From: Patescibacteria group bacterium
GTDB lineage: Bacteria; Patescibacteriota; Minisyncoccia; Phycocordibacterales; DATDWN01
NCBI GenBank assembly: GCA_040389125.1
Contig: JAZKAN010000004.1
Coordinates: 1 to 50,098 of the forward strand
DNA: 50,098 bases
Direction of reading: 5' to 3'
The translations under genes were made by a program, and so were the position numbers. The notes beneath the pieces are model-generated. The model worked only from the letters and a program-made list of their open reading frames with translations, searched no databases and was not told the origin of the DNA. Shown piece by piece: positions 1 to 50,098 of the stretch; the stretch's first letter is position 1, and each line of letters begins with the position of its first letter.

Positions 1-864
1 CAGATTAACCTAGCGTGGGGAGCGAGTACAGATGCAGTGGGGGTTGTGGGGTACAGGGTGTTTAGAAATGGAAGTCAGATAGCTACTTCTACAGGGATTT
101 CGTATTCAGATACTGGGTTAATGCAAAATACAACATACGCATATGCTATTTCTGCATTTGATCTTGCTGGAAATGTTTCTGCACAATCTACATCTACTTC
201 AGCCACAACACTTGCTCCACAAAACAGTGCACCTGTTATAAACGTAGGAAATAATCAAACCATTGTATTACCAACATCCTCAGCTACTGTGACTAGTTCA
301 GCTACAGACGATGGTCTTCCAACTACGCCAGGAAGTCTGAGTTATGTATGGACACAAGTTTCTGGTCCTGTTAACACTACAATCAGTTCTCCAAATGCAA
401 CATCAACTCAAGTAGCTGGTCTAACATCGGTGGGTAATTACGTATTCCGAATTACCGTAACAGACGGTGACTTATCTGCATCTACAACTCAAACTATTAT
501 AGTAAATCCGGCACCAGATACCACTGCTCCCACAATTCAGTTTACTGCTCAAACGAGTACAAACCAGTCTATCGCGCTAGGATCTACAACAACGGTAAAT
601 GGTCTTTTGTCACTCAGTATCTCAGCAACTGACCCTTTGGTAACTGGACAAAATACTTCAGGATTGCAGTCTATCACTTTGACTCTAGATGGCGTTACTG
701 TAGCTACTTCTACTACTGGCAGCCTTGTATATTTACCAGATACAACCACACTTCTGAACAAGACTCACAATTTTGTGGCAAGTGCTAAAGATGTAGCTGG
801 AAATATTACTCTCTCTCAGACTCTACAACTAGGAGTGATAGGATTTTTGGCAGGTTGGCAGTAA
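1..864 (+). CDS. Secreted/cell-surface repeat protein, C-terminal part (FN3-like module followed by PKD/Ig-like modules); 5' end outside window
   Basis: Frame 1 is open from nt 1 (QINLAWGASTDAVGVVGY...) to the stop at 862-864. The pattern GYRVFRNG..I....SYSDTGL..NTTYAY.I.AFD.AGN.S is FN3-like. Thr/Ser-rich modules of about 90 aa follow (NSAPVINVGNNQTIVLP...YVWTQVSGP...), and a hairpin terminator comes after the stop. Confidence 0.7.
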   Translation, partial: QINLAWGASTDAVGVVGYRVFRNGSQIATSTGISYSDTGLMQNTTYAYAISAFDLAGNVSAQSTSTSATTLAPQNSAPVINVGNNQTIVLPTSSATVTSSATDDGLPTTPGSLSYVWTQVSGPVNTTISSPNATSTQVAGLTSVGNYVFRITVTDGDLSASTTQTIIVNPAPDTTAPTIQFTAQTSTNQSIALGSTTTVNGLLSLSISATDPLVTGQNTSGLQSITLTLDGVTVATSTTGSLVYLPDTTTLLNKTHNFVASAKDVAGNITLSQTLQLGVIGFLAGWQ

Positions 865-900
865 TACAGAAAATACACAAACTTCTGTTAATGTGCTCAA

Positions 901-927
901 AAAAGCCCTCAACCAAGGGCTTTTTTG
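901..927 (+). terminator. Rho-independent terminator
   Basis: Stem GCCCT(905-909)/AGGGC(916-920) within aaaagccct...agggctttttt, followed by T6 at 921-926. Confidence 0.6.
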
Positions 928-932
928 GTGTA

Positions 933-961
933 TTGACTTTTACATATAAATATGATAAGAT
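933..961 (+). promoter_or_regulatory. Sigma70-type promoter TTGACT-17-TAAGAT
   Basis: TTGACT at 933-938, an exact 17-nt spacer, TAAGAT at 956-961. It lies about 75 nt upstream of the ATG at 1036, which is preceded by AAGGAG. Confidence 0.5.
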
Positions 962-1035
962 TGTAATAGATCGACTTGTGGAACGGACTGGGCCAGTAAC
1001 CCTACCTAATCCCGAGCGATAGAAGGAGAAATACA

Positions 1036-1884
1036 ATGTCAGTCAATTTGTACCTCAACAACAAGGTTCGTGAACTTGAAGGTTTCAAGAGTGAGCGTTA
1101 CTCAGATAACTCTGGGGATAAGATTACTTTCAACGGCGTACAAGTTTTCGGCGAAAAAGGACGCCTCTATCTCATGTGGAGCGAGGACTCTCCTGTTCCC
1201 GATGAACTCAAAGATTTGGTGGAGGAAATTTCGTGCTACGAGACAATTCCCCAGATGGGTCGCAGAGAATCCGGAATCTATCGGCACGAGAGCGCGAAGT
1301 GTGAACTCACACCGGAAGACTACGGAAACGCCAAGCGCGAAAAGCCGATGTACAAACTCAAGATCATCGCTACGAAGTTGGAAGACATCAAGGCGATCCT
1401 GCACAAGGTGAAAACCGGCGCGATTCGTCCCGAGGAGAGTTACGAGGGACCGCAAAGTGGTAAGTCTCGACGAGAACTGGAAAATGATTCCGTTCATCTG
1501 GAACAAACTCTCGAGCTTCTTCGCTCAGCAACGGCTGAGCAGGCTCGATTGATGCGCACTTTCGATGCGGTTGCTGTTCAACATGACCAACTTCTCAACA
1601 AATTTACTTCATTGGATATTGAAGCTGGTCGACTGACTCGTGAACTCGAAGAGCGAACGCGGGAGCGTGAAGGTGCGTGTGCTATGGTCGCTGAGCTACA
1701 GGATGGGTTGAAACTTTCTGAGGCGACATTCCATATGCATCAACAGGATTTCACTAACGCATGTAAGAAATACGTTCGCATGCGTCAATTGGCCAGAGGT
1801 CTCGAGAATCAATTTCTCCTACCCTGGATCAGCAGATCAAAGGTTGCAAAACAGATCGACGCAATTCTCGATGACACCAAGTAG
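1036..1884 (+). CDS. Hypothetical protein with coiled-coil C-terminal half; compositionally richer in G+C than its neighbours
   Basis: ATG is preceded by the AAGGAG RBS. The 282-aa ORF has its own promoter and terminator. The C-terminal half is rich in heptad-like E/R/L segments. I recognise no family motif. Confidence 0.6.
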   Translation: MSVNLYLNNKVRELEGFKSERYSDNSGDKITFNGVQVFGEKGRLYLMWSEDSPVPDELKDLVEEISCYETIPQMGRRESGIYRHESAKCELTPEDYGNAKREKPMYKLKIIATKLEDIKAILHKVKTGAIRPEESYEGPQSGKSRRELENDSVHLEQTLELLRSATAEQARLMRTFDAVAVQHDQLLNKFTSLDIEAGRLTRELEERTREREGACAMVAELQDGLKLSEATFHMHQQDFTNACKKYVRMRQLARGLENQFLLPWISRSKVAKQIDAILDDTK

Positions 1885-1905
1885 TTATTCCCCCGCACCA
1901 GACAA

Positions 1906-1936
1906 GGCCCCGTGCCTGTTTGGACGGGGTTTTTGT
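1906..1936 (+). terminator. Rho-independent terminator
   Basis: Stem CCCCGT(1908-1913)/ACGGGG(1924-1929) followed by TTTTT. Confidence 0.6.
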
Positions 1937-1975
1937 TATCTAAAAAATACATGCAAAATATGCTATTCTGTAGTC

Positions 1976-4900
1976 ATGAAAGCCACCTCAAAATCAACAG
2001 AAAAATCCCAAAAAAATACACGCAAATTTGACGAGCGATATGCCAAACTCAATCCCGAGCAGAAAACTGCTGTGGATACTGTCGAGGGTCCAGTGCTTGT
2101 TATCGCGGGACCGGGGTCTGGCAAAACGGAGATTCTTTCGATGCGTGTTGCAAATATTTTAAAACAAACAGACACATCTCCTGGTTCTATTTTGTGCCTC
2201 ACATTTACAGAGTCTGCATCACTCAACATGCGTGAGCGACTCTCGAGACTTATTGGCAAGGATGCGTATCGAGTGGGGATTTATACATTTCATGGATTTT
2301 GTACGGATATTATTTCCAGGTTCCCAGAATATTTTTTTGGACATGCGGATTTCCATCCTGCAGATGACGTGACTCGTATGGAAATTCTGTCGGATTTATT
2401 TCGAGAAATGTCATATGACAACCCGCTTCGATCCGAGCATCCGGATCAGGGATTTGTATTTCTCAAATCTAGCCTCGGTTCTATCTCGGATTTAAAACGT
2501 GCGGGCATTACACCAGATGAATTCTCGGAAATCTTGAAACATAATGAAGAGGTGATCAAATGCGTCCAGCCACTCCTCACAACTCATCTACCAGAGCGAC
2601 TCTCGAAAAAAGAAATACCGGCAGTGAGAACTCTGTATGAAAAAATACAACACATTTCATGTCCAGAGTCGCCACTTCCACACATTCGATCATATAAAGA
2701 TGTATTTGCTGAAACACTCCTCGTTGCAATACACGAATCAGAGCAAAGGGAATCCTCTGCGCCACTATCGGAATGGAAAAAATCTCATATTGTAAAGGAT
2801 GAGACCGGACAGTTTACAATCCGCGATACAGAACGAATGGGTAAAATGCAGGCTCTTGCTGATCTGTATCGTGCGTATCAGAAACACATGTACGACGAGG
2901 GGTATTTTGATTTCGACGATATGATTCTCGAGGTTATCAAGGCGCTGGAGGAACACCCGGAACTGGCTCTCGATTTACAGGAGAGGTTTCAGTACATACT
3001 GATTGACGAGTTTCAGGACACAAACGATGCCCAAATGCGACTGGTGCGACTACTGACCTCTGCACACATTCACGAGGGCAGGCCCAATATCATGGCGGTG
3101 GGTGATGACGACCAATCTATATATAAATTCCAGGGAGCAGAGATTGCCAACATACTTTTATTTACATCACAGTACACAAATCCTAAAATAGTAACACTCG
3201 GAAAAAATTATCGCTCGACCCAAGATATTTTGGATATTTCAGAGTCTGTTATTTCTCAGGGGACGCAGTCGCTCCGGGTGATCATGCCAGAAATTGAGAA
3301 AAAAATAATCGCATCAAACACAGATTTGCCCAAAGGCGAAATCCATTTGAAAACATTTGAAACAGAGCTCCATGAGTATGAGTTTGTTGCTCATGAAATT
3401 CAGAAACTGGTTTCAGGTGGTGTATCGCCGGATTCGATTGCGGTGATTTCGAGGAAACATGAAAGTCTGCTCGGACTCGTACCGTTTCTGTATGCGTATG
3501 AAATACCAGTCCACTATGAAAAAAGGCAAAATGTACTTGCAAATGATCTCGTTCGACAGCTCGTCACTATGGTACGGTTTGTCGCAACTGTTGTGTCTGG
3601 TAAATCAACCGAGGAGGATGAATACCTACCACAGATTCTCTCATTTCCATTTTGGAAACTCCCACGCAAAACGATTTGGGAGATTTCAATTGAGGCGCAT
3701 AGGCGGGGACCAAATTCATGGATAACTACTATGCAAAACCACAGCGATCCGTATGTGCGGAGTATCGCTGATTTCTTGCTCGACATTGCAACTAAATCCA
3801 ATTTCCTTCCACTCGAGCGGGTGCTCGATCTTCTCATCGGGAGCCAGGTACTCGTAGTGACGGATTCCGAATATGATGATGAGGGAACGGATGCGCTTGC
3901 AGAATCAGACGAAGGCGTCATGAAAAGTCCATTTCGAGAATATTATTTCAGTCTAGATAGTTTCAAACACAAAAAAACAGAATACATTGTTTTCCTTTCC
4001 GCACTCAAAACATTTATTGGTGCACTGCGTGAATACCGCCAGGGTCGAGTCCTGACTATTCGCGACCTCATATCATTTGTGGATGTGCATGAAAAAAATG
4101 GTATGGAATTGCTCGACCAAAGTCCGCATATAAGTAGTGAAAAGGCTGTCAATCTGGTAACTGCTCACAAGGCAAAGGGTCTCGAATACGATGTGGTGTT
4201 TGTATTGTCTGCAAATGATGAAATATGGAGTGGTAGGGGTATGCCAGATAAACTGAAATTTCCAATAAATATAAATGCTCGTCCGAGCGCGGATTCAATT
4301 GACGATAAAATCAGGCTTTTGTATGTAGCACTCACACGCGCAAAACACACACTGTATGTGACGCACTACGAACAGAGAGAAAATGGTAAAAAGTCACTAC
4401 CTGTCGAATTTCTGTCACCTGTACTAGATAGATTTGTTCGAGAAAATGAAAGTAGTAACTCCACAATCATTCATCCGCTCGAAACCAGCCTATCGAGTTT
4501 AGCTATGGGACCGTATGCTACTGACGAAATTTCAGTGCTCAAGGATTTAGTCAAATCATATCAAATGTCCGTCACTCATCTCAACAATTTTCTTGATGTT
4601 TCGCGAGGAGGCCCTGCCGTGTTTCTGGAGCAAAACCTCCTACGGTTTCCGCAGGCCAAAACTGTTTCCAATGTGTACGGTACCGCAATGCATTCTGCAC
4701 TTCAGTTTATGTATACCCACTTAAAACGCGAGACGGTGTTGCCTGAAACCGAGGATGTTTTGAAACATTTTGAGAAATCAATTCGCTCGGGAAACTTGCA
4801 TCCAACAGATGAACAGGTTCAGATTGCTCGTGGCAGAAACCTACTTACACTATATATAGAAAAGAATAGCAACGAATTTAACATTTTGGATAAAGTTGAA

Positions 4901-5371
4901 GTGGATTTCAAACACCAGGGTGTGACACTGGGTGACGGAGAAAAGGGGAATCAGGTTTGTATCACGGGTAAAATAGATACCATGTCTATTCGGGGTGATA
5001 CAATTTTTGTAACTGATTACAAAACCGGTAAACCGTTTGAATCGTGGGAGGGGGCGGATTCTCGCGAGAAAATAAAAATTATTTCAAACAAACGTCAGCT
5101 CATGTTCTACAAAATTTTGGTTGAGGGTTCAAGGGATTATTCTGAATATGTAGTAGAGCGGGGACAGTTGCAATTTCTCGAGCCAGTTCGAGGTGAGTTT
5201 CCTGCACTTGAATTACAGATTGATACACATGAAGTTGAAATTTTGAAACAACTGATTGAGGTTGTGTACTGCAAAATCGTCAACCTCGATTTCCCTGATA
5301 TAACAAAATACAGTCCAGATTACGCGGGGTGTATGGCGTTTGCAGAGGATTTGTTAAGTGGGGTGATTTAA
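1976..5371 (+). CDS. SF1 UvrD/PcrA-family DNA helicase fused to a C-terminal PD-(D/E)xK (RecB/Cas4-like) nuclease domain
   Basis: Helicase motifs: Walker A AGPGSGKTE, TFTESA, DEFQDTN, VGDDDQSIYKFQGA, KNYRST, TAHKAKGLEYD, VALTRAK. C-terminal nuclease motifs: GKIDT...VTDYKTGK...QLMFY. I place the start at ATG 1976 because the ORF-track start at 1844 lies inside the upstream gene and its terminator. Confidence 0.85.
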   Translation: MKATSKSTEKSQKNTRKFDERYAKLNPEQKTAVDTVEGPVLVIAGPGSGKTEILSMRVANILKQTDTSPGSILCLTFTESASLNMRERLSRLIGKDAYRVGIYTFHGFCTDIISRFPEYFFGHADFHPADDVTRMEILSDLFREMSYDNPLRSEHPDQGFVFLKSSLGSISDLKRAGITPDEFSEILKHNEEVIKCVQPLLTTHLPERLSKKEIPAVRTLYEKIQHISCPESPLPHIRSYKDVFAETLLVAIHESEQRESSAPLSEWKKSHIVKDETGQFTIRDTERMGKMQALADLYRAYQKHMYDEGYFDFDDMILEVIKALEEHPELALDLQERFQYILIDEFQDTNDAQMRLVRLLTSAHIHEGRPNIMAVGDDDQSIYKFQGAEIANILLFTSQYTNPKIVTLGKNYRSTQDILDISESVISQGTQSLRVIMPEIEKKIIASNTDLPKGEIHLKTFETELHEYEFVAHEIQKLVSGGVSPDSIAVISRKHESLLGLVPFLYAYEIPVHYEKRQNVLANDLVRQLVTMVRFVATVVSGKSTEEDEYLPQILSFPFWKLPRKTIWEISIEAHRRGPNSWITTMQNHSDPYVRSIADFLLDIATKSNFLPLERVLDLLIGSQVLVVTDSEYDDEGTDALAESDEGVMKSPFREYYFSLDSFKHKKTEYIVFLSALKTFIGALREYRQGRVLTIRDLISFVDVHEKNGMELLDQSPHISSEKAVNLVTAHKAKGLEYDVVFVLSANDEIWSGRGMPDKLKFPININARPSADSIDDKIRLLYVALTRAKHTLYVTHYEQRENGKKSLPVEFLSPVLDRFVRENESSNSTIIHPLETSLSSLAMGPYATDEISVLKDLVKSYQMSVTHLNNFLDVSRGGPAVFLEQNLLRFPQAKTVSNVYGTAMHSALQFMYTHLKRETVLPETEDVLKHFEKSIRSGNLHPTDEQVQIARGRNLLTLYIEKNSNEFNILDKVEVDFKHQGVTLGDGEKGNQVCITGKIDTMSIRGDTIFVTDYKTGKPFESWEGADSREKIKIISNKRQLMFYKILVEGSRDYSEYVVERGQLQFLEPVRGEFPALELQIDTHEVEILKQLIEVVYCKIVNLDFPDITKYSPDYAGCMAFAEDLLSGVI

Positions 5372-5390
5372 AATCACCCTAAAATTGCTC

Positions 5391-6089
5391 CTACTGCAAC
5401 ATCGCGTCAATGAGACTTTTCAAAGAGTCATATGACAGTGCGCCATCGATTGGAGTTTTCACGCCATCTCTCGTTACAAATATAGTATGTGGAGTTCCTT
5501 GTCCACCAGAGGCCATTGCGTCATCGTAGTCAGCTTGGATTTTGGACGCGTATTTTCCACTCGATAGGCAAGTATTAAATGCAGTTACATCTACACCAAC
5601 AGTTTTTGCAAATACGGGAAGTAGTTTGGGATCGAGTGTATCGTTTGAATCAGTTTTACTATAAATCATATTGAGATATTGCCAGAATTTTTCAGGACCA
5701 CCGAGTTCATTTACACATTCTGTTGCCTCAGCCTCTTTTGGTGCTCGCGAATGTAACTGTGCAATAGGAAAATGTCTGTAGACCCACGCAACTTTATTAT
5801 CTTTTCCGTATTCAGCCATTATTCTCTGGAGAGACTCGTGGAATATTTTGCAGTACGGACATTCTGTATCTGAGTACTCGACAATAACCACACGAGCGTC
5901 TGGATTTCCACGTATATGATCGGTTGCAGAAACTGGTCGGAGAGAGTTAGTGCCCTGTGTGGTCGGTACAGTGTTTGATTTCTGCGCAAGGATTTTAGCA
6001 GTTCGTATATTTGAAAAGTATAGAGAACCCGCGATGAGACCCGCAGCTACAACAATAGCGAGTGGAATACCAACTTTATTTATATCCAT
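5391..6089 (-). CDS. DsbA-like thiol:disulfide oxidoreductase (thioredoxin fold, membrane-anchored)
   Basis: CPYC active-site motif (SDTECPYCKIFH) and an N-terminal TM helix (IPLAIVVAAGLIAG). I place the start at MDINK (6089) because of the promoter geometry, but 6125 is possible. Confidence 0.75.
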   Translation of the reverse strand: MDINKVGIPLAIVVAAGLIAGSLYFSNIRTAKILAQKSNTVPTTQGTNSLRPVSATDHIRGNPDARVVIVEYSDTECPYCKIFHESLQRIMAEYGKDNKVAWVYRHFPIAQLHSRAPKEAEATECVNELGGPEKFWQYLNMIYSKTDSNDTLDPKLLPVFAKTVGVDVTAFNTCLSSGKYASKIQADYDDAMASGGQGTPHTIFVTRDGVKTPIDGALSYDSLKSLIDAMLQ

Positions 6090-6090
6090 G

Positions 6091-6125
6091 TGGTATAGTA
6101 TATCGCATGACACACCTCGTCGCAA
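6091..6125. promoter_or_regulatory. Back-to-back divergent promoters with overlapping -10 boxes (both genes apparently leaderless)
   Basis: Minus strand: TTGCGA(6125-6120), 17 nt, TATACT(6102-6097), 7 nt, ATG(6089). Plus strand: extended -10 TGgTATAGT(6091-6099), 7 nt, ATG(6107). Confidence 0.45.
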
Positions 6126-6910
6126 TTATACTCGGTTTTGTGGAAGGGCTGACGGAGTTCATTCCTGTTTCCTCGTCGGGACATCTTGTTATTGCGCGGC
6201 AGCTCCTCGACGCAAATAATGCGGGTGGGCTCGCGTTTGATGCAGTACTACAACTTGCAACATCGTGTGCACTGCTCCTGTATTTTTGGCGAGATATTTG
6301 GCGATTAAAACAGACTGCATGGATGTGGATTTGTCGAAAACCAATTGAACAAAAAGAAAAAACACTTTTGTGCGCAATAATTCTCGGCACAATCCCTGCG
6401 GTTATTTTTGGGCTACTACTTGAAAAGAAAATGGATACTGTGTTTCGCAATGTCCATCTCATTGCACTCACCCTGGTTCTGGGAAGTGTTTTGTTTTGGT
6501 ATGCACAGAGAAAATCAAAACAGTACGTAGAGAAAAAAGAACCGACACTCGGGCGGGGAATAGTGGTTGGATTTTTCCAATGCCTCGCCCTCGTTCCTGG
6601 CGTATCACGTTCGGGTGCGACAATTTCTGGGGGACTTATTTCTGGTTTGTCACAGGAGGAGGCTGTGCGGTTTAGTTTTCTCCTCTCACTGCCGATACTT
6701 TTTGGTGCAGGACTCAAGAAACTATTCGAAGTTCGCCACGAATTACTTTCAACCGGTTTTGGTTCCTCCCTCCTCCTTGGTTCTATTATGGCATTTATAA
6801 CAGGCTACATTGCAATCCGATTTTTGATGAAATATCTCAAAACACACGATCTCACTGTATTCATATGGTATAGAATTATTTTAGCCATTGTTATTCTATC
6901 TTTATTTTAA
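6107..6910 (+). CDS. uppP: Undecaprenyl-diphosphate phosphatase (BacA/UppP)
   Basis: GLTEFIPVSSSGHL and PGVSRSGATISGG signature motifs in a polytopic membrane protein. Start taken at MTHLVAII. Confidence 0.85.
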   Translation: MTHLVAIILGFVEGLTEFIPVSSSGHLVIARQLLDANNAGGLAFDAVLQLATSCALLLYFWRDIWRLKQTAWMWICRKPIEQKEKTLLCAIILGTIPAVIFGLLLEKKMDTVFRNVHLIALTLVLGSVLFWYAQRKSKQYVEKKEPTLGRGIVVGFFQCLALVPGVSRSGATISGGLISGLSQEEAVRFSFLLSLPILFGAGLKKLFEVRHELLSTGFGSSLLLGSIMAFITGYIAIRFLMKYLKTHDLTVFIWYRIILAIVILSLF

Positions 6911-6961
6911 GCCATATTTTAACTTTTCTAAAAAGAAAATTAAATTTTATGCAAAAAATGC

Positions 6962-6990
6962 TTGACTTTGTTTTTATACTGTGCTAGGAT
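6962..6990 (+). promoter_or_regulatory. Sigma70-type promoter TTGACT-17-TAGGAT(AAT) driving a non-coding unit
   Basis: TTGACT at 6962-6967, a 17-nt spacer, TAGGAT at 6985-6990. No ORF lies downstream. Confidence 0.5.
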
Positions 6991-6996
6991 AATACA

Positions 6997-7550
6997 CAGA
7001 AGTTAGCGCCTTTCAACAGCTCTCGTTGATTGGATCCCAGCCCTCACGGCCTAAAGGGACTAGCTTAATCCAACCGGTGTAAACAAGCGATCCGGGGAAT
7101 ATAAGAGAGACACTGGTTTTACAAGAGTAGAATCAGTGCAGATGCCAGCCGATGCAGAATCGGTTCTAGGAATAGGAAAGCTGTCGAGGGAGACGTGCGG
7201 TGTTGTAAGTTAACAGCCCGTCGCTACATCCGCCCAAGACCAAATAAACTTTCCTCATGTTCCAAAACTCACCTTTAGCGAGGGGAGAAGGATGTGCGGA
7301 GGTACCTCCGCTTTGCAGAAGCCGGTCCCGCGCCAAGATGGTGGGGCTATCGCAAGCCGGTGTACATTCCGGCGGCCATCGCGCCCGATTCGGGGCCGGC
7401 TCATTCGGTGCTGGGGGCGGATCAAAATTCGAGATCCGCCCACCAGATTCAAAACAGACAAAATGTGATATAATATGAGCTGCGGGGGTCGAGTACTACA
7501 CTTTGATTTCTTCACCTCAGACAGGCGGACCACACGGCCCGCCTTTTCTA
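6997..7550 (+). ncRNA. Unclassified structured RNA locus (~550 nt), locally GC-rich
   Basis: An 800-nt stretch has no credible ORF. A promoter lies upstream and a terminator hairpin (7523-7544 plus TTTT) closes it. The 7255-7450 core is very GC-rich in an AT-rich genome. Many nested helices are visible: 7305-7320 GCGGAGGTACCTCCGC, 7321-7329/7393-7401, 7337-7341/7376-7380 and 7411-7446. Confidence 0.5.
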
Positions 7551-7583
7551 TATCTAAAAATTTATTTTAACATTACCACTAAA

Positions 7584-7706
7584 CAAATCTCGTTGACCAA
7601 AGACTTTTTCAGCGCATCACGGAATGAGTGAATACATGAGTGCGAGGAAAAATCCTACCAAGGATTTATTCCGGCGATGAAAAAGTCTTTGGGATAAAGA
7701 GATTTG
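7584..7706. repeat. Imperfect 28-nt inverted repeat enclosing a ~66-nt structured loop
   Basis: Arm 7584-7611 is caaatctcgttgaccaaagactttttca. The reverse complement of arm 7678-7706 is caaatctctttatcccaaagactttttca. The loop holds nested hairpins (aaatcct..aggattt, cggaat..attccg). The element starts 6 nt after the stop of the minus-strand gene 7713-8294. Confidence 0.6.
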
Positions 7707-7712
7707 TGCGGT

Positions 7713-8294
7713 CTAGAATAATGATTGCGTCTTTATCTCCGCCACTGGTTCCCAATGTTTCGTATCTAGTTTGATTTCTTTTGTAAACGGACCTTCTTTA
7801 AATATCAGCTTTTTGTTCTTGACCGCATACTCATACACATCTTTTGTTATTTTCACATCATCCTTGCAATACTTTATTATTTTCTCCACCTCACCACTAC
7901 GCCACCAGGCGACTGCTTCGAGACCATTGCCACTTTTGTGTATTCCAAACGTACCCTCGGCAACTTGGTCGAGCTTCATACGCCTGCCGTACGAGTTTTT
8001 AATTTCTTTCAATATGTCCAGTGACCGGATTTTGGTCAGGTCTCCCATTCCAGCCTTTTTGTAATATTTATTCAGAAGAGGAATATCAAAATGATCGCCA
8101 TTGTATGTAATGAGTAAGTCAGCCTTGGCGAGAAGTGTCCATAGTCGTGGAAAATCCTCCTGCAAAAACGAGTCGTACACATTTGTATCATAGTCATATG
8201 TACAAACTACAGAGATATCGAGGTCAACTGGATCGTTTGATCCCACATCCTGAAATATATTTTTTGTTTCAATATCAAATACAATTTTTTTCAT
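7713..8294 (-). CDS. DEDD-type 3'-5' exonuclease (RNase H-like fold, PolB-exonuclease-like)
   Basis: Motifs FDIET, YNGDHFDIPLL and YCKDDV. The ATG at 8294 lies 12 nt after the hisS stop, so the two are probably co-transcribed. Confidence 0.7.
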   Translation of the reverse strand: MKKIVFDIETKNIFQDVGSNDPVDLDISVVCTYDYDTNVYDSFLQEDFPRLWTLLAKADLLITYNGDHFDIPLLNKYYKKAGMGDLTKIRSLDILKEIKNSYGRRMKLDQVAEGTFGIHKSGNGLEAVAWWRSGEVEKIIKYCKDDVKITKDVYEYAVKNKKLIFKEGPFTKEIKLDTKHWEPVAEIKTQSLF

Positions 8295-8306
8295 TTGCAA
8301 ATTGGT

Positions 8307-9593
8307 TTATTTTCGAATTATTCCCAATATTTCCTCGGCTTTCACTTTGACTTCCTCGCCGGTTGTCATATTTTTGAGTGGATACACACCTGTTGTGGCT
8401 TCGTTTTCGCCAATGCAGATAACAAATGGAATGGATTGTTTGTGCGCTATTTTGAGCTGGTCACCAATTTTTTTGCCAGATAGATCTACGGATACATTGA
8501 GAAATACAGATCGCAGTTGTGTGGCGAGCAGATTTGCGTTGTCTATAAATTCTGGACCAAGTATGCAAATGTGGATTTCTGTCGAGGATCTGTATTCCGG
8601 AAGAAGTTTGTGTGTTTCCATGAAATCCCTCGCAGTTACATCGCCCGCGCCAAACCCCACAGTGGGTATTTTCCGTGCACCAAATATATCGAGGAGGTCA
8701 TCGTAGCGTCCACCACCGAACACAGATCGGTTGTTGTCAGGATGTGTATCGTGCACCTCGAACACAATACCAGTATAGTAGTCAAAACCTCGCATGATAG
8801 TCGGGTCAAATACCGCGTTCCCAATACCCAGTTTGGTTAACTTTTCGAGTACATCAATCAGGTTTTTTGAGTTTTTATTGTCTGGACCGAGTGTATCGAG
8901 TACGCGTTCGTTTGATGAGAGCGTGCGAATAAAATCAGATGATTTGCTACCAATGACATTTTGAATACCATCTGCAAATGCATCCTCAGAAATTTTATCT
9001 TTTTTGTCTATCAGTTTTGTAACTTTTTTTAACTCGTCATCGGTGAGTGAAAAATGTGCAAACAAGTCATTTATTATTTTCCGACTGTTAATGCGTATGA
9101 CGAAATCAGACTCACGAGCTCCAAACATTTTCATAAGACTACTCGCAATAGAAATTATCTCGACATCTGCATCGTTTGACTCGACACCAAAAAGATCAGC
9201 GTTAAGCTGCCAGTGTTCACGCAGTCGTCCGCGTTGAGGTTTCTCGTAGCGAAACAGGTTCGGCATGGAAAACCATCGGAGTGGAAATGTAAGATCGCGT
9301 TCACGGCTTGCGACCATACGTGCAACAGTTGGAGTCATTTCAGGTCGCAATGTGACTTCACGGTCGCCACGATCGGTAAATGTGTATGTTTGTTCGTTTA
9401 CTATTTCCTCGCCAGATTTTGCACGATAGAGCTCTGCGGGTTCCAAAATAGAGGCAGAGTATTCGACGTATCCGAAACTCTGTAAAGTTCGTCGCCAAAT
9501 CATAAATATGTAGTTCTGAATGAACATGTCCTCGGGGTAGAAATCGCGGACGCCCTTGTAGCTGTCGGTACTCAGTTTTGATTTTTCACTCAT
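8307..9593 (-). CDS. hisS: Histidine--tRNA ligase
   Basis: Class II aaRS/HisRS motifs: KGVRDFYP, LRPEMT, RYEKPQRGRLREHWQ, GGGRYD, GFGAGD. Start taken at MSEKSKL (9593). The ORF-track extension to 9695 overlaps truB. Confidence 0.9.
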   Translation of the reverse strand: MSEKSKLSTDSYKGVRDFYPEDMFIQNYIFMIWRRTLQSFGYVEYSASILEPAELYRAKSGEEIVNEQTYTFTDRGDREVTLRPEMTPTVARMVASRERDLTFPLRWFSMPNLFRYEKPQRGRLREHWQLNADLFGVESNDADVEIISIASSLMKMFGARESDFVIRINSRKIINDLFAHFSLTDDELKKVTKLIDKKDKISEDAFADGIQNVIGSKSSDFIRTLSSNERVLDTLGPDNKNSKNLIDVLEKLTKLGIGNAVFDPTIMRGFDYYTGIVFEVHDTHPDNNRSVFGGGRYDDLLDIFGARKIPTVGFGAGDVTARDFMETHKLLPEYRSSTEIHICILGPEFIDNANLLATQLRSVFLNVSVDLSGKKIGDQLKIAHKQSIPFVICIGENEATTGVYPLKNMTTGEEVKVKAEEILGIIRK

Positions 9594-9616
9594 AGTACGT
9601 ATAGTGTATATAAAAA

Positions 9617-10504
9617 ATGGACAAGAAACAAGAAATAAAAAATGAGCTACCAAAAGGCGTGCATGTGTTGTATAAAAAGCTGGGCGAAACGCCACTTGAA
9701 TGCATAGAACGATTTAGAAATAAAAATCCAGAATTACAGGGTGTCAGTATAACGTATGCGGGGCGACTTGATCCGATGGCAGAGGGTCTTTTAATTGTAT
9801 TGTCGGGTGATGCCGTGCATGAAAAGGAAAAATATCTAGGAATGTCGAAAACGTATTTTTGTGAGGTGTTGTGGGGAGTGGAAACAGATACGCTGGATGT
9901 TTTGGGACTTTTGGCAAGGGAAAATTCTCTTTCCTCATTGTTTTTAAAACACGGTGTCGCTCGGGGGCACTCGCCCGCCTCGCTCTCGGACCGTCGTCCT
10001 GCGTACGGTTTTAAAAACAATGAGTCAGAGAATTTTCCTAGTATTTCAAATCTACAAAACATCTTGAAAGCTTGTGGTGGGGGGAAAATGCAACAACAAT
10101 ATCCTGCTTACTCGTCAAAACCTGTAAATGGGACACCGTTGTTTCAGTGGGCGAGGGAGGGGATAATAAACGAGATTGAAATTCCAAGTCATGAGGTTGA
10201 ATTGTTTGATACTAAGTTTGTTTCGAGGGGGGAAGTTTTGGGAAGTGAGTTGTTGGAGAAAATTAAGGAAAAAATTGGATTAGTAAAAGGGGATTTCAGG
10301 CAGGAGGAAATTGTAGCAGGTTGGGAAAAGTTTTTTGATCTGCAAAGTGAAAATAGTTTTGTGATTGATACAATTCAACTCACTGTTTCGAGTGGATTTT
10401 ATGTACGGCAGTTTGTAGCTGACCTCGCTAGAGAGTTTGGCACAATAGCAACAACTTTTCATATCAAACGTACTCAAATCGGAGATTTCCACAGTGACTT
10501 GTAA
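9617..10504 (+). CDS. truB: tRNA pseudouridine(55) synthase TruB, carrying an unusual GC-rich in-frame insertion
   Basis: Catalytic-Asp motif YAGRLDPMAEGLL, C-terminal motif SSGFYVRQF..DL, and overall TruB layout. Confidence 0.8.
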   Translation: MDKKQEIKNELPKGVHVLYKKLGETPLECIERFRNKNPELQGVSITYAGRLDPMAEGLLIVLSGDAVHEKEKYLGMSKTYFCEVLWGVETDTLDVLGLLARENSLSSLFLKHGVARGHSPASLSDRRPAYGFKNNESENFPSISNLQNILKACGGGKMQQQYPAYSSKPVNGTPLFQWAREGIINEIEIPSHEVELFDTKFVSRGEVLGSELLEKIKEKIGLVKGDFRQEEIVAGWEKFFDLQSENSFVIDTIQLTVSSGFYVRQFVADLAREFGTIATTFHIKRTQIGDFHSDL

Positions 10505-10567
10505 TTTTCTTGAAATAGGTGTTTAATAAAAAAGGAATAGTAGGTAAATCTCAGTCGGGAGTCTTAG

Positions 10568-10906
10568 GTGAAAAAATCCGAGTTTTACAAGATTCAGCTG
10601 GCACGGATGATTCGTGCCGAGTTGAAAGCCCGAAATCTGTCGCAGGATGTTATTGCGACCAGAGCAGGTCTTGATACCCAGATTGTTCTCAAGGTGGAGT
10701 CGGGATACGGAAAAATCGGGATCGGCTATCTGAATAGGATAGTTGATGAAGTGTTCACTCATAAACGGATTGGGGAGGCTCGCTCTCTCTTGCGCAAGAT
10801 TACATTCGAACGTAGAGAGAACGCTCGGGAGGAGGTACGGAAAATACCTCATGCAACTTCACCCACAATTCGTCGGTTCCAACTTCAGAATCGAAAAGCA
10901 AGTTAG
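10568..10906 (+). CDS. XRE-family helix-turn-helix protein (GTG start)
   Basis: GGGAG, 6 nt, GTG. The pattern LARMIRAELKARNLSQDVIATRAGLDTQIVLKVESG is a typical HTH_3 pattern. G+C is higher than in the neighbours. Confidence 0.6.
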   Translation: MKKSEFYKIQLARMIRAELKARNLSQDVIATRAGLDTQIVLKVESGYGKIGIGYLNRIVDEVFTHKRIGEARSLLRKITFERRENAREEVRKIPHATSPTIRRFQLQNRKAS

Positions 10907-10912
10907 TCGCAA

Positions 10913-10940
10913 AATCCCCCAGCCGTGTGTGGCTGGGGGA
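10913..10940. terminator. Bidirectional terminator hairpin between convergent genes
   Basis: Perfect 11-bp stem ATCCCCCAGCC/GGCTGGGGGAT with loop gtgtgt. Confidence 0.7.
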
Positions 10941-10953
10941 TTGATGTATATAT

Positions 10954-12714
10954 TTACGCTTTTCGTGCCACTTCTTTTTTACGGAGTCGTACAGAGAGCG
11001 GAGTAATTTCAATGAATTCGTCGTCGGACATGATTTCCATTGCTCGTTCGATATCGAGTTTGATAGATGCTGCAAGGTACACGGAGTCGTCATTTCCAGA
11101 CGAACGCATGTTGGAGAGTTGTTTTGCCTTGGTTGGGTTTACAAACAAATCCTCACCCTTTGATGCATTTCCGATCACCATACCTTTGTAGACTTCTACA
11201 CCAGGAGAAATATAGAGAACTCCTCGCTGTTGTAGGTTGTCGAGCGCAAACGCGAGTGCCTTGCCTTGCTCCATTGATACCATTGCGCCTAGGTGAGTCC
11301 TGCGGATTTCGCCAACATATGGACGGAAACCGATAAATCGTGATGAGAAGATACCGAGGCCCTTTGTATCAATAATAAACTGGCCGCGATAGCCGAGAAG
11401 TCCGCGAGTCGGTGCCTCGAAAATAAGTCGCTGACCAGTACCGTCTTGTTTTACATTCATGAGGAGTGCACGTTTTTCTGTCAGACGACTGATTACTGAA
11501 CTTGCAAACTCCTCGGGCACATCGATCACGACTTCCTCAAATGGTTCAACTTTTTCTCCATCAACTTCTTTGATAATTACGTGTGGCTGTGATACCTGGA
11601 GTTCAAATCCTTCGCGGCGCATGTTTTCAAGGAGGATCGCGATATGGAGTTCGCCACGACCATATACGATTACATCATCACCACCAGTGAAATCTACTTT
11701 CAGTCCCACGTTGACTTCGAGTTCCTTTTCAAGACGTTCTTTGATTTGACGGGATGTTACAAATTTACCTTCTCTTCCTGCAAATGGTGAACTGTTTACC
11801 ATAAATTCGAGGGAAATTGTAGGTTCGTCAATGGTGATAGATGGAAGGGGCTCGAGTGTGCTATCTGTTGAAATCGTATCACCAATATAAATGTCAGGAA
11901 TACCTGCAACCATGACGATGTCTCCAGCGGTTGCTTCTATTTCGTCTTTTTTACTCATACCCTCAAATGTAAATATTTTGGTCAGTTTGCCGGTGAATCG
12001 TTTACCGCTGGGTTCTGCAACGAAAACATTTGCATTGTTTTGTAATGTTCCGCGATAGATACGGCAAATCGCCATACGTCCGAGGAAGTTGTCGTACGCG
12101 AGGTTGAATACCTGGAGCTGTGCTGGTCCCTCTGGATGAGTGGACGCAGGTGGAACTTGCTCGAGTACCATGTCCAAAATCGGGTTTAGGTTTTTGGATT
12201 CATCTGTCAAATGTAGTTTGGCGATACCTTCGCGACCAATAGCATACAAATATGAAAAGTTCAGCTGTTCGTCGTTTGCGCCGAGATCCATGAAAAGCTC
12301 GAGCACCATTTCGTGTACTGCCTCGGGTCGTGCTGCTGGTTTGTCAATTTTGTTTATAATAACGATAGGTTTGAGTCCTAGTTCGAGAGATTTTTTGAGC
12401 ACAAATCGTGTCTGTGGCATTGGACCTTCCTGCGCATCCACTACGAGTAGCACTGTGTCGATAGAACGGAGTACGCGCTCAACCTCAGAACCAAAGTCGG
12501 AGTGACCTGGAGTGTCCACAATGTTTATTTTTGTGCTCTTATAAAACAGTGAAGTATTTTTGGCATAAATAGTAATACCACGCTCCTTTTCGAGTGTGTT
12601 TGAGTCCATACTTGCCCCCTCCTCTGTCATGCCGTTTTGGCGAAGCAGTGCGTCTGTAAGGGTGGTTTTGCCGTGGTCCACGTGCGCGATAATAGCAATG
12701 TTGCGAATTTCCAT
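10954..12714 (-). CDS. typA: Translational GTPase TypA/BipA
   Basis: IRNIAIIAHVDHGKTTL, DTPGHSDF and NKID GTPase motifs, with EF-G-like domain order, about 586 aa. Confidence 0.9.
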   Translation of the reverse strand: MEIRNIAIIAHVDHGKTTLTDALLRQNGMTEEGASMDSNTLEKERGITIYAKNTSLFYKSTKINIVDTPGHSDFGSEVERVLRSIDTVLLVVDAQEGPMPQTRFVLKKSLELGLKPIVIINKIDKPAARPEAVHEMVLELFMDLGANDEQLNFSYLYAIGREGIAKLHLTDESKNLNPILDMVLEQVPPASTHPEGPAQLQVFNLAYDNFLGRMAICRIYRGTLQNNANVFVAEPSGKRFTGKLTKIFTFEGMSKKDEIEATAGDIVMVAGIPDIYIGDTISTDSTLEPLPSITIDEPTISLEFMVNSSPFAGREGKFVTSRQIKERLEKELEVNVGLKVDFTGGDDVIVYGRGELHIAILLENMRREGFELQVSQPHVIIKEVDGEKVEPFEEVVIDVPEEFASSVISRLTEKRALLMNVKQDGTGQRLIFEAPTRGLLGYRGQFIIDTKGLGIFSSRFIGFRPYVGEIRRTHLGAMVSMEQGKALAFALDNLQQRGVLYISPGVEVYKGMVIGNASKGEDLFVNPTKAKQLSNMRSSGNDDSVYLAASIKLDIERAMEIMSDDEFIEITPLSVRLRKKEVARKA

Positions 12715-12831
12715 GTGACTAAAGTATTAAAAAGTGATATTAAGCCACAATTAAAGCATAAAAAGGGGATTAAAGTCAAATAATGGGGATATGAAGGGTG
12801 CAGAGACTTTTTTCCTTGCTATACTATATAT

Positions 12832-13086
12832 ATGGATCTCTCTTTTATGAAACTCTCTTTGCCATCATTCATTCATCTGAGCAGTTCTTTGTTTGTAAAT
12901 ACTCCAGTTCTTCTCATTATTTTAGGATTATTTTTTGCGGGATATGCGGTCATAACGAGCGTACTCATGTATCACTGGAACACATATGGTATGGGGGCAT
13001 CTGGAGTACATGTGGCGCGTGTGGTATTTCTCTGTGGCTCAGCATTTCTATTTATTATCGCAGGTCTCAGTATCTTTTATTTTTAA
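12832..13086 (+). CDS. Small integral membrane protein (2-3 TM)
   Basis: An 84-aa hydrophobic ORF whose stop lies 4 nt before the next ATG (operon). No family recognised. Confidence 0.5.
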   Translation: MDLSFMKLSLPSFIHLSSSLFVNTPVLLIILGLFFAGYAVITSVLMYHWNTYGMGASGVHVARVVFLCGSAFLFIIAGLSIFYF

Positions 13087-13090
13087 TACC

Positions 13091-13660
13091 ATGGTGTCTT
13101 ACGAAAATTTACATTTGGATGAGGGGGAGCACGTACTCATTGAAGTTCGCAAACATTGGTTCCTGTTTGCAATACAGGCATTCGGTCTACTCATTGGAGG
13201 TTTTGCACCATTTATTTTTTTGACTGCGGTGAATGTTTTTATTCCGGAACTCGTACATTCGATTTTACTTCCTGGAAATACATCTGCACTCTTTTTATTC
13301 TTCTATTCACTGTGGTTGTTGTTTCTGTGGATTTCATTTTTTGTCGAATGGACCAAATACTATCTCGATGTCTGGTATGTAACAGAAAAGAGAATAATAG
13401 ACGTACAGCAGAAACGTATTTTTGATCGCGAGATTTCAAATATTCGATTTGATAAAGTCGAGGATATTACTGTGGAGATTGCTGGGTTTCTCTCTACATA
13501 TCTTGATTTTGGTACGATCAAAGTGCAAACAGCAGGTGAGATTGATTCTGATTTTACAATGACTATGGTTCGAAACCCAAACCAAGTGCGAGATATTATA
13601 TTTAATCAGCATAATGAAATCGGAGATGTACCGATAAAACCTACTACACATACTTCATAA
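13091..13660 (+). CDS. Membrane protein with bacterial PH (bPH_2/YdbT-like) domain
   Basis: The sequence HLDEGEHVLIEVRKHWF is followed by two TM helices and then the typical YdbS/YdbT pattern (YYLDVWYVTEKRIIDVQQKRIFDREISNIRFDKVEDI). Confidence 0.65.
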   Translation: MVSYENLHLDEGEHVLIEVRKHWFLFAIQAFGLLIGGFAPFIFLTAVNVFIPELVHSILLPGNTSALFLFFYSLWLLFLWISFFVEWTKYYLDVWYVTEKRIIDVQQKRIFDREISNIRFDKVEDITVEIAGFLSTYLDFGTIKVQTAGEIDSDFTMTMVRNPNQVRDIIFNQHNEIGDVPIKPTTHTS

Positions 13661-13844
13661 AACTCAAAATATCAAAATATATTGTCTATTCCTGTTAGTA
13701 TTGATTGACTAAACCTTTAATATAATTTCTGTTTTTCTAAATGTTGATAAAGTGAATATTTTTTCTGTGTTATTTGGTATAATAATGCCGTAATTAATAT
13801 GATAAAGATAAAAAAACATTGAGAGTAGTTAATTTATAAAAAAC

Positions 13845-16217
13845 ATGCAGATACAAACAAAAAAAATATTTCAAAACATTTTCGTAGTGATGAAACCTTA
13901 CACACTCCCTTTTGCTCTCATTATTTTTCTTTGTTTTGGTTCCGTTGCCCTAGCGTCTGTCACTATTAGTAATACTGGTATTACTGGTGACTCAGCATTT
14001 ACGAGTATATCTGGTGCTGCAAACACATCATTGGATGTCGGATCAGGAAAAACACTTTCTCTTCAAACAACTAACAATGGTCCTATTGCCACAGGTAGTG
14101 GGCTTTTTTCAGCAGGAGGAAATTTAACAGTTTCTAGTCTCGCTTCAACCACGAATTTAATTGTGAGTGGTATCGCGAGTACAACCCAATTGGTTATTTC
14201 TGGTATTGCAAGTGGAATTCAGTGCCTCCATGTGTCTGCGACAGGACAAGTGAGTGGTACGGGATCTGATTGTGGCAGTGGTTCAGGATCAAGCGGCGCA
14301 ACCGCTACCACTACTTGGGCTCTCACTTCAGCAACAACGATTGTAAATGTCGCATCATCTACCGCTCCATCTGTGGGTCAAGTTTTGACAGCAGTTGATT
14401 CCACACATGCGACGTGGCAGACTCCAAGTACTGGGGGAACTGTAACTACCACGGGTACTATGACTTCTACAGCTTTGGTCACAAGTGCTGGATCAAACGT
14501 AATTCAAAATCCTTCTTCGACTGCTACGCTAGATACTAGTGGTAACCTAAGCACTCCGGGATACGTTGCGGCTGGAGTCGGTGGAACTGCTGCAGGTGCA
14601 TTTCAGCTGGGACAAGGTACAGCTCCAAGCCTCGGTACAACAGCAATAACTATTCACGCTCCTACATCTGTTACTTCATATAGAGTGGTGTTGCCTGGCA
14701 CTTCTTCTAGTGGGTTTTTATTCGGTACAAATTCTTCAAACGTTAACACACTCAGTTTTTTGAGTAATATTCCAGTTGCAAATCTAAATAGTGGTACAGA
14801 TGCTTCAGCTTCAACATTTTGGAGAGGAGATGGAGTTTGGGCTGTACCAAGTGCCGGATCAAGCGGTGCAACAGCAACCACTACTTGGGCACTTTCTTCA
14901 GCAACAACGATTGTAAATGTCGCATCATCTACCGCTCCATCTGTGGGTCAAGTTTTGACAGCAGTTGATTCCACACATGCGACGTGGCAGACGTTAGGTA
15001 CGGGGGGAACTGTTACTTCTAGCGGTAGTCCATTGATTCACCAGATTCCTGTGTGGACTACTTCAACAGATATTAAGGGTATAGCAGTAGGAACCAACAA
15101 CCAAGTACTTCATGGAAGTACAGGGGCAGATCCATCATTCAGCGCTATTGTACAAGCTGATTTACCAACAACAACTATTGCACAAAAGTTTTTTGGCACT
15201 AGCGCACCTGGTTCAGTATCTGGAAATCTTCCAGGAGACTTTTATACTGATACTACTAACCATCATCAATACGTTTGTAATGCACCTTCAGGCACAGCTA
15301 CTCCAGCGTGTACTTCAGTAGCAACAGCAGAGTGGTTGCAGATTGATGGAGGGGCTGGTGGTAGTGGTCTTGCTGATCCAAGTGGAAATGGAATTGTAGT
15401 TAGAACAGCATCAAATACCACAACAAATAGAACTATTACTGGCACATCAAACCAAGTTGGAGTAACTAACGGCGATGGTACAAGTGGAAATCCTACTATA
15501 TCTTTAACCAATACCGCAGTAACTCCAGGGAGTTACACAAATGCTAATATCACTGTAGATCAACAAGGACGACTAACTGCAGCTGCAAATGGAAGTGCAG
15601 GGGGAGGAGGCTGCACACTTTTAGGTGCTACGGGACAGTATATGCAAGTTGCGCATCCTATTGCACCATGGCCATATAACAACTACTCACAAGATAACGC
15701 AACAAGTCCAAGTAACTCTGGAGCAAACGGTACAATTTTATATCACGTATTTATTCCGTGTGCTTTCACTCCAGATAAGATTGCGGTTAAACTCACAACT
15801 GGTGGTAGTGCTGGGTGCAAAATGGAAGTTGGTATTTATGATGACACAAAGACTCTTGTGATTCGCTCTGGTGTTTTGACTGATGCCACTACAGTTGCTT
15901 GTAACTCGGGTGGAACCAAAATACTTACTAGTGCAACAACTCCCGCAGCTACCGGTCTAGGAACACTGTATCCCGCGGGTTGGTATTGGGTGGGAAGTAC
16001 AAGTAATGAAACTACAATTCGAGTAGTTGGATTTATCGGTACAGATGCAAACTTTTTTATGGTTCAGGATACAATAACTGGTGGTATCGGCGGTGCGTTG
16101 AGTGGTGCTCAGGCAACAACAAATGGTACACTGAATTCTAGCTTTGCAACAAGTTCTGGTTTCTCAGCAGCAGCTCGACCATCAACTGGATTTCCCGAAG
16201 TTCTACTTGCAAAATAA
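13845..16217 (+). CDS. Secreted tail-fibre-like surface protein, paralog 1
   Basis: Signal/TM N-terminus and a Thr/Ser/Gly-rich fibre-like sequence. A 47-aa module occurs twice. The motif [24 protein letters not shown] resembles repeats I recall from phage tail fibres and chlorovirus glycoproteins. The C-terminal ~200 aa are unique. Confidence 0.7.
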
Positions 16218-16269
16218 TAATGATCTAAGGGTCTACGCTTAATAATTTAGAAAGAAATAGTTGCAGTAT

Positions 16270-18960
16270 ATGAAAAATTCATCCCTCATCAGTTTAGGCA
16301 TTCTAGGTCTAGTTCTATTTATTCTACCTCATATTGTTCAGGCCAGCGGAACATCGTTATCCCTCAACACATGGGTTAAAGCAAGTCCTTCTGGACCACC
16401 ACCCATGAGTCTCGGATATGACAAAACAATATATGTTGATAGTCTTGGTGTTCACTGTATTAGAGGAGGATATCACCAACCAATCGGATCAGAGCCAGAT
16501 CAGGCGCTGGCATGTTATTCATATACAGAAAATCGCTGGTTTATTCTTCAAAACTCAGGTATTTGGCAGTCAACCCATAATGGACAAGGTGGTCACGTAA
16601 ACGGTGTGGTCGCATACATGAGCGACTATGATGCACTAGCTTTTCAAACTGACGGTAGTGATAACCAGGTGGATGCATCGTACACTATGCAATTTTGGTG
16701 GTTTGACTTTGCAGGTTTAACTGGACAGAACCGTGCGGTTTCAAATCATTTTTGGTTGGGAGCAGGAACACCAAATGGTGCAGCAGCATACGATCCAATA
16801 AATCATAAATTAGTTATGCATCCAGGTAATGATGGCTCATATAAGGCAATGTCGGTATATAGTCCATCCACAGGAACGGTGAGTTCGCAGACTGTCACAG
16901 GAACTGCACCAGCTAACCCAGGTCTCGATAACCTCTCGATGGTTTTCAATCCGGATGATGGATTAATTTATGTATATGGTGGAGGCAGTGCTGATATATA
17001 TACTATTAATGCGGCTACAAATGTGTGGGCAAAACTTACAACTACTTGTACTGGTGCCGATTGTTCCGGTGCGGCTCCAGCTGCACGACGTGCAGCTGGT
17101 TTTGCGTATTCTACTACCGATCATGTGTTTCTTATGATGGGTGGTGTAACTGGAAATATATGTTCAGGTACTGCTCGCACAGAGACATGGAAGTTTGACC
17201 CAGTGACTCTCGTGTGGACGGAACTTTCACCATCTGGTACATATCTCAATGATAACTGTAATTCTCTTAGTTGGGATCGGCTAACGTACGATGCAACATC
17301 AAATGTGTTTGTGTATGTATCAAGAGGAGGTTCATCTAACTATGCCGATGGTACATGGACAAATTATCCTGTGGGCGTCTATCTGTATGCACTTTCGACA
17401 CCACTAAATTATGGACGTTCGACTCCAACTCGTCTTCCAACATCAGGGGGCTTGAATCGACTTGCCCCAAACACCACAACTGTTCAGTCATGGGCATATG
17501 ATCCTTCTTTGGCTGTAAATGGTACTACAGTCTACACTGGATGGTTGGAATCAAGTTCTCCATTTGATCAGTCGAATTGTGGAATTGGACAACACACGTA
17601 TATTCAAAGTAGTCCAAATTCTGGGACATGGACATTGTTACCATCTGCAAGTGCGTGTACAGCAATGGATCCAGAGCCAACTGGGTTGGCTGGTTATACA
17701 ATTGGATCTCATTTGAAACTAGCTTTCATTAATAGTACTTTATATGCTGCACAAGAAAAATCTAGTCAATCTGTGTTACGAAGTGCTGCGTGGGTGAAAA
17801 CATGGACAGGAAGTACATATGCGAATGCAGGGAGACTGGGCACAGCTAACACATCGGGTACAGCTGTCACTGCAACATCAGGAGATTTTAACGGATTGCC
17901 AACTGCAAGTGGTGGTACAATCATTATTAATGGTACACAGTATACAGTAAGTAGTATTACAGATTCAACACATTTGACACTTTCATCATCTGCGGGTATA
18001 CAAACCGGTATATCTTGGTCTACCGGACAAGTTGGTTGTTTCAATGCACGTTGTTCAAACGTCCTTACACAATATCCAGTATCTCTGATTGCTGCAGGAA
18101 CTACTCCAACAATCGCTCTTATTGAAAATGCACATAGTCCAGTTTCTGGCATACCGGAGTATTATGTCTATGTTGCACAATTTGATGGTGCCCGATGGAA
18201 TGACCTTGGTGGAGTGAAACTCAATATCAATGGTAGTGGCACAAAAGCACTATCTGCTTCGATTGCAAGTGATGGGACTGCTAATGGACTTGCTGCATGT
18301 TGGTCCGAAGAGGTGCTGAGCGCTCGCATTACTACATCTGTTACTGGACAAATCCAATGCAAGACATGGAACGGAACCACGTGGACACGATGGGGATCAT
18401 CATCATTAAATCAGAGTACGTCTGCATGGGCACATGATCCAGTTCTTACCTACAAGGGAGGATTGTACTATCTAGCGTGGACAGAACGCGCGTCGAACGG
18501 AGTAAACAAACTATACGTTTGTGAGTGGAATGGAACAAGTTGTTCTTTGCTCGGTGGAGGAACTCTCAATATAAACACATCAACGGGATGGGCAGATCAC
18601 CCTTCTATCACCACTGATGGTACAGATATCTATGTAGCATGGGAAGAACAGTCATCATTGGGACAACATTCCTTAGGACATGTTAAAAAATGGAATGGAT
18701 CTTCTTGGTCAACCATAGGTGGTGCAATAGCTGCAGATACAATAAATGGAAGTATTGAGGGAATAGAGTTATCACTTGTAAGTGGATCCCCCACAGTAAT
18801 TTTTAGTGAGATGCAATACGGTTCAATGCGACAGGCGTATGTAAAACAATGGAATGGAGCATCATGGGGAGAGCTAGGAGCACCTATAGCTAGTGGAGGC
18901 TTTACAAGTTTAATGTTTGGTTTAGTGAAATTAATTGGAAAAGCGTTACTTATAAATTAA
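16270..18960 (+). CDS. Secreted beta-propeller protein (Kelch-like N-terminal half; C-terminal WNGxxW..LGG repeats)
   Basis: Signal peptide, then Kelch-like strands (YVYGGGS..., FLMMGG...TWKFDP...WTEL). Six repeats of about 55 aa carry (K/E)WNG(T/S/A)(S/T)W...(L/I)GG. Confidence 0.65.
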   Translation: MKNSSLISLGILGLVLFILPHIVQASGTSLSLNTWVKASPSGPPPMSLGYDKTIYVDSLGVHCIRGGYHQPIGSEPDQALACYSYTENRWFILQNSGIWQSTHNGQGGHVNGVVAYMSDYDALAFQTDGSDNQVDASYTMQFWWFDFAGLTGQNRAVSNHFWLGAGTPNGAAAYDPINHKLVMHPGNDGSYKAMSVYSPSTGTVSSQTVTGTAPANPGLDNLSMVFNPDDGLIYVYGGGSADIYTINAATNVWAKLTTTCTGADCSGAAPAARRAAGFAYSTTDHVFLMMGGVTGNICSGTARTETWKFDPVTLVWTELSPSGTYLNDNCNSLSWDRLTYDATSNVFVYVSRGGSSNYADGTWTNYPVGVYLYALSTPLNYGRSTPTRLPTSGGLNRLAPNTTTVQSWAYDPSLAVNGTTVYTGWLESSSPFDQSNCGIGQHTYIQSSPNSGTWTLLPSASACTAMDPEPTGLAGYTIGSHLKLAFINSTLYAAQEKSSQSVLRSAAWVKTWTGSTYANAGRLGTANTSGTAVTATSGDFNGLPTASGGTIIINGTQYTVSSITDSTHLTLSSSAGIQTGISWSTGQVGCFNARCSNVLTQYPVSLIAAGTTPTIALIENAHSPVSGIPEYYVYVAQFDGARWNDLGGVKLNINGSGTKALSASIASDGTANGLAACWSEEVLSARITTSVTGQIQCKTWNGTTWTRWGSSSLNQSTSAWAHDPVLTYKGGLYYLAWTERASNGVNKLYVCEWNGTSCSLLGGGTLNINTSTGWADHPSITTDGTDIYVAWEEQSSLGQHSLGHVKKWNGSSWSTIGGAIAADTINGSIEGIELSLVSGSPTVIFSEMQYGSMRQAYVKQWNGASWGELGAPIASGGFTSLMFGLVKLIGKALLIN

Positions 18961-18984
18961 ATTTTTACATCTCCGAGAGCTATG

Positions 18985-19177
18985 TCGATTTGATAAAGTC
19001 GAGGATATTACTGTGGAGATTGCTGGGTTTCTCTCTACATATCTTGATTTTGGTACGATCAAAGTGCAAACAGCAGGTGAGATTGATTCTGATTTTACAA
19101 TGACTATGGTTCGAAACCCAAACCAAGTGCGAGATATTATATTTAATCAGCATAATGAAATCGGAGATGTACCGATA
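18985..19177 (+). pseudogene. Orphan duplicate of the 3' end of the bPH-domain gene (copy of 13444-13636)
   Basis: A 193-nt stretch appears identical to 13444-13636; the translations on both strands are identical. It lacks a start codon and the N-terminal two thirds of the gene. Confidence 0.8.
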
Positions 19178-19374
19178 CGACACGCGGTAGCGAATACGCC
19201 TTAAGACAAAACTCAGTTTGTGTACAGATAATTAATTGACAAATTGGTAGCATGGTTGCTGGTTGTGAATATGTTGATAAAAATAATAATTATTTTTGGT
19301 GTGCGTGTTATACTATGTGAATGTTGTGTAACACACAAAAAAATTATTCCAAATAAAATAAAACAAACACACGC

Positions 19375-21234
19375 ATGGAAAAACAAAAAAAAATCAAACA
19401 CACTCTGGATAGGGTGTTACCTCTCATAATTTCCTTTGTACTTATTATTTTTCTTTGTTTCGGTTCTATAGCACTAGCTTCTGTTACTATTAGTGGTAGT
19501 GCTATCACCGGTGACTCCTCATTTACTTCTATTGCAGGAGCAGCAAATACAACTATTGATGTTGGATCAACACGGACACTCTCTCTTCAAACTACAAACA
19601 ATGCCCCCATCACAACTGGAAGCGGACTTTTTACGATCGGAGGAAATTTAACAGTTTCTAGTCTCGCTTCAACCACGAATTTAATTGTGAGTGGTATCGC
19701 GAGTACAACCCAATTGGTTATTTCTGGTATTGCAAGTGGAATTCAGTGCCTCCATGTGTCTGCGACAGGACAAGTGACTGGTACAGGATCGGATTGTGGT
19801 ACTGGTTCGGGAGCAAGTGGTGCAACAGCAACTACAACCTGGGCTCTCACTTCCGCAACAACAGTGGTGAATGTTGCCTCATCTACAGCTCCTAGCACAG
19901 GACAAATCCTCACGGCGGTGGACTCTACACATGCAATATGGCAGACTCCAAGTCTAAGCGGCGCAACCGCTACCACAACATGGGCTCTCACTTCAGCAAC
20001 AACGATTGTAAATGTCGCATCATCTACCGCTCCATCTGTGGGTCAAGTTTTGACAGCAGTTGATTCCACACATGCGACGTGGCAGACTCCAAGTACTGGG
20101 GGAACTGTAACTACCACGGGTACTATGACTTCTACAGCTTTGGTCACAAGTGCTGGATCAAACGTAATTCAAAATCCTTCTTCGACTGCTACGCTAGATA
20201 CTAGTGGTAACCTGAGCACTCCGGGATCTGTTTCAACCGGGGCTGGAGGAAGTAATGCTGGGGCACTACAACTTACTCAAGGTACGGCTCCGAGTAGTGG
20301 TACTACTGCCGTAACGATACATGCTCCGACATCAGTTACATCATATAGAATGGTTTTACCAGGAGCTTCTGCAACCGGTTTTTTGCTTGGAACGGATTCT
20401 TCAAATGTTAATACTCTATCTTTTGTTGGTTCTAGTGGAACGGGCAGTGTATGTTTAACTACATCTTGTTCAATGACTACTCCAATCCTTGGAACTCCAA
20501 CGAGTGCAACACTTACTAATGCTACAGGGTTACCACTTTCTACTGGTGTTACCGGAAACTTACCAGTTGCAAACTTAAACAGTGGTACTAGTGCTTCAGC
20601 TACAACTTTCTGGAGAGGTGATGGGACGTGGGCGACGCCGAGCGGAAGTGGAGGAGGAATTTCTGATCCAGGAGGAAATGGTGTGGTAGTTAGGACCGCT
20701 TTAAACACAACTATAAATAGAACAATCACAGCGGGTACCGGTGTAACTGTTACCAATGGTGATGGAATATCAGGAAATCCGACTATAGGTATTACAGCGA
20801 GTAGTGTTACTTCTACTCAATTGGCAGCAGTAAATACTCGTCACGTCTGTGATATAGGAGTAGGTGACACATCTGGAAGTGCTATCACAAATGCTCAACT
20901 TGGTCCTCAAAAAAGAATGTGTTTTATCCCTGCTGCGGCAACTCTAATCGAAGTGGATGTGTCAGCAGATGCTGGGACACCAAACGTGATTCTAGGTCGC
21001 AACGTAGCTGGTACACTAGTAAATGTTCTTTCATCAGCGCTTGCAACAGCAGCATCAGGAGGTATTGCTTGTTCTAACACGGGTGGTACTACAGGCATTG
21101 ATGGAGCCACAACATGTTCTGCTACTTTACAAAACACCACGTTAGCTGCGGGGTCATATTTGGAACTGGTGAGTGGTACTGCGGGTGGTACGGCCAAATT
21201 AATGACTATTCATGCGGTTTACACGATAAATTAA
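19375..21234 (+). CDS. Secreted tail-fibre-like surface protein, paralog 2
   Basis: Its N-terminal ~290 aa are collinear with 13845-16217, including 100%-identical DNA tracts. The C-terminal ~150 aa are unrelated. Confidence 0.7.
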
Positions 21235-21235
21235 T

Positions 21236-21982
21236 ATGACCAAAAAATTATCAAGCGCGATATTGTTGATAGCTGTCATACTGCTATTTCCAGGTTCATC
21301 TTTTGCAATGATCCGTATTCCTGGACCTGGAGGTGCGCCGGCGTCAGGTGGAGGGGGTGGTGGTCCTACTCTCGTGGCTGCGGGATCGGGCCAAACTGTT
21401 CTTGATGCACAAACTTCGGCAACTATAACAGTGAATACCACTGGCGTTGACTTTATGCTCTCTGTGGCGGATTCAGCGGGAATTACCCCCAGTGTAGATA
21501 CTGGGGGAACTCAAGGGGTAACATGGGGCACCAATACTATTGGTCCTCAAACCGGTGTTGGAGGTAGCGGTTTCACTGGGTCATACATCCATACACCAAC
21601 GGTTAGTGCATCATATGCAGTTAAATGGAATTTGCGGTTTGGTCATTCCGCTGTATTGTCGTTCTCAGGTTTCTCTACTGGTACGTATGATACCGGCAAA
21701 TTAGTATTGAATTCAAACGCCTCAGCGAGTAGTATTTCTCCAGGTACGCTTACTCCCTCCACAAACGGTAGTATTATTGTGACGGATCTTTATACCGGTG
21801 GCTCAAATGTGACCATTGATGCTCCTTCAGGATTTACCATTGTTTCTGATCTCAACTCGGCCTCAAGTGGACGTCATGTGGTGGCATGGAAGTATCAGGC
21901 TACTGCCGCTGCTGTTACACCGACATGGAGCCAAACAGGAAGCACTTTCATGGGTTCTACGATGATAGTCTTCAAACCATAA
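21236..21982 (+). CDS. Secreted hypothetical protein (poly-Gly linker after signal peptide)
   Basis: Signal peptide LLFPGSSFA, a GGGGGG tract, and a 1-nt gap to the upstream gene (operon). Confidence 0.6.
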   Translation: MTKKLSSAILLIAVILLFPGSSFAMIRIPGPGGAPASGGGGGGPTLVAAGSGQTVLDAQTSATITVNTTGVDFMLSVADSAGITPSVDTGGTQGVTWGTNTIGPQTGVGGSGFTGSYIHTPTVSASYAVKWNLRFGHSAVLSFSGFSTGTYDTGKLVLNSNASASSISPGTLTPSTNGSIIVTDLYTGGSNVTIDAPSGFTIVSDLNSASSGRHVVAWKYQATAAAVTPTWSQTGSTFMGSTMIVFKP

Positions 21983-21989
21983 CAACATA

Positions 21990-23282
21990 ATGATAAAAAA
22001 ATTATTATTTATAATTTTCATTACTCTCGCTTATTTTCACGCTTATTCTCACGTGTCTGCACTGGGATGGACGCAATTAACGGGTACGGCACTCGTTCCA
22101 AGCGGACTATGTCCCTCGGGAACATCTGGTGATTGTAGTGCAGTGATTGAGGCATGGTCAGGAGGTGTTGCTGATACTTTGCGCAATCGCTTGATTTTCT
22201 ATGGAGGAGGTCATGGTGATTACAATGGTAACGAGGTATACGCGATCTATCCAGCGGGCACAACGCCAGTAGGAATAGCGTGTAGTTCTGGTACTGCACC
22301 TGCAATCTGTCGAATTAAAGACCGTAGTGCCAGTCTTCAATCCGTAAGTGCTCCGTCATGTTCTCTCACTGCAGATGGAACAAATATGAATTCGAGGCAC
22401 ACATATGCTAGTCCATCCTATTTGAGTGGTCTTGATTTGCTGTATACGATGGGAGGATCAATTACCTGTGCAACGGGAGCGCATTTTGGCGATACCTGGA
22501 CATTGGATCTGGCAAATATAACAAACAACTGGATTGCAAAAGATCCGGCCAACGGTTCAGGCACCAAGCCCCGCGATATTTGTAGTGGTTGTGGTAGTTC
22601 AGGACAGGGTCCCTGGGTTTATGCAGTGTGGGACTCTGCTCGTCAACTTGTGTTTACCCAGAGTGGCTTGTACCCGTCCCAGGCAGGTGCGTACCTGTGG
22701 TCTTGGGTACCCTCGACAAATACGTACGCAGTAACAACCGCCAATGCGTTGGTTTCAACCTATGCATCCTGGGTCATAGATCCACTGCGTCATCGACTCT
22801 ACATAATCGGTCCCGATGATTGTTGTAGTGGGGGTGGTCCTGTCAGTCAAATGGGTACGGCACGTATTTCCTATATCGATATTTCGAGCGGAGGATCGTA
22901 TGCAAACACTATAGTGAATCTGTCTGGAGCAGGATGTAACGGACTTGCGGGCGCTCCTGCTCCCGGAGTGGCCTACGATTCCGCTATTGATAGGATTGTT
23001 GGGTGGCCAAACTTTGGTAACACGGTATACTTATTCGATCCAGCAACTGGGACCTGCACCACCCAAACATTCTCAGGTGGTCCACCGGACTCTCGTAATG
23101 CAAGTAACTCCGTGTCTACGACCGGTACATTTGGTAGATTCCAGTATTTCCCATCACTCGATACCTTTGTTGTGGTTAATGATGGTAGTACTGACGCGTA
23201 TGCACTGAGTATCGCAACTCCCGTAGCTACGGTATTAACTGGTTCAGCAAAATTACAAGGTAATGCAAAACTTTCAAATTAG
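21990..23282 (+). CDS. Secreted Kelch-like beta-propeller protein
   Basis: Signal peptide and repeated strands such as RLIFYGGGHGDY, LLYTMGG...WTLD and RLYIIGP. Confidence 0.6.
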   Translation: MIKKLLFIIFITLAYFHAYSHVSALGWTQLTGTALVPSGLCPSGTSGDCSAVIEAWSGGVADTLRNRLIFYGGGHGDYNGNEVYAIYPAGTTPVGIACSSGTAPAICRIKDRSASLQSVSAPSCSLTADGTNMNSRHTYASPSYLSGLDLLYTMGGSITCATGAHFGDTWTLDLANITNNWIAKDPANGSGTKPRDICSGCGSSGQGPWVYAVWDSARQLVFTQSGLYPSQAGAYLWSWVPSTNTYAVTTANALVSTYASWVIDPLRHRLYIIGPDDCCSGGGPVSQMGTARISYIDISSGGSYANTIVNLSGAGCNGLAGAPAPGVAYDSAIDRIVGWPNFGNTVYLFDPATGTCTTQTFSGGPPDSRNASNSVSTTGTFGRFQYFPSLDTFVVVNDGSTDAYALSIATPVATVLTGSAKLQGNAKLSN

Positions 23283-23317
23283 GTAATGCAAAATTTTAAA
23301 AGTGATCCTTACAAATT

Positions 23318-25195
23318 ATGAATAAAAAATTTTACATCATTCTCATACTCCTATGTGTATCCGGCTGGGGAACAAGGACTGCTTTTGCATCTCCTGTTAC
23401 ATTTAGTAGTGACACCACTCTCGCACTCTCATCTCCAGCAATAAACTTAACAGCTGTTGCCGGTTCTGTTGCAGATCAAATTGTAGTGAATGCAGGTACA
23501 TTGGTCGTCAGCATGTCAAATACTACTGGTGGAACATTTGTCTTTACATCTCCGAGAGCTATGTCAGTTGGTACAAGTGGAAGCGGTGGAACAGTACAGC
23601 AAACATGTTCTGGTGGTATTGAAACGGTGACAATAACTCAATTGAGCAGTTCAGAAGTCTTTACCTTTACACCAACTGGTTCTGCATGTTCTGGTACACC
23701 AGATGCTCCAACTATAGGTGTTGCGACTGCGGGTAATGCCCAAGCGACAGTCACATATACTGCGCCGGTATCAAATGGTGGATCATCGATACTGTATTAT
23801 ATGGCAGTTTCTAGTCCAGGAAACATTATGAGTGCAACCACGAGTGCGACTTCAGTTGTTGTTACTGGTTTAACAAACGGAACCCCATACACTTTTACAG
23901 TAACTGCTACAAATGCAAATGGAACCTCGACCCCTTCTAGCTCTTCAAATTCTATTTCACCTACAGATGGCATCCCAATTCTTTCTTCTATATCATCTGG
24001 AAGTCCGGGTGCTACTTCGGCAACAATTACATGGGTGACTGATTTAGCTTCTAATTCTCAGGTTGAATATGGTTTAAGTAGTGTATACACCGCTTCGTCT
24101 ACTCTGGATTCAACATTGACTACATCTCACTCTGTTGTTCTGTCTGGTTTATCACAAGCTACGACATATCATTATAGGGTGATGAGTTCAAATGGTGTGG
24201 CTACAACATCGGTAGATTATACCTTTACAACTACTACACAGTCTTCAGGCGGTTCATCTGGAGGAGGAGGTGGCGGGGGTGGCGGCGGCTCGTATGTAGC
24301 TCCAAATGTAAATATCAGCAACTTTAAATCATCCTCGCTTAACTCAGGAGTGTATCTGACCTGGACCAATCCGACAGATCCTTCTTTTCTGAAAACAGTG
24401 ATTATGAGAAAACTGGGCAGTTTTTCTACCAGTACGACAGACGGAGTAAGTATTTTTGAAGGTACTGCCGGTTTTTACATCGATTCAAATCTGGTAAATG
24501 GTGTAACATATTACTATACTGCATTTTCTGTAACACCGTCAGGGGTAAATACAGCGGTCAGATCCACCATTCAAGGAACGCCATTAGGAAATTCTTTGAC
24601 TCCTAGTGTTCCCATAACTACTCCAACCATTCCGCCTGTCTCAAATCCAGTTGGAACTACTGGATCAGGATCCAACGCATCATTATTGCCACGTGTATTA
24701 TCTCTATCTCTATCGGGTGATGATGTAGTATGGTTGCAAAAATTCTTGATTACTAATGGGTATCTTGCATCGGGATACGCTACTGGCTATTTTGGATCAT
24801 TGACAGAGAAAGCGGTTCAGAAGTTTCAATCTGCAGTAGGAATATTGTCACAAGGTAGTTCTCGTACAAATGGGTATGGAATAGTGGGGATAAAAACAAG
24901 ACTCGCAATACTGGCTCGTGTAACAGGTTCAAGTGGAACTCAGACTACACCCCAAACTACACCTCAAGCAACGAATCAATTTACTCGAAATTTGTCACTG
25001 TACATGAAAGGAAATGACGTCAAATTACTCCAGATATTCTTGCAATCCAAAGGCTATTTACCATCTACTCTCGTTCCAACTACTTTGTTTGGAAATATGA
25101 CGTATAGTGCACTTGTTAAATATCAAAAAGATATGGGTATTTCTCCGGCTTCTGGCTATTTTGGACCACTCACTCGAAAAGTAGTGAATCAGTAA
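23318..25195 (+). CDS. Secreted protein with FN3 modules, poly-Gly linker and two C-terminal peptidoglycan-binding (PG_binding_1-like) domains
   Basis: FN3 patterns (PDAPTIGVATAGNAQATVTYTAP..NGGS.I..Y; TNGTPYTFTVTATNANG). The motif GDDV..LQ.FL...GYL......GYFG.LT..AV..FQ occurs twice. Confidence 0.7.
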   Translation: MNKKFYIILILLCVSGWGTRTAFASPVTFSSDTTLALSSPAINLTAVAGSVADQIVVNAGTLVVSMSNTTGGTFVFTSPRAMSVGTSGSGGTVQQTCSGGIETVTITQLSSSEVFTFTPTGSACSGTPDAPTIGVATAGNAQATVTYTAPVSNGGSSILYYMAVSSPGNIMSATTSATSVVVTGLTNGTPYTFTVTATNANGTSTPSSSSNSISPTDGIPILSSISSGSPGATSATITWVTDLASNSQVEYGLSSVYTASSTLDSTLTTSHSVVLSGLSQATTYHYRVMSSNGVATTSVDYTFTTTTQSSGGSSGGGGGGGGGGSYVAPNVNISNFKSSSLNSGVYLTWTNPTDPSFLKTVIMRKLGSFSTSTTDGVSIFEGTAGFYIDSNLVNGVTYYYTAFSVTPSGVNTAVRSTIQGTPLGNSLTPSVPITTPTIPPVSNPVGTTGSGSNASLLPRVLSLSLSGDDVVWLQKFLITNGYLASGYATGYFGSLTEKAVQKFQSAVGILSQGSSRTNGYGIVGIKTRLAILARVTGSSGTQTTPQTTPQATNQFTRNLSLYMKGNDVKLLQIFLQSKGYLPSTLVPTTLFGNMTYSALVKYQKDMGISPASGYFGPLTRKVVNQ

Positions 25196-25256
25196 TATAA
25201 ATAATTGCATCGAAAAATATACAATGATACACTTCTTACGTTCAGATCTATTATAA

Positions 25257-26612
<1,356 letters not shown>

Positions 26613-26622
26613 ATTTAAATAG

Positions 26623-26652
26623 AAAAGGGTGGTCGTGAGGCCACCCTTTTAC
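26623..26652 (+). terminator. Rho-independent terminator of eno
   Basis: aaaaGGGTGGtcgtgaggCCACCCtttt. Confidence 0.6.
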
Positions 26653-26667
26653 GATACTAATACTAAA

Positions 26668-26696
26668 TTGACGGTAAGTGAGTTTCGTATTAAGAT
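26668..26696 (+). promoter_or_regulatory. Sigma70-type promoter TTGACG-17-TAAGAT
   Basis: TTGACG at 26668-26673, an exact 17-nt spacer, TAAGAT at 26691-26696. GGAGG follows at 26703-26707 and ATG at 26713. Confidence 0.55.
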
Positions 26697-26712
26697 TCTA
26701 GGGGAGGGACTA

Positions 26713-27288
26713 ATGTCTACTGTTCTATCAATCATTGCTCGTCCAGGGACCGGTAAAACAACCCAGATGGAATTTTTGGAAAATCTGGGGTTTCATCCTT
26801 TGGTAATGAGTCGACTTCTGGTATTGGCTGGCTATAATATCGCTCCAGGCAAGTTGCTTTCTGATGAGGTGGCAAATAGCGTAATACTACGTGATTTTCA
26901 CCCATTGCTGAGCCGACGGGAACGCCTTATTCTCTTGGATGGGTTTCCCAGGACAGTAGGGCAACTTATGTTTGGAGAAAGACTAGTCAGGTCATATAAT
27001 GGGGATAAAATCCTATATTTGTACCTGAATATCTCTCAAGAAGAGGCACTGGAGAGACTACGAGAAAGAGTGAGAAGGACTCCTCCGGAGCAACTCAGGC
27101 CTGACGATAATGAGAAGGTCTTCATTGAACGATTCTCGGAGTTTGATAAAAAAACTAGTGCCGTCATCGAGACCCTGCGGCGAGACAAGGGAGAACTCGG
27201 ATCTTTCATCGAGATTAATGCCTCGGCGGGGAAGATGCAGGTATTTGAGGAGATTGTCCGTAGTCTCGCAGATCATGTTTGTGTGTAG
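26713..27288 (+). CDS. Adenylate-kinase-family P-loop protein (divergent)
   Basis: ARPGTGKTTQ P-loop and the LLDGFPRT motif typical of adenylate kinases. G+C is higher than in eno. Start taken at MSTVLS after the GGAGG RBS. Confidence 0.6.
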   Translation: MSTVLSIIARPGTGKTTQMEFLENLGFHPLVMSRLLVLAGYNIAPGKLLSDEVANSVILRDFHPLLSRRERLILLDGFPRTVGQLMFGERLVRSYNGDKILYLYLNISQEEALERLRERVRRTPPEQLRPDDNEKVFIERFSEFDKKTSAVIETLRRDKGELGSFIEINASAGKMQVFEEIVRSLADHVCV

Positions 27289-27300
27289 TTTGGGTTTCGG

Positions 27301-27324
27301 GTGGGCCTCCGGGCCCGCTTTTTT
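27301..27324 (+). terminator. Rho-independent terminator (first of two copies of CCTCCGGGCCCGCTTTTTT)
   Basis: Stem GTGGGCC/GGCCCGC with loop tccg, then T6. The same 19-mer recurs at 27438-27456. Confidence 0.6.
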
Positions 27325-27544
27325 AATTCAGAATTCTCGGCTCCCTACAGGAGCAGTACACCTTGTCGACCTTTTCGTTCGTAATACTCCGAAAAGTTCT
27401 GGCAAGGTCTTGCGCCTGGGTCCCTGGCCCAGGCTCACCTCCGGGCCCGCTTTTTTTATTCAACTATTCACATGAAGAGCATTGCGTATTTTCATCTTTG
27501 GCTTCATAATTAATCCAGGTTTATTATTATTTAATTTTTTCAAT

Positions 27545-27763
27545 ATGAAGGCACTTCACATGATTGCATTTATTTTACTCGTTGTCGGTGGACTCAACTG
27601 GCTACTCGTTGCATTTGGGTACAACCTTGTTGACTCAATTTTCGGTATGGGTTCAATGATTGCAAAAATTATCTACATTCTCGTAGGTCTTTCAGCCATC
27701 CTTGAGGCAGTTACACACAAAAGTAACTGTATGTGTTGCGAGGCAAAGCCAACAACAATGTAA
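27545..27763 (+). CDS. DUF378-family small membrane protein
   Basis: IAFILLVVGGLNWLLVAFGYNLV is the typical DUF378 (YuzA-like) motif, with two TM helices. Confidence 0.7.
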   Translation: MKALHMIAFILLVVGGLNWLLVAFGYNLVDSIFGMGSMIAKIIYILVGLSAILEAVTHKSNCMCCEAKPTTM

Positions 27764-27784
27764 TCACTCAAATATTTTGATAAT

Positions 27785-27811
27785 AAAAACACCGAGAAAT
27801 TCGGTGTTTTT
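27785..27811. terminator. Bidirectional terminator
   Basis: Perfect 11-bp stem AAAAACACCGA/TCGGTGTTTTT with loop gaaat, between convergent genes. Confidence 0.7.
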
Positions 27812-27812
27812 A

Positions 27813-28025
27813 TTATTCCTCTGCATCCAATAATTTTTTAATACTATCACTCATCTTGTTTACCTCGTCTATAATAGTTGATAATTTTTGTTTCGTATTG
27901 TCATCTAATGCGTTATTACATAGTGCAATCTCGCTATTTATTTTGATTACGGATAGGGGAGTACGCAAATCATGTGCAATTTTGTGAATAAAATTTTTTC
28001 TTTGTTGTTTTTCGAAAAAAATCAT
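27813..28025 (-). CDS. Stand-alone histidine-kinase DHp (HisKA) domain protein, ~70 aa, no ATPase domain
   Basis: H-box FIHKIAHDLRTPLSVI followed by a second helix. The ORF ends directly at the bidirectional terminator. An alternative TTG start at 28058 overlaps the response regulator gene. Confidence 0.55.
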   Translation of the reverse strand: MIFFEKQQRKNFIHKIAHDLRTPLSVIKINSEIALCNNALDDNTKQKLSTIIDEVNKMSDSIKKLLDAEE

Positions 28026-28035
28026 GTTTCTGAGT

Positions 28036-28710
28036 TTATGTTTTAAGCCTGTACCCAACTCCGCGAATTGTTTCTACGAGATCTTTGATTCCATACGATG
28101 CAAGTTTTTTTCTTAGGTTTTTAATATGAACATCTACAACATTCGTAAATGAAATAAAGTTGAAATCCCACAAATGACTCAGGAGTTCCTCACGGTTTAT
28201 CACTCTATTTGGATTTCTCATAAAATACTCCAACAGAACAAACTCCTTTAGGGTGAGTGCTAATACGATGTCACCTTTTTTTACAACGTGTTTAGCCGGG
28301 TCTAGTTCCATGCCTTGGGCCTTGAGAATAGTTGGTACCATTTCTGTGGGGCGGCGCGAGAGTGCCATAATTCGTGCACACAATTCATCAAAGGAAAATG
28401 GTTTAATAATATAATCATCTGCACCTGCAAGAAGAAGATCCACTTTGTTTTGAACATCACTATTTGCAGTTAGAATGAGAATCGGTGTGGTAATTTTATC
28501 TTTTCTGAGAGCCTTACAAATTTCTTGTCCATCCATACCCGGCAATGTGAGGTCAAGCACAATAATATCGTAATCACTGTGATTTAGTCGGATACGATCA
28601 TAGGCTTTTTGACCATCGTGTATAATATCAACCGCATACCCTTTTTGGGTTAGTCCCTGGGCCAGAGCAGTTGCTAAATTTTTTTCATCTTCAACGAGAA
28701 TAATTCTCAT
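28036..28710 (-). CDS. OmpR/PhoB-family response regulator
   Basis: Receiver motifs (ILVEDE, DIIVLDLTLPGMDG, LTA, K) and a winged-helix C-terminus (LTLKEF.LLEYF..N..RV..REELL..LWD...VDVHI.NLRKKL). Confidence 0.85.
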   Translation of the reverse strand: MRIILVEDEKNLATALAQGLTQKGYAVDIIHDGQKAYDRIRLNHSDYDIIVLDLTLPGMDGQEICKALRKDKITTPILILTANSDVQNKVDLLLAGADDYIIKPFSFDELCARIMALSRRPTEMVPTILKAQGMELDPAKHVVKKGDIVLALTLKEFVLLEYFMRNPNRVINREELLSHLWDFNFISFTNVVDVHIKNLRKKLASYGIKDLVETIRGVGYRLKT

Positions 28711-28887
28711 AAATTAATTTATTTTAGAATAAGATTTACAATAACTATTGAATTAAGTATACCAAGAATTCAGTTTGTGCAATCCCTCAGTACTATATTT
28801 AGTATTTCATATTCAACATGAAAAAATCATGAACTCTATGTATATACAGTTATGCCCCGCGATAGGCGAGGCATAACTACGGTATTA

Positions 28888-29586
28888 CTATCGTACTGTA
28901 ACACTATTTGGCCATGTTACAGACACATTACCATTTGCATCAACGGCTTCTACCATAAAGTAGTAGAACTGCGCGGTATTTGCATTAACATTGGAAATAG
29001 TGAGGGATTTTGCGGTTGTGAGATTTGAATCCGCTAGTACATTGCCACTAATAAATGGCTCTGATGTTGGACTCGTATTTTCTGAGAATATAAGTGGAGT
29101 ATTACTGTAGAATAGTTTTGCACGAGCGAGTTTGTCTGTGCTCCAAGAAACAGTAATCGCTCCTGTTGTCGTTGCATTACTTGCTGTAGTAGTGCTTATA
29201 CCTACACTGTATATGAACGGTGCACTGGCGCCACTTGTTGTTCCTCCATTATCCTGACCATATCCTCCATTTAGAATGAGCTCGTTTATTTTTCCACGAG
29301 TTATCGGGCCTACTCGTCCCACTACATCTATACCATATTTAGCTTGGAATCTACTTACTGCAGCTGCGGTAAGTGTTCCGTAATATCCAGTCACGAGACC
29401 ACTTGGATAAATACTTGAATCTTGTGCTAAAAATGTTTGAAGGGTGGTTACATCACTGCCTTGCGAGCCCTGACTGAGGCTTGCCGAGATTGTAGACAAT
29501 GCAAACGCCTTACCAGAAAATGCTGGCATGAGTACAAACGCACATACTGCAATCATACCCAGTACATATTTTAATTTTTGTGTCAT
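28888..29586 (-). CDS. Secreted protein with PG_binding_1-like domain and C-terminal Ig/FN3-like domain
   Basis: Signal peptide, then GSDVTTLQTFLA......GLVTGYYGTLTAAAVSRFQ. The promoter TTTACA-17-TAATAT ends 6 nt before the ATG. Confidence 0.65.
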   Translation of the reverse strand: MTQKLKYVLGMIAVCAFVLMPAFSGKAFALSTISASLSQGSQGSDVTTLQTFLAQDSSIYPSGLVTGYYGTLTAAAVSRFQAKYGIDVVGRVGPITRGKINELILNGGYGQDNGGTTSGASAPFIYSVGISTTTASNATTTGAITVSWSTDKLARAKLFYSNTPLIFSENTSPTSEPFISGNVLADSNLTTAKSLTISNVNANTAQFYYFMVEAVDANGNVSVTWPNSVTVR

Positions 29587-29702
29587 AATTTTATATTATT
29601 AATTTTATTAATGCATGTAAAATCCACATTAATAACACTACTTTTGACGTATCGCCCTATACATTATGACAACATGCACATGTGCATACGATGAAGAAAG
29701 AA

Positions 29703-31814
29703 TCAGAGGATGTGTAATATTTTTTCTATATCTGTAATACTAATCGGTTTAGTGAGGTGATAATCAAATCCCGCTTCGGTTGCTTTGATTTTATCTTGAG
29801 CCTGGCCATATCCAGTCAGCGCGATCAGAGTAAATGGATGAGTAATTTCTTTTCGAAGAATTTTTGCAACTTCATAGCCATTCATAATTGGAAGTCCAAT
29901 ATCTAATACGATTACATCTGGAAGGAATTTTTTGACTGTTTCAATAGCAATGAGTCCGTCATATGCAAGTTCAACTTCGTATCCTTTGTGCATGAGAAGT
30001 TCACCGAGACCTAGTGCTGCGGCTTGGTTGTCATCAATAATAATAATTCTAGGTTTTTTAACATCAATCTTTTTTTTGTATTCATCTTCTCCTGCCGTGG
30101 TGTTTTGTGTAAATTGAGTTTTCTGTGCAGATGTATTTAATCCATTTGTTTTTTTTGCATCAAAAACAATTGGGAGTGTAATGACAAATTCACTTCCTTT
30201 TCCGAGACCGTCACTTTTTGCAACAATATTTCCATCGTGGAGAGTAGCGAGTTTGTGCGAGAGGGAGAGACCAATTCCGAGGCCATCTCCAGAGTGACTA
30301 TTTTTACCATTTACCTGCAGAAAAGGTTCAAAAATTTGGGTTAGCATATTTTCGTGAATTCCTATGCCCGTGTCTCGGATCCTAATAACAACCATATCAT
30401 CTATACTGGCGCATGTCAGAGTTATTGTTCCTTCTGGATCAGTGTATTTGGCAGCATTATTCAAAATATTAACAATCATTTGCTCCATACGTAGGGGATC
30501 AGCATAAATCACAATAGGTTTTTGCGGTAGATTAATATTTAGATTGTGTCGATATTTTACAATGGCAGGTTCTGCCATCTCCACTGAATTTTTTATGATC
30601 TCACTTAAATTTATATTTCTCTTTTCGAGAACAATTTTATTACGAGAAATTCGAGAAACATCTAATAAGTCGTTCAGTAGTTGTGAAATCGTACGCACAT
30701 GATTATCCATTGAATTAATCGTTTGAAGCAGTTCAGAATTTTCTCCCGTATTGCGTATTTTCATTAACTCGATAGCACTTCGTAGAGGTGCGAGAGGATT
30801 TCGAAGCTCATGTGCCAATATTGCAAGGAAATCACTTTTTGCTTCGTTTGCGGAACTGATTTGTTTTAACGCGTCCTGAAGTTTTTCAATATGGTCCACT
30901 AGACCGCGTGTCGCATGTTTTTTTTCCTTTGTTACACTGAGAAATATAAGAAATGTGACAGTTATGGTTCCAATAAAAAGCTGGAGGATGAGAAAGCCGG
31001 TATATACTGAGTGTTGGGCAAATGGTCCTCTGTGCATCATGGTCGCAATAACCGCGATGACTGAAGTTATAAATATGGACCCGGTCAAACCTCTGGAGCC
31101 AAATCTCGTTGCACCCCACAAAAGTGGTAAGGAAATAAAATAAAAAAGTGGAAGATTGTCAATCCTGTCGAATGAATACCAAAAAATCAAAAAGTTGAGA
31201 CCAAGAAGTGTTGTAAAAAAAGCAACGATTTCAGTCGTACTTAGTGAATCAGCATTCCATGGGCGTGTGGGTGCAAGTGAAGTGATAAGGAATGAAGTAA
31301 CCACGAGAACACTCAAAATTTCTCCAGTCCAGCACATAACAAATACTGAATACATCATTCCAGTTGAGATACTGTGAGTGAAAAAAAGGACAAATGTATC
31401 AATAATACTGCTCGTCAGTGTAGAACATATTGCAAGCAAACTAATAAATCCCAGCGTGCTCGGCAATCGCTCAAAACATCTAAAAATATTAAGATTTTTG
31501 TCCAAAAAATATGTTGCAACGATAATCTGTAATGTATTTCCAACTGCTACGCCGAGTGCGAGTGGCCACGACGCATGCATAAATAAAAATGTACCCACAG
31601 ATCCGATAAATATTCCTGGCCAGAGGTCATACCCATATAAAATCACAAAAGCTAGTGCAATTCCTGTTTCTGGATGTATAAAGGTGGCAAAACTAGAATC
31701 AGAAAAAGAATAAATGTGAAGTCCAGCCCATGTAGTAATAAAATAGAGTAGGAGTAGGATTCCTAACTTGACTACATACCAAACAGTGGGTTTGGGAATG
31801 TATTTTTCCATCAT
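29703..31814 (-). CDS. Hybrid sensor histidine kinase (MASE1-like membrane domain, HisKA, HATPase_c, C-terminal receiver)
   Basis: About 8 TM helices with the ETGIALAFVILYG..LWPGIFIG pattern. H-box AHELRNPL, N/G boxes (NNAAKYT, DTGIGI, GLGIGLSL), and a receiver domain (IIIIDDN...VLDIGLP.MNGYEV...ALTGYG...K). Confidence 0.85.
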   Translation of the reverse strand: MMEKYIPKPTVWYVVKLGILLLLYFITTWAGLHIYSFSDSSFATFIHPETGIALAFVILYGYDLWPGIFIGSVGTFLFMHASWPLALGVAVGNTLQIIVATYFLDKNLNIFRCFERLPSTLGFISLLAICSTLTSSIIDTFVLFFTHSISTGMMYSVFVMCWTGEILSVLVVTSFLITSLAPTRPWNADSLSTTEIVAFFTTLLGLNFLIFWYSFDRIDNLPLFYFISLPLLWGATRFGSRGLTGSIFITSVIAVIATMMHRGPFAQHSVYTGFLILQLFIGTITVTFLIFLSVTKEKKHATRGLVDHIEKLQDALKQISSANEAKSDFLAILAHELRNPLAPLRSAIELMKIRNTGENSELLQTINSMDNHVRTISQLLNDLLDVSRISRNKIVLEKRNINLSEIIKNSVEMAEPAIVKYRHNLNINLPQKPIVIYADPLRMEQMIVNILNNAAKYTDPEGTITLTCASIDDMVVIRIRDTGIGIHENMLTQIFEPFLQVNGKNSHSGDGLGIGLSLSHKLATLHDGNIVAKSDGLGKGSEFVITLPIVFDAKKTNGLNTSAQKTQFTQNTTAGEDEYKKKIDVKKPRIIIIDDNQAAALGLGELLMHKGYEVELAYDGLIAIETVKKFLPDVIVLDIGLPIMNGYEVAKILRKEITHPFTLIALTGYGQAQDKIKATEAGFDYHLTKPISITDIEKILHIL

Positions 31815-31902
31815 ATTGATACATTGTAGTATAGAGGTTTACACTGTCAATATAGAGCGTTCATGAAGATTACCTATACTCACCATCTACTTTCTTTCTA
31901 AT

Positions 31903-31934
31903 ACACAAAAGGCCCCATATAAGGCCTTTTGTGT
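31903..31934. terminator. Bidirectional terminator hairpin
   Basis: Perfect 12-bp stem ACACAAAAGGCC/GGCCTTTTGTGT. Confidence 0.7.
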
Positions 31935-31954
31935 AGCATGTGAAATTAATTTAT

Positions 31955-32686
31955 TTATTGAACTGAAGGAGAAATAACTACTGTTGCTTTTGCGCGGAGA
32001 GTAGCTATAAAATTTGTTGCAAGTGCATTTTGCTTATCAAGGATAATTTTTTGTTTGATTTGATCACTCAGTTCCTTTAAAGTAGGAATCGTTTTTATCC
32101 CAGCAATCTTCTGAGCTTTACTGTAGTCTGTATAAAACTGAGCAACTTCTGCATCCGTAGCAGCTGCAGTACTTATATCAATATTTTTTAGTAGGTACTC
32201 CTTTGCCTCGAGTTGTTTTGCAATATTCTCATGCAATTTTGCATCAGTTATATTATTTTTTACGAGTTCCTCTTTTAATTTATCAGCACCACCTGACTGA
32301 GTTACGATTGCCTGATACTGTTGTTCAACTTCCTCTGGTTTTGCTGTAATTCCAGCAGCTTTCACTTCTTGGGCGAGAATCTCATTATTAATCAAGTTGT
32401 CGATAACTATTTTTTTAAGTTGAGACATCTGTTCGGATGTTGTCGCAGTAATTCCTTGGGCAGAATATGATGCGATTGTCGCTGCGAGTTGAGTATCGAA
32501 TTCCGATTTTGGAATAACTGTACCGTTTACTGTAGCAACGCTTTCTGGCTCATTTCCTGTGAGTGACTTGATTTTATTGCCACCAATTGCAAAATATCCT
32601 GCAACCGCAAGCACAACGAGGATAATAATAACTGTGATGGTTTTGCCCATACCGCCCTTTTTTCCTTCTATATTTTCTGTATCCAT
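31955..32686 (-). CDS. Membrane-anchored SurA-N/PpiD-like chaperone domain protein (no PPIase domain seen)
   Basis: N-terminal TM anchor, then VATVNG..I.KSEFD..L, an alpha-helical Lys/Glu/Ala-rich region, about 243 aa. Confidence 0.55.
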   Translation of the reverse strand: MDTENIEGKKGGMGKTITVIIILVVLAVAGYFAIGGNKIKSLTGNEPESVATVNGTVIPKSEFDTQLAATIASYSAQGITATTSEQMSQLKKIVIDNLINNEILAQEVKAAGITAKPEEVEQQYQAIVTQSGGADKLKEELVKNNITDAKLHENIAKQLEAKEYLLKNIDISTAAATDAEVAQFYTDYSKAQKIAGIKTIPTLKELSDQIKQKIILDKQNALATNFIATLRAKATVVISPSVQ

Positions 32687-32817
32687 AATGTTTGAATTTA
32701 TTAACTATATTAATTTCAATACTGAGTAGTATACCAAATATTGCTTCGGAATGAAAAGTCGAGAAATTCTACCTGGGGACAACACTATGTAGAGCTAGAT
32801 TGCAACAAATAAGGTCA

Positions 32818-33717
32818 TTAGTCAAATATTTTTACGAGAAATGTGTTGATTTCTCGTTGGTCTAGATCGTAAAAATTCTTTTTCTCATTGTGTAGTTTGG
32901 TAGCGAGTTCAACTCCCACAAACCTCCAGTGCCACGGCTCATATATATAGTATGTATTTTCTTTAGGATACGAGGGAATAAAACCAAATCTATATGCGTT
33001 TTGCAAAAGCCACTCATATGATTTTGTCTTTTCAAATCCAGTCAATATTTCGCCAGTTGAGGTAGCGGTAAAATCCACTGCACTGCCCAGCTGGTGTTCA
33101 GAATAGCCCTGATCAGCTGAAAATTTATTTGCAGCTGTTGTGCCATAGGTTACTTTGTATGAGGCTTTAAGATTAGCCTGGGTTCCAAATGATCGATATG
33201 CAGACAGTACAAAAAATTGCACCGAATCAGCATTCGCCGCTCGCAGTAGATTTTCAAGAAAAGGTTTTACGCTCGTATGAATTTTTTCCGGTTTAGTTTT
33301 GCGAAATAGAAACTCTGTATCAATATCGCTGAGGGACGATGGAATAAAATTTTCACTTAGGAAATATACTTTTGAATATTTTTGCAAGAGTTCTCGATCA
33401 GTTTTGCTGAGCTTGTCGAGAAGTCCAACAGTAGTTGAAATGCTTTTAATTTGTGCTCCAAACATATCATTTTGTGCTATTTGATCCGTGAGTTCGGTAT
33501 GGAGAGCGGTGTTTTCATTTTGAAATTGCGCCAAAGCCCCATTACTTTTTTCAAGTGCACTCGTGGTAGACGCCAACTCCAGTTTCGTATTCTGTAAAGA
33601 CAAGGATTTCTGGCGAAATCGATATATCCCATATGCGATAAAGGAAATACATATTACTATTACAAAGATGCACGCAATAATAATTTTCCTTTCAACTTTA
33701 TTCAGGATGGTTTTCAT
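32818..33717 (-). CDS. M15-family D-alanyl-D-alanine carboxypeptidase (VanY-like), membrane anchored
   Basis: SEHQLGSAVDF and EPWHWRF zinc-ligand motifs, with an N-terminal TM helix and coiled coil. Confidence 0.75.
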   Translation of the reverse strand: MKTILNKVERKIIIACIFVIVICISFIAYGIYRFRQKSLSLQNTKLELASTTSALEKSNGALAQFQNENTALHTELTDQIAQNDMFGAQIKSISTTVGLLDKLSKTDRELLQKYSKVYFLSENFIPSSLSDIDTEFLFRKTKPEKIHTSVKPFLENLLRAANADSVQFFVLSAYRSFGTQANLKASYKVTYGTTAANKFSADQGYSEHQLGSAVDFTATSTGEILTGFEKTKSYEWLLQNAYRFGFIPSYPKENTYYIYEPWHWRFVGVELATKLHNEKKNFYDLDQREINTFLVKIFD

Positions 33718-33777
33718 GGATTGTGTAGATATATAGTATATCACGCATACATCAAACACTCTCTTTGACAGCCTCTG

Positions 33778-34206
33778 TTATTTAGTAGCTGGAAATTCTA
33801 CTGTCCATTCGATCCCATATTTGTCTCTAAACATTCCAAAATACGTACCCCAGGCACTCAGAGCCATTGGAACCTCTACTTGACCTCCTGCTGAAAGACC
33901 GTTAAAAATAGCATCGGCTTCTTCTTTATTTTCTGCACTGACTGAAATTTTACTTCGATTTTCATTTTCATTCACTGTACCCATAAATGCAGGCACATCA
34001 TTTGCCATGAGCAGGTTGTTCTTGCCAATAGGCAAAGCAATGAGCATGATTTTATCTGCATCTGTCTCTTCCACTGGAAATTCTGAACTTGCGAGATCTT
34101 TGAAACGAATAATTTTGGTAAACTCTCCGCCGAAAACTGATTTATAAAAAGTAAACGCCTCTTCGGCATTGCCGTTGAAGTTAATCCAAGGATTTATATT
34201 TATCAT
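33778..34206 (-). CDS. VOC-superfamily protein (PhnB-like / 3-demethylubiquinone methyltransferase-like domain)
   Basis: The pattern I.PWINFNGNAEEAFTFYKSVFGGEF....F...........M.......N.LMA.D is typical of this family. Start taken at MININP. Confidence 0.7.
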   Translation of the reverse strand: MININPWINFNGNAEEAFTFYKSVFGGEFTKIIRFKDLASSEFPVEETDADKIMLIALPIGKNNLLMANDVPAFMGTVNENENRSKISVSAENKEEADAIFNGLSAGGQVEVPMALSAWGTYFGMFRDKYGIEWTVEFPATK

Positions 34207-34329
34207 ATGATAACCATAGCAGATAGAATAAATAGGACAAGTTGTTCCCTCGTACTGACGAATGATTTTGGAATATATAAAAAATTTGCTTTTGGTATAG
34301 TAAAAGAGTTGGGTGTTTCCACCCAACTC

Positions 34330-34659
34330 TCATCCCGTGCCTGCTTCGTCTTGTCCATCCGTTTCTGCAATCCCAAGCCGTTGTAAAAACGATTTATCTT
34401 CTTCTTTTTCGGCACCAGGAACAGGTTTATCCTCCAATTTTGGTGTCGGAGGGGTTTCTTCAGGTTTGTTTTGTGCGAGAATATTGCAGAGTCTTCGAAG
34501 CTCTTTTAAAGGTCGCGTGTTTTTGACTGCTTCCATACAGTTAGGACACACCCCTATGATGAGCAATTCATGTTTGTCTGTAATGAAGACATTTGTGTGT
34601 CGTACTTCTCCACCACAAGAACAAATAGTCTCAATTTCTTGAACCCTTTTTGTACTCAT
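34330..34659 (-). CDS. Hypothetical small protein with CxC...CxxC zinc-ribbon-like N-terminus and acidic/Pro-rich tail (cassette gene)
   Basis: GGAGG, 8 nt, ATG (MSTKRV). Cysteine pattern ICSCGG....GVCPNC. G+C is higher than in the flanks. Confidence 0.5.
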   Translation of the reverse strand: MSTKRVQEIETICSCGGEVRHTNVFITDKHELLIIGVCPNCMEAVKNTRPLKELRRLCNILAQNKPEETPPTPKLEDKPVPGAEKEEDKSFLQRLGIAETDGQDEAGTG

Positions 34660-34723
34660 GAAACTGACCTCCTGGATCAATAGTAGCGCCTTTCAAGAGA
34701 ATTACAAATAAAAAGAATACAAC

Positions 34724-34823
34724 TTCTGGACTGTTAATTGGAGGAATATTCAGTTTGTGATGAAGTTGATAGGTTTTGTATAAAATGAAAACCGCCTCGC
34801 CTAGAGAACAACGAAGCGTTCTC
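34724..34823 (-). repeat. Intergenic repeat family F1, copy a (5'-truncated), plus the conserved terminator hairpin
   Basis: Aligns with 45484-45577: ...attgg.gg.at.ttcagtttg.gatg..ttgat.ggttttgtataaaa.gaaaacc.cctcg...cga.g.gtt.tc. Confidence 0.7.
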
Positions 34824-34843
34824 ATTAGCGGGCAGCTGTGCAA

Positions 34844-35137
34844 TTACAAGGCCTTTTGATTAGGTATTTTGGCGCCAAGTTGTCGATCAAGATGTAGTAG
34901 GTTAAAGTCGTACAACTTGAATCGTGCTTTACCCGGGTTCTTGTAGTCAGGATGTTTCATTTGTAGATTTGAGAGTACAAGGGAAATTGCCCTTTCTTCG
35001 GTGATTTCCGTAAAGGTAGAGGAATGGTAACCATACCACCCGTCCCAATCGAACTGTTCACGGAAGGTTTTTCCTTCTACTGTGACAGTACGAATGAGTC
35101 TCCCGTTATTTTGGTAGAAACGTACATTGATATTCAT
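34844..35137 (-). CDS. Hypothetical protein (cassette gene)
   Basis: A 97-aa ORF with GGGA, 6 nt, ATG. It has its own upstream motif AAATAAGTAGTATGG and a downstream hairpin terminator. Confidence 0.5.
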   Translation of the reverse strand: MNINVRFYQNNGRLIRTVTVEGKTFREQFDWDGWYGYHSSTFTEITEERAISLVLSNLQMKHPDYKNPGKARFKLYDFNLLHLDRQLGAKIPNQKAL

Positions 35138-35234
35138 GGAAGTCCCTTCTGGAATCCATACTACTTATTTCTGCTGTTTTGTAAACGAAAACGCCCAGTC
35201 GGACGAATCCGCTGGACGTGTAGTATTGCCCAAA

Positions 35235-35618
35235 CTATTGCCTAGCCCTTCTCCTTTTCTCAGCACGAGTGAGAATTTTTGTTGTGCCCTCTAGCCAACT
35301 CGAAGGGTGACGTCCTTTTGCATTCAGTACGAGAGTCCAAACTTCGATGCTAGCTTCACCACATCCCGCATCAAATAGGTCATCGATCGTGATGTTGTCT
35401 GCAAGTTGCAAGATGTCAGCGCATCTGAGTCTCTTGAATTCTCTGAGTGCAGAGTTTAATCTGCTTACTGCCTGGAGAGTATATGTTCTTCCAGACAGTA
35501 ACATCGCAAGCTCCTTGGCGGTGATTTCCTCCTCGCCAACATGGAGTACCACCCTGTTCTTTCTTTGTAGAAAACTCTTACTGAGATAGTGCTCCTGCCA
35601 TTCATCAATTCTTCTCAC
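35235..35618 (-). CDS. Hypothetical protein (cassette gene), GTG start
   Basis: TTGACA-17-TATCTT promoter, then GGAGG, 6 nt, GTG at 35618. Basic C-terminal tail (KRRRARQ). Confidence 0.5.
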   Translation of the reverse strand: MRRIDEWQEHYLSKSFLQRKNRVVLHVGEEEITAKELAMLLSGRTYTLQAVSRLNSALREFKRLRCADILQLADNITIDDLFDAGCGEASIEVWTLVLNAKGRHPSSWLEGTTKILTRAEKRRRARQ

Positions 35619-35636
35619 GTCTTGCCTCCGATTGGT

Positions 35637-35665
35637 AAGATAGCACAACTAATTAAATTTGTCAA
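35637..35665 (-). promoter_or_regulatory. Promoter TTGACA-17-TATCTT
   Basis: -35 at 35665-35660 and -10 at 35642-35637 on the minus strand, immediately downstream of F1 copy b. Confidence 0.6.
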
Positions 35666-35670
35666 CTTTT

Positions 35671-35730
35671 GCTCCCTATCGTGGGTAAGTTCAGAACTCT
35701 GGATTGGGGGAATATTCAGTTTGTGATGAA
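35671..35730 (-). repeat. Intergenic repeat family F1, copy b
   Basis: Sequence gctccctatcgtgggtaagttcagaactctggattgggggaatattcagtttgtgatgaa. The palindrome AGTTCAGAACT lies at 35688-35698. Confidence 0.75.
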
Positions 35731-35855
35731 TGAGATATTTACTTGAAAGAACGTCCTCGTGAGTGAGCATTTTTTATTCATGAAATTAGTTCTTCATCAA
35801 AAATTTTTGAAGAAATTATACACTGGACACTGGGGAGTAAGGATTTAAATTTAAT

Positions 35856-37196
35856 ATGTCTGAATATTCTAACCACACCGCTAGCACCGTGTCTCTGTCT
35901 CATATTGAATCACCCGATTATTTTTATAATGCGATATTAGCCTTCCTGGGTTTCTCTCTGCTATTTTTTATTATTTTAGCAAAGGCAAAAGGAGCAGCGG
36001 GTCTTTCGTCGAGCCCATTTCTTTTGGTATATACAGTGCTAGTTACATCATTTGAACTTTCTCGCATCATAAGTGCGATGTTTTACAATAATTTAATTCA
36101 CAATAAAGTTCGTGACCAAAGCGAATTAATTCAGGATGAGTTTGAACCAACAGTTACTTTTGTAATTCCATGCAAAAATGAGGAAAAAACTATTGCCAAA
36201 ACAATTCAAAAATCTTTTGCTTCTAATTATCCAGCAGACAAATTGGAGGTGATTATTATTAATGATGGTAGTACTGATAACACAATCAGTGTTTTGCGTG
36301 ATCTACAAAAAGAATTTCCTGCTTTGATTGTTATTGATTGGGAAATAAACCAAGGTAAAAGACATGGTATGGCTGCGGGTATTCGAGAGGCAAAAGGAGA
36401 AATAATAGTTCAGCTAGATAGTGATAGTTATATTGAACCGGATACATTTTATGAAATTATTGAGCCGTTTCGAAACAAGAAAATTGGTGCTGTGTGTGCA
36501 CATGCGGATCCAGAAAATGCGGATGAGAATTTTCTGACAAAAATGCAAGCCGCATATTATTTTCTTTCATTTCGCATTTTGAAAGCGGCAGAGTCGACTC
36601 TATATACTGTTTTTTGTTGCAGTGGTTGTTCATCTGCATATAGAAAATCACTCATTGAACCAATTCTAGATGAATGGCTTGCTGAAAAGTTCTTGGGTCT
36701 GCCAGTGACATGGGGAGACGATCGTGCGCTTACAAACTGGGTGCTTAGGCAAGGATACAAAACAATATATACAGATAGAACTCAGGCGTACACAATATGC
36801 CCAAACAACTTCAAGCAACTTATGAAACAACAAATCCGTTGGAAAAAGGGTTGGTTTGTGAACTCCATATTTGCAAGTAAATTTATTTGGAAGGAGCAAC
36901 CGTTTGTTGCGTTTACATACTTTTTTCCACTTATTTTTATTACTCTTATTACTCCATTTATGGCATCAAAAGCACTCTTGTACAATACAATTGTGGAAGG
37001 AAATTCACCAATTCTCTATGTGAGTGGAATATTTTTGGTTGCTGCACTTGTCACTATTTATTATCGGTATATTGCGAGAAAAAATAAATATTGGCCGTAT
37101 GTTTTTGCATGGTCTGCACTCAATATGGTTGTTTTATCTTTTGTTTTATTCTATGCGATAGGAACTATTCAAAATCGTAAATGGGGCACACGATAA
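35856..37196 (+). CDS. Processive family-2 glycosyltransferase (chitin/hyaluronan/PNAG-synthase-like)
   Basis: Motifs INDGSTDNT, QLDSDS, GDDRALT and QQIRWKKGW (QxxRW), with flanking TM helices. Confidence 0.8.
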   Translation: MSEYSNHTASTVSLSHIESPDYFYNAILAFLGFSLLFFIILAKAKGAAGLSSSPFLLVYTVLVTSFELSRIISAMFYNNLIHNKVRDQSELIQDEFEPTVTFVIPCKNEEKTIAKTIQKSFASNYPADKLEVIIINDGSTDNTISVLRDLQKEFPALIVIDWEINQGKRHGMAAGIREAKGEIIVQLDSDSYIEPDTFYEIIEPFRNKKIGAVCAHADPENADENFLTKMQAAYYFLSFRILKAAESTLYTVFCCSGCSSAYRKSLIEPILDEWLAEKFLGLPVTWGDDRALTNWVLRQGYKTIYTDRTQAYTICPNNFKQLMKQQIRWKKGWFVNSIFASKFIWKEQPFVAFTYFFPLIFITLITPFMASKALLYNTIVEGNSPILYVSGIFLVAALVTIYYRYIARKNKYWPYVFAWSALNMVVLSFVLFYAIGTIQNRKWGTR

Positions 37197-39625
37197 ATAA
37201 AAATATGGATTTACACGCACAAAAATTAAAAATAGTTCTAGGAACACTCGGTCTCGTACTCATCGTAGGGATAACATACGGTATGTTTTCTTTGAGTACA
37301 AATCGATTTTTTAGTTTTCAAAATTTTTCTCACATTTTGTCATATTTCCAACTAAAAACAGAATATAGCATGATGGAGAACAATCAAAACCTTCTGGCAA
37401 CTACTATTTCTGCTTTCTCGCAGTCTGAAAAAGTTCAAAATCGGTCGACCGGGGTTGCGAAAACCGTTCCGGTGCTTTTGTACCACGGAATAGTGGAAAA
37501 AGCAGATCGGTTTAGTATGACAAAAGAAACTTTTAAAGACCAGATATTTTCTTTAAAAAAAGCAGGGTATCAGACTATTTCTGTATCTGATTTGATTGAT
37601 TTTGAAAATGGCAACAAGGAATTGCCAGAAAAATCATTTCTTCTCACGTTTGACGATGGACGTATGGATAGTTATTTGATGGCTGACCCTATTTTAAAAG
37701 TAGTAGGGTACACAGCTGTTATGTATGTTGCTGTGGCGGATTCGTTTGCTGCAAGTACTGATATCGGCATTCATTCATATTACATATCACTTGAAGATAT
37801 ACAGTCAATGATAAAATCTGGTCGGTGGGAGATTGGTTCTCACGCAATCCAGGAGTCACAAGATGGGGTTAAAAACGGATTTGTTCAGGTGGGGGAAAAT
37901 GGAGAAATTGCAAACTTTCTCAGTAATAAAAAATGGATAACTAATGAGAATAGATTAGAAACTGATGAAGAATACACTTCGCGTATTTTGCACGAGCTCC
38001 ACGACTCAAAGAAGGAACTGGAGGAAAAGCTGGGTGTAACCATAGAATCAATGTCATATCCTTTTGGTGACTATGGGCAACAATCGATTAACAATCCAGA
38101 TGCAATCAATATGATCAATGCTATTGTCAAGGATAATTATCGCATTGCATTCCAGCAGGTGTGGCCAGAAGATGGAGATTTTAGTTTCAATCGTCCTGGA
38201 ATCAATCCTGCGTATCTCAAACGAATTGAGATACCCACAGCATGGTCTGGGGAACAGCTTGTCACTTTTATGACACAAAATACAGAAAAGACATTGCCGG
38301 TATATGATTCATTTACATCACAAATGGGTTGGCGTGATACATGGTCACATTCGTCAATAGAAGAAAATTCACTTGTACTAGCATCTAGTGCAACCACCAC
38401 AGGAGCAATGGTTTTTTTGGATGGAACACAAACTTTTTCCAATTATATTTATGCTGTGACAGCAGATTGGAAAAGGGGTAGTCATGTATCTCTTGTTGTT
38501 AGATATATTGATCCAAAAAATTATACCTCATGCACATTTGCAGATAATGCGGTACGGCTTGAACAATATACAAACGGGTTAGTAAGAAAACTTTCTGAAT
38601 CAAAAAACCTTTTAGAACTATCCACATCAACTCCTGTTTCTCTCGCAGTGTCAATTAATGATGATTTTGCAAAGTGTATAATAGGAAATAATATTGTTAC
38701 ATTTGCAACCGTCTCATCTGGGATGGGTGGGGTAGGACTTAAAGTATGGGATCAGGAATTAGGAAATGCACGTGTTGATTTTAAAACAATACAGATACTG
38801 CCGACTGATGAGATTCAAAGCTATTTGGCATTCGCTCCGAAATATGATTTAAAACAAACATCATCAGTTAATAAACCTGTGAGTAAATCCCAAGCTCCTG
38901 ATTCTACATCCCCAACAATTCCTAATCCCAACCCCATTTTCACAGAAAATATTTTTAGTCCTCACATTGTGTCTTCTATTGAATCAACAACGACACCAAT
39001 AATTCCCGAGCCTGAAATTCCTATCCCTGTTCCTGAGCTTTTCATTGCACCTATCATGCTGTTTAATTTAGATGGAGAAAGTACTCCGTATCATATGGAT
39101 ATTACAGATCCATATAACGGCTGGAAAAATATATTTGGAAGTCTGTTGGGGAGCGAAGGGGAGATAATTTTTGGGACAAATGCATCAACTACTTCCTCCC
39201 TTGCTGTTTTGCAAGGTTCAGAAATGTGGACAAATTATTTATACTCTACCAATTTGAATTGGCACAGTGGAACAGGAATGACGCTTGTTGCACGATATGT
39301 AGATGAAAAAAATTATACTGCTTGCTCATTTAGTACTGACGGTAAGTCAGTTAGATTGTATCAGGTAATAAATGGAGACATAAAAACAATTGGTCAATCT
39401 CCGCAGTTGCCATTGCAAGGTTACGCAACATGGGAAAATATCCATCTGGGAATGTCCGTAAAAGGTACTCATGTTGAATGTCTCAAGGATGGAATATGGG
39501 CGATGCGGGCGGATTTGCCGAACATGGCATCAACAGGAGGTATTGGGGTAAAAACATATGATGTTACAAGAGGTGCTGCCTCAATCGGTATAAAAGAAAT
39601 AACTGTTTTTGGTATTGAAAACTAG
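37181..39625 (+). CDS. Polysaccharide deacetylase (NodB domain) with two C-terminal jelly-roll (LamG/DUF1080-like) modules
   Basis: NodB motifs LLTFDDGRMDSY, HA and YPFGDY. Two paralogous ~150-aa modules carry VVRYID.KNYT.C.F....VRL.Q. The start may instead be 37205. Confidence 0.8.
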   Translation: MGHTINKNMDLHAQKLKIVLGTLGLVLIVGITYGMFSLSTNRFFSFQNFSHILSYFQLKTEYSMMENNQNLLATTISAFSQSEKVQNRSTGVAKTVPVLLYHGIVEKADRFSMTKETFKDQIFSLKKAGYQTISVSDLIDFENGNKELPEKSFLLTFDDGRMDSYLMADPILKVVGYTAVMYVAVADSFAASTDIGIHSYYISLEDIQSMIKSGRWEIGSHAIQESQDGVKNGFVQVGENGEIANFLSNKKWITNENRLETDEEYTSRILHELHDSKKELEEKLGVTIESMSYPFGDYGQQSINNPDAINMINAIVKDNYRIAFQQVWPEDGDFSFNRPGINPAYLKRIEIPTAWSGEQLVTFMTQNTEKTLPVYDSFTSQMGWRDTWSHSSIEENSLVLASSATTTGAMVFLDGTQTFSNYIYAVTADWKRGSHVSLVVRYIDPKNYTSCTFADNAVRLEQYTNGLVRKLSESKNLLELSTSTPVSLAVSINDDFAKCIIGNNIVTFATVSSGMGGVGLKVWDQELGNARVDFKTIQILPTDEIQSYLAFAPKYDLKQTSSVNKPVSKSQAPDSTSPTIPNPNPIFTENIFSPHIVSSIESTTTPIIPEPEIPIPVPELFIAPIMLFNLDGESTPYHMDITDPYNGWKNIFGSLLGSEGEIIFGTNASTTSSLAVLQGSEMWTNYLYSTNLNWHSGTGMTLVARYVDEKNYTACSFSTDGKSVRLYQVINGDIKTIGQSPQLPLQGYATWENIHLGMSVKGTHVECLKDGIWAMRADLPNMASTGGIGVKTYDVTRGAASIGIKEITVFGIEN

Positions 39626-39665
39626 TAACAAAAAACATCTCTGCAAAATACTATACTCATTTATC

Positions 39666-40562
39666 ATGAATAAAAAAACAATTTTTACAATTTGGATCCC
39701 CTTTTTTGCCTTTCTTGTAGGCGCTCTATTATTTGCATGGAAAAATAACATAATTTTTTTCAGTAATTTTTCTCGTACCAAAACTGAGATTCCGGTTAGT
39801 ACCTTGCCAGCGAATGTTCAATCTGTGTTTCAGTATAATTTTAGCGTACCTGGTGTACTCTATGAATCAGGTACAGCAGACGAAAGTAGTAGTCCGTATT
39901 GGTGGCTAGATTCTGGGGGTCAGTTGATTGTAGGTGAAAATAGTGGAAAAACAATTCATGGAAGCCTCGGATCAAATAACAACTGGCGACTCGCATACGC
40001 CAATGCCAATCCAGAAGATACAAACAACGGATACAATCCACAAAATATTTTTCGACTTATTACGAGAAATACTTGGCATGATTTTGAGCAGGAAGCATAT
40101 TTTAAAATTGACACATACAACATAAGTACAAGTATAAACCGTAACGAATCTAACGGACTACTGCTTTTTAACAGGTATGTTGATGGTGACAATTTGTATT
40201 ATACTGGGATTCGTGTGGATGGTGCCGCGGTAATAAAGAAAAAATATAAGGGCGTGTATTATACACTTGCATACAAACAATTTTTTCCAGGAACATACAA
40301 TATTGTTTCGAATCCAAATCTGTTGCCACAAAATGTGTGGATTGGTATACGCAGTCAAGTTGTCACTTCCGCATCAAGTACAGTACATATAAAGCTATAT
40401 ACAGACATTGGAAAAACAGGGAACTGGAAACTGGTTGCTGAGGCGATTGACGATGGAATTTCCTTTGGTGGGGAAATAATTGATAACATTGCTTCGGGTG
40501 GAATTCGCACAGATTTTATGGATGTTGATTTTAAGGATTATAAAATTAAAGAGTTGGAATAG
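39666..40562 (+). CDS. Secreted LamG/concanavalin-like domain protein
   Basis: Signal anchor. Paralogous to the N-terminal half of 40546-42228 (S.YWWL.SG.QL..G...G.TI.GS....PQN.FRL..R......YF.......S.NR...N...L..RY.D..N.Y...IR.DG...IKKK..GVY.TLA). Confidence 0.6.
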   Translation: MNKKTIFTIWIPFFAFLVGALLFAWKNNIIFFSNFSRTKTEIPVSTLPANVQSVFQYNFSVPGVLYESGTADESSSPYWWLDSGGQLIVGENSGKTIHGSLGSNNNWRLAYANANPEDTNNGYNPQNIFRLITRNTWHDFEQEAYFKIDTYNISTSINRNESNGLLLFNRYVDGDNLYYTGIRVDGAAVIKKKYKGVYYTLAYKQFFPGTYNIVSNPNLLPQNVWIGIRSQVVTSASSTVHIKLYTDIGKTGNWKLVAEAIDDGISFGGEIIDNIASGGIRTDFMDVDFKDYKIKELE

Positions 40563-42228
40563 CACATGTGTATCCGCAATTTCCAGTTGGCTCTGCACCC
40601 GTCATTGTTTTATAATGATTACTGATTTGAGTTTGTGAGAGCAGATAGTCATATATCGCAACTTTGCCTATTGCACCTTTAAACCATGTTTCTTTTGCCA
40701 TTGTTCCAATATTGAGCGGCGAATTTCCAGCTTTAGGTATGATTTTGTACTGACTCATACAGCCTGTTGGAAGATGATCTGCAAAACTCTGCTGTACTCC
40801 ATTGACCCATATATTTATTGTTCCAGGATAGAGACTGGAACAACCAGTTGGTGTTGTCAGTGTCTGGTATTCTGCAACGACATGAAGCCATTGTCCCGGG
40901 TGCAAGACGTTTGTACCAGGTTGCCAGTCAGCAGCAGCACCGAGACCTGCGGTAGGGTTGAATACATATGCAGAAAGTCTGCTATATCGATTTTCTGAAT
41001 TTGTCGCATTATACATTCTTGCTTCCCATTCACAGGTTGGTGAATAGCTCTGACATTTTCCCATCCAGTCAATATATCCGTACCCACTGTCATTTGAAAA
41101 TTGTAATGTGTCTGGTCGAATCCACGCTTCCCATGTCATTTTGTGTGTTGTTGAAATGGATAACTGAGGGTTTGAGGCAACAGTAACGTACTGATTGTAT
41201 CCATTAAAACTAGCAACTGGGTTACCATTTGGCATCGTAGATAAAAGTGCTACTCCACCCATGTACGTTCCATTATTATTGTGATTACTTTTATCCATTT
41301 CTATACTCGCTGTAGTCGAACTCATTGCGAGATACATAACAGGGCTATCTTTTAGAACTACTGAGTCGTAGGTTGGTTGAGTCGGCAACGGAACGGGTGT
41401 GACATCAACAAGCTGAAAATCATCAAACAGCGTATCAGCAAAGTCACTCTGGATTCCCACGAGACCAGGGGCAGTAATTGCTCTTCCGTATTTACTGAAA
41501 TCATCATCTGCAGTTAATTCAAGTTTCCATATACCGGTTTTTCCAATATCAGAATAAAATGATAGGGTCGTAGTTCCTGTCAGTGAATCAATTGCTATTA
41601 GTTTGAGACCAATCCACGTATTAAGTGGAATTAAATCTGGATTCAAAATATCACTATATACTCCTGGTAGTATTTTTTTTGAAGCAAGTGTTTGATATAC
41701 ACCATTCATTTTCTTTTTTATTGTTACAGTGCCGTCTGAACGAATACTTGCAAAATAATAATTATTATCATCTATATATCGTGCAAGCAGAGATTCAGCA
41801 TTATACGGGTGACGATTTACACTGTTTGAGAGATTGTTTTTTGTACGATTAAAATATATTTGTGCTGAAGTGTGTAAAACTGGTGTGCGAAAAATCAATC
41901 GAAATACGTTTTGTGGATGCACTCCTCCATCTGACGATGTATAAAAATTTGTAGTATACAGTTTGTTCCATATATTGGTTACGGGAATACTGCCTGTGAT
42001 TGTACTGCCTACTCCATTTCCTATTACAAGTTGTGCACCAGATGCGAGCCACCAATACTGACTGGTACTTGTTGTTGCTGTACTTGATTCATCAAGTGTG
42101 CCTGAGGAACTAAATGGGTATGAGAAGGGGAGCGTTGCGGCTGCGTCTACTGTTTCACTTAAATAATAATTGCAGAAAACAATAATGAGTAAATAATAAA
42201 ATACCTGTTGCACAGATTTATTTTTCAT
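40546..42228 (-). CDS. Secreted protein with two LamG-like domains
   Basis: Signal peptide and the paralogous module above, plus a second LamG_3-like domain (MTWEAWIRPD...WLHVVAEY...INIWVNGV). Its 3' end overlaps the convergent gene by 17 nt. Confidence 0.65.
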   Translation of the reverse strand: MKNKSVQQVFYYLLIIVFCNYYLSETVDAAATLPFSYPFSSSGTLDESSTATTSTSQYWWLASGAQLVIGNGVGSTITGSIPVTNIWNKLYTTNFYTSSDGGVHPQNVFRLIFRTPVLHTSAQIYFNRTKNNLSNSVNRHPYNAESLLARYIDDNNYYFASIRSDGTVTIKKKMNGVYQTLASKKILPGVYSDILNPDLIPLNTWIGLKLIAIDSLTGTTTLSFYSDIGKTGIWKLELTADDDFSKYGRAITAPGLVGIQSDFADTLFDDFQLVDVTPVPLPTQPTYDSVVLKDSPVMYLAMSSTTASIEMDKSNHNNNGTYMGGVALLSTMPNGNPVASFNGYNQYVTVASNPQLSISTTHKMTWEAWIRPDTLQFSNDSGYGYIDWMGKCQSYSPTCEWEARMYNATNSENRYSRLSAYVFNPTAGLGAAADWQPGTNVLHPGQWLHVVAEYQTLTTPTGCSSLYPGTINIWVNGVQQSFADHLPTGCMSQYKIIPKAGNSPLNIGTMAKETWFKGAIGKVAIYDYLLSQTQISNHYKTMTGAEPTGNCGYTCAIPTL

Positions 42229-42435
42229 ACATGAATATATTTGAGTGAATAAAAATTACACTCTAAATATAAGGTGTATTTCTGATGAACACCTGTGGAT
42301 AAGATATTTTCACCATATATTCACAATCTATCATGAATTTTTTGTGAATATTAGCCATGGTATTTGATGAAGATGCATCCCAAAAAATATTCAAAAATAA
42401 TTTTTACATTTACACAAGTGTGTATTTAGAACCTG

Positions 42436-42484
42436 TTTTGTATAAAAAGAAACCACCCGAGGAGCGGATGGCTTCTTGGGTGGG
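42436..42484 (-). terminator. Terminator module family F2, copy 1
   Basis: ttttgtataaaaagaaACCACCCgaggagcggatggcttcttGGGTGGg. This is nearly identical to 46650-46694. Confidence 0.65.
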
Positions 42485-42511
42485 TGAGACAGTTTTTTGA
42501 AAGTGGAACAG

Positions 42512-43012
42512 TTAGTCAACATTTATTACAAATCGGTTTTCACGCAGTCTCCTACTCATGTCGCTACAGACAAGAGCCCAGGCAGGGAAGGATTCTGCCA
42601 ATCCATCGAACAACTTTTGTTTCCTTCTGTCGGTAGTGAATCTGCTTGCTCGGTCGTACAGAGATTGTCCAATTTGGTCGTACCACTCAACATTATGTCG
42701 TCGGCGCATTTGATCACGAAAGAATCCAGCAAACAGTAGCACCTGCGACCCACCAATTTCCAGTATTTCGGAATTCACAGTTGGTTGCTGGAACATATAG
42801 TATTCAAGAACTCCAACAAGCTCAGTTGTGAATGGCATGGATTCTGTATCAAAGCGTGACGTCTGTGAGTAATGTGCCAACACACTCGCCACATACAGCA
42901 TCTGATCAACATTCAACCTCTTCGTTCCAAGTGCTTCACGAAGACTTGTCGAGAAGAAATTAAAAGCTCTTGCCGAATCAACCCCAATCAATTCTTCGAA
43001 TTCCTGGTCCAT
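42512..43012 (-). CDS. Hypothetical protein (cassette gene)
   Basis: P2 promoter, GGAGG, 8 nt, ATG (MDQEFEEL). 166 aa, no recognised motif. Confidence 0.5.
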   Translation of the reverse strand: MDQEFEELIGVDSARAFNFFSTSLREALGTKRLNVDQMLYVASVLAHYSQTSRFDTESMPFTTELVGVLEYYMFQQPTVNSEILEIGGSQVLLFAGFFRDQMRRRHNVEWYDQIGQSLYDRASRFTTDRRKQKLFDGLAESFPAWALVCSDMSRRLRENRFVINVD

Positions 43013-43020
43013 TGTGAACT

Positions 43021-43066
43021 CCTCCGATAGGGAAGATACCATGAGTAACAAGAAATGTAAAGGAAT
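43021..43066 (-). promoter_or_regulatory. Promoter/RBS module family P2, copy 1 (TTTACA-17-TATCTT-CCCTATCGGAGG)
   Basis: -35 at 43061-43056, -10 at 43038-43033 and RBS GGAGG at 43025-43021 on the minus strand. Confidence 0.65.
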
Positions 43067-43102
43067 TTATCTTATAAACAAAGACACCACTTAGAGATAA
43101 AT

Positions 43103-43633
43103 TCACTCATTGAGATGAAGACTATTCTTGTTGTCTCGATTCAACATACTAAAAATAATTGAAATAATAATTACTGTTTCAGCAAGTATTCCTCCATATG
43201 ATCCGACAAATGCGTCGTACAGGATCGCAAATATACTTGCGATCACAGATATTTTTCGCAATACGTTCAAATCTGACTGCCACTTTGCATAGACAATAGA
43301 AGAAATTCCAAAAAGTGCGAATAGACTGAAAAATCCTTCCCAAACATATAGTGTTGCGATAGTCATTGCACCAATAGACAGTACAAGAAAATATTTACTT
43401 GCAATCCATCGGTATTTTTCTTTGAAGAGAAGAAGTAGTGTGATGATTACATGCAATCCGACGAGAACCACACCTGTCCATGCTGAGAGAAAATAAAAAT
43501 GTACGCAGTAGACGATAAGACTCATGAGCTGAAAAAACAAAATACTCCTTCGTGTCTTTGTGTGAAATGAAAAAGCAAATAATCCAAGTGCGACGAGTGC
43601 TATGGATTGAATGAGTAGTTGGTGTATGTCCAT
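43103..43633 (-). CDS. Polytopic inner-membrane protein (YgjV-like, tentative)
   Basis: Low G+C, about 6 TM helices, about 176 aa. The internal two-fold repeat pattern resembles the YgjV family as I recall it. Confidence 0.45.
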   Translation of the reverse strand: MDIHQLLIQSIALVALGLFAFSFHTKTRRSILFFQLMSLIVYCVHFYFLSAWTGVVLVGLHVIITLLLLFKEKYRWIASKYFLVLSIGAMTIATLYVWEGFFSLFALFGISSIVYAKWQSDLNVLRKISVIASIFAILYDAFVGSYGGILAETVIIISIIFSMLNRDNKNSLHLNE

Positions 43634-43699
43634 GCTTTTAGTATAACAGAAAAGCCCACCGAAGCAGGCTTCTGCCATGCTTGAGTGGGCGGTGGAACT

Positions 43700-44344
43700 T
43701 TAGAACAGTGATAACCGAGTACCGAATCCGATCGAGTGTTTATCACCGTCCTGGAGTCCGAAGACTGCGAAGGAAAAACGCCCCGTCGCTTTCGGATGAA
43801 CCAAGAACCAGTACTCGGCGTAGTCGGGTCGATTACCTGCGAAGAATCGCCGATAGCCTTCGACCGATGCTTGCACGTTTTTGGCGACAGTGAAGCGATT
43901 GCTTGCTCCAGCAAGAAGTAAGTTGTTTGGACGGATGCCGATGAATCTCGGCAACGCTGTGACGAACAAATGATGCAGTGGCTTCTTCAGTTTCGGAACC
44001 AGTGCATGAATGTTCACGCGAGGTCCTATCTGATGGAACCCGAGTGTCAGATTCGGCACCGCACCTGTCTCAGTTTGCACCGAGAAGACAGATTGCTTGC
44101 CTGGGGTGAACACCACCAGATGGTTTGTGAACAGAGGCTCATGAGGAGCCACTTCCATGAAACCGAATCCATTCAGACTGCCGACGCTGGTTTTCAGACT
44201 CCACCCATATTGCGGATAGAGAACTGCGCCTTGCGATCCACCGAATGTGTCGACCCATGCATGGACTTGACCGCGAGCTTCCTGAGCGAAGAGCCCGAGA
44301 GAAGCTGAAAACAACAGTGTGATACTACCGATTACACGTTTCAT
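43700..44344 (-). CDS. Secreted protein with outer-membrane beta-barrel-like features
   Basis: GAGGA RBS and signal peptide MKRVIGSITLLFSASLGLFAQEA. Alternating hydrophobic beta-strand pattern. The C-terminus ...GFGTRLSLF ends in Phe, like the OMP beta-signal. Confidence 0.5.
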   Translation of the reverse strand: MKRVIGSITLLFSASLGLFAQEARGQVHAWVDTFGGSQGAVLYPQYGWSLKTSVGSLNGFGFMEVAPHEPLFTNHLVVFTPGKQSVFSVQTETGAVPNLTLGFHQIGPRVNIHALVPKLKKPLHHLFVTALPRFIGIRPNNLLLAGASNRFTVAKNVQASVEGYRRFFAGNRPDYAEYWFLVHPKATGRFSFAVFGLQDGDKHSIGFGTRLSLF

Positions 44345-44422
44345 TTTTGTATCCTCAAAGAACTGCAATTTAAATCCTAAATCATATCGCGAATTACATT
44401 TCAATTCGTAATCTGAATATAG

Positions 44423-44446
44423 GAGGCGACGATGTTTTGTCGCCTC
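44423..44446 (-). terminator. Terminator hairpin family F3, copy 1
   Basis: GAGGCGAC-gatgtttt-GTCGCCTC. The loop matches 48787-48816, with a different, compensated stem. Confidence 0.55.
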
Positions 44447-44461
44447 TGGTCTGCCGAAGTG

Positions 44462-44932
44462 CTAATACTCGCGCTCCTGCATGCCGTCGTAGTTGGTAAA
44501 ATCGTGATCGTGAATGCGCGTGTCGTCGCTGACGGGGCAATCCTCACAGATGTAAGAAGTTGCAGGCAAGTCAGCCGCGAATTCCGACGGGCGACGGATG
44601 AACCATGCGTTCTTACTACACTTGCAGGTCATCCGATACGCCAGACCGCCGACCTTGGTGTTACCCGACGGGTCGTAGCTGAACTCTTTCTCAATCTGAC
44701 CGTTGTCGTCTCGCTTGTATTCCGTCCAGAACCGTGTCTCAGTCGGATCGTAATTCAGACGCGGGTTGGCCTTGTAGTACGCCGTCTCGCTCCGCGTGAG
44801 TTCACTCATGCAAGCACTCATCTTGGTTGCATCATCGAAACGAATCGTCTCGAGTTTACCCTTTTCGTTTTCGGGGTCGATGACGAGCACGAAGCCCGCC
44901 ACAATTCCAGTGATCTGTTTGGTCGCGGTCAT
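44462..44932 (-). CDS. Hypothetical protein with CxC...CxxC motif (cassette gene)
   Basis: GGAGAAATC-ATG, 156 aa, cysteine pattern MTCKCSK....YICEDCP. The antisense ORF 44432-44962 is judged spurious. Confidence 0.5.
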   Translation of the reverse strand: MTATKQITGIVAGFVLVIDPENEKGKLETIRFDDATKMSACMSELTRSETAYYKANPRLNYDPTETRFWTEYKRDDNGQIEKEFSYDPSGNTKVGGLAYRMTCKCSKNAWFIRRPSEFAADLPATSYICEDCPVSDDTRIHDHDFTNYDGMQEREY

Positions 44933-45053
44933 GATTTCTCCTTTGAAAGAACATCCATTTGAATTTCCAGAATCAACTCACAATCTCGTGATTGTGATTC
45001 TGAATACTGGAGAGGTCAATCCCGATTGACTGACCTCTGTTGATAGAAAAGAG

Positions 45054-45353
45054 CTACTCCGTTACGAACAGCCAGTTGCCGATGCGAGCCAATTCGACTC
45101 GCACATCCCCGTTGGGAGCCTGCCGAGTGCAGTGCTCGAGTGCGATCGTCGCAATCTCTCTGACGCGCTCGAGGGTTCCACCGCCGAGAAAGGCAGTCTC
45201 TTCCGTTGACCACGACTCGTGATCGAAACGCCCGAGACACTTTCCCGCCGTGATCTTCTCGCGGAAGGTGAGACTTTCGATAGCATCAATCTGCGCCACC
45301 AACCAGTCTCGATCAATTCTTGCCTCTAAACGCTCCATCAATCCGTTTGCCAT
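45054..45353 (-). CDS. Hypothetical protein (cassette gene)
   Basis: P1 promoter TTGACA-17-TATAAT, GGAGG RBS, ATG. 99 aa. Confidence 0.5.
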   Translation of the reverse strand: MANGLMERLEARIDRDWLVAQIDAIESLTFREKITAGKCLGRFDHESWSTEETAFLGGGTLERVREIATIALEHCTRQAPNGDVRVELARIGNWLFVTE

Positions 45354-45375
45354 AACTGTTTCTAGCCTCCGAGGT

Positions 45376-45460
45376 CAATTATACACCTATTATCACTTTC
45401 TGTCAAGTATTTTGAATAACAAAAAATGGCTCTGTTAAGCCATAATTTGGAAAGAGCTCC
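45376..45460 (-). repeat. 85-nt direct repeat, copy A: terminator hairpin T1 plus promoter P1
   Basis: Minus strand: GGAGCTC...ATGGCTtaacagAGCCATTTTTTG...TTGACA(45406-45401), 17 nt, TATAAT(45383-45378). It matches 49964-50048. Confidence 0.8.
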
Positions 45461-45577
45461 CTATCGTGGACAAGTTCAGAACTCTGGATTGGAAGGGGAT
45501 TCAGTTTGAGATGGGGTTGATGAGTTTTGTATAAAAAGAAAACCACCTCGTCTGAGAGAACGACGAGGCGTTTTCTC
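45456..45577 (-). repeat. Intergenic repeat family F1, copy c (full length, with terminator hairpin 45546-45568)
   Basis: gctccctatcgtggacaagttcagaactctggattggaaggggattcagtttgagatggggttgatgagttttgtataaaaagaaaaccaCCTCGTCtgagagaacGACGAGGcgttttctc. Confidence 0.8.
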
Positions 45578-45595
45578 AGTACGGGCGGTTTGGGC

Positions 45596-45901
45596 TTACG
45601 AAAGTACTCCTATGTTTCCGATGCAATGCGGAATCCAAATTTCCGCACTCGGCCAGTTTTCGAGAAGGGATTTTGGTGTTGGTTTCAAAATGACAACCAT
45701 ACCATCGCAGAAGTGATTAACTTGCGTCACCACTCCTTTAAAATCTTCCCATCTTCCTAGGAAGCGCACAGGTATGTGCACTTCCAGGCTCTGATTTAGA
45801 ACCTGGACGAAGTCGATGTGTTTAATAACTTCGCGACGTATCCCGATAAAGAAACTACCAGGTTTGACGGGGCGACCATCTTGCGTAAGTGTTCGATACA
45901 T
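45596..45901 (-). CDS. Hypothetical protein (cassette gene)
   Basis: TTGACA-16-TATTAT promoter, then GAGG, 8 nt, ATG at 45901 (an alternative GTG is at 45910). About 101 aa. Confidence 0.45.
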   Translation of the reverse strand: MYRTLTQDGRPVKPGSFFIGIRREVIKHIDFVQVLNQSLEVHIPVRFLGRWEDFKGVVTQVNHFCDGMVVILKPTPKSLLENWPSAEIWIPHCIGNIGVLS

Positions 45902-45968
45902 TTCCGACACCTCAGCTTTCTCTTGAATGGAGTTGACCAGACTGCTCTGTGCAGTAGGTTCTGATATA

Positions 45969-45996
45969 ATAATAGCACAGCAATAACAACTGTCAA
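45969..45996 (-). promoter_or_regulatory. Promoter TTGACA-16-TATTAT
   Basis: -35 at 45996-45991 and -10 at 45974-45969 on the minus strand, 6 nt downstream of F1 copy d. Confidence 0.55.
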
Positions 45997-46002
45997 GTAC
46001 TA

Positions 46003-46082
46003 GCTCCCTATCGTGGGCAAGTTCAGAACTCTGAATTGGAAGGGGATTCAGTTTGAGATGAGTTTGATGAGTTTTGTATAAT
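46003..46082 (-). repeat. Intergenic repeat family F1, copy d
   Basis: gctccctatcgtgggcaagttcagaactctgaattggaaggggattcagtttgagatgagtttgatgagttttgtataatc. Confidence 0.8.
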
Positions 46083-46135
46083 CAAAATCCGCTCCCTCCA
46101 AAGCAGATTTTGACTCTGTTGGATGAAGCGGATGG

Positions 46136-46591
46136 TTACAACCACACGACATAGTGCTGGTCCTCAAAGCACCTGCGTCCTTGCGCCAGGAATTTCTGAG
46201 TTAGCGATTTCATGAGCTCGAACGGGCCACATGCTTCGAATATTGCCCCGTTGTCATACTCGTCGACATGACCACCATGTTCCCAGAAACACGGGTTTCT
46301 GACCCAGCCCCGCAACTGGACCATGTTGGTGTCGATACCTCGCCCTTTTTTTGTGAGTGTGATGGTGAGGTTACCCTCAAGGGCTAGCAGGTTGGACTTA
46401 ACGGCCTGACGCTCTTCCATGAAATCTTCGGCAGTCCATCCCTCCTTGTAAGTTTTGACTTCGACCAGTTTCGAGCCCTTCGCAGCTTTAATGGCTTCAG
46501 CTAGGGCTTGAAATAAGTCTTCATCCGTCGGGTATTCATGCCTCTTCTCATAAACCTCAGGGAAGAGAGATCCAATGCTGATTACTCTCAT
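46136..46591 (-). CDS. Hypothetical protein (cassette gene)
   Basis: P2 promoter, GGAGG, 11 nt, ATG (MRVISIGS). The ORF-track start at 46711 would run through the promoter and the upstream terminator. Confidence 0.5.
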   Translation of the reverse strand: MRVISIGSLFPEVYEKRHEYPTDEDLFQALAEAIKAAKGSKLVEVKTYKEGWTAEDFMEERQAVKSNLLALEGNLTITLTKKGRGIDTNMVQLRGWVRNPCFWEHGGHVDEYDNGAIFEACGPFELMKSLTQKFLAQGRRCFEDQHYVVWL

Positions 46592-46602
46592 ATGTTCCTT
46601 TG

Positions 46603-46648
46603 CCTCCGATAGGGAAGATACCACAAATATAAAGTGGTGTAAAGGAAT
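46603..46648 (-). promoter_or_regulatory. Promoter/RBS module family P2, copy 2
   Basis: -35 TTTACA at 46643-46638 and -10 TATCTT at 46620-46615, followed by CCCTATCGGAGG. Matches 43021-43066 except in the spacer. Confidence 0.65.
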
Positions 46649-46649
46649 C

Positions 46650-46694
46650 TTTTGTATAACAAAACCACCCGAGGAGCGGGTGGCTTCTGGGTGG
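46650..46694 (-). terminator. Terminator module family F2, copy 2
   Basis: cttttgtataacaaaACCACCCgaggagcgggtggcttctGGGTGG. Confidence 0.65.
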
Positions 46695-46707
46695 ACTAGT
46701 GACGCGG

Positions 46708-46986
46708 TCAACCCCGTTTGAGGCTTTCGATGAATGCTTCCTGACGTTCAGTTTGAGTGCGAACGAGTTGTTCGTTTTCCTCGCGTATTCGTTCTGCGTG
46801 AATATCGGCGAGAGGTCGAAGTACGACACCTCTCTCACTGAGCAACATGCTGTGCGTCCTGCAAAATGCCAGAATCTTGCCATTTTTCACAATGGCATTG
46901 TTTTCCCCAGGTTTCTTCCAGAATTCTTTACTGCATGGAGGAAAATCGCACTCGACATCCTCTCTCGCCATTGATTCGTAACTCAT
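46708..46986 (-). CDS. Hypothetical small protein with Cys/His cluster and coiled-coil tail (cassette gene)
   Basis: GGGGAGG RBS, 92 aa, cysteine/histidine pattern ECDFPPC......FCRTH. Confidence 0.5.
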   Translation of the reverse strand: MSYESMAREDVECDFPPCSKEFWKKPGENNAIVKNGKILAFCRTHSMLLSERGVVLRPLADIHAERIREENEQLVRTQTERQEAFIESLKRG

Positions 46987-47040
46987 TGGATACCTCCCCT
47001 TCCTCAGTTGATACTACTGATTTTTGAAAGAAACACAAAT

Positions 47041-47068
47041 GAAAACCGCCACGCCTATGAGACGTGGC
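47041..47068 (-). terminator. Rho-independent terminator
   Basis: On the minus strand: GCCACGtctcataggCGTGGCggTTTTC. Confidence 0.55.
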
Positions 47069-47090
47069 TAGTCTCCATTGGCGGACGGTA

Positions 47091-47645
47091 TTATGCTTTG
47101 AACGCATCGGCATTCTCGAGATGGATGAGTGCCATGATGATGGCTTGTTTGGTGTAATCCACCCTGTTCACTCTTCCGTTTGTCAGAAGCCCGACTGCTC
47201 CTTCGGAGTTGCCTAGCTTTGGGTTTTCAGTCAAACCCACCGCTTTGAACGCATCGTTGAGGTCCATTCCTTGTGAGTGAATGAGCTCAATGACTTTTGG
47301 CGGACATTCAAAGGCGGATGATAGTCCGATGTGATAATCAGTGCCGTCGTAGATTACGCAGGCACAAATATCCATCATCCCACTTTTGGTGTGCGGAACT
47401 TCAAACAGCCCACTCTCGATACCGAAACCCCACGTGACATCTCCGCTTCCATGCCCAAACGCACCTCGTGCTCGGTTCTTTGCACCTGTAATTATTTCGT
47501 TGAGTGACTTTGGTTGTTCAGAAACACCCGACGGAATATTGGCTGCTGTAAAAACATCCAACCTGTCGAATATGCGGTAGAGAGGGATGAGTTCTCGAAC
47601 TGCATTCTGCTTTATTCCATTTCCAGATCCGACACAGATTTTCAT
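47091..47645 (-). CDS. Inosine/xanthosine triphosphatase-like NTPase (YjjX/DUF84 family)
   Basis: Motifs SGVSEQP, GAKNRA and EGAVGLLTNGRVNRVDYTKQAIIMAL parallel E. coli YjjX (SGVPEQP, GARNRV, GAIGVFT.G.LTR...Y.QAVILAL). Confidence 0.75.
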   Translation of the reverse strand: MKICVGSGNGIKQNAVRELIPLYRIFDRLDVFTAANIPSGVSEQPKSLNEIITGAKNRARGAFGHGSGDVTWGFGIESGLFEVPHTKSGMMDICACVIYDGTDYHIGLSSAFECPPKVIELIHSQGMDLNDAFKAVGLTENPKLGNSEGAVGLLTNGRVNRVDYTKQAIIMALIHLENADAFKA

Positions 47646-47692
47646 GTATTGCCTCCAGTCATCATACTACTTATTTTTGAAAGAAAAACAAC

Positions 47693-48193
47693 TTATATCC
47701 ATTGCAAAAAATCCTCTACATTATCATCAGGTTTAAACGTGAGAGTATTCTCGCTTTCAGCTGGAATCTCTAATTCAGCAATGGCTTGATCCAGATATTC
47801 TTGCTTAACATCATGACGCTCTCCAGTTTCCAGATTCTTCTTTTGTCGTTCTGTTTGTACCTCAATCGGAGTATCGAGTAAAATGATTTTTGTTTGTACT
47901 CCGAGGGGTTCTGCTACTTTTCGTATTTCTTCTCTGTGTTCGAAGCGAGTATTAGTACTGTCGTACACAACAGATTTTCCTTCACTTAAATACTGATAGA
48001 TTTTTTCCTTACACATCTCAAGTAACATTCTCCACTGATCGTCGCTATCCTGATCAAGATTGAGTTCTTTTTCTTTTTCAAGAAATAGAGCATCCTGGCT
48101 CACCAATATTGCCCCAGTCCGCTCTGAAATCTTTTTTGCGAGTGTAGATTTGCCTGAAAATCCAACTCCGCACATGATATATAGGGTAGGCAT
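47693..48193 (-). CDS. P-loop kinase-like ATP-binding protein (AAA_33-like)
   Basis: Walker A CGVGFSGKSTLA. Start at MPTLYIM, 1 nt after the GNAT stop (taacATG). Low G+C. Confidence 0.7.
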   Translation of the reverse strand: MPTLYIMCGVGFSGKSTLAKKISERTGAILVSQDALFLEKEKELNLDQDSDDQWRMLLEMCKEKIYQYLSEGKSVVYDSTNTRFEHREEIRKVAEPLGVQTKIILLDTPIEVQTERQKKNLETGERHDVKQEYLDQAIAELEIPAESENTLTFKPDDNVEDFLQWI

Positions 48194-48194
48194 G

Positions 48195-48740
48195 TTATTT
48201 CTTCCACTCACTAGCGAGTAAACTATATACTTCCATATCCACAAAGTGGTTGTAGAGCCATTCTGACTGACGAGCGATACCTTCAAAAGTAAATCCTAAT
48301 TTTTTCGGTAGAGCAGAACTTTTAGCGTTTCCAATAGCACAGCAAACTTCAATGCGATTCAGTTTCTTTTCTGCAAATAGGTAGTCAATAACAACTTTCA
48401 GGGAATCACTCATAATTCCTTTACCTTGAAACTCTTCTGCAAGCCAGTAGGCGAAAGATGTTTTCTTGTGGTTTAGGTCCAAAGGATAAATGCCGATCCC
48501 GCCAATGAGTTTATTTTCATACCAGATCGACAAATCAATCCCTTCATCTTTTGATAGTCTTTCAATACTTTCTTTTATGTAATTTTCGGTATCAGCTACT
48601 GTCTTATCATCATCCAACCATGGGAGCCATTCGCGAAGATGCGTATCATTCTTTTTTGCCACATCAAAAAGTATTGGTGCATCTTCCAAAACATGTGAAC
48701 GTAATTCAAGATTTTCTCTGACTGGTAGGATGAGTGTCAT
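48195..48740 (-). CDS. GNAT-family N-acetyltransferase (RimJ/RimL-like)
   Basis: Motif region YWLAEEFQGKGIMSD...V..Y.F......RIE..C...N..S.ALPKKLGF..EG. Confidence 0.8.
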   Translation of the reverse strand: MTLILPVRENLELRSHVLEDAPILFDVAKKNDTHLREWLPWLDDDKTVADTENYIKESIERLSKDEGIDLSIWYENKLIGGIGIYPLDLNHKKTSFAYWLAEEFQGKGIMSDSLKVVIDYLFAEKKLNRIEVCCAIGNAKSSALPKKLGFTFEGIARQSEWLYNHFVDMEVYSLLASEWKK

Positions 48741-48786
48741 GGGATAAGAATAGCAAAGTTTCTATTTTTTGTATAAGAATTGATAT

Positions 48787-48816
48787 GAAAAAGCCCCACG
48801 ATGTTTTGTGGGGCTT
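48787..48816 (-). terminator. Terminator hairpin family F3, copy 2
   Basis: aaaaAGCCCCAC-gatgtttt-GTGGGGCTt. On the minus strand the stem is followed by TTTTT. Confidence 0.7.
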
Positions 48817-48843
48817 CAGTCGAATCACTCGACTCTGAAAGAA

Positions 48844-49176
48844 CTACTGCTCGGTCATCGGATCTTCACTTAACCGATCGAGAAACATTTGATGGTGAAA
48901 AGCTTCCAACTCGGTCGGTTCGATAGACTGCTCGTAGCAGTATCCTTTACCTGTGAGTATATGCTCGTCCTTCTGCTTGGTTGCCCATCGGCAGTGCGGA
49001 CATTCGAACCATCCACGAGCGATGAGAGTTTTTTGATACTCCCACGCTTCGTTGTAGACAGTCATCGCCCAAGATTTTTCTTGATCAGGAACGATGATGC
49101 TATTGATGTGTTTGTAGACATGGGCGTTGAAGCCCAGAAAGTACGCGATTTTGAAATACAACTCTGTGAGCTTCAT
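48844..49176 (-). CDS. Hypothetical protein with CPHC motif (cassette gene)
   Basis: GAGGAG, 4 nt, ATG (MKLTELYF). About 110 aa. Confidence 0.5.
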   Translation of the reverse strand: MKLTELYFKIAYFLGFNAHVYKHINSIIVPDQEKSWAMTVYNEAWEYQKTLIARGWFECPHCRWATKQKDEHILTGKGYCYEQSIEPTELEAFHHQMFLDRLSEDPMTEQ

Positions 49177-49276
49177 AAATCTCCTCAAGGAACTTTGATT
49201 TTACTCCCGTCAAAACATTCTTCGAGAAGAAAACTTTGATGGAAGGGTGAGTCGTGTTGACCTCACCCAGAAAAAA

Positions 49277-49885
49277 CTAATCTGTGCTGTCGAGAATGTA
49301 TTGTCGAACATCGGCGAGCGAGCTACCTGTGCCATAGAAATCGGCTTGCCGTTTCGCTTCTTCCTGCTCGAGCTTTTGACTGAAGGGGACAAAGAGTTTT
49401 GGATTCTTCTGAACGAGATTCTCTGCGGCCATACTCCAACTCCTCTTGTCCACCTGTCCTTTGTGGTAGCCCGTCACCTTGGAAATCAGGTCCTCAGCGA
49501 TGACGCGTCCTTCTTCTCTTGAAGCTTGGACATGCATCTTTGTCCGAAGTGCATTCGCACCGCAGAACAAAAATGTTGGGCGCACCCGAAGTTCTCCACT
49601 TGGCTCCCAGAATGAATGCGTAGGTGTATTCGCTCGAGAAAACTCCTGAAGTTTGTAGTCACGGACGAGGCATACTGCCTCGGTGGAGTTAATCTGGTTG
49701 TAATACAAAATGGGACCAGACTTCACAGCAACCGCAACCATTCTTCTCCCTCGCTGAATTTTCAGACGGCGATTGAGAAACTGTACCAAGCGCTTGATTG
49801 CGAAAACAATAATCGCGACACAAACGCCCGATATCACGAGCAGGTCAAACTTCTGAAGAAAATCAAAAAACTGATTCGTAAACAT
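49277..49885 (-). CDS. Hypothetical membrane-anchored protein (cassette gene)
   Basis: P1 promoter, a ~75-nt leader, then GGAG, 8 nt, ATG (MFTNQFF). One N-terminal TM helix. Confidence 0.5.
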   Translation of the reverse strand: MFTNQFFDFLQKFDLLVISGVCVAIIVFAIKRLVQFLNRRLKIQRGRRMVAVAVKSGPILYYNQINSTEAVCLVRDYKLQEFSRANTPTHSFWEPSGELRVRPTFLFCGANALRTKMHVQASREEGRVIAEDLISKVTGYHKGQVDKRSWSMAAENLVQKNPKLFVPFSQKLEQEEAKRQADFYGTGSSLADVRQYILDSTD

Positions 49886-49963
49886 TTTACATCTCCAACT
49901 CATCCTATCATCCTCATTCTCCGAAAACCGAGGTTCTCGTGACGGGTGATGGATTTCTGCATA

Positions 49964-50048
49964 GAATTATACACCCATTTAGGTATAATGTCAAGTATTT
50001 TGAACAACAAAAAATGGCTCTGTTAAGCCATAGTTTTGTGAGAGCTCC
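49964..50048 (-). repeat. 85-nt direct repeat, copy B: tRNA 3' end, terminator hairpin T1 and promoter P1
   Basis: Minus strand: TTGACA(49994-49989), 17 nt, TATAAT(49971-49966). Hairpin ATGGCT/AGCCAT at 50014-50031. GGAGCTC at 50048-50042 overlaps the tRNA acceptor end. Confidence 0.8.
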
Positions 50049-50098
50049 GCGGGTAGGGATCGAACCTACGACCAGTCGCTTACACGAGTCCTCTCATT
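50045..50098 (-). tRNA. tRNA gene, 3' part only (runs off the window); isoacceptor not determinable
   Basis: The reverse complement reads ...GTAGG-TTCGATC-CCTAC-CCGCGGA-G. That is a canonical T-arm with a TTCGATC loop, a 7-nt acceptor strand and a discriminator. The ~22 nt before the T-arm suggest a long variable arm. CCA is not encoded. Confidence 0.7.

Follow-up and report, generated by a model that had tools for sequence, protein, structure and literature searches.

The window analysed here is a 50-kb contig stretch (50,098 nucleotides), and its last 8 kb hold 13 co-directional genes, g01 to g13, all on the minus strand between positions 42512 and 49885, as the original prediction had stated for every ORF from 42.4 kb to the right edge. 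The start codons that we chose gave the gene-caller's exact products for 12 of the 13 genes, g12 being left out of the look-up. In transcription order, from right to left, the array opens with g01 (49277..49885), which encodes a 202-aa orphan with a hydrophobic segment at its N-terminus, and g02 (48844..49176), which encodes a 110-aa orphan with a CPHC motif and is followed by an intrinsic terminator at ~48790-48815. Then come a low-GC GNAT acetyltransferase gene (g03, 48195..48740; Acetyltransf_3), an AAA_33 P-loop kinase gene that starts 1 nt past the g03 stop codon (g04, 47693..48193), and the gene of a YjjX-like NTPase (g05, 47091..47645; NTPase_I-T) with a terminator at 47048-47068. Since a −10-like TATTCT lies only 6 nt upstream of the g03 ATG, the g03 mRNA is possibly leaderless. 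The 92-aa orphan gene g06 (46708..46986) is followed by terminator T1 (46665-46679), whose TATACAAAA tail runs to 46650, and g07 (46136..46591; 151-aa orphan) is preceded by promoter P2 (TTTACA-17-TATCTT, 46615-46643). After g08 (45596..45901; 101 aa) and g09 (45054..45353; 99-aa orphan) lies g10 (44462..44932), whose 156-aa product belongs to a conserved family with CxC...CxxC and DFTNYDGMQEREY at the C-terminus. The array closes with g11 (43700..44344), for a 214-aa orphan with a signal-peptide-like N-terminal segment and a C-terminal ...SLF; g12 (43103..43633), a low-GC YgjV-family membrane protein gene with a −10-like TATACT 6 nt upstream of its ATG; and g13 (42512..43012), for a 166-aa orphan, with P2 at 43033-43061 and T1 at 42453-42467. 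The TATACAAAA tail of this last terminator extends to 42436, the left end of the array.

Domain searches agreed with the GNAT, P-loop kinase, YjjX-like and YgjV assignments made earlier. The nine proteins that had been placed in no family had no match in Pfam, PHROGs, PADLOC or NCBIfam, apart from one NCBIfam match of g08 far below threshold. g08 is a member of a real protein family, and its predicted fold is confident and has no structural match, BFVD included. The cargo is unrelated from gene to gene, with no paralogy among its members. As had also been noted, the window holds no recombinase: none of its large ORFs contains a recombinase, integrase or transposase domain.

The composition of the array is deviant. 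GC3 reaches 0.70 in g10, 0.66 in g09, 0.59 in g07 and g02, 0.54 in g11 and 0.53 in g01, compared with 0.24-0.45 in the window's remaining, native genes (single exception, 0.52); g05, g06, g08 and g13 are merely mildly raised (0.43-0.48), and g03, g04 and g12 are native-like (0.32-0.33). The contrast drawn earlier with flanking low-G+C genes owes part of its strength to the surface-polysaccharide region at 27.5-42.5 kb, whose GC content is unusually low. Along the contig, tetranucleotide distance is highest at 43-47 kb (0.32-0.345), a level equalled only by a low-complexity surface-protein gene. Because the GC3 of six genes departs from that of nearly all native genes, these data support the proposal that the array genes were acquired.

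The original prediction gave almost every gene a private near-consensus promoter, which proved too generous, as promoters are clear for only ~5 genes. Those of g01 and g09 match the full consensus (12/12), that of g08 (TTGACA-16-TATTAT, 45969-45996) scores 11/12, and g07 and g13 have P2. The other array genes show weak or no sigma-70 matches, and g01-g02, g03-g04 and g09-g10-g11 look like operons. The recurrent repeat modules, on the other hand, were confirmed: the repeats D1 (80 nt, 95%), D2 (60 nt, 92%), D3 (62 nt, 77%), D5 (42 nt, 83%) and D6 (37 nt, 84%) contain cores of 20-23 nt for which 0.00 matches are expected by chance, and TTTTGTATAA, for which 0.25 occurrences are expected, is present 6 times. 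A second mini-array built from the same modules, overlooked in the original prediction, lies on the minus strand at 34330..35735. In transcription order it comprises a copy of the D1 element, hereafter X (35668-35735), a promoter (TTGACA-17-TATCTT, 35637-35665), m1 (35235-35618), m2 (34844-35137), a degenerate X (34719-34784) and m3 (34330-34659), and no tRNA adjoins it.

Within the 50-kb contig the modules do not behave as generic housekeeping promoters or terminators: X, the terminator with its TATACAAAA tail and P2 have no copy outside the two arrays, and HisRS, TruB, BipA, enolase, Adk and the contig's other housekeeping genes are not flanked by them. This distribution also speaks against the idea that the region is a chimera of the assembly or simply a cluster of native genes, which a metagenome-derived contig of alternating composition might suggest. 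GC-rich and low-GC genes, moreover, alternate several times with common modules spanning the boundaries, and the GC-rich g02 and the AT-rich GNAT gene are paired in the same arrangement in independent assemblies, so that we find this explanation barely credible.

X is an 80-nt repeat with a 37-nt core, CCAAT-N4-GTTCTGAACTT-NN-CCACGATAGGGAGC. Besides the mini-array copy, the window has copies on the minus strand at 46000..46085, which ends in CCACGATAGGGAGC and is directly followed by the g08 promoter, and at 45455..45537, at whose end (GGGAGCTC) D2 copy 2 begins. The three window copies and those of a Minisyncoccia MAG (L004), a Saccharibacteria MAG (L005) and six metagenomic loci (L006-L008, L011-L013) are invariant at the 31 specified bases, and similarity among all copies breaks off sharply right after GGGAGC. 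X behaves as a junction element kept across different CPR lineages. RNAalifold gave no conserved RNA fold for it (−2.85 kcal/mol), and it contains the palindrome AGTTCTGAACT; together these points fit a protein-bound DNA site. Its surroundings also carry regulatory features: in four copies X precedes a TTGACA box by 22-23 nt, where activator sites typically lie, six copies are followed by a terminator, which would suit a transcribed 3' element, a −10-like TATACA precedes X in the window, and the 3' segment of X is complementary to the P2 5'UTR. X and the modules might then be cis-regulatory DNA that came with a single pool of imported, co-regulated genes, with X as an upstream operator or activator site (palindrome at ~−65), a small RNA or a 3'-UTR element; the pool would come from one donor lineage and have been duplicated and shuffled by ordinary homologous recombination, with no dedicated site-specific system. 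In agreement with this, locus L018 keeps X-like DNA, promoter and 5'UTR together upstream of a g08 homologue, the X-like DNA having diverged along with the gene, and g10 homologues are flanked by similar hairpin/ATTCAG/GTTCTTTC/AGGAG spacers. The lack of a conserved RNA structure speaks against it, and it leaves unexplained both the 31 bases kept invariant across CPR classes amid unrelated flanks and the junctions described next; we hold it to be unlikely, if worth keeping in mind.

The array had been said to end at a tRNA gene, but all that its right edge has is a tRNA-Asn-type 3' fragment of 30 nt, cut by the contig end (50045..50074, minus strand; variable loop TGGTC, T arm GTAGG-TTCGATC-CCTAC, acceptor strand CCGCGGA, discriminator G), which neither ARAGORN nor Rfam called as a tRNA. 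Compared over 23 nt with the 3' end of the tRNA-Asn(GTT) of L007, it shows 2 differences, and the 24 nt upstream in the RNA direction (50075-50098, where the contig ends) do not fit a tRNA anticodon arm. D2 copy 1 (49989..50048, minus strand) begins at GGAGCTC, at the tRNA end, and includes a terminator hairpin (50014-50031) before it reaches the −35 box of promoter P1 (TTGACA-17-TATAAT, 49966-49994). D2 copy 2 (45401-45460, minus strand) follows X, with its terminator at 45426-45443 and P1 at 45378-45406, so that the same terminator and promoter DNA (92% identity) stands after the tRNA end at 50048 and after X at 45460. A parallel is found in another population. L011 and L008 join a methyltransferase gene and X to a terminator-Y1-Y2-ORF219 segment, and L012, L013 and L007 join tRNA-Asn to the same DNA (98.7% identity), with the switch between X and tRNA-Asn falling exactly at GGAGC|CAAAAC. 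Identical downstream DNA joined at one base to either a tRNA-Asn 3' end or X is the signature of a recombination junction, although L011 and L012 could in principle be two paralogous loci instead of an insertion polymorphism. In several assemblies contigs end at the tRNA-Asn/X region, which is what a site that is repeated or polymorphic should cause.

Single-gene units between direct repeats of X are formed by g08 (547 bp) and by a GC-rich orphan in L004. This topology would suit an integron-like platform new to CPR, in which X is the recombination site borne by the cassettes, like attC, insertion takes place at the tRNA-Asn 3' end or at a resident X, like attI, and a dedicated recombinase inserts and excises promoter-carrying cassettes singly. 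The invariance and sharp end of X, the co-directional array of unrelated genes, the mini-array headed by X away from any tRNA and the reappearance of cargo families beside different neighbours all fit such a platform. These two units are, however, the only ones known: segments between X copies range in length from 0.55 to 4 kb and in content from 1 to 7 genes (5-7 in all the others), and therefore there is not one gene per cassette. Moreover, X has no attC-like hairpin, the repeats being unlike attC as originally stated; no recombinase gene adjoins X in the loci seen (window, L004, L005, L011 and L012); the X-like DNA on the 5' side of g08 in L018 co-diverges with the gene; and part of the array is the cargo of a conventional element, as described below. 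We consider this platform improbable, and the different kind of cassette system put forward earlier is not demonstrated.

No close relative of the species that the window comes from is present in the databases, and only g02 and g03 have cluster mates at ≥90%, enolase, BipA and the other genes being singletons. g02 shares 89% aa identity with an ORF in L021/L022 (90%-identity cluster with 4 members), g04 shares 78% with an ORF in L021, and positions 48198-49177 match L021 at 84% nt identity over 992 bp. In L021 a large serine recombinase abuts tRNA-Ser(CGA) and a rolling-circle Rep of the gpII type is present; the g02-GNAT-kinase block, the only one with close relatives elsewhere, is thus carried as ordinary cargo by an integrative element of the serine-recombinase/Rep kind that sits at a tRNA. 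A g10 homologue in L003 likewise sits in a same-strand small-ORF array adjoining a serine recombinase that overlaps tmRNA. Reshuffling at the level of genes is seen in other metagenomes, where g10 and g08 homologues keep similar flanking non-coding modules beside non-homologous neighbours. Small co-directional genes, several of them promoter-gene-terminator units, together with the Rep and recombinase of L021 and the inoviruses reported from CPR (PMC6813254), could also speak for a degraded prophage, e.g., a filamentous phage, or another small one with rolling-circle replication, that had integrated, with the array made of phage genes and morons. But the nine orphans have no PHROG match, the window has no Rep, morphogenesis ATPase or coat-like set, g10 relatives are absent from IMG/VR, phage and plasmid DNA gave no match and the g08 fold is unmatched in BFVD, which makes a prophage very improbable.

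Among known systems, integron cassette arrays and CALINs resemble the array in their co-directional unrelated small genes, the recurring site between them and single-gene units bounded by that site, but the window array has no IntI, attC hairpin or R''/R' boxes, many of its units have their own promoter and terminator and most inter-site segments are multigenic. The rAID-1 arrays of Bacteroidales (Ross et al., bioRxiv 10.1101/471110), invoked in the original prediction, share co-directional genes, skewed GC, repetitive intergenic sequences and mostly unannotated small proteins; the likeness is an analogy only, as the window array has neither a XerD-like recombinase at its head nor recognisable immunity families, its GC is skewed upward instead of downward and its host belongs to a different phylum. 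Phage morons are likewise deviant-GC promoter-gene-terminator units set between other genes, although the window units have no surrounding prophage backbone. The serine-recombinase and Rep elements of L021 and L003 have small same-strand ORFs, and their cargo includes the g02-GNAT-kinase block and a g10 homologue, yet they contain no X and target Ser-type tRNA or tmRNA instead of the Asn type, and the window has no recombinase or Rep. Islands grown at tRNAs by tandem accretion, including integrase-less, cis-mobilisable remnants, share with the array the position at a tRNA-type 3' end, foreign composition, repeated junction sequences between segments, distal segments without a recombination module, occupied and empty alternative junctions in a related population and cargo common to a recombinase-bearing element at another tRNA. 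They differ in that X is no simple copy of a tRNA 3' end (only GGAGC(TC) is common), keeps its 37-nt core without variation from one CPR class to another and also heads a tRNA-less array, and no integrase is seen here.

Taken together, these comparisons point, with a moderate degree of probability, to a tRNA-linked island that arose as one site-specific insertion followed another, its recombinase and replication genes being off-contig or lost. The horizontally acquired accessory genes would lie downstream of a tRNA-Asn-type attachment site, in a chromosome that is probably of CPR/Patescibacteria type, and the island would have grown by tandem accretion, each step adding a small integrative element or the cargo of one. 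X would mark the joints between accreted segments, and X and the tRNA-Asn 3' end would be alternative left arms of one junction whose common part, GGAGC(TC), has roughly the length of a recombinase crossover core. In this manner the window would contain three or more accreted segments (50041-46002, 46001-45455 and 45454-~42436), with a smaller insertion headed by X at 34.3-35.7 kb. The foreign composition, the anatomy of the junctions, the conservation of X between genomes, the alternative junctions of the other population and the presence of the g02-g04 block in an element that has a recombinase are shown, whereas we infer that X serves for recombination, which kind of recombinase acted and in what order the insertions came. 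Several observations weigh against this accretion: none of the X-bearing loci seen has a linked recombinase, the mini-array is not beside any tRNA, and the overlap between X and the tRNA end is only 5-7 nt, shorter than the direct repeats of classical tRNA islands. Moreover, D2 identity runs ~85 nt past the tRNA end into the promoter, for which homologous recombination or duplication is equally possible, the co-divergence in L018 is as expected of a linked regulatory region, and four X copies have an activator-like position.

In an island formed by accretion, the cargo would be expressed from its own imported signals, i.e., sigma-70 consensus promoters, GGAGG ribosome-binding sites and intrinsic terminators, much as phage morons are. 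Rather than a new cassette machine, which is unproven, the array looks like a patchwork of imported small genes, the cargo left by integrating mobile elements.

The 13 co-directional minus-strand genes (g01 to g13) at the right end of the window were confirmed between positions 42512 and 49885, and in 12/12 genes looked up (g12 was left out of the 13) the called start codons gave exactly the proteins of the gene caller. GC3 reached 0.70 in g10, 0.66 in g09, 0.59 in g07 and g02, 0.54 in g11 and 0.53 in g01, and was 0.43–0.48 in g05, g06, g08 and g13, compared with 0.24–0.45 (one at 0.52) for the other genes of the window; g03 (GNAT acetyltransferase), g04 (kinase) and g12 (YgjV membrane protein) had values of 0.32–0.33. 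GC2 was lower than GC1 in every orphan, as in coding sequence, and tetranucleotide usage departed furthest from that of the contig's housekeeping part at 43–47 kb. The G+C contrast with the flanks noted at first stands as regards the deviant composition, but its sharpness is partly due to a low-GC block (0.35–0.39) at 27500–42500. This block, which encodes a GT2/chitin-synthase-like transferase, a polysaccharide deacetylase, LamG-domain proteins and a MASE1 hybrid histidine kinase with a response regulator, may be a variable surface-polysaccharide region. At 37–864, 13845–25195 and 28888–29586 of the window, large genes with GC2 of 0.54–0.63 and GC3 of 0.24–0.37 encode Ser/Thr/Ala/Gly-rich proteins, some with Kelch, fn3, PKD or PG_binding domains, which are probably secreted surface proteins.

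Profile searches against Pfam, PHROG, PADLOC and NCBIfam assigned none of the nine orphan proteins (g01, g02, g06–g11 and g13) to a family, as the original prediction had suggested, and no paralogy was found among them. Likewise, the large ORFs of the 50-kb contig contained no recombinase domain. The claim that almost every gene is monocistronic proved overstated, because g01–g02, g03–g04 (g04 starts 1 nt past the stop) and g09–g10–g11 are likely operons, and because consensus promoters precede only five genes, namely g01 and g09 (12/12 matches), g08 (11/12), and g07 and g13 (TTTACA-17-TATCTT), the sigma-70 match being weak or absent for all others. The low-GC genes g03 and g12 have no Shine-Dalgarno sequence (regions 48741–48760 and 43634–43655); the presence of −10-like boxes 6 nt upstream of their ATG (TATTCT and TATACT, respectively) suggests that their mRNAs are leaderless.

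The repeat families described for the intergenic regions are real, with cores far above chance expectation. A T-run with TATAC(A/T/C)AAA behind it is common to seven terminators, all (7/7) on the minus strand and found only in the main array or in a second one. Since no module adjoins HisRS, TruB, BipA, enolase, Adk, UppP or the other housekeeping genes of the contig, the modules are not generic promoter/terminator DNA, at least within these 50 kb. The sequence GTTCTTTC was considered as a boundary motif and discarded, as it is not enriched (5 found vs 2.6 expected). Read on the opposite strand, the TTATACAAAA tail gives TTTTGTATAA(T), an extended −10 resembling TGnTATAAT; it occurs at 46053–46082 (+), where a TTGAGA-18-TATAAT promoter (11/12) is formed, and also at 42436, 45525, 46650, 48767 and 34774. 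The TGTATAAT sites are thus possible antisense promoters that would fire back into gene 3′ ends.

The 80-nt repeat D1 is a junction element, which we call X and whose 37-nt core is identical across different CPR classes. The core reads CCAAT-N4-GTTCTGAACTT-NN-CCACGATAGGGAGC, and an exact search for it retrieved a Minisyncoccia MAG (L004), a Saccharibacteria MAG (L005) and three metagenome contigs (L006–L008), as well as L011–L013. In the alignment the 31 specified core bases are invariant and similarity ends directly after GGGAGC in all copies. A search with nhmmer found four copies in the window and no others: 46085–46000, 45537–45455, 35735–35668 (with GGGAGC ending at 46002, 45455 and 35668, respectively) and a degenerate copy at 34784–34719. 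ARAGORN and Rfam made no calls on X. A structured RNA was ruled out by the absence of a consensus fold (RNAalifold −2.85 kcal/mol), and the idea that X is a piece of RNase P, 5S, tmRNA or SRP RNA was dropped by eye, with no match in Rfam. Given the lack of a conserved fold and the palindrome AGTTCTGAACT within it, X has the look of a site in DNA, not of an RNA. Its invariant 3′ part, TTGCCCACGATAGGGA (46005–46020 and 45458–45473), is an imperfect reverse complement of TCCCTATCGGAGGCAA, a P2-type (TTTACA-17-TATCTT) 5′UTR stretch adjoining the ribosome-binding site at 46600–46615 and 43021–43040; this complementarity could be fortuitous, could stem from an inverted repeat or, should X be transcribed, could provide a pairing site.

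The right edge of the window gave no call with ARAGORN or Rfam, and a tRNA-Asn was recognised there only through contig L007, whose tRNA-Asn(GTT) matches the 30 nt at 50045–50074 (variable loop, T arm and acceptor strand). The preceding 24 nt contain no anticodon arm. The array had been said to end at a tRNA gene; what is visible is a tRNA-Asn-type 3′ fragment at the contig edge and no intact gene. Because the window is the whole contig, this fragment is either what remains of a tRNA 3′ end or an element derived from tRNA-Asn and truncated at the assembly break.

The order in L012, L013 and L007 is tRNA-Asn, followed by a block of terminator–Y1–terminator–Y2–terminator–ORF219–X, and then by a terminator and an HTH gene, Y1 and Y2 being tRNA-Asn-like elements and ORF219 a protein gene. 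In L011 and L008, from the same population, the same DNA is present from the first terminator on (98.7% identity), preceded by a methyltransferase-like gene and then X, and the switch between tRNA-Asn and X falls exactly at GGAGC|CAAAAC. The window holds a similar pair: the 60-nt repeat D2, a terminator plus a 12/12 TTGACA-17-TATAAT promoter (92% identical), lies 3′ of the tRNA-type end at 50048 and 3′ of X at 45460. What is repeated at these two positions is GGAGCTC plus 53 nt, and only 5–7 nt of it is tRNA-derived. On the basis of these alternative junctions and of D2, X and tRNA-Asn ends appear to be interchangeable left arms of one junction with a common core of 5–7 nt. We infer that site-specific recombination would have occurred at this X/tRNA-Asn junction. 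Tyrosine recombinases typically use an overlap of 6–8 bp, and serine recombinases a shorter core. The alternative junctions between contigs (L011/L008 vs L012/L013) come from a population other than the window's lineage, of which the databases contain no close relative.

The Y elements are tandem stretches of ~130–150 nt that lie directly 3′ of tRNA-Asn or X, every one with an intrinsic terminator behind it (L007 203–331 and 362–506; L011 510–640 and 665–815; L005 664–812 and 853–~1010; L004 ~5270–5410, truncated). The 3′ end of a Y element, CCTACCCGCGGAGC, is identical to the tRNA-Asn acceptor/T-stem and pairs with the 5′ end (GCTCGCGG.. or GCTCCCCGG), and L005 and L007 differ by a compensatory change; a T-loop-like box, GGATTCGAA, is followed by inserted hairpins. 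ARAGORN and Rfam returned no match for them. By their appearance they are structured RNAs derived from tRNA-Asn, or else relics of att sites. ORF219 was rejected as a partner of X, being a widespread CPR protein with no general linkage to it.

We consider it reasonably probable that the region is a tRNA-Asn-linked island built by tandem accretion, with its recombination module off-contig or lost and its cargo expressed from imported promoters. Counted from the tRNA-Asn-type end, the accreted segments would be 50041–46002 (g01–g07, ending in X), 46001–45455 (g08, ending in X) and 45454–~42436 (g09–g13), with a separate insertion at 34.3–35.7 kb, a mini-array headed by X. The latter (34330–35735), absent from the original prediction, consists of X, TTGACA-17-TATCTT, three small minus-strand genes with a GC of 0.42–0.46 (neighbours, 0.36–0.37) and the degenerate X; it contains the same modules, including the terminator plus TATACAAAA, and is not adjacent to any tRNA.

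X might instead be regulatory, as an operator upstream of promoters or as a 3′ element in a pool of genes imported together, given its fixed 22–23-nt spacing to TTGACA in four copies. X-like DNA also co-diverges with g08 at locus L018, where the homologue retains TTGACA-17-TATAAT and the 5′UTR along with a homologous TATACA tail and an X-like stretch that has diverged. We regard this regulatory role as rather unlikely; it leaves the tRNA/X alternative junction unexplained. A further reading takes X-bounded units as mobile, promoter-carrying cassettes of an undescribed site-specific system common to the CPR/Patescibacteria, in which a recombinase would join X to tRNA-Asn-type ends or to a resident X, yielding integron-like co-directional arrays but with self-expressed cassettes, and the Y elements would be part of the machinery. 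The topology fits: g08 is the sole gene between two X copies, in a unit of 547 bp, and L004 has, within AT-rich flanking genome, a GC-rich orphan that carries a TTGACA promoter of its own and is bounded by X and by X′, a variant of full length; X′ ends in ...TTGCGGAGC, nearer to the tRNA-Asn end than X. This system is doubtful, as no recombinase is linked to X at the loci seen and the single-gene units are only two. The 495-aa ORF of L004, considered as a recombinase, turned out to encode a DUF4153 membrane protein.

Among the cargo, g08 is a real family with 63 representative clusters, and its model (pLDDT 95.6) had no significant match to PDB or BFVD with Foldseek. The g10 product, with its CxC...CxxC pattern, is also conserved (13 matches); its model, of moderate confidence, gave no significant PDB match either. 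The two proteins possibly act in host or phage interaction. Genes downstream of g08 and its homologues differ between the window, L018 and L019. One homologue of g10 is a single gene in a Nomurabacteria contig (L001); others lie in GC-rich same-strand arrays in L009 (beside ychF) and L010, and, in L003, in a same-strand small-ORF array ending at a large serine recombinase; their neighbours differ at every locus while the flanking spacers are alike. In L003 (5587–7314) the recombinase gene, downstream of the small-ORF array, overlaps the tmRNA 3′ end beside smpB. The metagenome contigs L009 (1135–3302, directly adjoining AT-rich ychF), L010 and L018 carry GC-rich co-directional small ORFs in the same style, with spacers of the form hairpin-CCTCC-TGTATTCAGAT-hairpin-ATGAAATTCAGGA-GTTCTTTC-AAGGAG. 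The g11 product (43700–44344) has a signal-peptide-like N-terminus and a C-terminal ...GTRLSLF resembling an outer-membrane beta-barrel signature, which would be unexpected among the cargo of a CPR host with a single membrane. That the host belongs to the CPR is suggested by the relatives of X and g10.

Only g02 and g03 among the array genes have cluster mates at ≥90%; enolase, BipA and the rest are singletons. Window positions 48198–49177 share 84% nucleotide identity over 992 bp with L021, where a serine recombinase abuts tRNA-Ser(CGA) and is followed, in this order, by a gpII/RepSA-type Rep, a 285-aa gene, the homologue of g02, GNAT, an AAA_17 gene and the homologue of g04. This order and identity indicate that at least the g02–GNAT–kinase block is cargo of a conventional integrative element elsewhere. 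The L021 element (1–6036) has its large serine recombinase at the tRNA-Ser(CGA) 3′ end, then the rolling-circle Rep and then cargo; a longer ENA/NCBI contig (28.8 kb) encodes two recombinases and carries Rep twice. A search of the window for what might be left of the recombinase and Rep genes of L021 or L003 found nothing. A degraded prophage is a very improbable and poorly fitting origin: the hallmark genes of a prophage or inovirus with morons (Rep, morphogenesis ATPase, coat/structural) are absent from the window, the orphans have no PHROG matches, no viral relatives were found, scans of a viral collection for X and for the g10 family gave no match, and neither did BLAST of X plus D2 against phage and plasmid sequences. 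A chimera or a native gene cluster fits poorly as well, and we give it hardly any credence.

The integron/CALIN class is characterised by mostly promoterless single-gene cassettes expressed from Pc, an IntI-type tyrosine recombinase beside the array, and attC sites that are imperfect palindromes with R″/L″–L′/R′ boxes (RYYYAAC...GTTRRRY). The array is not an integron, because IntI is absent within the 50-kb contig, X has neither a conserved fold nor attC-type boxes in the alignment, as anticipated, and the array contains 12/12 and 11/12 consensus promoters and has multigenic segments. The rAID-1 arrays have a XerD-like recombinase gene at the 5′ end and at least two co-directional downstream genes with skewed GC (≤41%) and repetitive intergenic sequences (bioRxiv 10.1101/471110). 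Our array shares the co-directional genes, skewed GC and intergenic repeats, but it is not a rAID-1 member, since no XerD-like recombinase lies in the window, the GC skew is upward and the phylum is different; homologues of interbacterial immunity genes, another rAID-1 feature, were not seen with Pfam, PADLOC or NCBIfam. Among known kinds the nearest is a tRNA-linked genomic island whose accreted segments lack an integrase and whose expression units resemble morons: the att core recurs as direct repeats where segments meet, the composition is atypical and a tRNA-Asn-type fragment lies at the contig edge, but the recombinase, found with homologous cargo in L021 and L003, is missing from the window. 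Taken together, the original observation was borne out in part and its interpretation as an acquired cassette array gained partial support.

Bacteria of the CPR/Patescibacteria have tiny genomes, and little is known of how they acquire genes. The invariant X junction common to CPR classes appears to be undescribed, as does the way it is associated with tandem Y elements that resemble tRNA-Asn; literature searches in general terms (not by sequence) found nothing and Rfam contains neither. X is placed exactly where tRNA-Asn ends swap for island DNA and flanks GC-rich orphan genes; its 37-nt core would be a concrete, searchable marker of a shared CPR gene-exchange route. At least two conserved families, those of g08 and g10, are among the cargo proteins, neither like a solved structure. 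Should there be a dedicated recombinase, the system would be a new one for cassettes; otherwise the region still illustrates clearly how islands accrete in a group that has been little studied.
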